Positions 1 to 64,000 of a stretch of DNA of 64,000 bases are shown here, piece by piece. The stretch lies in contig NC_043004.1 in NCBI RefSeq assembly GCF_006345805.1, positions 72,168,001 through 72,232,000 on the forward strand, given 5' to 3'. The translations under genes were made by a program, and so were the position numbers. Source of the DNA: Octopus sinensis (lineage: Eukaryota). The stretch's first letter is position 1. Each line of letters starts with the position of its first letter. Under the pieces are notes generated by a model. It did not search any database. It was given only the letters and a program-made list of their open reading frames with translations, and was not told the origin of the DNA.

Positions 1-381
1 TAACATAGTTGTAGTAAAATACAGATATAGTATTTCATAATGATGAGAAAATGTTAAGAAATTGAGTCTTTGAAAATGATTAAAATGTTAAAAAATAGAA
101 TCTTTGACAACGATAGGAAAATGTTAAGAGGTTTTTTGTTTAAACTGCTTACATGAAAGTGTTTAAACTAGGTAGTAAAATAAATTCGTAATTATATTAA
201 GTTCATCAAAAATCCTGGTTGTATATAAGCATATATAGAGAAAGAATCATATTTAAGTATGTATACAGAATTTTAGAATTATATGTATATCTATAACACA
301 CACACACACACACACAAACACAGACACACACACACGCACGCACACACACACGCACGCACGCACACACACACACACACACAT

Positions 382-460
<79 letters not shown>

Positions 461-624
461 ACAAAGTGAAGTTGTAAGGTACCGCACGAGTGGAAATATA
501 TATGAAAGAGGTCTGAAAATGCACTTGACCGGTTTCACATTTTTAGAAACAGATTGTCAAAAGTAAAATGTAAAGCTTTGTATAAGCTTTCTTGTGTATA
601 AGCTTTGCTGTCATATATATATAT

Positions 625-1355
625 ATATTGTTATATTTCGGAATGGTCATTTTGCCAGTTTAGCCAATAAAATCACACGCACTATATATTTGGTGTTACT
701 TTGCTTCAGTGTTATTTACTTTTTACATTAATCTTAATCTTATTCCGACCAGAGTTCTTTCGTCAGACTCCTGTGACCGCATCAGTAGTCCTTTGTTTTC
801 TTCTTTCTTATTTGTGTCTCTCCTTACTAACCGTCAGCCATTTTGTATTTCTGGTCATGTCAAAATGTAATCATGTCAAAAAATCCATCATGATTATTTT
901 TTTCATCTCGGTGTATACAAAATGTCTTGCTCTTACACGTATAAATTTGTCTACAATAATATGAAATTCATATAAGTAAGGAGAGACACAAATAAGAAAG
1001 AAGAAAGGACCAGTGATGCGGTCACAGGAGTGTGACGAAAGAACTCTGGCCGAAATAAGATTAAGATTAATGTAAAAAATAAATAACACTGAAGCGTGTG
1101 ATTTTATTGGCTAAACTGGCAAAATGACCATTCCGAAATATAACAATATCTGTTTCAACACAGGACTTCGCATAAAAAAATCTTACACAACAAATATATA
1201 AACGTATATATATATATATACTCTTCTGGTCATGTCAAAATGTAATCATGTCAAAAAATCCATCATGATTATTTTTTTCATCTCGGTGTATATAAAATGT
1301 CTTGCTCTTACACGTATAAATTTGTCTACAATAATATGAAATCCATATAAATAAG
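625..1355. repeat. Penelope-type terminal repeat with inverted (625-830 vs 975-1149) and direct (848-975 vs 1222-1352) duplications
   Basis: Arms match directly in the sequence; carries the hammerhead-like motif; bounded by (TA)n. Confidence 0.6.
747..791 (-). ncRNA. Degenerate hammerhead-like motif (inverted copy at 1007-1051 on +)
   Basis: Minus strand: ggacta CTGATGC g GTCA-caggagtc-TGAC GAAAG aa CTC tggtc; A9C change; stem I gacca/tggtc is reconstructed from the two copies. Confidence 0.4.
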
Positions 1356-1486
1356 CACGCTAGGGACATTACAAATTCCTGATAATTATTCATAGTTATG
1401 TTGTCTGTTATACGTAACTGTCATCTTCACGTTACTTAATCACACGCCATTAGTCTTGCACTGCTTCCATAAAGTTGGATCAAGAA

Positions 1487-1935
1487 ATATCAGTTTCAAT
1501 ATTTGGTACAAGGCTAGCAATTTTGAATGAGGTGTGAGTTGATTACAATGACCCCAGTGCTTGACTCGTGCTTTTGTCAACCGTGAAAGATAGAAGGGAA
1601 AAGTCGACCACGGCGGAATTTGAACTCAGAAGGAAGCGCAAGGTGAAATACCGCTAAGCATTTTTCCCGGCGAGCTAACGATTCTGTCAGCCCACCGCTT
1701 TAGGGACCTAGATAATATCACCGACATAGTATCACTATACTTACCAAGTATTGCACTAAACGTTTCTTAGTAATACACTGACGCCGGTGTTCAAGTGCTA
1801 CTTATTTTTTCGACCGCGAAAGGATGAAAGTCGAAGTTGACTACGGCGCCATTTGAGCTCAAAACGTGAAGACGGACCAAGTGCTGCTAAGCATTTTGAC
1901 GATTTGATAACGATTCTGCCAGCTCGCTGCCTTAA
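1487..1935 (-). mobile_element. Two tRNA-headed Nin-domain-like SINE copies (about 1487-1702 and 1790-1935)
   Basis: gaaaggatgaaag...gtcgac...ggcggaatttgaactcag...ccgctaagcatt...gccagctcg consensus, shared with 20055-20360, 47820-47975 and 50896-51100. Confidence 0.75.
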
Positions 1936-1952
1936 TAATAATAATAATAATG

Positions 1953-2004
<52 letters not shown>

Positions 2005-2006
<2 letters not shown>

Positions 2007-2210
2007 TCCTACGCAAAATACTTTCTATGTAATGTCAAGGTTTAAAACAAACATTTTTTTTAGACATCCACCAGTACAACACAAAAAACAACCGAATATA
2101 TGGCACACTAGGCATAACAACAACGTGAACTTCCAACCTGTTGTCTCTTGAGGTCTCCGGGTGAGACTTGGAGCCAACTTGTACAAATATAAAGCAAAAG
2201 TCAAACATAC
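2005..2210 (+). mobile_element. 3' end of an R4/Dong-like LINE inserted in (AAT)n
   Basis: Near-identical to 52105-52318, the 3' end of a REL-endonuclease LINE; flanked by (AAT)n on both sides. Confidence 0.75.
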
Positions 2211-2258
<48 letters not shown>

Positions 2259-2432
2259 CTAAGATGAAACTTAGGAAATATGTTGCATTGTATTTAATAA
2301 TTTCAAAATCGAGTCAGTGTTTATCTTAGTACTCTGTACAGCATACTTCCGTTAAAATCGTAATAAGGCCTTTTCAAATCCTATCTTTGCACTTTCATCT
2401 AAATCATTGATTACCGTTTATAGCTGTTGCAG

Positions 2433-2524
2433 GTGAAAAGTGGCAGAAAGTGTTTGTGATGACCGAGAAAGCATTTAAAAAAAGTCCTCTCTATTTATAC
2501 TGGGACAGTTTGCCTATTGAAAAG
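2433..2524 (+). CDS. Paralog 1, coding exon a (92 nt, phase 1 to 0) of an uncharacterised multi-exon gene
   Basis: tgttgcAG|gt...gaaaag|GTaaaa; open frame (G)EKWQKVFVMTEKAFKKSPLYLYWDSLPIEK; 17/30 aa identical to 48172-48263 with the same length and phases. Confidence 0.9.
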
Positions 2525-2949
2525 GTAAAACATTTTTTTGAAATTTCGAAATGACTCATTTAATTGACAACTTTTCAAGTCCATGTTTCTTTTCTTATTT
2601 TAATGCATATCTGTTTCATAACTAGATTATCCAGAGTTCTAGTATCCGACGAGTATAATCTGAGAGAAATATAGCTTCTATTTCTAGAAGGTGATATGAC
2701 CATATAGAAACTCGTTTTGTTGAAAGATGTTGACAGTAGAAGGAAATGTTGCATGAGATCATATCAAATAGTGTAAAAGATTTTTCTATTAGGTTGTTAA
2801 GAAATTTCTTGCGGAATATTTAATTTTGGTTTTAGATGATGTATTTTCAATTTCATTTTCGTTAAAATACTATGACTTTATATATAAAACCCATTTTTCG
2901 CTCTATCTAATCGTGTCGCTCTTTTTCTTTTACAATAGTTAGGCCATTT

Positions 2950-3780
2950 TTTCCGGAACGTTGAATACAACATGGAGAAAAAGCAAATTTGCACAATTTT
3001 CTTATTCCAGTTCAAGCTAGGACAAAAACCTGCTGAAACAGCTCACGAGATCAACGATGCGTTTGGCTCAAGAACCACTAATGAACGTACAGCACAATGG
3101 TGGTTTAAGAAAGTTCGTAGCGGTGACGAGAGTCTTAAAGATGATAAGCGTAGTGGTCGGCCATCGGATGTTGACAACGATCAACTAAGAGACTTAGTCG
3201 AAGTCAATCCACGCACAACTTTTCGAGAGCTTGCTTCTGAATTAAACATAATGTATACGACAATTTCCAACCTCTTGAAAGAGATTGGAAAAACAAAAAT
3301 ACTTGAGAAATGGGTGCCGCACGAATTGAACGACAACCAAAAAAAACGTCGTTTGGAAGTGTCGTCTTCCCTTCTTTTACACAACAAGAACTACCCGTTT
3401 CTCGGCCGGATTGTGACTTGCGATAAAAAGTGGATTCTTTACGACAATCGGCGATGCTCAGCTCAGTGGTTGGACGCCGAAGAAGCTCCACGGCACTTCC
3501 CGAAGCTAAAGTTGCACTAAAAGAAGGTCATGGTGACTTTTTGGTGGTCTGCGGCCGGTCTCATCCATCACAGCTGTTTGGATCCAGGCGAAACCATTAT
3601 GGCTGAGAAGTACTGTCAGCAAATGGATAAAATGCATAAGAAACTCTGACAACAACATTCAGCATTGGTCAATAGAAAAGGGCCATGTCTTCTCCAGGAC
3701 AACGCTCGGCCGCATGTTGCACAACTGACCCTACAGAAGTTGAACGAATTGGGCTACGAAACTCTGCCTCATCCTCCATA
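2950..3780 (+). mobile_element. Mariner transposase relic, 3'-truncated
   Basis: ORF 2972-3520 with WVPHEL and VTCDKKW, then LLQDNARPH and HPPY, cut by (TA)n; internal stops. Confidence 0.9.
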
Positions 3781-3794
3781 TATATATATATATA

Positions 3795-5140
3795 TGGTGT
3801 CAGATAATAAACACATAGAAATAATAGGCAACGCTCTCAGCGACTACGGAGCGGTTTCAGGAGCGATGATTAACTAAGAAAAATCAGTGGCCTTGCGGCT
3901 TGGCACTTGGAGAAGCAAATCCATGCCGTCCAACTGCATCTTTGGGCGCTGATTGGACGGGCCGGTTAAATTGCTCGGGGTCTGGTTCGGACAAAAACTG
4001 GAACGAGGTAACGAACAGGGTGGTTACTCCCACTCAGAAATTGGCCGAGAAAAAGCTATCCCTGAAAGGACGTGCAAGATGGTTAACGCGTACATCGCGT
4101 CCGTCATCAACTATCGCTTGACCATCGTGCCTTGTGCCGGTCACCCTCTGATTACGTTGCAGTGTATACTCTTCTGATTCTTCTGCCGTGATTGATGACG
4201 CACAGGCATGCGCTGAGGCTTCGACATCTCCAGTGCTTCCTTGACAATGAACAGGTGGGGTCGCCGTTCGCCAGATACGTATTTCCACAGCTATTTTCTT
4301 TAACGTAGCTTCAGTCCTGAGTAAAAGACAAACCGACGGGAGGCATTTAAGAAGTGAAATATCTTCAAACGCTCACAGCTCTCAGCCAGTTGAAACCTGC
4401 GATAGGTGGAACGTCCACGTAATCTTTCTATAGAGGATTAGTAGAGGGAAAGTACGACGACATTGTTGGAGAGACGTTGGGCGTCGAAGATTAACTAGCC
4501 GCTCTTTTCGGGAGAACTTTCGACTCAGGACCAAGCTACCGGGAAGCTTTGCCTGTTCGAGATATACTATATTGGCACGGAAGTACCGTCAGATGAGCAC
4601 GTCAGAGATGTGCGCAGGATGACGAGACTTCCTGCATGCACTGGTCCAATGTCCGAGCATTGTTGGTATGTGGGTTCGTGCTGAACGCTTGCTGTCGCGT
4701 GTAGAACGGGTCCAGCTATCAACAGGATCCATCGTGAAAATCGCCCTGCCGCCTTCCTTTAACTGAGAATGGGAGGCTCTTTTTAGAGCCATTGCGAAAG
4801 AGGTTGTATAGTGGACGAGACTGAAGGAAATGAAGACAAATGCTTTTCTCTTTGGCCAATCCCTGATGAACTTCACTTGAAAAGAAAAATAAGGGTAGAG
4901 AGGGAAATGTTACCTTCTAGCCAGTTTGCTGAAAGGTGGATGAAAGTCCGTTCACTCGCACCTGCCCTGAGCACACCCTGCAGTTGTAGAAAAGGAAATG
5001 AACAGAGGAACCTGCACCAAAAGTCAGGGTATTATAATTATGGCCGGCATACTATACAGACATGGAAATTTGAAGCTCCCGAAGTTGAAATTGGGTTTGT
5101 AATCTGTCCGGCCATCTAAGGCCCTATGTTTTTATTTTAT
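3795..5140 (+). mobile_element. Tx1/L1-clade LINE 3' fragment, degenerate
   Basis: GPVKLLGVWFG, KNWNEV...LSLKGRA and NAYIASVINYRLT peptides across frameshifts. Confidence 0.7.
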
Positions 5141-5299
5141 TGTTACTATAGCATTTCTGAGTTTGTCTGGACTGCGCAGATAGTATTTTAGTGTAGAAAC
5201 ACCCCCTGTAGGAGGTGTGCAGCAATAATTTTCGAATCATAACTTTCGAAAAAATAATATTTTACTGTTTTTATTATTCAATTAAAGATGGCTGATAAA

Positions 5300-5990
5300 G
5301 AAGCCATCATAATGTTTGACAAAGGAGGGTGATCCTCGTCAGAAAAACGAGAACAAGAATATCGAATAACCTAACCTTAATGACGTCGCACTGGAGAATA
5401 ATTTTTCGTCCATAAACAACGCCAAAACTTTCGGTGTCGACAGCGACAGCAACAAAAGCAACAACACTAACAACAACAACACTAACAACAACAACAGCAA
5501 TAACAATACGAAAAAAATGAATCATAAAACCGTGAATATCACCGTTTTTTGTTTGTTTGTTTTTTTGCGTCTTCGGCGAGAAGATTTCCGCATAGATGAA
5601 GCAGATTTACAAATGGCAAGGAAAATTGTAAAAAGGAATGGGAGAAGGGTAGATCTAAATACTCCATCAGTTGATAAAAGTCTGTTGGAAGGGTCTTTTA
5701 AAATAATTTTCGCCAGTAGATAAGCCAGGAACTTCCCGCTTCTCGAAAATCAATGTAACCTCCTCTTTTTCTTTCTCCGTCTAGCAAAACTGTACTGAGA
5801 ATGAGGTGTGTGAATGTGCGTGTCCTAGGATCAGCTTGGATGCAAGGTCACTTGCTCAAACATCTCAGGTCGCTTGATTTGGACGTGGCTGCCTTTAGTG
5901 AAACAAGGACCTCTGGAAAACACGCTCTATCATCCATTTTTGAGAACTGCGAGGTATTCTCAGCTTGTAGTCACTATTCAAAGTCAGTGT
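5300..5990 (+). mobile_element. LINE 5' fragment with the start of an apurinic-like endonuclease (probably Tx1-like)
   Basis: 5801 ORF: CVNVRVL...LRSLDLDVAAFSETR, resembling the APE N-terminal NVRGL...DV...ET motif. Confidence 0.55.
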
Positions 5991-6931
5991 GGTTCTTCAT
6001 GATCTCATACTTACAGACAAAATGTTTCGCAGAGTAGGAGCTATTTTATACATTTCCAGGCATTTCTTAATCCAGCTAGGTGGTAGGCTATCAAAAGCTT
6101 TTTTATAGTCTATCCAGGCTATTGACAAATGTTTGTGTCGTTTGTGACAATCTTCTAAGATCATCTTATTGATGAGTTGCTGATCTTTACAACCACAAGA
6201 TCCACGTCTACATCCTTTTTGTCCATTAGGGAATATGCTGCTTTCTATTAAAGAACTATAAGTATATTCAGTCAGGACAAATGTTAGCGCTTTATACGTT
6301 GTTGTTAAGCAGGTTATGGGTCGATAATTTTATTATTATTATAATTATTATTATTATTGAGTGAGAGAGCAGTTCATGCCATCAAAGTGACACTGGGGTA
6401 AAATATACGAAGCCCAATATACCCATCATGACTACCCGTCTGATAAAGGTACACCAGGCACATGCATCACAACCATATGTGCGCGACATGGTGATCTCAT
6501 ATCAAGATAAACAGCACATGACCTTGCAGGTGGGGCCCAGTTAGAATTTTCTTCAGGTTGAGTAGCCCATCCCGCTCAAACGGTCCCCGAATAAGGGTTG
6601 TTTAAGGATGTTGAAAGAACCACCCATGTTTCCAGAGGTGAACTATTCAAACCCCAAAGCATCCCTCTCAACACATGGCTATGATGCTCCCCCACTACTT
6701 CTGCTCGTGATCAGAGATGCACATATCGTCAGCCACTAAGGGACATGCTCAACTGGTTAAGGTCAAACAACTGACAAGCAAATCTGTGGTATTGAGCAGA
6801 ATATTTGCTGTAGCCCATCTTTTATACCAAGACAAAACAATGTACATGATAACACTTCCAATCAGTTAAGATCAGAAGCCATGAGAGCCACTGCTTGGTA
6901 CTGCATCAGTATTATTATTATTATTATTATT

Positions 6932-6993
<62 letters not shown>

Positions 6994-7411
6994 ATTTATT
7001 AATATTCAGTAGTTCTATTTTTATTATGTGATTTCACTTCACTACCGAGCGCAGCTCTGTGTGCCTTGGGTATGTGCTGTGGTTTGCTGTGATGCTCTGA
7101 TGGTTACTGTATTGAAAGTGTTCTGCGTAGGATGTGTGCAGTGCCTGGTAGTGCAATTTTCTGTATGTTATATGTGTTTGTAAGTCTTGATGTTTTTGCT
7201 ATGTATTTCTCTGAATATTTTTTTATCATGCGTAATGCACCTACTATGATAGGAATTGTTTTTGTTTTTAGATTCCACATTCGAGTTACCTCTATTTCCA
7301 GGTCATTGTATTTTGAGAGTTTCTCCATTTCTTTTAGAGACACGTTGTCATCTGCTGGTATTGATACATCAATTAGAAAGCATTTTTCTTCACGATCTCT
7401 GACAATTATTA

Positions 7412-7444
<33 letters not shown>

Positions 7445-7458
7445 CATTATTATTATTA

Positions 7459-7516
<58 letters not shown>

Positions 7517-7795
7517 GAAATTTATTGATTGAGGGAACAGCGTATGTCATCAAAGTGATACAAATATAATAAGCCTAATATACCAATCTTGAATACCCGT
7601 CTGGTAATGTTACATCAGGTACAGGCATCACAACCATATGTACGCGAAATGGTGATCTTACATCGAGATAAACTGTGCATGACCTTACAGGAGGGGCCCA
7701 GTTATATTTTCCTTCGGGTTAGTATCCTATTTTCCTCAAGAGATCCCTGAAAATTTGTTATAAGGATGATGACTGAAACACCCGTTTCATCATCA

Positions 7796-7835
<40 letters not shown>

Positions 7836-7857
7836 TACCATCATCATCATCATCATA

Positions 7858-7889
<32 letters not shown>

Positions 7890-9280
7890 GATTACTATTA
7901 TTCAGTAGTTTTAATTTTATAGCGTGTTTTCTCTTCACTACCGAGCGCAGCTCTGTGTGCGTTGGGTATGTGCTGTGATTTTTTGTGATGCTCTGATGGT
8001 TACTGTATTGAAAGTGTTATGCGTAGGATGTGTGCAGTGCCCAGTAGTGCAATATTCTGTATGTTGTATATATTTGTAAGTCCTGGTGTTTTTGTTATGT
8101 ATTTGTCTGAATATTTTTTATCATAGCTTTGGTTTCGCGAAGGAGTCGGACATGACCACTTTGACTATGGAGTCCTATCTACTCCAGTTTTGAAATCAGA
8201 GTACTGTATTCCTTCACATAGACATTATGATTATTATTGCAATTTTATTGCCTTTCCACATCTTCTAACGCTGGACATGTACTACAGTGTCAGCTGTTCA
8301 CTACCAGTGAACTAAGGTAACACCTCATATTTTTCGAGCACCTTCCGGAGTATTAGAGCGGTTCCAAGCAGTACTGTTTTGTGCAAGTGCTACACCCTTA
8401 TTGCAGCCCCTATTTCTTCCACGTACTTCTCAAGACTTTTACTGACTGTTCCCAGGGCTCCGACAATAATTGGTACTACTGCTACTTTTTTCATCGACTA
8501 CAACGGCTAAACTTCCCATATCTCTCAACTTTTCTTTCTCCCTTATCGCATACCTTGTTGCCAGCTGGGCATGCTATATCTATGATTCAGCATAGTTTGT
8601 TTTCTTTCTCAATTACGACTATGCCGGCTTCCTATTCTCTATCTCATGGTCGCACTGAATCATAAAATCCCATAGGATCTTTGCATTTCTATTTTCAACA
8701 ATGCCTTTGGGTTGTGATCGTATCAATTTTTTGCTCTGTCAAGTCCATACTTGTTGCAAAGTGTCCAATAGAAAAGCCTGGCTATATTGTCGTAGCGTCT
8801 CTTACATTACTTCTGGGATAGTGGCGCACATTGGCTGGTAAAATGCCATAGAGATTCATAATTTTGTCCACAGATTCTGCACTTATCACTTTATGATGTG
8901 TTGTCTATTCTGTATTTTATGTAGTTTGTTCTTAGTGCTTTCTTTTGGGCAGCACAGATTAGAGCCTCTGTTTCCGTTTTCAAATCACTTTTAATCATCC
9001 ACAGCCATCTTTTCTCTCTGTATGTCTTATCTTCAACATCCCTACGAAATTGTCTATGCATTCTTTTCTTTACCCACCTATTTTCAGTTTCATTCGTTTT
9101 CAATTGCTTGTACAGTGCTTTATCTTTGAAATCTTTCACTCTACACTGGTCTGACCTTCTTACATCTAATAATAGCGGTTCTGTGGAATTTTTTACGTAC
9201 CATGCTTTGTTGTTTTCTTCTGCTCTAATGATTTGTTCACATTCAATAAGTCCTATTATTATTATTATTATTATTATCAA

Positions 9281-9337
<57 letters not shown>

Positions 9338-9802
9338 CATTATTATTATTATTACTATTGAGTGAGCGAGCAGAGCATGCCATCAAAGTGACACTGGGGT
9401 AAAATATACGAAGCCCAGTATACCCATCATGACTACCCGTCTGATAAGGGTACACCAGGCACATGCATCACAACCATATGTGCGCGACATGGTGATCTCA
9501 TATCAAAATAAACAGCACATGACCTTGCAGGTGGAGCCCAGTTAGAATTTTCTTCAGATCGAGTAACCCATCCCGCTCAAAAGGTCCCTGAATAAGGGTT
9601 GTTTAAGGACGTTGAACGAAACACCCATGTTTCCAGAGGTGAATTATTCAAACCCCAAAGAATCCCTCTCAACACATGGCTATGATGCTCCCCCACTACT
9701 TCTGCTCGTGATCAGAGATGCACATATCGTCAGCCACTAAGGGACATGCTCAACTGGTTAAAGTCAAACAACTGACAAGCAAATCTGTGGTATTGAGCAG
9801 AA

Positions 9803-9850
<48 letters not shown>
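5990..9850 (-). mobile_element. Cluster of 5'-truncated R4/Dong-like retroelement pieces separated by (TAA)n tracts
   Basis: RT piece 5990-6320 (GSCGCKDQQLINKMILE...AWIDYKKAFDS); REL-endonuclease ends 6995-7415 (CFLIDVSIPAD...KYNDLEIE) and 7890-8125; 8330-9255 (KTETEALICAAQ); non-coding 3' repeats 6358-6912, 7530-7785, 9358-9805. Confidence 0.85.
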
Positions 9851-9853
<3 letters not shown>

Positions 9854-10239
9854 ATAAATAAGCAGACATTAAAAATCTAGGTGAGCTGAATTATTTTTTA
9901 GAAATGAAGGAAATCGCGAACGCAGCAGAATAGCTGTGAAAACCGCTTAAGAAAAACGGGTAAAATACCCCTACCCTGCCTAGAAGTTGCTGCAGATGTA
10001 CAAAGTTCGATTTGCAGCTGAAGCTGCTGGCTGCTTTTTGCCCTCACTTTCTAAAGCTGTTTTCATAACTATCCTTAAGGCTTGGTAATAAGAAATCTCC
10101 TCAGGTCTCGAGAATCTTTCTTAAGATGGTATTTTTCTGTTGATAAACAATGCCTTCCAGTTCCAATGTCTTTCCATCTTGTAGTTAGCATTTCGGTGTT
10201 AAAAGTATTTAATTGAAGTTATTCCCAGTTATTATTCCT

Positions 10240-10900
10240 TCGAGGTCGACATTTTATCATTCCAATGACGATAAAATTTTGTGCCAAACGTCCAATCAAA
10301 GACATGATGAGTTCATTGACAACAACATAACCAAGAGTTTATGGAGACTGATTCGGTGTGTTGACCAGGAATAACTCAATGTTATTATAAAAAGAAGATG
10401 TATAAACTTATCAGAAAGACGAACGATTCAAACTCTCTGTTGGTGCGTTAGTGTAAGATGGGCGCAATGTTTCGGAGGAATTGCGAACATCGGAACAAAC
10501 ATGAAAACTGATTTCAGGAGTTTGAAGAGCAAGCGATGGACTTGAATCAACGTGGAATAAATATTTTATAGCAGGATAGCAAGAAGTTTCAGCTGCTAAG
10601 ATGGGAGTGAGAATGGTGAGTGTTTATACGATAAAGAGTTTAGCAAACATGAATTTCGGGCAGACGAATACAGATTGAGATGATTGTATTTCAACAAAGT
10701 AAAAAATGTTGGATTTGTATTGTAATAAAAAGTGGTGGAGAATGAAATTGATGTCGAAGTTTACGAATATCAATATTACATTGATGTGGGATTGATTATT
10801 GCTGTTTTTGTCCTTTGGTTATTGCTTTTGTCGGGATTTGTACTTTCAATAGATGCAACCGGATTATTGCAGTGATTCCGATATCATGCCTCATTTGTTA
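10240..10900 (-). mobile_element. Old LINE fragment at the paralogous position to 52900-53560
   Basis: Shared blocks such as gccaaacgtcc, ggaga(c/t)tgattcggtgtgttg and aggagtttgaagagc, each upstream of exon b; coding-like but riddled with stops. Confidence 0.6.
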
Positions 10901-11002
10901 GTAATCCGATTTTCAGTTTTAAGTCATGAACATTTTTCTCTTAAACTCAAACTCTTTCACTCCCTCTATAACCATCTTGCATTTCATCTATTACTATTTT
11001 CC

Positions 11003-11061
<59 letters not shown>

Positions 11062-11278
11062 ACCCTCTCACTTTCGCTGCTACTCTTCTAAACTTTTTCT
11101 ACTTTGTTTTAGAACTCTCTTGTGGTTTAAGTGTCACTTCTCCACTTCCTCTCTCTATCTCTTTCTTGTTCTTCTTCTCCCTTACTATATCTCATCCTTA
11201 TCTTCTTTCTCTTTCTGCAAATCACTGTTGTCTAACTCTTAGACTGTTTATGAATCCCCATCAACTTTCTATTTGCAG

Positions 11279-11427
11279 GTGGCATTTCGGCTGAACATTC
11301 CTAATATTCGCACATTCATTTTCGATGGAAAAGGGACAAATTCTACATCGTGGTACCAAGAAGATAGAGTCATTTCTCATCCATTTCCTAACGAAAATAT
11401 TTCACTGACAATCACATTCAACAATAA
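11279..11427 (+). CDS. Paralog 1, coding exon b (149 nt, phase 0 to 2)
   Basis: tttgcAG|gtg...aataa|GTatat; VAFRLNIPNIRTFIFDGKGTNSTSWYQEDRVISHPFPNENISLTITFNN; homologous to 54186-54334; phase matches exon a. Confidence 0.9.
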
Positions 11428-11779
11428 GTATATATTATCTCATTATTATTTATTAACATTTTCAATTATTTAATGATAACAATAATAATTATCGCATTGA
11501 CAAAGAATAATCACACATTTTTAGAGATGGTTGAAGGTGATTTTATTGACTTCAGTAATTAACATGTATTATTTTATTTGCGCTAGAATGATAAATGGCA
11601 AGTATGGCCTCGTGGAATTTCGCACTCAAGAGGTTAAGGAAGAAACTAACACACCCTTTGTTGTTTTGACACCTTGCCGATTCACACATCACCATTTTCA
11701 TAGCCTGTGACCAAATAAAGTTTATTGTTCTGCATGCTTCTCCTTGCAGGCTACACACTATTGCCATTGGTGTTGCAGT

Positions 11780-12400
11780 ACTTGGATTTCATTGGTGAAG
11801 AAGCTTCTATCCTGTTGCTTAAAATAGACATCAACAACAGCTATGACGTTACCATGACTGTGATACTGGTTCCCACCCGATTATTTTTAAGTTAGGGGAC
11901 AAATGATAGTTCGATGGGATCAAATCCGGAGAATAGAAAAGTTAATCAACCAGTTCAAAGCCACTCTTCCGCTCAGCGGCAGTTGAAAGTAAGGATTTGT
12001 ATGATGGACCATTGTCCTCATGAAACAAGACCCCATACGTCAGTTTTCTTCAGAGTTTGATTTTGACACTCTTTCCTAACAGCCTCACTAAGTTAGCCTA
12101 GTAATTTCAATTAATAGTTTGGCCATTTTGGAAGATAATCAATAAGCACAATACCTTTCGCATCCTCAAACAACGGAGGTCATCACGTCCCTTGCAAATG
12201 AAATTACGTTGACCTTCTTTGAAGCATCTGAGAAGAGTGTTACCACTTTCTAGCACAAAGTGATTGACCCAACACTCATCCTCCATAAGGAAACGTTCAA
12301 GGAAATTAGATATAACAGCCTGTCTGATTTCTCCGTGATGTGACCAGCCTGGTGCGCTTTGATCATGTGCCAATGGCATGAAATTCTCGATCGTTAGACA
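11780..12400 (-). mobile_element. Degenerate mariner transposase fragment
   Basis: Minus-strand peptides MEDECWVNHF, QNGQTIN, GVLFHEDNGP and FSGFDPIELSFVP (a decayed YSPDLAPSDYHLF). Confidence 0.7.
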
Positions 12401-12409
12401 ACTTAATAA

Positions 12410-13490
12410 CATGCCTTAAATCTAGAGTAGGTGCAACCTTTAATCTGGGGAAAAAACGTTTGTTGGGTTTGACAAGAATTATCCGGAAACTTAATAGCTG
12501 ATAAAATGGTAGACGCAGATTTATGGAACTTAATGAAGCGGTGAAAGTGCAAACGCGATATCAGTTGTACGATGCAGTTGGATAAAACCATGAGCGTGTT
12601 TGTAATTGCAGAAATATGGAAAGAATACTTAATGAAAGTATGAAACATTGGAACACTGAATTGATTGGAAGAAAATAAAGACTTGAAAAAGTGAACATTA
12701 GACGTGGAATATTTCAAGATGTTAGCTTATGTCCAGCAGTAGTTGTATTGGCCACGATACCGCTCAATTTGACATCGTGTAAAGTTAAAATAGCTTACGA
12801 TTTCGGTAAATAATGTGGTCAGGTAAATCATCACCTTTTTATGGATGATATAGATATTTATGCGTAAAATGAGAAACGGCTTGAAAATTTTATACATACG
12901 GGAAAGCTTTGCAGCGAGCCAGGGAACTGAAATGTCAAATGAGCAAAGAAAAAAAAGAAATCGGTTGAGAAAGGACAATGGTATAAGTACTTGGGAATAC
13001 TAGAAGCATGCGAAATAAAACATGATGAAATTAAACAAATTATCAGTAGATAGTATGCGAGTAGAGAGAGAATATTGTTGCAGACAAAGCTGAATGCAAA
13101 AAATATTATTGAAGCAGTAAATGCAAGAGCAATTCCCCTAATCAGATATGGAGTTGGTCGGGACCAAAAATATCAGAGAAACTTCACTATCCGAAATCTG
13201 ATTCAGCCGGCTGTACCTAAAGGGAGACCAGAGTGGAAGAGACTTAATTGCCGTGGAAGAGTGTATATAGATGGAATGAAAAAGCCTACTAGGACGTTTA
13301 CAGAATAACACAGAGAAACTACTGAAGGCAGTGAATAAGGAACAGGTGATCAAGTGTGGAATAGGAGAAAAGGGCAAGAATGAAATTCAAAGAGAAGACG
13401 TTTGACAAATTGAAGAGAAACGTCTGCATGGTCAATTTCGGAGAACCGATGAAGATGCACGAGGAACAAAATCCTAGCCTTGGCTAAAAA
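12410..13490 (+). mobile_element. Degenerate R4/Dong-like RT fragment
   Basis: VNIRRGIFQ, YKYLGILEA and KLNAKNIIEAVNARAIPLIRYG remnants. Confidence 0.7.
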
Positions 13491-13577
13491 AGGGTATACA
13501 GTTCTATATTTAAGAGATGGGGAATTATGTACATTATTTACATTTGACGGATATTTGTCCTCATCTTGTTTGTTGTT

Positions 13578-13623
13578 AGCACAACGTTTCAGCTGATATA
13601 CCCTCCAGCCTTCATCAGGTTTC
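13578..13623 (-). ncRNA. Hammerhead-like motif in a short Penelope-type terminal repeat
   Basis: Minus strand: gaaac CTGATGA a GGCTG-gagggtatat-CAGCT GAAACGTT gtgcta; core and ACGT palindrome intact, stem I weak (2 bp). Confidence 0.5.
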
Positions 13624-13670
13624 TTGGGGAAATTTCGAACCTGGGTTCTCATTCCTAAGGTATTTTTCGA

Positions 13671-13761
<91 letters not shown>

Positions 13762-13859
13762 TCACTGCATGGAACTGAACTCGGAATCTTGGGTTTAGTA
13801 GTCCGCGCTCTTAACCACTACGTCATATGCCCATATCCCTTGGAATTGCTTCGTTAACC

Positions 13860-15760
13860 CTCTTTTCTCAAATCACAGCAGCAAACAGAAGTTTGACAAT
13901 ATTCTTTGGTTTCAAAATCTAGGTTATCCTATTAATAGGAAAGTGATGGAATATCTTATTTTCTACAATAATCTGAGTGATTTTTCCACTCATTCCACTC
14001 AGATAACAATCTACCATCATTAGTCGATGTGACCCTCCATACATTCCGTCTCACAAAGTAGTATGACGGGTTTGTCATAGCGGGAATGCCTTTTGATCAA
14101 AACACTATCTGATTTACTCAACTACACATCATTTATACCTATTATGTCAACATTAAATTGCACCCCTTCTAGCTGAGCTCTGGAGAAACTCACTTGATGC
14201 TGGCTACATTCCTGATCATCTTCTTTCGCAGTATGTCGATCCAGTCTTCAAGAAGTGAAAGAAATCTCTTGCAGTGTACTACCGTGCGACTTCACTCACC
14301 TCTCATATCATTAAAGTATTTGAGAGGGTGGTGAGATAGTGAATAACTCATTTCCTCGAAGACAACAATCTACTGAACCCCAACCAGTATCGTTTCCGTG
14401 ATGGCAGGGACTGTTTGTTGCAGCTACTGCACCATTTTGATGATATCTTAAAAGCGTTGGGAGACGGCTCCATACCTGACGTCATATGTCTTGATTTCGG
14501 CAAGGTATTTGACAGAGTGGACCACAAAATCATACTGAAGAAACTGTCCAACATTGGAGTCCGTGGAAAACTGCTGCAGTGGATAAAGTGTTTCCTGACC
14601 AACAGAACCCAACATGTACTTCAGGGAACACGATCTGGCTCAGCCAAAGTCATTAGTGGTGTCCCACTAGGTGCTGTGTTGGGCCCCACTCCTCTTCATT
14701 ATCTACCTCAATGACATAGTAGACGTCATCAAACATTCTACATTGAATATCTTTGCAGATGATTTCAAACTCCAAGAAGCCATAAACGGTATGGGAGATC
14801 GAGCATGACTTCAGTCAAATCTGTTTGCTGTGGTCCAATGGATGGAAAAAAGTAATATGCTTCTAAATAAAGACAAGTTTGGTTTGTTCCACTTTGGAAA
14901 AGAGGATACTCTGAAATTACCATATACTCTTCCCTTGAGTGACTCCCTAGTGTCATCAAACAGCACCAGAGGCCGTGGAGTAAGTCTTGGGGACAATCTA
15001 AGCTGGAGTTCCTACGTAAAGAGCAATGTTGACTTGGCCCATAAAATATGCTCCTGGATTCTGGGAAGTTTCCGGTCTAGAGATGCCTACACCATCATTC
15101 TTTTCTACTCTAACTTTGCCCGACCCCACCTTGAATACTGTTGCGCAATGTGGTCCCCTCCCCCATACGAAGCAACTCATTATGGAAATGGATGCATTCC
15201 AGAGGTCAATAACAAGAAAGATAGACGGCATGAGATGCACTGACTATTGGGATCGACTAAAAAAAACTCAATCTCTTCTCTCTCCAACGCCGCCGAGAGC
15301 GCTGCATCATTTGTGTGATGTGGAAAATATTCCATCAATATTGCACAAATGATATTGGTATCAATTTTAAAATCCACCCAAGACTTGACCCCCGTGCTAT
15401 CCGCCCATTACAGATCTCGACTTCAGGAGACATGGCAACATTACGTCACAAATAGTTTACCTCAAACGGTCCAGCTCTCTTGAATACCATACCAATATAC
15501 GTCAAAACGGAAACGGATCCCATAAAATTTTTAAATGTTCAGTGGACATTTTTTTTTTTAATCCTGGACCAAACTCTTACATTCGGATATGTCTCCAACA
15601 ATAATAACTTTTTGCTAGAGTGGGCCATGGTGCCCACTCTATATGACAAGACTTCACAAGGTGGTGCTATAAAGTTAGACATGGCCTGGGCCTATACTGT
15701 CCGAAACCTATCAAAGTTATCTAAGTTATTAGAGTTATCGTAAACCATAAAGTGGGTATG
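13860..15760 (+). mobile_element. CR1-clade LINE (RT to 3' end), degenerate
   Basis: DVICLDFGKVFDRVDH, SGVPLGAVLGP, FADD-like site, ARPHLEYCCAMWSP; a related fragment lies at about 56560-56770 in the paralogous intron. Confidence 0.85.
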
Positions 15761-15891
15761 ACACATTCAATAATCTGAAAGGTGAAAAATAAACTCTTCG
15801 AATAAATTAAGCAGAACTGTTTGTCGTAAACATAGTAGTTCAAGTTTTCATTATGATGAAGTTTATTAAATGTATCGTTGTAATATATTAG

Positions 15892-16001
15892 TTTCAGCGA
15901 ACCGAATTTTCACATGACTTGGGGAGGAAAGAATTCTACTAACTTGATGGAGGCCAAAAAGAATAATGGAAACTACGTAATGCATTACAAAGGCTTTGGT
16001 A
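15892..16001 (+). CDS. Paralog 1, coding exon c (110 nt, phase 2 to 1)
   Basis: atattAG|t ttc agc gaa ccg...ttt ggt a|GTatgt; (N)FSEPNFHMTWGGKNSTNLMEAKKNNGNYVMHYKGFG; homologous to 58151-58260; not in the ORF track because it is too short. Confidence 0.85.
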
Positions 16002-16909
16002 GTATGTAAAATATATCATTTTGCTTTGAGTGCATATAATTGTACTTTTGTATGTTTGTATAGAAATAATATTTATATGTGTGTGTATGCGAGTATGTGT
16101 TTGTATGTATATATGTGTGTGTGTGTGTGTGCGCGCGAATATGTGTGTATGCATGAATAGTATGTATATATATATATATATAGTGCGTGTGTGTGTGTGG
16201 TGTGTGTGTGTGCGTTTGTGTGTGCATGCGTGTGTGTATGTGTGTTTGTAAAAATATACTTACTGACGTACTAATTATTTTCTTACAAGATAGATTTTAG
16301 ATCTCTTTGCGCTGTTTGCAGAAGGTAAAAGTAATTAATAAATGCAATTAGTAATTAGCAAACCTAGAAAACATAAAACAAAACTGGAAAGAAAAGAAAA
16401 AAAAGCATTTGTAAGAAGCGTGTGTGATTCAATTCTGTAATCTGTGGAAAGGGTAAATATTCTCTCTCTCCCTCTCACTCTCTCTCTCTCTCTCTCTCTC
16501 TCTGTATGTATATATATATCTATATATATCTCTCTATATATAAACGGCAGTTTGTCTGTGTGTGTTTCTGTGTGTCTGTTTGCTTGTACCCTCACCCTGA
16601 CCACGGCTTTCAACCGATTCTGATGAAACTTGACACACACATAGCCCAATGTCATAATTCAAAACTAACGCAGCGAAAATTTTGAAAAGTTCCCCCAGTT
16701 CTGAAAAAAATCGATAAATTCGACATGGGGTCGAGAATCAGAAACACAAACCACAGACTGTCTAGGGGACGCACATCGACCTTTTTAGCTAAAAAAAAAT
16801 TTACCATCATTTTTTCCCAATTTTTTGCCTATAACTATCTAAAAATGCTTTATAGTTATTTCCCTTACAAACCCGAGCAACGCCGGGCGATACTGCTAGT
16901 ATATATATA

Positions 16910-16950
<41 letters not shown>

Positions 16951-17151
16951 AGAGTTTACGAAAAAACAAAAGACGAAGACAGGTGGTGTACAAAACAAAC
17001 ATATGTATTAGTATAACGCTCAGGAATAGAAAAAGTATTTTACGTTTCGAGCCTACGCTCTTCTACAGAAAGGGACACAGAAAAAAAAACAAGGAGAATA
17101 AAAAATGTGTGTAGTGGCTAACGATCTATATATATATATATATATATATAT

Positions 17152-17591
17152 AAAGAATAAAAAGCTTTGAATGGTACAACAATACACTATAATACAAACA
17201 ATGGACTATATACCTGTTGTAATTTAGTTATACATAGTCTGATGATATTTCGGAATAAAATTCCTTATTCAGATATTCTTAGATGGAGTCGCGGCTATAA
17301 TCGGTTTTCCAACAGCTCTTCTTCTTTCGAAAGCGTCTTAGCAGTGGTCTCACGAAGCTCCTTCACAAGAATTCCTCTTGAGAAATGCGTGAGGTCAGCC
17401 AATTCTCAATCTCGTGTGTGTTGGTATATCTGTAGTGCTGTTTCTAAGTTATGTATTATTTTCTCTTCTTTTATACAAGAATGGCAACACGATCCAGATT
17501 AGACCCAAAGGATGACTAAATTACAACAGGTATATAGTCCATTGTTTGTATTATAGTGCATTGTTGTACCATTCAAAACTTTATATTCTTT
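17152..17591. repeat. 77-bp inverted repeats (17152-17228 / 17515-17591) around a 286-bp spacer
   Basis: Arms match with few mismatches; (TA)n on the left; MITE-like or a retroelement 5' inversion. Confidence 0.65.
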
Positions 17592-17662
17592 ACAAACAAT
17601 ACACAATGCTTCGTGCGAACTACAATACCCTCTCTCTTTCTCTCTCTCTCTCTCTCATTCTC

Positions 17663-17770
<108 letters not shown>

Positions 17771-18048
17771 CAAAATAAGCAACAGGATTTCCAGAGGTGA
17801 TGCAGTACGATTGTTTCAAGTGACTCCATTCAATTGAACAATGCAATCATTACATCAATTTAAATGCAGAGTTGTCTTCAGTTGCATAAATGAATAAATA
17901 GAATTAATTGAACCAGTCGGACACATTTGTATAATTTTACTTAAATCCTCTAATAGGGTAAGAAGACAAAGTCCATGCTGTGTTCACTTCCGCTTCAGAA
18001 AAAAAACTTGTTAGTGTTCTAGCTTGTCACTGATTTTGGGGTCGGTTT

Positions 18049-18097
18049 TACGCACGGACCCGGGTTTCTGGGTATTTACCCATCATCAGCGCACGAC
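18049..18097 (-). ncRNA. Minimal type I hammerhead ribozyme motif, intact core
   Basis: Minus strand: gtCGTGCG CUGAUGA UGGGU-aaau-ACCCA GAA ACCCGGGU C CGUGCG; 5-bp stem II, palindromic stem III ACCCGGGT, GUC cleavage triplet, 6-bp stem I including two G-U pairs. Confidence 0.8.
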
Positions 18098-18524
18098 AAC
18101 CACCGGTCTTCGATGCGAAGGGGTCCCAATGCAAATACAATTTTCTTTTTTCCAGTGACTTTTCGTCACTGATCTCGAAAATGTGTGAACAAGCAATAAT
18201 AAATCTCTGAACGATGTATAAACAGTAACTGCACGACATTGTAAAGTATATTTGCCATCTAAATGTGGCTAACCACTAAGGGTGGATGTTACTGTAGCTT
18301 GTAGCCCCAGGAGAACATCTTCTCCAGCTGGCTATTCACACACTTTCTGTACCCTATCAGTATTTGCAAAGGGAAACCATCCTTCCCATCGTCGACCTAT
18401 TTATACCTCGTTCAGAGATTTATTATTGCTTGTTTACACTTTTTCGAGATCATTGACGAAAAGTCACTGGAAAAAGGATATATGTATTTGCATTGGGACC
18501 CCTTCGCATCGAAGACCGGTGATT

Positions 18525-18573
18525 GTCCTGCGCTGATGACAGTTAAATACCCAGAAACCCGGGTCCGTGCGTA
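18525..18573 (+). ncRNA. Second copy of the same hammerhead, stem II damaged
   Basis: gtcctgcg CTGATGA cagtt-aaat-accca GAAACCCGGGTC cgtgcg; core intact but the 5' strand of stem II is mutated. Confidence 0.6.
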
Positions 18574-19453
18574 TCATGTTAGGTCGATGATGGGGAGGAT
18601 GGCTTCCCTTTTCAAATACTGATAGGGCACAGAAAGTGTATCAAAAGCCAGCTGGAGAAGATGTTTTCCTGGGGCTACAAGCTACAGTAACATCCACCCT
18701 TAGCGGTTAGCCACATTTAGATGGCAAATATACTTCACACTTCACGTTGTCGTGCAGTTACTGTTTATACCTCGTTCAGAGATTTATTATATATATATAT
18801 ATATATATATATATCTTCGCTATAAGTTCATTTATATGTATAGTGTACTAGTGTACTGTTTTGTGATGCTCTATCACATGTGGTGTGTAGTCCGACTTCC
18901 AGCCCCATGGGTGACTAGATATCTTTGTAGCTTACTTTTGTTTCTGTGTCGGAAGGAAGATTTGTGATTAATATAGCGATTTTTAAATTCGCCTTTCGTT
19001 ATAGATGAAAATGAAATATCTAGCATTAAAACTTTTCTTAAAATTCTTACTTAATATGTAATAAAAGTTAGAATAAATACATTTCACCTTATCATGTACG
19101 GAAAGGAAGGGAATTACATTAATACTGGCTTGAAGACGAACGAAAACTTTTATCGTAGAAGCACGCTTTAGTTGAGAAATGTTTCTTTTCAGATATATTT
19201 TAAAGGCACCGGATGAAACCCACAGAAGTTGAAAGTATATCTGTGTAATGCATACATTTTTTTATATATAATTTACTTGGACGGTTCGATAATTCATAAT
19301 AGCGATTCCCTTAAATTTTTTACGTGATGCGTAAAAGAAAGAAGCAGAAATCCTCTGACTACATCACCTCCATATTATTGTGTGTGTGTGTGTGTGTGTG
19401 TGTGCGCGTGTGTGCATACACCCAGAGTAAGATTGATAGATAGATAGATAGAT

Positions 19454-19502
<49 letters not shown>

Positions 19503-19687
19503 TGCTCGTGTGTATATGTATAGCATATATGTATGTGTGTATGTTTGACCTTACACACATACATACATGTGTGTATATATGTATGTACGTATGAATGTAT
19601 GTGCATATGTATGTATGCATGATCATTGAGAAACACAGTTAACTTCATTAATTGTTAACAATATCTTTCCTTAATTTTTTCTTTCAG

Positions 19688-19737
19688 GTGTTTCGGGTAC
19701 CATTCAGAAAATTGTCATTGCAGTCCTTTTCGTGTAG
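19688..19737 (+). CDS. Paralog 1, terminal coding exon d (50 nt to TAG)
   Basis: ttctttcAG|gt gtt tcg...ttc gtg TAG; (S)VSGTIQKIVIAVLFV*; homologous to 61052-61101; AATAAA at 19756-19761. Confidence 0.85.
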
Positions 19738-20054
19738 AAGACGCTTTATTCTAGAAATAAAATATATATTCGTACATATATGCAATCATGCATAATACAT
19801 ACATGCATACATATATACATACAAAAATACATTCATAAAAACATACAAACATAGATAAATGCATACTTACACACGTACATAAATGCATACATACATAAAT
19901 ACATGCACATATACATAGGCAGGTAGATTAACTACTACAGAATCTAAGAATAACCAAATTTAGAGTAGAGTAAAATATAGTGTGAATCTATGTTCGAAAA
20001 GCAATAGCATAAATGTAGATACATTAAATCATTATAATAAAGAGAGTAATACTA

Positions 20055-20360
20055 CTTTCATCTATAGGCACAAGGCCTGGAATTTCGGAGGATTACATCG
20101 ATTACTTTGGTATAAAATGTATTAGCACCACGCTTTCACTTCTTCTTCTACAAAAGGTTGTTATTCAAGGAAATGAAGACCAAATTGGTCAAACTTTCTT
20201 CACTTTGAGAACCCAGTCTTTCACTTGTACATAATTTATTGACTCCAGAAGAATGAGAGCAATGACGATCTCGGAGGAATTTGAACTCAGAACGTTGCAG
20301 CAGGTGAAATACCGCTAAGCATTTTCCCGGCGTACTAATGATTCAGCCAGCTCACCGTCT
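20055..20360 (-). mobile_element. Nin-like SINE containing a ~120-bp hAT transposase fragment
   Basis: SINE consensus on both sides; the inner 20100-20225 matches 25672-25790. Confidence 0.65.
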
Positions 20361-20379
20361 TAATGATGTTATCAATAAT

Positions 20380-21150
20380 AATAGTAATAATGAGTATAGA
20401 AATATAATACGCTGTATAGAAATAAGCTTAAGTTTTAGACTAAAAACAATACTCCATATATAAATTTGATAAATTAAATCATGATAATTCTCAAAATGGA
20501 AATAGTATTTGATTTATTATTGCTTTTGCAAGACAATTAAAAACTAATTTGGTTCAGCTTTTTTACAGATCTCTATCTAAACATTTTAACAATTAATAGC
20601 AAAAAGGATTAGCATCGGCATTTCAGTATCTAAAATTATATTTAGAATTATCTTTTCGATTAATAAGAAAAAATCAGACATTTTTTAAAATAATAGAAAA
20701 AATAATTCAGTTACTAATAGACCAAGTGTTAACTTGAACTTGTGATTGCACATTTATGAATAAATCTTATATTAATAATTTATGTATGCAATATAACCTT
20801 GCTTATAGAAGTAGAGAAGAATCTGAAGGGAACAATTACTTTTACATTGGGTCAACTGAAAATTTTATTAAACGACGTATTGCAAACAATAAATATATTT
20901 TTAGGAGCAGGGATAGGTTGAATAGTACCAGTTTAAGTAAGTTTATATGGCAGTTAAAGGATAAAATAAATTGTACTACCTTAAATGGCAAAATACTTAG
21001 TCATGCTAGATCTTATAAAATTGCTGATAATAGATATAACCTGTGGTTGGAGGAAATATATCAAATTTTAACATCAAAAAAGAAGCTGCCTAATGACAGA
21101 CACGAACGAGAAATACCTCGTAAACACTCTTCAAAATATGTGTTTAGAAT
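20380..21150 (+). mobile_element. Penelope-like element, GIY-YIG endonuclease fragment
   Basis: FYIGSTENFIKRR...STSLSKFIWQLK...LWLEEIYQIL. Confidence 0.8.
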
Positions 21151-22090
21151 ATGAAATTAAATTTATTATTTCAAGTATTGTATCGAGTAATTGTTTTGTG
21201 TTATATTTTTATATTATATATTGTCTAAAGTTCATATATATATATATATATATATGGGGGGGTGTATGTATGTATATATTAAAAATATATGTGTGTAAAG
21301 TTATAGATTTTAAAGGATCTTCGGATGTAGACATAAAAATGTTAAAACAATCGTGTATAGATGAAAATACTGGAGAAAGTCTGACGTGGTGATGGAATCG
21401 AACCAAATGATACAATGAAGAAGGACATGTCTATCCTGAATTTTCAGGATAGTAAAATAGTTAAAGTTGGATACCAACGGCTGTTTCTGGGGATTCATTG
21501 AGGGAAGATGAAGAGATATAGCACACATTATTTGGCAATTCCTCCTTCTTCAGAGCAACGAGTTTTCCATGTTGACAATAGTGAATGACCATGTCCGGAG
21601 ATCCTATAAAATGTATTCCTTTACACATATATAATATTAATATATTTATTTATTTATATATCTCTTTAATGTCTGTGTATTTATATATTTTAATTTATCA
21701 TGTACATTTGTCCTTTAAAACCATCTCTAATCGGAGTCATGTCAGCGGATTGAATTACAAGGTCTTTTGTTTCTTCAAATTACATATTTATTTATTCCAT
21801 CTCAAGTTACTCTTGAGAACTTCTAAGTCTAAACCTCTATATTGTGAGAGATTTTCTAATTAATCTTCTTTCTCAAAATGATTATATATATGTATGTGTC
21901 TATGTATGTATGTATGTATGTATGTATGTATGTATATATGCATGTATGTAAGTATGTAGGATTATGGGTGCATCCAAGTATCTATATATATGTATATGTG
22001 TGTATCCATATTTAAATATATATGTGTGTAAATTTCTATGTATAGATGTGTGTAAGTGTACATATATATGTGTGTGTGTATGTGTGTGTG

Positions 22091-22111
<21 letters not shown>

Positions 22112-22124
<13 letters not shown>

Positions 22125-22335
22125 TAGCAAATTGAAGTCTCGTTGGTCCGCCGAGCGAAGTAATTAATGATATTTTGTCTACAGATACGTTTTGAGTTTG
22201 AGTTCCACAGAGATCGACTTTGCATTTCACCCTTTAGGGGTCAATAAATTAAGTACCAGTGGAGTGCTGGAGTTGATATGATAGACGTACCCCTTCCCTG
22301 AAAGTCTTAAGCCTTGTGCCTACATGTGAAAGGAT
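22112..22335 (+). mobile_element. Nin-like SINE, degenerate
   Basis: gagttccacagagatcgactttgcatttcaccctttaggggtcaataaattaagtaccag...ccttgtgcct. Confidence 0.65.
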
Positions 22336-22603
22336 TATAACATAGAAAATTGTTTAGTAATGAGATATTAATGTGTTAAATTACTATGACTAGGTTAACT
22401 TATACCAATCGTCTATTTAAATTGTATTACAATTTAATTTTATATTCGATATAATTATTTATATTAGCAATTATAATTTAAATTAAAGAATAAACATATT
22501 TTGATTGATAGAAATAATAATTATAAAAAAAGTTACTTACTATTTATTTATAGACTTATTCTTTATATATATTTATGCGAATTCATATGGGGAAGTATGT
22601 AAG

Positions 22604-22638
<35 letters not shown>

Positions 22639-22639
22639 A

Positions 22640-22687
<48 letters not shown>

Positions 22688-22909
22688 CAATCCTACTAAA
22701 AGAACGAAGTACAAACACAAAAAACAACAACAACAGGACGTGGTACATGTAAAGTATTAGCAGACGCTCAGGAAAGGACAGAATTGTGGTTTTACGTTTC
22801 CAACAAAGTTCTTCTTTAGAAACAGGAGACAGGGGAAAGTCCAATAGAAAGGAAAACGGAGAAAAACTCACCAATGATATGTATATGTATGTATGTATAT
22901 GTATATATG

Positions 22910-22975
<66 letters not shown>

Positions 22976-25599
22976 GATGTTAATAAATTAAATTAAATTT
23001 GAAATATGTCAAATCGTAAGTCTCCATTTTCTTTTAATATCTGTGTGATTATAAATATATATATATATATATATATACCCACACATATATGTGTTTATAT
23101 ATACATGCACACATATTAATGTTTGCATTTATGTCAAACGGTAAAAACAAATTGACATTAAATTGAGGGAGTATGGAATATCTTCTAGTAGGGGATGTGT
23201 TTATTAATCTTTTATAAGAAGATCGGAAATAGTGACTTCAAAGGTTCTGCCTGCTAGCTTTCGGCACATTGTCTAAAGTTGTGCGGATGGGCGTTCAAAT
23301 ACTTTGTATATTTGCAAGTGTCTAAAAACGTTGATTCTTGTATCCTTGATGTTAGTTAACACACTGATTCAACGATCAGTCAACAATAAAATGAAGGTCA
23401 AACCGAGATAAGACTGAAACCAATAACAAGATAACAGAATACTTATTGTTCAGTTGCTCTTATTTTCCGAGTGACTTAATCTATTAAATGGCTGCTGAAA
23501 ATACTCCCATTAAATATCCAGTTAGACTCACTTTTGTTTTATTATTATCTTGTAGTAATCATATATATATTTTTAGGTATCAGAATCATTTGTTGCACTT
23601 ATTCTACATGCTCTTTGACACTATATCACTGGATACGAGACACAATATTCCAGTACATGATACAATATAAATATTCAAACAATAATTTTGATGAAATGGA
23701 AGAGGTATTTAAATTTTCAACAATATATCACAGGTATTTGTCCTTTATGCATCGCTGTATGATGAAAACCAATTTCTAATCCAGAATTAATCTCATGATT
23801 TAACTAAGTCCCAAATCTACAGCAACATCCAGTTTAATTGTACCAAAAAGTAAAAATATAATACAACATACTTTTATGTATATGTTGTGTATTTCCAGAT
23901 AAGCTCTGATTGGAAGGGAAACTTATGCTTAAAGGCATTCGAAACTGGGTTATTATCTTTGGATTTATATCTAACAAGACATTGTCTAACATAATCTGAC
24001 AACTTCAATGAGATATGATGTAATTTGAAGTAATGTGCTTGATAATATAATGACTCTACCATGATAGAATTGTTATAAACTAGAGCGCGTGTTAGTGAGA
24101 GTTTGAGAGGGAGACAAAGTGTGAGAGGGGTGTGGGAAGAGATAGAGTAAACAGCCATTAGACTTGAAATTGTCTACAATCGAAATTGGTATTTTAAACC
24201 GAGAGTTTTATAAAAATTAATATGTCTTCTCGTATTTTATTCTCAGCTGTAGCGAATACGATCATACAAAAATACTTCTCGTCATAGCTCACTTAAATAC
24301 CTATCCTACAATCAAGCATACATACGGTAGTTTCACACATACCTGCTAATATACCAATTATCTCTTGTAGTCTATAACTTTATACTAAAAAAGTTCCTTT
24401 CATTTTTGCTGATCACATGACGGTATTTTACGATCGGAAAAGAAAGACATCTGACTATTCTAGTTTTTGAATTTACAACCAGCCACACTGCTATCACTAT
24501 GTCGCATTTAGCAAATTATTTAAGGAGATAATTGAATACGTTCTACAATATAAATACAGATTTATTGTTCGATTCCTTATTTCACAGTTTATCTTTCACC
24601 ATCATATATTCCTGTTTAAATTTGAAATTCAAGATATTTCTCACACACGTACACATTTACATATTTTTTGTTATATGTTCTGTAAACTTTCTGGACATTT
24701 AGTTGGACACAATCACAGACTCGTGTATATGCTTTCCTAATATAATATTTGAAGGGTGACTATTCTTTGTGATTTTTTCTGCACCTTTTTCGGTGGTTCG
24801 TTGGGACCCAGTTATTCGTTTTATCATTGTTGAATAAAACATTTTTATCGAAAAGACGTTTTATCGTTGTTAAATAAAACATTTTTATCCAAAAAATAGA
24901 CTTATTTAATATATTTCTAAAGCACTTTCTTTTCTCTATATCAACATTGATGTATAAAATTAATGTTAAATTTGTTGACCCCGACGTGAGAAGTATGTAG
25001 TAATCAACCCAATCAATGATTGAAAGGACTTTTATAACATTTATACAACGTTATAATATCCGTGAACTATACAACTGTGCGCCATTTAAATATGAGTTTT
25101 CCAACCATACTGTGTCTCCAGTGTCTACTGGGGTAAATACTGTGTTCAATTCTGTCTAAATGCTTTTTGCAAAGAACATTTTATCAATAAGCCAAGACTG
25201 ACAACCGAAAATGGCCTAAAGTCACTCTTTGCTACACAAATAACGCCCAAAATCTCAAAATTCCTAATTGAAAGAAAACAGTCATTTAATCCAGTGGTGA
25301 AGTATGTCTTGGAATCCAGGGATTGTAGTCTATGATGCAGGCCAATCGTCCAGGTAAAGAGTAAGGAAGTGAAACCTTAGTCACCCTTCATCCAAAGCTA
25401 TTTCTCCGCTCCATCTATGAAGGTGATATGAACTAATTCTGATATGAGAAAATGTTCTTCTACCAACAGACCACGCTTCAGGCTTGATAGCCCTCTCCAT
25501 AGGACTCGATGTTCCTCCATGAACAATACCGCAGCGACGGTTCTACCATGATGACTGTTATTGGTTACAAGAGCAATCTGAAAAAACAATAGAATATAC

Positions 25600-28400
25600 A
25601 AATGGGGGATTTATAAAATTTATTTGTAAATCAGTTCAATTCTGTTTTTTTCTTTTTGGCTAATTCATCGATCACTTTGGTATGAAATGTATTAGCACTA
25701 CGGTTTACCTTCATCCTCTTCAAAAGGTCGTTACTCAAGGAAATGAAGACCAAATTAGTCAAACTTGCTTCCCTTTGAGAACCTCTCGTTTATTTATTCG
25801 CTTTAAAGAAGAAAGTTATTTCTCAAAGGAAGGAGACGTGGTAGGTATGGTTAGAATTAGACGTTGCAATTTTGTTACTTCGGCCAGAGTTTGGTTCATG
25901 CTTCTGTATTATGATTGGATGTTTAACACTTTCTTTGCAAAATCTGCCGCATAAACTGATTTCAGCTCGCATTCAATCCATCTAAATCCAATATAGTTTT
26001 ACAAACATCCAAAGATGAAAACACGTCCATCGAAATTTTTTATCGTAAGCGTGAAAAAGCTTTGGATTTAACAATGCAACAAATCTGAACTCAAAGATTT
26101 TAAACAACGATGTTTCAAATCTTTGCTCAAGGTGAACAATAACAACATATAAAATGTTGTTAAACAAAATTCTTAACACAGCTTCTAATTCTTGATGTCA
26201 ACTACGCTTCTCTGAAGAACCCGGCAGAAAAATTCTTGTTCTTTATATTGTAGTGAACACTAGGATTTTACCCCTTTTCACCAAATTATCAACTAATTAG
26301 CATGAGTGAGTCACGCTTGAGACATGCGATCTGAACAAGAGCATCATTTTTTCGACCAATCGGTCCGCAGGAGATCAGACTACTAGTTCAAACATCATCT
26401 CAGGTTTCCTTGTGATTCGTGCCCTTTTTCCCAGTTTAATAGTTTAACGTTAAATCAACCAGAACTCTAATGTCACTCGAAGAGAACACAATTTAGCTCT
26501 CACAAAGCAAACGAAAGATAAAGCATCAACAAGATTCAGAAGTTTCGCATCTTGAAGTTAACTAATACAAGACCAATCATTGTTTAGTCAATTCTCATAT
26601 TATTTTAATCTCTCTACCAATTAGGATTTGAGAGTTTGTTTATGTATATTCAGCCTTATCGTAAATAAATTTGATGTTAATCATTCAAGAGTTTTGCTTC
26701 TGCTTGTAATATAAGCAACCGGCCTAAATTCACACCGCGATTGATACAACAGCTACACGTAACACAACAATATCAATCAAATGGTTTTTGAAGATCTCAA
26801 CCTCACAAATACACTCCGAAATATCAAATGAATTTATTTGAAGAATCGAAAGCAGAATCTTTGAGCCACTCAATATGGTTTCAAATACCATTAGTAAAAA
26901 TTTAAACTGAAAAACGTCTAGGATTGCAATGAATCCCTTTGCCTGTACTAATTCTTAAGAACTCAGATCCTCAGGGATTTTAATGTGGTTAAAAGTATCC
27001 CAGGAAACAGTCATTTTGTTGAACAAATGAATACTTTACGAGATGAATATTTCAGGTAACTTTGGAAATCATCCTCCAATAATCCGGTAGGGCTTTCAAG
27101 CTGTCAAGCTGAAATTCCTGTTAAAGATTGAAAGAAAATTCGATATTCATAATTAGCTGAAGCCAATTGGGAGAGTACCAAATTAAGTAAATGTGCATAA
27201 CATTGGTCGCGCCAAAATCTCCGTTCTTGCCTGCACTCCATTCAAATGATCAGCATCATGTTCACTCCATCAAAATGATGAATTTTTGGCCACAGTTAAA
27301 TTCTTTAACAAATTTTGGAAATTCACTCAGTGATGCAGCTTTTCTGTCTTTACTTGCATCGACGTATCCCCAAATCCTTTCTTGGGGCATTTCTCTCATC
27401 AACAAATCGCAAAACGTGTATTAATTGAGATTTCATTCGAAGATCCGTAGTCTCATCAAATATAACAGCAACAGATTGTGTCTTTTCTATCATTGCCTTA
27501 ATTCACCTTCACCTGCGGTAGATAAACAATCAAATAATCTCGCTTTGAATATCACTTGAATGTCTAGAAAATATGCAGCTGATGTTTTCCTTCACGAAAT
27601 CTAAATGCGATCTTAAACAATCATTATATTCTACTACTGCTTCACATTTAGCCAGGAAATTAATCTGGGGAATTACAACCGTGTTTCGTAGTCTGCTACC
27701 ACAACAGTTCCTTTATAGGATCCAGTTGGCTCAAGACATCATCAGGAGGAACCACTACCTGTTTCGGCCCCTACTCATCTACCGTTTAGACGTGGCGGGG
27801 CTCCCCTTTCGGAGGTGTCTTCAGCTCTGGTGTTGGGTGCATGTCTTCTTTCTTCTGTTCCCTGGCCTCTTCGGTGTAGCGTCAACGAGTGTCAGCCGGC
27901 GACTGATTGACTTGTCAAATTTTTTCCCTTTAAATACCTGCCGCTAGGCTCCAGCAGGCAGCCCCAGTAAATTTTCACGTGACACTGTCTCAACTTTAAC
28001 TGACCAATGAAGGCGCGTAGTCTTAGCCCTCAGATTCGTCTGTTTCAACGTGTCCTCAAACGGTAAGCTTTTGACAGATCGAAATTTCAATGCAAGGAAT
28101 TAACCTTTTCAATGCATCAATTTTTCTCGACTGATCAATTTTGGAACGCAACCGAAATTGTTCCCCACTTATCGATTGATGCATCAGTTCGGTGTTGGCC
28201 GAAGATTACAGAGGAATCACGGAATTTGGGTGGTTCTGAATGTTTGTGTTTTGTCAAAATTGTAATCAAATCGTGCAAATCGCAGTAGCCAGTAGTTATC
28301 CATATGTTCTTATGCTGATAAAATAACAGACATGAGAAAGAGAAACGTTTGTTCAAAATGAGGCAACCCGTTATTCACTGATACTCTTCATTATACATGG
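25600..28400 (-). mobile_element. hAT-superfamily transposase relic (ZMYM1/TTF-type), interrupted at about 27680-28050
   Basis: Minus-strand FSCLLF..NIWITTGYCDL, AVIFDETTDLRMKSQLIHVLRFV, DHLNGVQA, CYAHLLNLVLSQ, and dimerisation-domain LILTIPTT...SLKRI; many stops and frameshifts. Confidence 0.85.
27690..28030 (-). repeat. Unclassified LTR/pLTR-like dispersed repeat; second copy at about 40070-40400 (+)
   Basis: Shared cattggtcagtt, tcacgtga, cagagctgaagacacctccgaaagg and ctcctgatgatgtc blocks in opposite orientation. Confidence 0.6.
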
Positions 28401-29568
28401 AATGAAAATTATCGATGACATTCCTGGTTGCCCTCAATTTTTATTTCCATTTCAAGCTTTTCTTATCTTTTCCGAGAATGATAATATTCTTGTTATCTGC
28501 AAAGCTTCTTATTGTAAATGTCAGGAAGGTAGAGAGAAAAACTGAGCTAACTGACACTTTTGTCACCCTGCGAGTGAATGAAACCTTGAAAACTGTTACT
28601 GGGATATAATCTTTTTCAATGAATAACTAAAAAATAACAAAGGGCGGTGCTACAGCAAGGTTGCATTCTAATGATTGAAACCAGTAAAAGATAAATATAA
28701 AGTATATACCCTCGGTACCGAATAATCGTATGAAATCAGCAAAAAACAAACTTGCAAATCGACTAAAAATCCATTTCTCGTCTTTAAAATGTCTGAATAT
28801 GAGGAAAGCTTTAAATTCTTTTTTAAGTTAAATCTTTTAAGTTAAATCTTTGGCCTCTGCTACACAGGGCAGTAAAACATGAACACTTCAGGAGAAAATA
28901 TGTTGACACCATGTCTACTGGCTTGAAGACAAATAGTAAAGTATCTGCTTTTCTCTGCCTTTCTTTCTCTTGACCACATTTTGTTATCTTCCCGATGCTC
29001 CCTTCTCGAAGAGAATAATAGAATGCAAGCATAAAAAGCAGCTTTTCTCTGCCTTTGTCTCTCGTGACCACTCCCTAAAAGGAGCAGGAAAGCAATTAAT
29101 TCACTGCTCTTTTTGTATCGCTCAGCAAACAGGACCTTTCTTTACCTAGATAATATCGATTGTTTACAATTTATACCAAGAAATGAAGGAATGGGAAATA
29201 CAAACAATTATCACGAGTACAATGAAGAATATTATCAATAACACTGGTCTACAAGGCTTTTGCTGTTTCGTGATTTATATATATATATATATAAATTAAA
29301 TATAAAATATAAATATTTAAAAATTTAAACTTTTAATAATTTAAATTTTAAATTTTATATTTTTTATATATATATCATATGTTATATTAATTTTATTTAT
29401 TTTTTGTTTTTTATGTTTTGGTTTATGTCTATCACTCTTTGAGTTGCCTAATAGTGGTTATTTCTCTAATTTAATTTATATTTATAGTGTGAAATTTGAT
29501 TTACTCCTAAATCTAATTTTTCCCTGTAAGTTTGGATATACTCCCTAATATTATATATATATATATAT

Positions 29569-29709
29569 AAATATTATTAGAGACAAAACCACTATTTTGC
29601 AAAACAAACAAGGAAAGACTTAATCAATGCATATATTAAAATTTTATGCATTGATTAAGTCTTTCCTTGTTTGTTTTGCAAAATAGTGGTTTTGTCTCTA
29701 ATAATATTT
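29569..29709. repeat. Perfect 65-bp inverted repeat with an 11-nt loop
   Basis: 29569-29633 is the reverse complement of 29645-29709. Confidence 0.85.
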
Positions 29710-29842
29710 TATAATATTTTACTATAAAATTGGATTTAATCCTAAATCTGATTTTTTCCCTGTAAATTTGGATTTATTCCCTAATATTTATTATATATAT
29801 ATATATATATATACATACATATATATACACATACATACATAT

Positions 29843-29898
<56 letters not shown>

Positions 29899-32800
29899 AT
29901 ATACATATATACATATATATATGTGTATATATATATACGTACATATATATATGAATACATACAAACATTCATACCTAAAGAAACTGGAGTAAAAAAGGAA
30001 GTCCACGTATTTAAAAGATGTTACAAGTTGAAACAAGAAATATCTTTGTAGATTTACAGACGCTGAGACATTAAGCCGTCAATAAATTTAAAGTTAATGA
30101 AAATGTAATATTTACAATAGCTTCCGGTTGCTGAACACAAAACATAAACTAACATCTAGTTAATAGATAATTATTCGTGATTGATTTGTTAAGTTGAGCG
30201 GATTTTTTCTTAATATACCGTTGTAATGATTTTACACGGGTAAATGACTATTTCTGGTGAATGGCGATCTAGTTAACATTTAGTATCTAAAACAACAGTT
30301 TTCATATAATTTTCTAATAAAGACGCTTTTTATATCATACAACAATACTTAGGATAAAAGTTGTTTTTTTTTATTCGTTACTTAAGACGACTCACTGGAG
30401 AGAGAAATGTTCTTTTACTGAGACCATCGTCATAAAGAATCTATATTTTTCTTTGTTTGCATCCTTAACTGAACTTATAAATATATACGTGTGTGTTTTT
30501 TTTCTGTGCGGGGGGGCGTGTGTTTGTGAGCATATGTATGTATTTGTGTATACATTTAGGTGTGTGAGTGTATATATATATGTATATATATACATAAATA
30601 TTAACTATATTTATTAACTATATTTGTTGATAGTTATTTAGTTATTATTTTAAATATTTTATAATTGTTAGATATGTACTTAAATCTAATATATGAATAA
30701 TATTTTTCAGTTTATTAATTTACTAATTAAATTTTTGGACTATAACTGAGTTAAGGATATTTGTAGGTTCATGTTTTTTTAAGCTATTTTGTATATTCAT
30801 AAATATCTCTAATAGTTGACTTCGTCTATTATAACTGATATATTGCTATTTTCAATTGATAATTTGCAGTAGTGTTTTCATTGATAAATATATTAGTAGT
30901 ATTTATTGGATACTATATAACTACGGATTGATAATTTCATTAAGTATTTAGTTGTTGAAGTTATGAATTTCTTTATTTCATTTTAGTTCTTAACCATTTC
31001 GGTTTTTATAAGTTATTAATTAGCCAACGAGATATATGGATCGTTTATTAGTTATAGCGTTCTTTTAAAATAGTTTGTTTATAATTTGCTTCTTCATCTT
31101 TAATCTTTTAATTTTTAATATATTTCATAAGTAATAACAAATAATTAATTTATTAGGTTTTTATTATAAGTGCATATATATTTTTTGATAGAGATATTTT
31201 TAGATCTTAATTCTTATATTTATATACATTTTTATATATATTCATTGATAATTTAGTTATTATTCAAATATTACATAATTATTTGATTTGAAATTAAATT
31301 TAATAATGTGAATAGTGATTTTTTTTTTGCTTTATATTTAGGTAAATTAGATATTGACTATAACTGTGATTAGATTATTTGTGGGTTTATTATGTTTTTT
31401 TAAAAGCCATATTATATCTGGATAGATAAATACATTTTCTATATATTCTTACCTTAAAAATTAATATTTAACATTATAATCGATTGTATGACATAATCAT
31501 AATCGTTAAAGTTTCTAGTTTGATAATAGAGTTGTTATAAGAAAAATTTTTATTTTATTTGCTTCTTTAAAAAATATTGTTTAAATATATTTGATTATTT
31601 ATTTAACTATCACCATTAACCTGAAGATTGACTATAACCATAATTCGAATTATTAATTGAATTTAAATTATTGTTATTCGAATTAGGTTATGAGCATAAA
31701 GCGATCGTAGTGGATTTACTTTTTATCTTATATTAAACTCTTTATACTTTTTGATAGTTATATATATCTAATTAAAAAGTAAATAAATAAATAAAATTAA
31801 AATAAATATATATATATAAATATAAATTAATAATTTTTAATTTTTAACTTCAAATTTAAATAATTTAAATTTTGAATTTTATATTTTATATATTTTGTAT
31901 TTTATATGAATTAATTTTATTTCTATGTTTTGGTTTATGTTTTTCACTGTTTGATTTGCCTAATAGTGGTTTTATCTCTAATTTAATTTATATATATATT
32001 GTATTTCGGGATGGTTGTTTGCTTTTTTGCCTTATAGACACACGCACTATATATTTTTTCTTCACTCGTTTATTACTGTTCTTATTTTATTATTTCAACT
32101 CATGTCAATTGTTCAGAAATCTTTCGTCGCTCATCTGTGTGTTGGTAGTACTTTAGCCTCTATGCTATTAATCGAGCCTCTACGTTCTGCCTGAGTATGC
32201 TGGTAGAACACTGACAAGCCTTTCCTTTCTTTGAACTCTCGCTAATCCTCACCTATACGCTTTCATATACTACGTACAGTCATACAAATATAGGTAGGTC
32301 AGCGATTTTATGTATGTATTTCACACCACGTCGTCATGGAGTGTTGTATTTTTCTCTCAGTTGCAAGCACAAACCTAATCGAAAACTCAACAACATCATT
32401 TCAAAAGACTTGACACGTCATCGTATAAAGACTTCCATAAAACATGAGAAGCTAGAAGTTTCCAGCATAAATACCAGACATCTCTTACTACATTCTGCCA
32501 TCCAATATGAATAATATCTATTTCTGCAATATCTATTTCTCAAGCGAAATAGTTGAGGGTTTAGTACCCCAGCATTCAAACATGGTAAGTACCAAAGCAC
32601 GCAAACTAACTACTTTAACGGAGGCTAAATGCACTTTCAGAAACAAAAATCCATGTTGCTTCAGCCATTAATGTAACGCCGAGAAGCAATGTATGTTTGA
32701 TAGATGGCTCTTCTGACAAAGCTATCGTTTATATATGACATAATTATTATATCTGTATGGTCAATGTTACATACAAGTTATGTTATCACAATCATGCACC

Positions 32801-35800
32801 ACCTCTTCCTTATGACACATAAGAAAGAGGAATATGGTAACATCGTTATCCGTTTGGATTTGGAATTTAAAAATATCCTGCTGTTTATTTCTGTATCAAA
32901 TGGAAGATCCTAAAGACAATATATAAATAAATGAGAGGTAAGCATAGCTCAGAAGAGTTGCATACAGAAAAATGTTAACTATTGCGAAATTACTTAAACA
33001 ATCAGAAATCATTAAGAGATGTTTTCACTATGATAAATACCTTCTATAGTTCTGGCTGATCGCGCCACCATTAAATAGAACAATTTCACTTATTTCTTTT
33101 ATCTCACGTCCTCACAATTTATATTTATCTTTAGAAACGCTAGTACGGATTCGTAAATCTTTATATTTTTCGCCACTCGTTTTCCTCCTTAATTGACATT
33201 CCCCTACACACAATCATCAGTGAACTTCTCCATCTTTCCTTTACTAATTTTTATAACTCTTGTTCTTTTAAGCATTTTATGTAGTTTTTTTTTCTTTTGC
33301 TTAGATATCATTATTTTTATTTTCCTACATTGTATATCATTTCACCGCAGAAAATAATATTTCTATACAACGAACTGCGGCCCATAAAACTCTCTTTTAC
33401 ATTAGTATGAAATATAAAACCCACATCTTTAACATATCCAAACTTTTATCAACACAAAAATCTTTGCATATTATATTACTGACCGTTATATTTGAGATTA
33501 CTCGCTGTAAATATATATATATGGGGGGTGTAAAGATAGAATTACTGGAAATTTTCTCTGGAATACCTTTGTCATAAAATGCATAACGGTACCTGCAGAC
33601 TAACATAATATAATTAGCAACATACAATAATTAATAGATTCGTCGTGCCTCTGCTTTATGTGGAAGTCTGTAATACAGAAGAATACCCTGATCGTTACCC
33701 AAACTTACATTTCATTACACCGTACAGTTTAGGCTTTAATATATTAAGAATTTTGGCATTTTCTATCTTACATCTCTGACTACGGGAGTCACATTAACGC
33801 TACTTCGTCTTCTAATTTCGGGTTCAGTTTCAATTTACAAAATATCATTTCTAGACGCTTCATTAAGTATGTTAATCTACACCTAACTGTATTGAAACGT
33901 AATTATCTAGTTGGCTTTGGAACCTTCATTCACCATGCATTACTTACCTGATAATGAGTGAGTCTAAACTCTTAGCAGTTGCTGAAAGAATTAGAAATTA
34001 CAACCAAATCTTAATCACATCCCACTTCACGACTTAAGAACTCATCCGGATAATTTGGTCTTTATTGAACACTGTCTGCAAACAAAGACGAGATGATAAT
34101 AGCTGCAATTCCTGGAATATAAAACGTTACTCAGTCCGGGCTCCAACAGACGTATTGCCAAATAACATTAACAACACTAGACTTCCAAACTTCTAAGCTC
34201 TCTTCTGTTACAATGGCATACATTCCTCTGAATTTGCTAATTGTACCTAAACTCATCTCTCAATTGCCCGTCATTACGAATACATTTTATAGTTTTAATT
34301 CTGAGATATTTTTCATGACTCTTTTTAAGTAGTGACATGATTAGACTTTTTGTGGGTAGATGAACACGCATCAAACCAACCTTAATACATAACTTAGGCA
34401 CTTCTATCGGTCGACGCTAAGTCAAAGTGTATGTATCATGGCTAGATCCTAACGCAGAAGTCAGAATAAGAAATATTGTAAAGAGGTTTGTTCCCAAATT
34501 GGAATAGTAACTTAAGAAGACCATACCTTTCTCGGAGGACGTTATCCATGTTTACACTAATCCAAAATACAAGCTTAATCAGCTTCATTTCATGAAAATT
34601 CTAACCTCTTACAATAATCTATATCTGGCCACTCCCCTTTCAACATCATTAATAATAATTGGTCTAGTGCAAAATAAAAACAAATAAACAAAGTGAGAGC
34701 TATCAATATACTGCGAAGTTAAAATCCATTTCTTTTGTTCATCAAGTGTGTAAATATATGTGACTTGTTTCAAGCAGTTTATTTGCATAGAAGTGGACAT
34801 TGATTGGAAAACGAAGCCTATGACATAACTGACAACATACTTATAATCCTGATCACAAAACACTCGAGATAGAAAGAAAAAGACTAAAATAGCCTAACGG
34901 CAACCTCTAGTGTTAGAGGGAAGGTAATTTCATTTTGCCCACATATATTTACAAAGGTGGACAAGAATTGACGATATTGTTTTAAGGACATCTTTTTTGA
35001 AGGCAGTATTAAATCAACTGGTTTGATCGACCTGTGTCAGAACGACGATAAAATACTAAATAACCCCGTTTACCGAAGCTGGAAAAAAAGAGAAGCATCA
35101 AGTGACAGATCTTCTTTCCAGTGAGACACCTGTTTCGGCGAATTTCTGTAACAGTCATGAATCTTAAAGGTAAGAGAATTAATGTTATTAGGAATTGAAT
35201 GATAAAAATAACCACAATTTTTTCGATAATTCTCTGTTAAAAAACACTATCACTGATTTGTGCTTTCATAACATTTGTTTTGCCATTACCATTTCCCATC
35301 TTCAAGGAAGAGAAGACGGTGGCTTTGTAGAAGTTATACACGACTGATATCATCTTTGATAAATTTAAGTTCTGATTTCGAATCCTATAGAGTTTTCTGT
35401 TCATCTACCCGTCTATTATATGGCCATTATCTATGATAGAAATCATTTTTATTTTTAGATAGAGGGCAATAAATGCGCAAATCATGCGAACTAAATGCCA
35501 CTATCTAATCTCTATTCGACTTCCCCTATCGCATATAAGATACAGAAATTCGATCCAAATGATTATATAATTTTTGCTTTACAAAACCGCGTCTTTGTAC
35601 ATTTCTAAGAACGTATTATCGTTTCTAGTAACGAATTTTATCTAAACCTATTGAATGGAACACTTGATTTCAGCAATAACAACAATATAACGTTATTGAA
35701 TTAGCTTACTTCTAAATTCGTAAGACAGGGAGCGGTTGGGTAAAATATTTCTTCTGAACACTGTAACACGCGGTCTACCTCTGGATATGAACCTATACGA

Positions 35801-36499
35801 TTTTACAATTATTATTCAGTCTCATGCTTCAGATTAAACGTTTCTAAATTTTGACACTTCTTGTTTCTGCAAATGTAACTTTTCACTACGACTACAATTA
35901 GAATATTAGTTAGCTGTACTAGGACTCGATCCCAACATTATGGAAGGCCTTCAAAAACACGAAGATATACCACGCATGTGTTTCATTGACTTAGCATTTG
36001 CTTCGATATTCAACACTAGAAACTGTGAGAGGAATTACCTTAAGTGAAACACAGCAAGTAATTTGTCTCTAAGAATGAAATATTGTTTCCTCAGATAATT
36101 CGTTCCATGCATTGCAGACATGTGAAGTGAATGACATAATCCGGTATTCTTTAGTATCTTGCCAGATATAAAATATTTTCCAAAGGTTTCGGAAGGGTTT
36201 TTATTATAACCCTTTGGTATGTTATCATAAGAAATGTTGAATGCAGATATATCTTTGCTTCAGAGTTCGGAATTTTTATTTACGGACGGTATCATAATTT
36301 TAAACTTTTAATCGATGTAATCGATGGGTGCCACTTTCTTGTACATATTTGTAGGTTCATGTATTTGCATGTTCCATTAGAGCTGTGAAAAGAATTCTGA
36401 ATTTATTCATTTCTCTTTCACTTCGAAGTTTTCGGTGTGTAAATACCGTGAAGCAATTTTCTCATTTTTTGACGCAAAAGAAATTTTTTTTTGTGAATC

Positions 36500-37640
36500 T
36501 TCATCGGCAAGCACAACAACAAAATACCACGATAAAACGATGGCAAGAAAAGCCCTTACATGGCACATGTTGGGATAAGATAAACAGAAATAAGATAAAC
36601 AGAAAAGAAATAGACAATAGTTGAGAAGCTCAGGACTCAAAGCAGAGACAGAAGGAGTTTTAATTGTAACACAGAATGGAAACCTTGCAACCAGAAACAT
36701 AACGAATAGAAATACAAGTAACTGCAGATTATATGGTGATAAGGAAGAAACAATAATTCATATTGTCTCCGTCTTCCCAGTTTTAGCCTAAAACGATTAT
36801 AACCATCTACATGACAGAATTGGGAAGCTATGCCAACACAATGGAATGACATCAGAAAAAAGACGGCATAGGAACATCCCAGAAAAGGTATCAGAAAATG
36901 ACAAAGCAACTGTATACCAGGATATGCCAAATAAAGCCGGATATATTTGCCAGAGATAATCAAGACAAAGGTATCTTCTATTTAATGTATCAATATAGAT
37001 GGCAATGTATTTCTAAAAGAAACGTAGGAACTCTCAAAATACAAAAATCTGGAAATTGAGATAACCCGAATGAGGAGCCTAAAAGCAGAAAAAAACTATA
37101 ATAATAGGTTCATTAAGTATGATTAAAAAACCTTCAGACAACTATATAAGTAAAACGCCTGGGCTTACGAAAATAGCTACAGAGAATAGCAATACTAAGC
37201 ACCGCACACATCCTACGTAAAAAAATGTTCAATACATTGGAAATAACAGCACCAAAACAAACCACAAAGCATAACCTAAGCACACAGAGCTGCACTTGGT
37301 AGTGCAGTGAATGCACGTAATAAAAATAAGACTACTAAATAATAATTCCATGTAGCTACAACTGGAGTTACTGGAAACATAAGTGGGACTGGCTGAAGAA
37401 AGGAACACTAAAAAAAAGAGACCGAGAGCACAATACTGCAAGCGCTAGTCCAAGCTTTGGCCGCGAACTGGAGGGTCAAACTTAGGAAAGATCAAGTGTC
37501 TGCGCTGTGTGACATCTGTGATAGTGTGCATGAAGCCATTGTATAAATCACAAACGAATGCCTTAGACTTGCCAAAAACTACTACAAGCTGTGGTGACAC
37601 GATCAAATAGCAAAAGTGCTACATTGCAAAATGTGCGGAA
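36500..37640 (+). mobile_element. Degenerate R4/Dong-like LINE 3' fragments
   Basis: WQEKPLHG, GLKAETEGVLIV, ENLEIEITR and LSTAHILRK remnants. Confidence 0.7.
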
Positions 37641-37907
37641 AATGGGGCTTGATGTGTTTTTCCACCGCAATAACAGGGCGCAATATTTTTCCTATTCCTC
37701 CAAGCTCTGACGAGAATACAGTATTAGTTAGTCGTGCCGGATTCTAGTATCCCTTTTAACATCTAGTGCGAAACCAATTTATTGGTGGTAATGGATATAT
37801 CACACTGTATATTTTGATTAATATACCCACACTATAGACAGATATTTTTCTACATACATTTCTGATTCAAGGATTTTCTCTCTCTCTCTCGTTCCCTCTC
37901 TTTCTGC

Positions 37908-37968
<61 letters not shown>

Positions 37969-38239
37969 TAAGAAAGTTGGTTTGTGAAAGCACGTGATTG
38001 AATATATAGAAAATAGTAAAAAGTGAAAAAACTACAGAAGGCTTAAATGTTAAAAAATATATATTTGCGTCAATATGTCTGAAGAATATTAAAAATTTTT
38101 TTTTTGCTTTATAATGACATAATATAGAAGAAAGACCGGTTTCGCGTTTAGCTTTTCAAATTTCTTGCGACGTTATGTTTATGTTGAACAGTGTTATCGT
38201 TATGTTTATGTTCAAAAGAGTTCTAAATAAGGGGAGGTA

Positions 38240-38760
38240 ATGAGTAATTTCTTCCGGTGTAAGGGAGATAATCGCTTACAAATTTCCCCGAAAATACTAC
38301 CTTACATATCTACATACAACCCCAGAAACAAAGAAGCCTTCACCATCATCACCCAGAATTTACCAATACCTCATAAGGACCCCAAATTAAAGGAAATTCT
38401 AAACATACACCAAATCATTAAAAGCTACAAACAACCTAAATCACTTAAAAAGATTCTCACAAAGGCAAAATTGTCTTCTGATATTACGGATGCAAAAGTA
38501 AAAAAATGTGGTAGATCGAACTGTGCAACATGTCCAAACCTGCTAGAAGGATCAGAATACCTCTTTAAAGAGGGACAGAAATTCAAGATCAAATCTAACT
38601 TTACTTGTGCCTCTGAAAACATAATTTATGTCATAAAATGCTCGGGCTGCCACCAAGACTACGTGGCATCCACGGGACTATCACTCAGACGTAGATGCAC
38701 ACTGCATCGACAACAGATTGCATTCCCAGAATACAGAATGATACCTTTTAGTATCACGTC
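38240..38760 (+). mobile_element. Penelope-like element (linker Cys motif plus GIY-YIG)
   Basis: KCGRSNCATC...FTCASENIIYVIKCSGC..DYVAST...HRQQI; an inverted degenerate hammerhead-like GAAACCGGTC lies at 38128-38166 on the minus strand. Confidence 0.85.
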
Positions 38761-39309
38761 TATATAGGCACATACTCGCATGTACGCACACACGCACACA
38801 TCTATATACGCACATACCCGTACATACCCGCACACACGCACACATACACACGCGCGCGCAAAAAATCCATATACACGTCTATATACACACAGGGAAAATG
38901 CATGGTGGAAGGTCGAATACAGGAAAATTTTGTGTAAAGAATATATAAGCAATAAACCTATAAACCAATATCTCTATAAATATGTAAGATATATATGTAT
39001 AAAAAATATAAATAAAAATATATAAGAAATATAAGTAAAAAGCATAAAGAGATAAAATGCTTGTGCGTAGACACAAAATAGAAAGCAAGTTCTATCTGTA
39101 GTTTCGGGGGGGGGGACAAAAATGTAACAAATATTTGGCCACTTGTGGGCATGTCCCAAAAAGTTCAGTTCTTGAATTCAGACATGTAGCGGGGTCTAAG
39201 CTGCTTTTCCAGATGAGCCATCTTTCCATATCACATAGACTGCACTTTCCACTGCCGTTGGTGTAGGGCTTATACTTGGCTAAGATCTTCCAATGGATGT
39301 AGTAACTGA

Positions 39310-39545
39310 CAACTTTATCTTTTAATGACCATATATGACTGGATAATTTGGTCGTTTTCCTTTTATCCTAGTGCTCAAGGTGTGATTATTGAACCTGGCA
39401 TTGAAATTACCTTCTGTAAGGCCCACGTATTTCTTCGTCGAAACCGTGTCTTTAGTGGGTATAGAGTCCACGGTGGCTTCGTAAATGATGGTCAGGGATA
39501 TGCAAGCTCCATTTAGCGGGCACAAATGTTTATCACTGCAAGGTC
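39310..39545 (-). mobile_element. Penelope-like GIY-YIG fragment
   Basis: CPLNGAC...IIYEATV...KYVGLTEGNFNARFNNH. Confidence 0.8.
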
Positions 39546-41018
39546 CGAGACCATCATTTACGAAATTTGTTTGAAATTTCAGAAACTTTAAGGGAAATTG
39601 TTTTCTAAACTCAGGAATTCATAGTATCGTGCAAAAATAAAATAAATAAAATTGGGGTTAGGTTAAGGCCTAATTGATTCTTATTTTTAGCACATTTCTC
39701 GATTAGAGTACAGGCAGCAGATGGGCACAAGCAGCTGAACACTGCAGCGATGCACGAGCTATCGCGTATTATAAGGAGCATACAGGAGGCAGTTGACTAA
39801 GTTAGTTATTATATATGGCTGAAAAGTGAAGGCCCGAAATGACTCAAAAGCCATAACTTGCCGACTGGAAAATAGCATCGATAGGTGAGGCTGGTTGGTA
39901 CTTAAACAGCTTTGCTGCTTGGCAGGTGGGCTGAGGAAACCATCTCGATCATTGCGCGCCCTCTTCCCCAGATAGCTAGTCGGCTCTGGCTGCTGGAGCT
40001 GAAACTAACGCAACTCTTTTGGAAAGTAGGTTTAGAGAGATCGTGGGTCAAAGCTTCGCGCCCTTACCCTCCATTGGTCAGTTGAAGTATAGATGGAGTC
40101 ACGTGACAGTTAGCTGGCACTGGCTGCTGGAGCTTACAGGAGAGTAATAAAAGGGAAATTTGGTAAGGTAGTCGTTCGCTCGATGACATTCGTTGATGCT
40201 GCATCGAAGAAACCAAAGAACAGAAGGCCAAAGAAAAGATTTAAAAAACTCACTCGACATCAGAGCTGAAGACACCTCCGAAAGGTGGGGAGCACGTCGA
40301 CAGCAGTACAGGAGTAGGGGCTGAAACCGGATGTGGCTCCTCCTGATGATGTCTTTAGCCATTGAATCCTTTAAAGGAGCTGTTAGCGAACTTTGAAACC
40401 TGCTTGGAATACCCCTTGTCAATATGTACTCTCTCGCAGATAAAAGAGTTCCTATGCTTGGTTTCTTACTATAGAAGCAGGCATGAATGTATCTGTGGTA
40501 TACGATTGTCTAAAATTACCCTAAATTTTCAAACTTTAAAAGCTAACTCCTTATTTATTGATTTATTTCGAATATGAATTTCAAAGCAGTGATTAGTATA
40601 TAAAACCATATCATTACACCCAATATGAAATCAATTCGAGCAGAAGTTGAAGAGACTGAAAGTTAACAACCAAACAGAAAAATCCCCATTCCTTCTTGTC
40701 TTTCCATCACCTCCTCTTCTCCACCAAATACACACAGAAATACCCACATAACTCAATCAACCTTCATACTGGTCAAAAGGGATGAGTAACCCCAGTTGTA
40801 CATTCATTAATGTTATATCGCCAGAAGAGATGAATCCATGAAGATGATCAACCCGATACTCAAGGATAGTATATCATCCCAGGAATACGGACTGTGATCA
40901 TTAGAGACATATGATTTGTGGAAACACGTATAGCGTTTATGGGCATATTCAAAACATTTCCTGTTAACAAATTTAAAAGATATATGCGTGTGTATGTGTG
41001 TATATACATATATATGTA

Positions 41019-41590
<572 letters not shown>

Positions 41591-41788
41591 GGAGTATTTA
41601 GTATTAAAGCAAATTTCACAATATAAATATATAAAATATATAAATTAGAGAAAAAAACACTATTATTCAATTTTGTGATCTAGTTTTAATATATATTTTA
41701 TTTTTTATTTATGATTTGGTTTATGTCCATCATTGTTTGAATTGCATAATAGTGGTTTTTCTCTAATATATATATATAATAGATAGTA

Positions 41789-41842
<54 letters not shown>

Positions 41843-42598
41843 TCATATATGAGTACAGGACATCACTAACGGCTCAAACAGCATGAAATACGTAAACAAA
41901 TGTTCAAATGCATAAACAACGAGAAACAAATGGAGAACAGGAAAGTAAACATAGAGAAAGGACTCTTCATCAGTTGTCGGCTGTCTATCTACTCCTCATT
42001 TTGAACATTCAGCGAAATTATGAGTTTTCAAAGACAGTTGATCCCAGAAATCCTAAAATAAAACTTAGGATTTATGGAAGGTAAAATTTGGGAACAAAAA
42101 CATGATAGTGGAGACATGCAAGGAACCCGAGCAAACATAGAGGGTCGTCAGACCAGAAAAAGAGAAAAATAGTGAACGCTGTGAGAAATATTTTTTTGAA
42201 AAGAGAAAAGATACAAGAGGGAGAAAAAACGTTCGCATTTTTGAACGTCCGTGCAGGAAAAGAAACATGGTCATGTGAGGAAAAGAAAGAATGACGATGG
42301 TCACGTGTGAGCAACAAGAGAGAGAGAGAGAAGTGAGAGGGACAGATAGAAAACGGTGAAGGAGGGCGAGGAGAAAAAGCGAATTAGAGCAGGGTGGAGG
42401 AAGAAAACAGTATAGAGAAGAGAGTTTACTTGTCCTGTTCTCCATTTTTCTCGTTGTTTATGTATTTAACCCGTTTGTTTACGAATTTCGTGTTGTTTGA
42501 ACAGGTGATTTCTTGTACCTATATGTGCATGTGTATACAATATATTATTTACTATTTATTATCTAATTGAACGCCACGCATCCATTTTCAAGTAAATT

Positions 42599-42631
<33 letters not shown>

Positions 42632-43329
42632 TTATATATATATATACATACAGACAGGCCAGACCTGACAGTCAGACAGTCAGACATACAGAGATTGTTT
42701 AAAGTAGTGTAGAAATTCTATATATTGATCTTAAGAAAAGAATTTAGTCAGAATTAGGATAAAAATTGTTGGCTTGGTGCTTTAGATCCTTTCAGGAAGT
42801 CATTAATGAATGTTCTCTTATAGAAAGTTCATGTGAGCTAGTTGAAAAAATCGGGAGCTGAATGTTTTTCTTGGATTTTAGAAATACGTTTTGAGAATGG
42901 TTATTAGAGATGGGTTTTTTTTTATTTTGTATTTATATGTGGGTATATATGAATGCGGAATCGTGCGTGTTTGTGACGAAATTCGGAGGTGCGGTTAGAA
43001 ACAGAGGTGAGTAAAGAGAAGGAAAGGGACAAAGAAAATAAGGAGGGAAGAAGGAAAGAAATAATGAAAGAAAAAAAAGAAACAAACAAACAAACAAACA
43101 AAGGGGTGTTTTTTAAGTAAAAAGGTCACCTTTTGTGTCAATTGCTTATGAATTTTTGGTTAGTTGTCGTCGAATTGTTTTGGAAGGTTTTTAATGTGTG
43201 CGTGTGTGTGTGCATCTGTCTGTCTATTTTTAAGCTTATGTAAAATGTGTGGATGTGTATGTGTGTGAGTTTAAGCTTGTGTGTGTGTGTTGGTTGCTTG
43301 GTTATTTACATGAATTGCTTCAGTTATTT

Positions 43330-43830
43330 TATTAATAATAATGAGAACGTTATTCATAATTATATCCAGTAGTGATCTTGTTTGGATACTCCTGGAAATT
43401 AAATTTTTAATAAGGATTTCTCATAATAGTTTAGTTGAAATAATTTTTTTTTATAGGATGTAGTTCCATTGCCTTCCGGTAATTTGGATCATTCCATGAA
43501 CATTTGTAGAAAGGAAGGATCTTGAATAAGTTGTTTGAATCCAGTTGCCTGCTAATTATTTCTGCCTGATGTGTTGTCTATATGTTTTTGCACGTTGACA
43601 AAGGGAATTGTTGGTTTCGCCAATGTAATTCCCTTTGCAATTGGGGAATTTCACGCAGAATATTACATTTTGTGTCTTGCGGTTCATATTTGCATTCGTT
43701 TGGAAGGAGAACCCACCTTTAAAATTTATACTAGAATTAGTGTTCAGGTATTTGAAATTGTTGTAGTTGCTACATACTCCACATCTATTGTTTTCGAATC
43801 ATTTCACAGAGAATTCAGAAAATAGTAAAG
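43330..43830 (-). mobile_element. Penelope-like GIY-YIG fragment
   Basis: Minus-strand NMNRKTQNVIFCVKFPNCKGNYIGETNNSLCQRAKTYRQHIRQ. Confidence 0.8.
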
Positions 43831-43844
43831 TGTGAAAAAACGAC

Positions 43845-44512
43845 AGAAGCCACTGATGTCGAAAAACGAACAGTAAGCATAATTAAATCTCAGAATGAGA
43901 TTCAAACAGGGACAACAATCCCGAAACTAGTTCGAGCGTATCACTCAGGATTGCGAGGAAGGGATAGCCTCTCTTTACAAATACTCCAAGGACACTGATA
44001 TTGTGTCTAAAGCCAGCTAGAGACGAAGATCCCTTGGGGCTATAAAGCTACAGTAACACCCCCTCCCCAATATGGTTAGCCATGATAAGATGGCTTCTAT
44101 ACTTTACATTATCGAGCGATTACTGTTTGAATCTCATTCTGAGATTTAATTATGCTTACTGTTCGTTTTTCGACATCAGTGGCAGACGCCATTAGAAAAC
44201 CTTATATATGTTTGCAAAGAGGCCTTCACTTTCATCGCGACCTGGTGGTTACCGCCCGTTGACGAGGGACAACAATCCCGAAACTAGTTCGAGCGTATCA
44301 CTCTGGCTTGCGAGGAAGGGATGGCCTCCCTTTGCAAATACTCCAAGGACACTGATATTGTGTCTAAAGCCAGCTAGAGACGAAGATCTCTTGGGGCTAT
44401 AAAGCTACAGTAGCACCCCCTCCCCAATGTGGTTAGCCATGATAAGATGGCTTCTATACTTTACATTATCGAGCGATTACTGTTTCAATCTCATTCTGAG
44501 ATTTAATTATGC
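43845..44512 (+). mobile_element. Hammerhead-bearing tandem terminal repeat (357-nt period) with a short 5' inversion
   Basis: agggacaacaatcccgaaac at 43908 and 44265; 43845-43905 is the reverse complement of about 44118-44182 and runs into the Penelope fragment; homologous to 18401-18790. Confidence 0.75.
44253..44295 (+). ncRNA. Minimal type I hammerhead motif (related subfamily; C3U core change)
   Basis: cgcccg TTGACGA GGGA-caacaa-TCCC GAA ACTAGT T cgagcg; 4-bp stem II, palindromic stem III ACTAGT, GUU triplet, 5/6-bp stem I. Confidence 0.7.
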
Positions 44513-44536
44513 TATATATATATATATATATATATA

Positions 44537-45804
44537 CGAGGGGCGTTCAATAAGTAATGCCCCTGAACCACTTCCCATACCAGTAGAGCAACGGAACTTG
44601 GCACAGTTATTGGTCTTTTTCTACATAGGAACCACTCAGAGTTATGCATCTCTCCCATCGTTTGATCCAGCTCTGGAGACCGTTTTTGTAAAATAGCCCA
44701 GCTTGGTACTCCATCCACGACGTGACTTTAGAAATCAAGGCTGCATCATCTGGGAAATGCTTTCCTTTCAAAAACAACTTCATGGCTGGGAAGCGGTGAA
44801 AATCAGAGGGTGCAAGGTCAGGAGAGTAGGGGGTGGGGGAGGAGTTCATAGCCGCACGCTTGTGCTTCTGATCTGGCGACACGCGTGTTGTGGACCGGAG
44901 CGTTGTCCTGCAGGAGGAGGATGCCTTCGCTGATCTTGCCCCGCCTCTTGATTTTGATAGCTTCTCTTAATTTCCTCAAAAGTGAAGCATAATAGGCTCC
45001 TTTAATTGTGGTACCCTTCTCCAGGAAATCTGTCATTACTACTCCGTCCTGGTCCCAGAAGACTGTGAGCATGACCTTGCCTTCTTTGGAGGAGGTGAGT
45101 CACGGTGCTTCTACTGCATTGACTGGGGTTTGGTCTCTGGATCATAGTGATGGACCCAGGTTTCATCCTGTGTAATCAGTCTTTTGAAAACGTTTGACTC
45201 ATCTTCTTGGTACGTCTCCAAATTCATCCTCGAGCACTCGACGCGTTCTTGCTTCTGAAAAGGTGTGAGCAACCTGGGAATCCATGTGGCAGACACCTTT
45301 TGCATATGCAAATGGTCATGAATGATAGTTTCCACAGACCCGGTACTAATCTTGACCTCATGGGCTATTTGGCGAATAGTTATGCGTCGATCTTCCAAAA
45401 TTGCAGCCTCAACTTGACGGACAGATGCCTCATCAATGACAGAAGGGGGGCGACCAGATCTGGGAGCTGTTTCCACAGAGTTCCGACCGTGTTTGAATTC
45501 ACGATGCCAGCGTTTTACAAGGTCATATGATGGGGCATCGTCACCATAAGTTACTTTCATTTCATCAAAAGTCTCCCGTGGTGTGCGTCCTTTCAAATAC
45601 AAAAACCGGATCACTGCTCGACACTCAACAGGCTCCATTTCACACTTGACTCAGTTCAAACACCTGTAAATCAGAAACCATAATTAGTTCAGAGCTGCAA
45701 TTTGCCACCTATTCTATAGAGATATAAGTAATTGCACATGCAAAATTTCAACTAGATCAAACACCTGGAAGTGGGTCAGAGGCATTACTTATTGAACGTC
45801 CCTC

Positions 45805-45805
<1 letters not shown>
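44537..45805 (-). mobile_element. Near full-length mariner (irritans-like), 1269 bp, inactivated
   Basis: 39-bp TIRs cgagg(g/a)cgttcaataagtaatgcc..., flanking TA; TQDETW, LLQDNAP and YSPDLAPSDF (D,D34D-type) split over three ORFs. Confidence 0.95.
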
Positions 45806-45871
<66 letters not shown>

Positions 45872-45969
45872 CAATTGAGGATAAACTCTTTAAAAGAAAT
45901 TATCAGTAGTCAGCGTGAAAAACCTCGTAAGAGAAAAAATCCGTAAATTCTTCCTCTTTGAAAATATTC

Positions 45970-46233
45970 ATTTATATTATATTGAGGGTACTACTATTCG
46001 TAGATACCAACACGCTAAGAGGGACCTATGCGGTCAAAACTACTAAAAATAAACAAAATTTTACCGAATGCAAAACTTCAAAACACATCATTTTAAAAAA
46101 GAATTTTTAAAATGATGTGTTTTGAAGTTTTGCATTCGGTAAAATTTTGTTTATTTTTAGTAGTTTTGACCGCATAGGTCTCTCTTAGCGTGTTGGTATC
46201 TACGAATAGTAGTACCCTCAATATAATATAAAT
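45970..46233. repeat. Near-perfect palindrome: 130-bp arms, 1 mismatch, 4-nt loop
   Basis: 45970-46099 vs 46104-46233. Confidence 0.9.
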
Positions 46234-46399
46234 ATATATATATATATAAGTTGAATAACCTTAAAACATCTGGTTTGCACGTTTTTTGTTGTTGTATTTA
46301 AGAATTGTTTTTACCTTGCTGAAGTGTGTTAAACATTAAAAAAATTGAAAAAAATATTAGTGTGTTAAACATTAAAAGAAATTTGGAAAAAATATATAT

Positions 46400-47700
46400 C
46401 TGTATTTTGTATAAGCCAACATGCCCGGTAAAATGAATGGAGCCTCGAGAATCGGACAGGATCTTAAAAGAGATAGCAAGCAATTATCAACACTTATGTC
46501 AGTAATGTTAACAGAAGCAACAATCCTACAGGAACTGGAAAAGGAATTGACAGATAAGAAAGATATATCTACAAATCTACATTCAGAAATCAAGGATTTA
46601 TCTAAGACCCTATCAGAAGTGGTGAAAGCTCCAAGAGAAAGCCTAACAGCCAACATGGATACAGGAACTTAACGAAACAAATTTAGAAAAAGTATCCTAT
46701 CGAAAAAGAAAACAAATTTGGACAATCCGCATTATCAAAACATTTTTAACATCATGAAAATAAATTTGCCAATCATGAGAGAAAGGGAAAACTTTCAAAG
46801 CGTGATTACTAATCAAACACTTATCTTAAGCAAAATTCTACATGAAAAAACAGGATAAAGCATTCACAGCATCCAAGTGTAATGATAATAAATGCGGAAA
46901 GTGTCAATACATACATACGGGTAGATCCGTTAGAAGAAAAATAAAATGGACAGATTTTGCAAATGCAGATATGAACTGCAAAAGCAGTAATTTGATCTAC
47001 TGTATTAAATGCTCTAATTGCGAAGAGTTATACATTGGCGAGACAGGGAATGCATTATCGGAACGTCCACGATACCACAGACAACAAATCAGGAACACTA
47101 ATCTTCGCCAAATTCCATTGAGCGAACATATTGAAGCATGTGGTCAGAAAATGTTTCTAATTATTTTTCTTTCCACAAACTACATGACACAAGTGAGGTT
47201 GGAAGAAAGATAAAACAAAAACGTTTTAAGAAAATTTCAAACCTGTTCTGAACGGAAATAACAACAATAATATAACAAACCATCAATGATGTGGATTACA
47301 AAATATCATTAACATATGAATATAAACAGAAGACTCCCACTAATTGATAGAAAAACGATCGAAACCAACTACGTTTGCTCACTCATAAGACCAATACATG
47401 TAAACCGGAAGCTAATTGGTTCAAATAAAGGCAGGATCTATGCCAGTAACGTCAGTGCTCCCGGCAAACCATGACTTTTACGCTGCATGCGGATTGGACA
47501 AACCGTATTCGAAAGATTCAACTTGTTGGAACCTTCTAAAAGATATAAAAAAGAAAGAAGTTAATTGTTTCACTACAGTTGTCAATAACACAGCTGTCAG
47601 TTAAATGCATTTTGAAATCTGATGATTACTACGAACGTATGAAAGCGCTAATTGAACTTTATGAACGTTACATAAAATTTTCTTTTAATGTCTAACGAGA
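46400..47700 (+). mobile_element. Penelope-like element 3' part with terminal repeat
   Basis: KCNDNKCGKC...NCKSSNLIYCIKCSNCEELYIGETG...HRQQIR; hammerhead-like motif at 47613-47654. Confidence 0.85.
47613..47654 (+). ncRNA. Degenerate hammerhead-like motif 3' of a Penelope ORF
   Basis: aaat CTGATGA ttac TACG-aa-CGTA t GAA AGCGCT A attg; palindromic stem III, stem II out of register. Confidence 0.45.
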
Positions 47701-47819
47701 AAAGATATCAATACCAATGAGTTGTAACACTTTCTTTGCATATTCAATCCAATATCACTGAAGCAGAGACGAAACAAAATGGTTTCAAGATTTGGCAGAT
47801 GGCCGGCAGTTTTAAAGGA

Positions 47820-47975
47820 AATGTAAGTCGATCACTGATATTTGTTTTATCGACCTCGAAAGGATGAATGGCAAAGCCACCACGACGCCATTTGAACTCT
47901 GAACGTGAAGATGAATGAAATACCGCTAAGCATTTTGACCAGTGTAATAACGATTCTGCCATTTCGCCTCCTTAA
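47820..47975 (-). mobile_element. Nin-like SINE at the paralogous position to 1790-1935
   Basis: Same SINE consensus, followed by the conserved intron block (ctaag.tga...ttagga) that precedes exon a in both paralogs. Confidence 0.7.
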
Positions 47976-48171
47976 TAATAAATAAATAATGATAATCTAA
48001 GTTGAGGTTTAGGAAAATATTTTATTGCATTTAATAATTTTAGAATGAGTTCAGTTAATTTTCACTGTACTGTGTGCTACATGTTTCCTTTAATATCTTG
48101 ATAACGCTTTTGCAACACCCTGCATGTGCAGTTACATATAACTCATTGATATCCATTTCTGGTTGTTTCAG

Positions 48172-48263
48172 GCAACAAGTGGCAGAAAGTATTGAAGATG
48201 ACCAGTATCTCATTTGAAAGAAATCCTATTTATTTATACTGGGAGAATTTGCATATCGAAAAG
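48172..48263 (+). CDS. Paralog 2, coding exon a (92 nt, phase 1 to 0)
   Basis: gtttcAG|gc aac aag tgg...gaaaag|GTaatt; (G)NKWQKVLKMTSISFERNPIYLYWENLHIEK. Confidence 0.9.
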
Positions 48264-48619
48264 GTAATTCAATTTGGAAATTTCCAAAAGATGTACATTT
48301 AAATAACAACTTCTCAGTTCCCTATCGCTTGGGATACATGACATTTTTACCTTTCCCTGTCGATATTGCAATGATACATGTAATTAGTGCTGTTGGGTTT
48401 GTCCATGTTCTTTCTGCTTTACATTCAAACAAGATCCAGTTTTGCTTCCTTGTCTTATTTTCGCACATAATATATCTATAACAAGATAATCCAATGCATT
48501 TTATTAGGTGGTACTGTATACTCTGAGAGAGGTTTGCCTTCTATTTCTTGACGATTAAGTGGAAACATAGAAGTCCATTCTGTTGTAAGATGTGACGTTG
48601 GAGTGTGGCATAAAATTAT

Positions 48620-49139
48620 ATCAACTATAGTGGAAGTGTTATCATGCAAATTGCTTTGTCTTGGTATAAAAGATGAGCTACAGCAAATAATCAGGTCACT
48701 ACCACAGATTTGATTGTCAGTTGCTTGACCTTAACCACATGAGCACGTTCCTTAATGGCTGACAATATGTGCATCTCTGATCAGGTGCAGAAGTAGTGGG
48801 GAGCATCATAGAATGTGTTGAGAGGAATTCTTAGGGATTTGAATTATTCCCCTCTAGAAACATGGGTGTTTCATTCATCATCCTTAAAACAAATCTTCTT
48901 CAGGGATCTCTTGAGCAAAATACGCTACTCACTCTCAAGGAAAATACAACTGGGCCCCACCTGTAAGGTCATGCACTGTTTATCTCGATGTAAGATCACC
49001 ATTTCGCGCACATATGGTTGTGATGCCTGTACCTGGTGTAACATTACCAGACAGGCAGTCAAGATTGGTATATTAGGCTTCTTATATTTGTATCACAGTT
49101 TCACTTTGATGACATACGCTGTTCCCTCAATCAATAAAT

Positions 49140-49198
<59 letters not shown>

Positions 49199-50858
49199 CT
49201 GACAGCATACAGTAGAAATCGTGAGGGACATTTTCCAGGGGGACTGCCTGTCCCCACAGATCTTTGTACTGTGCTTGACACCACTAACACTGATTCTGAG
49301 GAAAGCAAAAGCTGGGTACGTATTCAAAAGCCGCCAACAAAAAGTCAACAATTTGTTATTCATGGATGACTTCAAACTTTATGGTGAAGATGACGCTCAA
49401 GTCAGTTCCTTCATTGATACGGTGTATACCTTCATTGCTGATATCAGAATGGAGTTCGGACAGAGAAAGTGTGGTGTGTTAGTCTTGAAGAGAAGCAAAA
49501 TCAAATGTATTGACGGGTTAACGATACCGTCGGGGGAGGTTATGAAGCAGATAGAGAAGACGGGCTATAAGAACATGGGGATACTGGAAATGGATAAATT
49601 GATGGGGAAAAAAATGACAGAAAAATTTATGGTGGTGTACTTGCGCAGACTGAGATTGATATTCAAGTCAAAATTAAATGGACGGAATAAGATTAAAACT
49701 ATCAACACCTGGGCGGTTTCACTCCGTAGATATGGAGCAGAGGTAATCGCATGGACAGAAGACGAACTAAACAGCTTAGACAGAAAGACAAGGAAGTTGC
49801 TGACTAGATATAGTTCACTCCAACCAAAAAGTGACACAGATAGACTATATGTAACAAGAAGAGGAAGCGGACTTACTGGATGCGAACACAGCATTATAGC
49901 AGAAAAAACATAACATGGTATGTAAAAGAAATGCCACAGAACCGCTATTATTAGAAGTAAGAAGGTCAGGCTTGTGTAGGATGGAAGATTGCAAAGATAA
50001 ATCACTGTATAAGCAACTGAAAACCAATGAAACTGAAAATAGCTGGGTAAAGAAAAGAATGCATGGATAATTCCACAGGGATGTTGAAGATAAGGCAGAC
50101 AGAGAAAAAAGATGGCTTTGGATGACTAAACGCGATTTAAATCTGGAAACGGAGGCTCTAATCTGTGCTGCCCAAGAGCAAGCATTAAGAACCAATTACA
50201 TCAAATACAGAATAGACAACACATCAGAAAGTGATAAGCGCAGAAATTTTGGACTAAATGGTGAAACCGTATGGCATATTAACAGTCAATGAACGCCACT
50301 AGCCCAGAAGGAATATAAAACACGTCATGACAATATAGCCAGGCTTGCCCATTGTATGCTCTGTAACAAGCAAGGTCTTGACAGAGAAAATTGGTACGAC
50401 CACAAACCCGAAGACATCATCGAAAATGGAAATGCAAAGATCCTATGGGATTTTATGATTCAGTGCGACTATGAGATAGAGAATAGGAAGCCGGACATAG
50501 TCATAATTGACAAAGAAAGTAAACTATACTGGATCATAGATATAGCACGCCCAGCTGACAACAAGGTATGCGATAAGGTACAAAGAAAAGTCGAGAGGTA
50601 TGACAGGTTAGCTTGGGAGGTAAAGCAGTTGTTGTCGATGAAAAAGGTGGTAGTGGTACCAATAATTGTCGGAGCCCTGGGAACATTGAGTAAAAATCTC
50701 AAGAATACGTGGAAGAAACATGGGCTGCAAACAGCACTGCTTGGAACCGCTCGAACACTCCGGAAGGTGCTTGAAAACTAAGAGATGTTACCTTAGGTCA
50801 CTGGTAGTGAACAGCTGAGAATGTAGTACATCTCTAATATTAGAAGCTGTGCAAAGGC

Positions 50859-50895
<37 letters not shown>

Positions 50896-51101
50896 TTTTC
50901 TACTCTAGGCACAAGGCCCGAAATTTGGTGTGAGGGGCCAGTCGATTAGATCGACCTTAGTGTACAACTGGTACTTAATTTATCGACGCCGAAATGATGA
51001 AAGGCAAAGTCGACCTCGGCGGAGTTCAAACTCAGAACATAAAGACAGGCGAAATTCTGCTAAGGATTTCGCCCGGCGTGCAAACGTTTCTGCCAGCTCG
51101 C

Positions 51102-51169
<68 letters not shown>

Positions 51170-52319
51170 AATAATAATAATAATAATAAACTCTGAGGAC
51201 TGGATGTTAAAACTTGTCTCAAAACGTGAAAACAAGAAAGCATCATACTCAGTAACAAAACAGACAAAGGAATATCTAAGTGAATTCCGAATACAACAAA
51301 TTTCGGAATTAGAGATAGACATACAAGAAACAAGCTAAGCGCATGAAAACCTGTGCTAAAACTGCGGCTTTAGATATTCTGAATGATAAATGGCAAGAAA
51401 AACCTCTCTATGGCAAATACCCAAAGAGAGCGAATAATGCAGATGTTGATAAAGCCCTGACCCATCAATGGCTTAAAATCTGAAACAGAGGGGTTTATCA
51501 TAGCAGCTCAAGATCAATGCCTACCGACAAGAAACTAGCAGACCAACATATTAAAGAACGGTAGTAGCCCAACATGTCGGGTATGTCAGCAACAAAATGA
51601 AACTATTGATCATGTTGTCTCCAAGTGCAGTCTTCTAGCGCCTACAGAGTATCTCAACAGGCATGATAGAGCTGCACAATATATTCACTGGGTAATCTGC
51701 AAAAACCTGGATTTGCCCCATGAAAAAAATGGTGGGAACACAAACCACCCCCAGTGCTTGAAAATGACCACATCTCCCTCCTCTGGAACTTCCTCATTCA
51801 AACTGACAGAAAGATAGATGCAAATAGGCCAGACATCATATTGAAAGACTTCAAACAAAGAACATGCCTCCTCATTGATATGACTGTCCCAATCGATATA
51901 AACGTATCCGTCAAGACCTACCAAAAACTGAGCAAATATAAAGATCTTGAAATAGAAATCAGCAAAATGTGGAGCCTGAAGACTAAAACAATATATGTTG
52001 TCATAGGTGCCCTGGGAATGATAGCAAAAGGGGCTGATTACTACCTAACTCAGATACCAGGACATGACAGAAATTCAAAGGATAGTGCTCATGGGAACTG
52101 CTCATATCCTACGCAAAATATTTTCTATGTAATCTCAAGGTTTAAAACAAACATAATTTTTTTTAGACATCCACTAGTACAACACCAAAAAAAAAACAAC
52201 CAAATATATGGCACACTAGGCATAACAACAACGTGAACTTCCAGCCTGTTGTCTCTTGAGGTCTCTGGGTGAGACTTGGAGCCAACTTGTACAAATATAA
52301 AGCAAAAGTCAAACATAGG

Positions 52320-52362
<43 letters not shown>

Positions 52363-52415
52363 TAATAATAATAATAATAATAATAATGATGATGATTATG
52401 ATGACGATGATGATG

Positions 52416-52463
<48 letters not shown>

Positions 52464-52860
52464 TAATAATAATAATAATAATCGAAATTGCTCGGTGATG
52501 TACAGTAATAATAATTATCCTAGTTCAATACCAGGCACTGGCTCTCATGGTTTCTCCATTTAACTGTTTGTAGGTGTTATCATGTATATGTTTTGTCTAT
52601 GATGGGCTATAGCAAATATTCTGCCCAATACCACAGACGTGCTTGACTGTTATTTGACCTTAACCAGTTGAGCATGTCCCTTAGTGACTGACGACATGTG
52701 CATCTCTAATCACGTGCAGAAGTATTTGAGGATCATAATAGCAATATGTTGAAAGGAATTCTTTGGAATTTGAGTAATTCACCTCTAGAAACATGGGTGT
52801 TTTATGCATCGTCCTTAAAACAAACCTTATTCAGGGACCTTTTGTGCGTGATGAGATACT
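48620..52860 (+). mobile_element. Cluster of AAT-targeted R4/Dong-like elements
   Basis: 48620-49140 and 52495-52860 non-coding 3' repeats; 49200-50855 RT (IFQGDCLSP, LFMDDFKLY) plus REL (NRKPDIVIID...WIIDIA); 51195-52318 (ANRPDIILKD...LLIDMT); Nin-like SINE 50896-51100 on the minus strand; (AAT)n between all pieces. Confidence 0.88.
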
Positions 52861-52899
52861 CTCGACATATAGAACGTTCTAGCTACGTCCCGCCTCCGA

Positions 52900-53560
52900 G
52901 GTCGACTTTTCCTTTCATTATTCCACCAGAAATGATTAAATATTGAGCCAAACGTCCTACCATAAGATACGAGGAGTTCATAATCAGCAACAAAACTAGG
53001 AGTGTTTGGAGATTGATTCGGTGTGTTGGTTATGATATAAACTGGTGTTAAAAGATCCGAATGACGAAGGAGTCAATTTCTCTACAGGTGTGTTGGAGTA
53101 GAAAGAATGAAAGATGTAAAAGGTATTTCGGACATTGAAACAAATAAGAAAAGCGATTTAAGGAGTTTGAAGAGCGATGAAAGAGCAAGTGAACTTGGAT
53201 CAACGTGGAATAATTACTTTCAAGCGCAATAACAAGATATTTGAACCGCTATACTAAGTTCGAAATGGGTATGGTGAGTGGTTATAAGTTTAGGTATATA
53301 AAATTTAGTAAACGCGGGTTACAGAAAGAGAGATAGAGATAAATATATGATTGTGGCTCAGAGATAAGTGTTTTGTTTCGCATTTTCATAAGAATTGCTG
53401 GATGAGTGAAATTTAGATAGAACTTGGCGAATACCAATGTTACATTGAGATGGAATTGATACTTGCTGATTTTGTCTTTGGTTTTGTTTCTGTTCTGAAC
53501 TTGTCATGATTTTGTACTCTTCACAGATGCAACAGAACTTTTGGAAAAATATCGAAATCC
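52900..53560 (-). mobile_element. Old LINE fragment, paralogous to 10240-10900
   Basis: Alignable blocks at the same position upstream of exon b. Confidence 0.6.
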
Positions 53561-53748
53561 CAATACATAGTCCAATTCTTTGCCTTGTAAATCACGAATA
53601 TTTTTTCCTAAACCCGAACACTTTCGCTTCCTTTATCGAGCATTTCAATCACAATTGTGCTCTCTCAGATCTTTCTTTATTTCCGCCTCTCTCTCCTTTT
53701 CTCTCTCTCTCCCTCTGTCTATCTATCTATATCACTCTTTGTCTCGGT

Positions 53749-53826
<78 letters not shown>

Positions 53827-53958
53827 AGACAAAGATATATATATATACCGAGACAAAGATATATATATGTATATATATATATGTGTGTGTGTGTGTGTAT
53901 ACACAGACAGACATACACACGATATTTTACCCTTTCGCTTCTTCTCTGTCTCTCTCGC

Positions 53959-54024
<66 letters not shown>

Positions 54025-54058
54025 GTCATCCTTATATTCTTTCTCTTTCTGCTACTCA

Positions 54059-54147
<89 letters not shown>

Positions 54148-54185
54148 ACATTCTTTATCAATCCTCGTCATCTTTTCATTTGCAG

Positions 54186-54334
54186 GTTGAATTTCGATTA
54201 ATCGCATCTGGCGGATATTACAAATTCATATTCAATGGAGCAGGGACGAATGCTACATCGTGGTACCGAAATGATAAACTCATTGAACATAGTTTGTCGA
54301 GCAGTTATCAGTTCAACTTTACATCCAACAATGA
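54186..54334 (+). CDS. Paralog 2, coding exon b (149 nt, phase 0 to 2)
   Basis: tttgcAG|gtt gaa...aatga|GTatat; [49 protein letters not shown]. Confidence 0.9.
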
Positions 54335-54602
54335 GTATATATTATCTCCTTATTTGTGTTAACCGCTTTAAGGTTTTCGTTATAATAATAATGATTTCTC
54401 GCTGTCAAAGAATAATCGCTTATTTTGAGGGAAGAGAGAAAGCAATTCTATTGATTTCACTAATTAACTGGTATCAATTTAACGACCCTGGAATAATGAG
54501 AGGCAAGTGTTGGCTTGCTAGGATTTGAACTCAATACTTTAAGGAAAGAAACTATCACCAGTTGCATTATTTGGCACCTTGCGTTTCTTACATTCATTGT
54601 TT

Positions 54603-54656
<54 letters not shown>

Positions 54657-55714
54657 CAACAAAAACAAATATTGATGCTGTAACAGAACTAAGATTTTTG
54701 TTGAACTTAAAGATAATGAAAGAACAACAAAGATTTGTGTCAGAATGCAAATGTTAGAAGAAATGCTTTTACACAGAGGGTTCCACGGAGAAACCAAGTT
54801 TACGAAACATCATGACTCATCGCAGAATGGAGATTTATAAATAGGAAATAAAAGTCCGTTGATGGTTGCTCAAGTTAAAGCTTTAAGCATTAATTTAGTT
54901 GGGTGTGGATATTTATTCCATATTTTCAACGGGTAATGGGCGCTTATATTATCAGCAAATGGACAATAATAATTATACCTTAGCAAGCTTTGTTTCCCCG
55001 ACGTCATAAGGTTTATATTTACCTGCAAAATTATTATAGGGACATAACACCTCAGACAAAAGGTACAATCAGGAACTACAAAAGGTTCATTACGGAGATG
55101 GCAAACCAAAATCTTCTATAGGATTTTTGACATCCAAACAGAGAGAAATGAACACCATTGACCAAATATCCTTCTCAGCATCAGCATCAGTATTATTCCG
55201 CTTCTGCTCTCCAATGCAGCAGGTTGATGCCACTGGCTTTTGTTGGCTGCAATTTTCTCTGCCTCTGGCCATTTTATATTAACATCTCTCATTTCGGTTA
55301 TGAATGTTCTGCGTCATGTATATTTCTTTCTTTTTCTCTAAAGCTAATTTAGAATGGTGTAGTTCTGGTAGTCGAAGTATGTGACCTGCTAGTTCTAATC
55401 TTAATCTTCGTTATTTGAGGATTTCTCAAAGTGGTCTTGTATTCAGGGACAATAGCGAGTCCCACCGGGAGTATAATATGAGGAGTAATAGAGGAAAGAT
55501 CATCAACTGGAAAACTTTTTGACTGAAATATTACCATAAAAGTAGTAGAAAACTGTCAATAAGAAAGGATCTTCAAATAGAAATATTTAAGATGTGGGGC
55601 TTCAAAGTGAAAACCATTCCAATGATATTTGGAAATTATTTAGGTATGATGAAAGATACAAATATTGAAGCCATCTTTCGAAATTATTAGGTATGATAGA
55701 AAATATAAACATGT

Positions 55715-55915
55715 GGAGTTACATGGCCTAGTGATTAGAGTAGTGGACTCGCAGTCGAGGGATCGCGGGTTCGAATCTCAGACCGGCCGTTGTGTATGTT
55801 TATGAGCGAAACACCTAAGCTCCACGCGGCTCCGGCAGAAGGTAATGGCAAACTTCTGCTGACGTCTTCGCCACAACTTTCTCTTACTCTTTCCTCCTGC
55901 ATCTTGCGCGAAGCG
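55715..55915 (+). mobile_element. tRNA-derived SINE
   Basis: A box tggcctagtga, B box ggttcgaatct, followed by a SINE body shared with 59127-59415. Confidence 0.75.
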
Positions 55916-56887
55916 TTACTAATCCAACAGCACAATCCAAATCGAACAATCTTCAAACACACAATGCAATCAATAAAATAATCACCTAATAAAATAAAAC
56001 AGTACAACTCATGCAATATATACTTTACAAGATTAATGCCTAATAAAGTAACACAACTCATATTCCATACACTACACAAGAAATCATCAAACACTGATAT
56101 TTCACATGAAACAACAGGCTGAACGCTGCAGCAAAACAAACTTATACACAGTTCAAACAGGTTAGATCTATACTAGTCAATCACACATAAAAATGAGAAC
56201 ACAGAAAATGCTACACACATTTCCAAAACACAGAGATGCAACAAGCGTTACAATTAAAACTTGCATAAAAGTATCACAGAAATATCAACAATAGTTTCTA
56301 ATTTAAGGACAAAGCCGGGGATTCTCTGAGGCATAATCTAATACATCGTCTCCAGTGTATAACCGTTGCTTTAACCTATCGATTCTGGGGGTAAATTTGA
56401 ACTCAGAACATAAAGACCTGAAAGCATACACCTACGCCATTCCACACAGGCCATTCCAAATGCTAAACTGCTAACCTTCTATAATTATTTGTAAGGTAAA
56501 TACAAGAACTAAAATTTGCGGAGGGGAATTACGCGATTCCAATCTTAAGACAAGTAGGAGTTGACGCAGTATCTGGTTTTCTAAAATATTCTCAATGAAT
56601 TTTCCAATCAAATAGCACTTTACCATCATTAGTCGATGTGATTCGGAGTACATTCTGTCTAACAAGGAAATATGACAGGTTTGCGATTGTTGGAAAGCTT
56701 TTTGATCAAAGATTTTCTTGATCACACCTGAACTGAAGCTCAATAACAAGATCTGATTTACCCAATTACACGTTATTTATACGTTCTATAGCGTGAATTA
56801 CAAACGGGCTATGAGACACTCACTAATCTCAATGGTGGAAAGGTAAATTCGTCAATTTAATTAAGCAGAATTGATTATCATAAATAA

Positions 56888-58098
56888 ACAGACACGACAG
56901 AAGTAAATAGACAGTCATAAAATCATTAAACTTTATTTAAATCTGAAATTATATATTCAAATTATGTATTGATTCTTATAATGTGAATATTTAATATTTA
57001 GTAGACATGCTCTTGGCATTTTTCAATGCAAGGACACTATTAGGCATGTTACTGATTAGATAAATATTCTCTTCAGGAATGTATTGCCACGTTACATGCA
57101 GTAAACTCAGAAGATCTGACTGGGAGCATCCCTCATTATCCTTTTTACGAAATATCCCGTCCATTATGCCCCAAATGGATTCAATAGGATTCATATCTTG
57201 TGACTAGCTTGGGCGTTGGAGCTTCTTAATGTCATTCTCTTCCAACCAATCTTGGGTCCTTTTAGCCGTGTGACAAGGAGCCCCATCTTCCATAAAAAGA
57301 GAGACTCCTTTAATTATTTTACCTCTGGAGAAGATTGGGAAGAATCACTTCGGCAATATGGACATATATTTATTTGAGTTTATGTTTCCCTCAACCATTA
57401 CTAAAAATTGTTCCCCAGGCTGTCAAAGAATAGCCACTGTGTTTCATTGCTCACTGCAATCTCTTCACATCAAATTCTTGACCATAGAGTCTCCAGACCA
57501 ACACTCAATCACTGTCAGACAATACAGCAAATATGGACTCATGAGAGAATATTACAGTGTCCCGAAATGCTAGTGGTCCCTCCACCATGTTATTGGCCCT
57601 CTCTTCTCCTCCACTTAATAGTGGCTTGCCGAAGATGTGGCTTCCTTCTTTCTGCTTTGCCATAGCAGCCAAGATGTCTGACAGCTGCTCTGAGACCGAC
57701 ATCAACTTGTTCTACTATGCCAGACACCTCATTACGAGGATTATCCTCCATACTTCTTCTCTCAACAAAGCGAAGGGTCCTGTCAGAAGACCCTAATCGA
57801 ACTGGGCGAAGTGATGTGAACTCCTTCCCTTCTCTGCTGACTTGCACAATCACTCTATTAACTGTAGAAAGCAGCATCCCAAGGTTTTCTGCAATTTTAC
57901 GTTGGCGAAATCCACCTTCAGATTGACTGACAATACGGCCTCTTTGAAATTCGGACAGTTCTAAGGCCTCTTTTGTACGTGGCCAGATTAAACACATATA
58001 GAAACTGAACCATAAAAATGTCAATTAACAAAAACATATATACTATTCATATAATGATGTTATATGGGGTGTCTATTTATTTCTCTCATGTTTGGGCA
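56888..58098 (-). mobile_element. Degenerate Tc1-like transposon inserted just upstream of paralog 2 exon c
   Basis: [14 protein letters not shown] start, MEDGAPCHTAK and MNPIESIW; decayed TIR (gaa.taaatagaca); the flanks join into a sequence continuous in paralog 1 (15800-15860). Confidence 0.8.
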
Positions 58099-58150
58099 TC
58101 GTTGTTCAAGTTTTCATTATGACAAACCTTGTTCTATTTATCAATTGTAG

Positions 58151-58260
58151 TATCACAGAACCGTATTTTCGCATCGATTATACACACGGTCCTAGTGACG
58201 ATAACTGGATGGAAACCAAAAGGGAAAGTGGAAATTATAAAATTTATTACTCTGAAAATG
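58151..58260 (+). CDS. Paralog 2, coding exon c (110 nt, phase 2 to 1)
   Basis: ttgtAG|t atc aca gaa...gaa aat g|GTatga; (D)ITEPYFRIDYTHGPSDDNWMETKRESGNYKIYYSEN. Confidence 0.88.
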
Positions 58261-59126
58261 GTATGAAGAATGTATCATTCTGTTTCTGAGTGCAAATAAT
58301 AGTATGATAGTATGTTTGTATATACATATATATTATGTGTGTCTATGAGTATATATATTTGTCTGTATGCATATATATATATATATATATATACAGAGAG
58401 AGAGAGAGAAAGAGAGAGAGGTGGGGGTTATAAGAGGTAATGGTGTCAATAAGACCGAAAGGTGTCAGGTAATGCTGAGTAAGTGTTATGGACAGACTAT
58501 AGTTAAGTGTCAGGTTCGGTGATTATGTGAATGAAGAGTCCAACGTAGGTCATATCTCAGAAAAACATTTTCAGAATAAGATAAAAATCCAAGGCTGTGA
58601 AGGATTTTAGAACATTTATAAATAGAAGGTCTCACAGCTGTTTCAAGGATATTTTATATATCCCTTCATCGGAGACGGTGCGAGAGAATGGTTAAGCAAT
58701 AGTTATTTTAGATAAGATATGAAATAGAGAGTGAAGTGGAGGAATGAAAACAGAAGTGAGATATGCAGGGATATTGAATCTGTAGATCCATTATTTAGGC
58801 AGAATGGTTTACATATAAGATTCTAGTACCTTGTGAGTAAGTTCCAATAGTATTTAAAATTGGTCATTCCAAGTATAGAGTTTGTACACGGTGTTATTGA
58901 ATCGAGGGTTTTATTTAAAGTGACTTAATAGTTGGGAATGTATTTGTAAGATGAAATCGAAAACAGGAAGGGAGGAATAAAGAAAAGAAAAAGAAGAGTA
59001 GAAAAAAGAAGAAAGAAAAGCGGGGAGAAAGATAATAAAGAGATGAAGAGAAGGAAAGTGTGCTGGTTAATGGTCAGTCAAGATAAATTGATAGAAAGAA
59101 TGGGAAGATGTGTGTGTGTGTATGTG

Positions 59127-59411
59127 TGGAGGCGCAATGGCCCAGTGGTTAGGGTAGCGGACTCGCGGTCGTAGGATCGCGGTTTCGATTCCCAGACCGG
59201 GCGTTGTGAGTGTTTATTGAGCGAAAACATCTAAAGCTCCACGATCCCTGCTGTACTCTTTCGCCACAAGTTTCTCTCACTTTTTCTTCTGTTGGCCTGC
59301 TCGCTTAGCCAGCGGGGTGGCATCATTTGACGGCTAAAAAACAATGCGAAGCGCATTGTGACCAGCGATGTGTAGCAACATTTGATAGCCTGGTCGGTCA
59401 CGGTGATCACG

Positions 59412-59415
<4 letters not shown>
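59127..59415 (+). mobile_element. tRNA-derived SINE
   Basis: tggcccagtggttag...ggtttcgattcc head, non-tRNA body, (TA)n tail. Confidence 0.8.
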
Positions 59416-59448
<33 letters not shown>

Positions 59449-59790
59449 GGATCTAACGTATTACATTTAATTTAATTTGAGAATTAATTTCCTTAGACAA
59501 TTTATTATTTAATTATTAGGTGGTATATTTATTATGTAATATTAAATTTTAAGTTAATTAGGTATTATATTAGTTGATATTTAGTCAACTATGTTATAGA
59601 TTAATATATCAAATCTATAGATACTACACATGTACATTAATTATGTAGTTAGCTTATTTAATGAGTCTGTCTATATTTGAACCATTTCTTATTTTGATTA
59701 CAATTTAATGACTTGTACTAACATTGTATATTTTAATTAATTTTAAAGTATTTGATAATTTTTGTTTTAGTTTTCACTTATGTATATTAA

Positions 59791-59824
<34 letters not shown>

Positions 59825-60050
59825 TATTTTACTCTTTTACTCGTTTCAGTCATTTGACTGCGGCCATGCTGAAGTACCGCCTTTAGTCGAGCAAATCGAC
59901 CTCGGGACTAATTCTTTGAAAGCCCAGTACTTATTCTATCGGTCTCTTTTGCCGAACCGCTAAGTGATGGGGATGTAAACACACCAGTATCGCTCGTCAA
60001 GCAATGCTAGAGGGACAAACACAGACACATAAACATATACACACACATAC

Positions 60051-60114
<64 letters not shown>

Positions 60115-60271
60115 CAGGCTTCTTTCCGTTTCCGTCTACCACATCCACTCACAAGGCTTTGGTCGGCCCGAGGTTATAACAGAAGACACTTGCCCAAATG
60201 CCACGCAGTGGGACTGAACCCGGAACCATGTGGTTTGTTAGCAAGCTACTTACCACACATCCACTCCTGTG

Positions 60272-60272
<1 letters not shown>
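59825..60272 (-). mobile_element. tRNA-derived SINE with an internal (TA)n expansion
   Basis: Minus strand: ggcacaggagtgg...gggttcagtccc...ttgggcaagtgtctt...; tail ends gagtaaaagagta. Confidence 0.8.
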
Positions 60273-60336
<64 letters not shown>

Positions 60337-60750
60337 TAATGTATATTTATTAATTAATTTATTTATTATTCTAGTTTATTTTGAACCTGATGAGTGGCTA
60401 TATTTATATCGAAGTGATTTTACTACTACAATAATTATTTCTTAAATATAGCCACGAAACACGTGTCGTTATTCTACCTATTATATACGTTTTTATTTAT
60501 TTTTTTTGCAATTTACTTAATCATTGATATTTTATTGTTATTTTAATTTTAATATTTCTATTATATATAATTTTCTAGAGGGTGTAATTTAATTGTTCAT
60601 TTTTAATTGATAAAAGGTGGGGGTTTTTCTAATTATATATATATATATATATGTGTGTGTGGTGTGTGTGTGTGTGTGTACAAAAAGCGTAGATATATAT
60701 ACTTATAGATACATACATATATACATACATAGACAGACAGCCAGGCAGGC

Positions 60751-60822
<72 letters not shown>

Positions 60823-61051
60823 GGATGGATGGATGGTTGGATGGATGGATGGATGGATGGATGGGTGGATGGATGGATGGATGGATGGATGGATGGTTAT
60901 TCCCTGGTTTGTGTGCATGGCATATACGTATCTTTGTGCGTGTTAACATTCATACAGATATGTATGAATGTATGTATATATCGAATCATGATCATTGAGA
61001 AATACAGATAACTTCATAAATCTTTAACAAATTTTACCTTTTCTTTTCCAG

Positions 61052-61101
61052 GCAATGAAATACTTATAAACGAATTGGTCATCTCAGTCCTTTTCAAGTA
61101 G
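61052..61101 (+). CDS. Paralog 2, terminal coding exon d (50 nt to TAG)
   Basis: cttttccAG|gc aat gaa...ttc aag TAG; (G)NEILINELVISVLFK*. Confidence 0.85.
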
Positions 61102-61860
61102 AATACGCTTTATTCCAGAAGTTGTGTATCATTACGTTATTACTTCTATACACACATACATACAAACATACGTACATACATACAGACATGCATACATACA
61201 TATGTAGGTACATATAGCACATATACACAGATAACTAGATGAACAAACAGACAGACAAACAGTGGGAATGAAATGAACAATAAAATTAGATATTACAAGA
61301 AAGACAAGGTTCAACGTAAGTGGTATTAACTTAACACTTTAATGGGAATAGAGATAGTTGTAACATTACGGACGTGAGACCTTTACTGGAAGAAAGACAA
61401 AAGCATGTGGGACTGCCTAAACGGAGTTGTCAGTGAGAGAGAGAAAGAAACAGACGAAGTGTTAGGGAATGCGGTTCTATGAAAGGAAGTTAAGAAGGAA
61501 GGAGAGGTGAATGTTGATGTGCAAGTATAGACGAGCATTAATGTGTGATAAATGGCACATACGGAACTCGTATGTTTGGCGGGTGTGATGAAAGCGCGGA
61601 TGTGTGAAGAGATAGGAACGACAGAGAATTAGGCAAGAGGAATGTTGAAGGTGTGATAGGTGTGTGTGTGTGTCTAAGTGAATGAGTGTGAGATGTGTCT
61701 TGCACAGAATGAAGGTGTGAGCTAGGAGAAGCGAGAGAGAGAGAGAGAGAAGGTACGACTGCTTTAAGAGAAGAATGGATGAAAAAATATTTAATAATTA
61801 CGTGGCACTAGTAAAATCTGAATCAAAAGCAAATAACAGAAAAGTACACACACATGCTTA

Positions 61861-61921
<61 letters not shown>

Positions 61922-62249
61922 AGGATGAAAAGAAAATACTACAATCATGTCACTCCCAAATTCTTCGTCTTCTTCCACCCCTTCTCCTCCTCGTTCTTCT
62001 TCTTCTTCCCTACCAAGAATTCATAACGACCTCCAACCCACAAGAGTAAACAAGAGAGACAGAGAAAGACAGAAACAAGGAAAATTTGAACACAATAAAA
62101 GTATTCTTTTAAAAAGACTTTTGTTTTAATTTTTCTAAATTTAATACTTAATTGTTACAGCTGAAAAGTCTCAATGAGTGAAACCGGTACTGAAATGTTC
62201 TTTATAAAATTATTTTTGCATTTTCTATCCTGACTTGTTTCTTCATATA

Positions 62250-62326
<77 letters not shown>

Positions 62327-62367
62327 GTGGGAGAAATAAATATATATATATATATATATATAATATA

Positions 62368-63978
62368 CAGTGGGGAGAAATAAATATTCGTGCATGTCAA
62401 AATTCTTTATTTATTTAATTTCTAATGAACATAAATGGGATATACCAATACTATATTTGCTTACACGTGTTTAAATTAAGAATATGCAAAAGAAACTAAT
62501 AAATTATAGGAACTAGGAAATTTATATTCAATTATAAATATTTAGGGGTGAAAAAAGTATTTGTACAGAACAGAAATAACTGATAAATCTGATTTAATAC
62601 TTCGTAGCATAACCATTATTCAGTTCCACTTCAACCAATCTCTTCTTGTAGTTCTTAATCAATGACTCACATGTTTCTTTAGGAATTTTTTCCCATTATT
62701 CTTGACAAATTTCTTCAAATTTGCAATGCAGATTGGGGCTCTTGAATGAATTTTATTTTTCAAATAACGCCACAAATTTTCAATGGGGTTCAAGTCAGGT
62801 GACTGGCTTGGCCATTCTAATAATTTTATATTGTGATCGACAAGCCATTTTTTGGTAGATTTCGCTGTGCTTAAGGTCGTTATCCTGTTGTAAAATCCAC
62901 CTTCACAAAGCTGGAGCTTTTCTACAGAGTCCCATAAATTATTGTTCAAAATATTTTGGTACATCTCTGCATTCATTCTACCGTGTATCACATGTAAATT
63001 GCCAATACAATTTGCAGAGAAGCACCCCAACACTATGATGTTGCCACATCCAAACTTTACGGTAGGAATTGTGTTTTTTGGCAAATAGGCGGTACCATCT
63101 TTCCTCCAAACATGGCTATACGAATTTCGTCCAAATAATTCAATTTTCGACTCATCTGTCCATAGAATATTTTCCAAGAATATATCAGATTTAACATTAT
63201 GTTCATAAACAAATTTTATACGGGCATCTCTATGCCTTTTGGTCAACAATGGAGTTTTTCTAGGAGAGCATGACTTCAGTCATTCCTATGAAGTTCATTG
63301 CTGATTGTTCGTAGTGTAACACTAGTCCCTGAAGCTAACAAATCTTCTTGCAACTCCTTTCTGGTGATCATTGCGTTTCTTTTCTTTTTCGATTCTTCGC
63401 TTCATTTTTCTTAAAGATCTAGGAGAAATCTTACGTGGTGCACCGGATCTTATTCTGTTTTCAACAGTTCCCCGATTTTTTATATCTTTGAATAAATGAA
63501 GATATGGTAGAAAATAGAATACAAAGGGTTTCTGATATTTTCCTGTGACTTTTACCTGCTTTCCACTGTTCAATAATTAAGTTTTGCACTGAATTTGTGA
63601 GTTCTTTACTTTTCGCCATTATTACGATACTACTTTATGTTGTCTCAATGCTGAATGAAGAAGCTAGCGTTTTGACGCTTAAAATGACAACTGATAAGAT
63701 TATTGGAACAAACGAGAAAGTTCTAGTAAAACAATTATTTTAACAGTATTTTATGGCATAGAAAATCATAAATTTATTCTGCACGAATACTTTTTTCACC
63801 CCTAAATATTTATAATTGTATATAAATTCAATAGTTATTATAATTTATTAGTTTCTTTTGCATATTCTTAGTTTATGCATGTGTATGCAAATATAGTATT
63901 GGTATATCCTATTTATGTTCATTAGAAATTAAATAAAGAAAGAATTTTGACATGTACGAATATTATTTCTCCCCACTG
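62368..63978 (-). mobile_element. Full-length Tc1-like transposon (1611 bp, ~200-bp TIRs), frameshifted transposase
   Basis: TA|cagtggggagaaata...tatttctccccactg|TA; LWTDESKIELFG, QQDND (after a frameshift) and WPSQSPDLNPIENLW. Confidence 0.93.
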
Positions 63979-64000
63979 TATATGTATATACGGTAATCCC

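Follow-up and report, generated by a model that had tools for sequence, protein, structure and literature searches.

Accelerated divergence of exons relative to their introns in a tandemly expanded octopus gene family

The introns of snake-venom PLA2 genes are reportedly more conserved than the exons. Accelerated evolution of crotaline venom PLA2 and of other venom multigene families is attributed to Nakashima et al. (1993, 1995) where these authors are cited in PMC6062510. The octopus family described here resembles venom PLA2 in that tandem genes for (probably) secreted proteins have fast-evolving coding regions, KA/KS values near or above 1 (for octopus not significantly above 1 overall), and an expanded copy number (PMC6062510); it differs in its protein, which is unrelated, and in the placing of the acceleration, which affects four short loop patches of an otherwise constrained framework and not the mature protein as a whole. 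A second precedent is provided by the trappin multigene families known from pigs, cows, and armadillos, where coding regions changed far more rapidly than did introns, non-coding exons, and flanks, and where dn and ds were both accelerated in some lineages (dn/ds 1.0-1.9), the ds component being ascribed to 'unknown mechanisms' (PMC2831891). The trappin rates are numerically very close to the pattern in the octopus family. However, trappins are small mammalian WAP-domain host-defence peptides present in few copies, compared to at least 60 matches to one exon (exon b) and a different domain in octopus. The phenomenon is of a kind known from snake-venom PLA2 families and trappins, and a link of the octopus family to venom, immunity, or gamete recognition would be one of analogy.

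Diversified recognition families of invertebrates, such as the mollusc fibrinogen-related proteins (FREPs) and the sea-urchin 185/333 proteins, are large, clustered, and specific to their lineages, and the secreted proteins that they encode have hypervariable regions. The octopus family appears similar in being large, clustered, lineage-specific, and hypervariable. The best structural likeness of its domain, which was not significant, was to fibrinogen-like domains (TM 0.47) and legume lectins (TM 0.25). Unlike FREPs, the octopus domain has no Fibrinogen_C match, lacks cysteines, and spans about 135 rather than about 220 residues. An un-annotated repeat homologous to octopus exon a and most of exon b is present in amphioxus EGF/C-type-lectin proteins labelled HMCN1 (P0009; hhalign 95%, E=3e-8), with the common motifs W..VF, ..W(D/E)SL..K(R/K)V, and F(I)F(N/D)G.G....SWF, and a ZP-domain protein of amphioxus and a protein of a sea star contain related stretches. 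The homology covers the N-terminal half of the octopus domain. In contrast to the octopus domain, these stretches occur as one or two modules in large mosaic proteins, contain cysteines, and are longer, with no sign of expansion or hypervariability. A few large expansions are familiar from cephalopod genomes, for example those of protocadherins, zinc fingers, and GPCRs. The octopus family, distributed over three chromosomes, appears to be a further large cephalopod expansion that was not previously described. Its proteins are 'uncharacterized' in databases, literature searches on the octopus apple/PAN family and on the LOC identifiers found nothing relevant, and both family and domain appear to be new to the literature searched.

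The window, meaning the whole 64-kb stretch of DNA that was analysed, corresponds to C8:72,168,001-72,232,000 of the 2.72-Gb Octopus sinensis genome. It is AT-rich, and microsatellites and transposon remnants are abundant. Comparison of the window with itself revealed colinear plus-strand matches about 42 kb apart, indicating a tandem duplicate, whose members we call copies A and B. Each has four coding exons (a-d) with canonical splice sites and matching phases. These are the last four coding exons of two tandem family members. The features are as follows, in window positions.

2433-2524, plus strand: copy A exon a (92 nt; phase 1 in, phase 0 out), encoding ..EKWQKVFVMTEKAFKKSPLYLYWDSLPIEK
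11279-11427, plus strand: copy A exon b (149 nt), placed by splice sites and phases, with framework VAFRL..FIFDGKGTNSTSWY..TITFNN and two hypervariable patches
11294-11314, plus strand: copy A HV1, NIPNIRT, inside a hypervariable patch of about 8-9 codons
11381-11407, plus strand: copy A HV2, PFPNENISL (model loop 123-129)
15892-15998, plus strand: copy A exon c (107 nt; phase 1 out)
15914-15940, plus strand: copy A HV3, MTWGGKNST (model loop 150-155)
19688-19737, plus strand: copy A terminal exon d
19688-19713, plus strand: 5' half of exon d (HV4 in the five-way alignment), between the last strands of the model
19714-19737, plus strand: conserved 3' half of exon d, last beta-strand (..VIAVLFV and stop; model strand 182-189), with the stop TAG at 19735-19737
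19738-19757, plus strand: conserved start of the 3'UTR, AAGACGCTTTATTCTAGAA, directly after the copy A stop
48172-48263, plus strand: copy B exon a
54186-54334, plus strand: copy B exon b, with HV1 IASGGYYK at 54201-54224 and HV2 SLSSSYQF at 54291-54314
58151-58260, plus strand: copy B exon c, with HV3 IDYTHGPSDD at 58173-58202
61052-61101, plus strand: copy B terminal exon d, ending ..NEILINELVISVLFK and stop

Independent support for this exon model comes from the next copy upstream, P4, which encodes the NCBI protein LOC118764387 (P0021): that protein agrees at every residue with the predicted exons a-d, and its terminal exon and alternative acceptor are those that had been predicted. Exon a is conserved upstream of exon b in 11 of 11 other copies examined, with the boundaries CAG/G..AAG/GTAA. 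In P4 the exon a acceptor has changed from CAG to CGG (C8:72121870-72121890), and the NCBI model instead uses a TAG that lies 9 nt farther upstream and lengthens the protein by three residues (IVS). Two in-frame acceptors, TAG/15892 and CAG/15898, are available to exon c of copy A at a distance of 6 nt from each other (15886-15898), and the choice between them could add or drop two residues (FS); the TAG homologous to that at 15892 is used in B, P4, P10, and the O. bimaculoides orthologue. In word-index protein searches, A (101 aa) matched no annotated protein in the size ranges searched, and B matched only 64%-identical relatives, its own annotated protein not being found in those size ranges.

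A search of open reading frames against each other found no signal-peptide/PAN 5' exon inside the window, and none was found between copies A and B. The exon belonging to copy A has an open frame and was located outside the window, 3.4 kb upstream (C8:72164461-72164619). Copy B's own 5' exon, comprising the signal peptide and PAN-like module, is absent from this assembly (window 37943-48011); in the O. bimaculoides orthologue of B it lies about 3 kb upstream of exon a, a place that is occupied in O. sinensis by some 10 kb of unrelated sequence. Exon c is left in phase 1 and exon a is entered in phase 1, making splicing from exon c of A to exon a of B phase-compatible, and LOC118764386 (P0001) is an annotated protein with PAN and two domains that is spliced c to a. 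On sequence grounds, B may be a second cassette of A's transcription unit, in which case A and B would be parts of a single gene, or it may be a recently orphaned copy. The NCBI model of the O. bimaculoides gene LOC106874575 (L051 9702-10081, CM046608.1) begins at an internal methionine; the open frame upstream spans the full PAN-like module to the signal peptide (MRTSIQCHLRLKSLQAFALIFFIPPISC...), right after an assembly gap, suggesting that the model is probably truncated at its 5' end.

Relatives of exon b number at least 60 in the O. sinensis genome, and are clustered on C8 (71.5-74.6 Mb), C27 (15.9-17.4 Mb), and C4 (11.0-11.5 Mb). Family copy counts are approximate, since unplaced contigs (C9471, C11158, C10491, C13085, and others) with match scores identical to those of C27 positions look like uncollapsed haplotigs or assembly duplicates. 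Segment exchange occurs in the family, as indicated by P5 and P6, in which exon b is identical at 145 of 146 nt on unrelated exon-a backgrounds, and by P3 and P5, which are 99% identical around exon a and 87% identical in exon b. The whole assembly contained no closer match to the B exons than P4 (72% in exon c, 85% in exon b), and every lineage has its own exon changes, suggesting that import from a surviving paralog does not explain B. Two copies on C4, P9 (C4:11065885-11066055) and P8 (C4:11523128-11523298), are 457 kb apart, 99.6-99.7% identical in 700-nt flanks, and different at 1 of 244 exon nt (exons a and b); P9 has an in-frame TAG in exon b and P8 is open, consistent with a very recent duplication of which one copy has just been disabled.

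A profile of exon b, searched exhaustively with HMMER, recovered full-length relatives from O. sinensis and O. bimaculoides. They are encoded by a short first exon (MNLK), an exon for a signal peptide and a cysteine-rich PAN/apple-like module, and exons a-d, an architecture with which the proteins are probably secreted. The PAN-like module scored below threshold (best PAN_1 score 18.6 bits against a cutoff of 21.4; PF00024/PF14295), with weak matches in 6 of 10 members, and a PDB profile search of the N-terminal module gave only weak apple/MIC4 matches (E 0.018-0.9). Some members carry the UniRef label 'Apple domain-containing'. AlphaFold models are all-beta (pLDDT 80 and 77, pTM 0.74-0.75) and predict for exons a-d a cysteine-free beta-sandwich of about 135 residues with HV1-HV4 in alternate inter-strand connections. 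Judging by the strand order of the models, and given an up-and-down sheet, the patches are probably at one end of the sandwich, and could form a single variable face. For the a-d domain, neither a Pfam family nor a PDB relative could be identified, whether by sequence or by fold. Pfam searches with the partial A and B proteins gave only sub-threshold noise (DUF4847, PCC_BT), Foldseek searches with the full and domain-only models gave no significant match, and DUF7922 and D8C, which are present in distant relatives, were undetectable in the octopus proteins. We rejected a fibrinogen-related domain, for which there was no Fibrinogen_C Pfam match and the Foldseek hits to ANGPTL3 and L-ficolin had E 0.04-0.24, TM 0.46-0.48 (threshold TM >0.5), and rmsd 7-8 A, and likewise a legume-lectin/concanavalin-like fold (Foldseek E 0.03-0.3, TM 0.2-0.28, not significant). 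A GPI anchor or transmembrane reading of the hydrophobic C-terminus was rejected as well, this segment being the last beta-strand of the model.

An earlier note, based on hand counts in copies A and B, proposed that the exons are more diverged than the adjacent introns, with divergence concentrated in probable loops. Its count of 28/50 identical nt in the terminal exon (19688-19737 compared to 61052-61101) was exact, with the copy B exon starting at 61052, not 61053, as was its count of 39/44 in an intron block just upstream:

19618-19661, plus strand: conserved intron block of copy A, 27-70 nt upstream of the terminal-exon acceptor
60987-61030, plus strand: conserved intron block of copy B, upstream of the terminal exon

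Overall A-B exon identity is 64.8% (a 76.1%, b 63.7%, c 60.7%, d 56.0%). Protein identity is 43.8%, for which the note had about 42%, and the figure of about 80% for the 60 nt after the exon c donor holds for a gapped alignment (about 78%) but not for an ungapped one (27/60). The compensating one-codon indels are real, in the form of two 3-nt indels in exon b that leave both exons at 149 nt. Alignable A-B intron blocks, which were selected for alignability, are 74.4% identical compared to 64.8% for exons (P=2e-4). However, only 10-21% of each intron is alignable, the rest being transposon insertion or lost signal, and the pair is saturated (dS about 0.5-0.6), so that it is weak evidence and could not alone establish the effect. 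The note's own caution that its blocks had been picked was justified. Its 44-nt block stands out as extreme, at least 39/44 being reached in 10 of the 1786 44-column windows of alignable A-B intron (top 0.6%). Repeats common to the A and B regions in both orientations (for example, 6325-9806 and 48618-52903) explain much of the unalignable intron. Transposon remnants comprise the N-termini of two mariner-type transposases (HTH_48, with E 5e-13 and 2e-9), one Tc1-type DDE_3 domain (2e-11), and one RVT_1 reverse-transcriptase fragment, at these positions:

2939-3520, plus strand: transposon remnant
45111-45650, minus strand: transposon remnant
62659-63279, minus strand: transposon remnant
49203-49913, plus strand: transposon remnant

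Positions 40813-41648 are about 800 nt of near-pure AT/ATT low complexity, and the 28-32 kb region also has low GC (0.21-0.29).

Closer comparisons for B were provided by two paralogs on C8 outside the window, P4 and P10, and by the syntenic O. bimaculoides orthologue. The introns of P4 and P10 can be aligned with those of B over almost their full length, at 78-93%, and the exon was less similar than the surrounding intron in all eight exon comparisons of B with these two copies. With simple repeats masked, K_exon/K_intron was 2.08 for B-P4 (Fisher P 5e-8), 2.30 for B-P10 (P 9e-13), and 2.06 for P4-P10 (P 8e-10), and it was 1.98 for B and O. bimaculoides. The central claim of the earlier note is thereby confirmed in four comparisons, with ratios of 2.0-2.3 and Fisher P from 5e-8 to 9e-13. 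In the three close pairs, exon c is 66-68% identical and its intron 80-82%, and no size-matched intron window was as diverged as exon c; the same was true of exon b in the two pairs with P10. A subfamily on another chromosome, C27, likewise showed exon identity below flank identity (P 2e-3 to 2e-6). Microsatellite inflation of the alignments was rejected as a sufficient cause, the effect holding with repeats masked, as was a difference in base composition or CpG, an effect of about 10% (estimated, not computed) that is not patch-specific, compared to a twofold excess.

The between-species evidence consists of one pair, B and O. bimaculoides LOC106874575 (P0002, L051), which is colinear with copy B from the upstream intergenic sequence through the 3' flank. 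Exons are 77.8% identical (K 0.263), introns 87.8% (K 0.133), and upstream intergenic sequence 87.0% (K 0.143). Introns and intergenic sequence did not differ (P=0.25), and exons differed from both (P=8e-8 and 2e-6), indicating that the excess comes from faster change in the exons and not from conservation of the introns. Since gene conversion cannot homogenise introns across species, this comparison also indicates that the introns are neutral. Two candidates for a second between-species pair were rejected: P0014 has no one-to-one counterpart, and P0027 has many equally good O. sinensis matches (81-88%), making its orthology ambiguous.

The excess is unevenly distributed within exons. Four hypervariable patches were defined: exon b contains HV1 and HV2, exon c contains HV3, and the terminal exon opens with HV4. 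The divergent peptides named in the earlier note coincide with these patches, which are inter-strand loops in the AlphaFold model. Across 20 copies of exon b, nucleotide diversity was 0.2-0.3 in the intron flanks, 0.07-0.14 at splice sites, and 0-0.2 in framework codons, compared to 0.45-0.73 in HV1 and 0.3-0.66 in HV2. Tree-based counts over 20 paralogs gave the following rates relative to intron divergence (Ki); in the rate analyses as a whole, counts are small (132 codons), and parsimony and NG86 are crude at saturated, multi-hit codons.

Framework: dN/dS 0.44-0.48 (P about 1e-4), dN/Ki 0.4, dS/Ki 0.85-0.9
HV1: dN/dS 1.65-1.78 (P 0.03-0.04), dN/Ki 2.3-2.9, dS/Ki 1.3-1.7
HV2: dN/dS 1.1-1.3 (not significant), dN/Ki 1.75-2.0, dS/Ki 1.4-1.7

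The framework is under purifying selection. Its synonymous sites evolve at the intron rate, so there is no exon-wide mutator, and one exon combines constraint with acceleration. In close pairs, dN was 1.9-2.3 times the intron distance (P<=4e-6), supporting the accelerated protein evolution that the earlier note had suggested, with dN/Ki of 0.7-1.3 in the exon b framework (pairwise NG86), 2.2-4.4 in exon c, 3.7-7.5 in HV1 (5-10 nonsynonymous and 0-1 synonymous differences), and 2.5-11.6 in HV2, although any compensating indels that went undetected within the patches would make the mismatch counts too high. Intron identity was 85-90%, compared to 68-82% at synonymous sites, in the pairs with end-to-end intron alignment, and dN/dS was not well below 1 (overall 0.8-1.2; HV1 1.65-1.78 in the 20 paralogs). 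Pairwise NG86 dN/dS was 0.83-1.18 overall, reaching 1.9 by ML, and was not significantly above 1. Synonymous divergence is also raised in close pairs (dS/K_intron 1.9-2.6, P 0.04 to 1e-4; HV2 pS up to 0.47-0.99), and classical dN/dS is therefore only about 1 outside HV1. The raised dS is not predicted by amino-acid selection alone. Possible sources of it are multi-hit codons, compensating indels that escaped detection, multi-nucleotide mutations, or a genuine patch-directed process. When the observed differences were placed at random, a stop-free frame resulted in 0.8% of trials for B-P4 and 0.5% for B-O. bimaculoides, and no frameshifts were observed compared to about 2-2.6 expected, showing that the reading frames are actively kept. 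No stops or frameshifts were found in A, B, P4, or P10, and A, B, P10, and O. bimaculoides have canonical splice sites.

Our best reading of these results, to which we assign a probability of about two in three, is diversifying selection on the predicted binding loops of a tandemly expanding, probably secreted family. The domain strands and the conserved NG(T/K)GTNSTSW loop are held by purifying selection and replacements in HV1-HV4 accumulate 2-7 times faster than intron or intergenic substitutions, most likely driven by diversifying selection on a putative ligand-binding surface. The analysis shows the rates, the division into framework and patches, the keeping of the reading frame, and the structure of the family and its genes, and from these secretion, a binding function, a common face for the patches, and selection in preference to mutation as the driver are inferred. 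The family would grow by tandem duplication with occasional segment exchange, and the outcome would be exons more diverged than their own introns.

An unlikely alternative is that a mutational or recombinational process aimed at exon patches, rather than selection alone, raised dS and dN together, through short-tract conversion from family members, multi-nucleotide or indel-mediated scrambling, or hypermutation. The raised dS/Ki of close pairs and the high pS of HV2 are what such a process would leave, exon b has been exchanged as a unit (P5/P6, P3/P5), B-P4 intron identity varies by block from 82% to 96%, and trappins offer a precedent for joint acceleration of dn and ds (PMC2831891). However, framework synonymous sites remain at the intron rate family-wide, HV1 combines 0-1 synonymous changes with 5-10 replacements, the assembly contains no donor for B exon b or c, the patch boundaries track protein loops and reading frame, and open frames would still require selection. 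The same uneven B-P4 blocks, together with the mosaic relationships in the C27 cluster and intron flanks that are 90-95% alike across several copies, could instead reflect introns homogenised by gene conversion among tandem copies, with exons retaining an older divergence because conversion there was selected against. We consider this decidedly unlikely, since B and O. bimaculoides show an equal twofold excess with introns at the intergenic rate, and selection for exon diversity would be needed in any case.

Under relaxed constraint, A, B, or both would be orphaned sets of exons or pseudogenes in decay, and the contrast between exons and introns would be noise from picked AT-rich blocks. In its favour, no annotated protein was located for either copy in the size ranges searched, this assembly has no 5' exon for B, A and B differ to an equal extent at the three codon positions, little of the A-B intron aligns (10-21%), and one family copy, P9, has an in-frame stop. 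Nevertheless, this explanation is highly improbable, and is already contradicted for the family and for the history of B: neutral decay cannot exceed the intron rate, which the exons exceed about twofold; framework dN/dS is 0.45; stop-free frames have P 0.005-0.008, with zero frameshifts; and the effect survives repeat masking and size-matched intron windows. A processed or decaying pseudogene was rejected, given that A, B, P4, and P10 lack stops and frameshifts, the exon rate is twice neutral, and introns are retained. A more elaborate possibility, which we regard as rather unlikely, is a germline-encoded, CDR-like recognition repertoire of cephalopods, in which dozens of tandem cassettes of one beta-sandwich domain would have the four loops at one end diversified by patch-directed mutation or micro-conversion together with selection, and would share one 5' exon, joined serially (c to the next a, as in P0001) or as alternative 3' ends. 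If so, one promoter would give rise to several binding specificities.

Few molecular signs of an arms race or of a diversifying repertoire are clearer than exons that outrun their own introns. The family members are candidate immune, chemosensory, reproductive, or salivary recognition molecules of octopus. The family also offers a tractable case for asking why synonymous sites accelerate alongside replacement sites, as framework and loop codons behave oppositely within one exon.

The intron block at 19618-19661 is non-coding in six frames, contains two TTAAC branch-point-like motifs, and is conserved in the five-way alignment of A, B, P4, P10, and O. bimaculoides; a search for structured RNA gave zero Rfam matches at the gathering score across the whole window. 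In the same alignment, HV4 (the first 26 nt of the terminal exon) is different in every copy from the acceptor onward, and the 3' half of the exon and the first 20 or so nt of the 3'UTR are conserved. In a family-wide search, the terminal exon was retained only in the local C8 subfamily. Microsatellites of (GATA)n and (GGAT)n occur at a matching position upstream of both terminal exons (19430-19505 and 60740-60900), suggesting that the locus has been retained since duplication. Family-wide, the 20-50 nt of intron beside the exon a and b splice sites have lower diversity (0.07-0.14) than deeper intron, for example:

2400-2432, plus strand: conserved flank upstream of copy A exon a
2525-2570, plus strand: conserved flank downstream of copy A exon a
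11260-11278, plus strand: conserved flank upstream of copy A exon b
11428-11447, plus strand: conserved flank downstream of copy A exon b

A TCATTGA-type motif lies about 25 nt upstream of exon a, and the conserved block that precedes the terminal exon contains it again.
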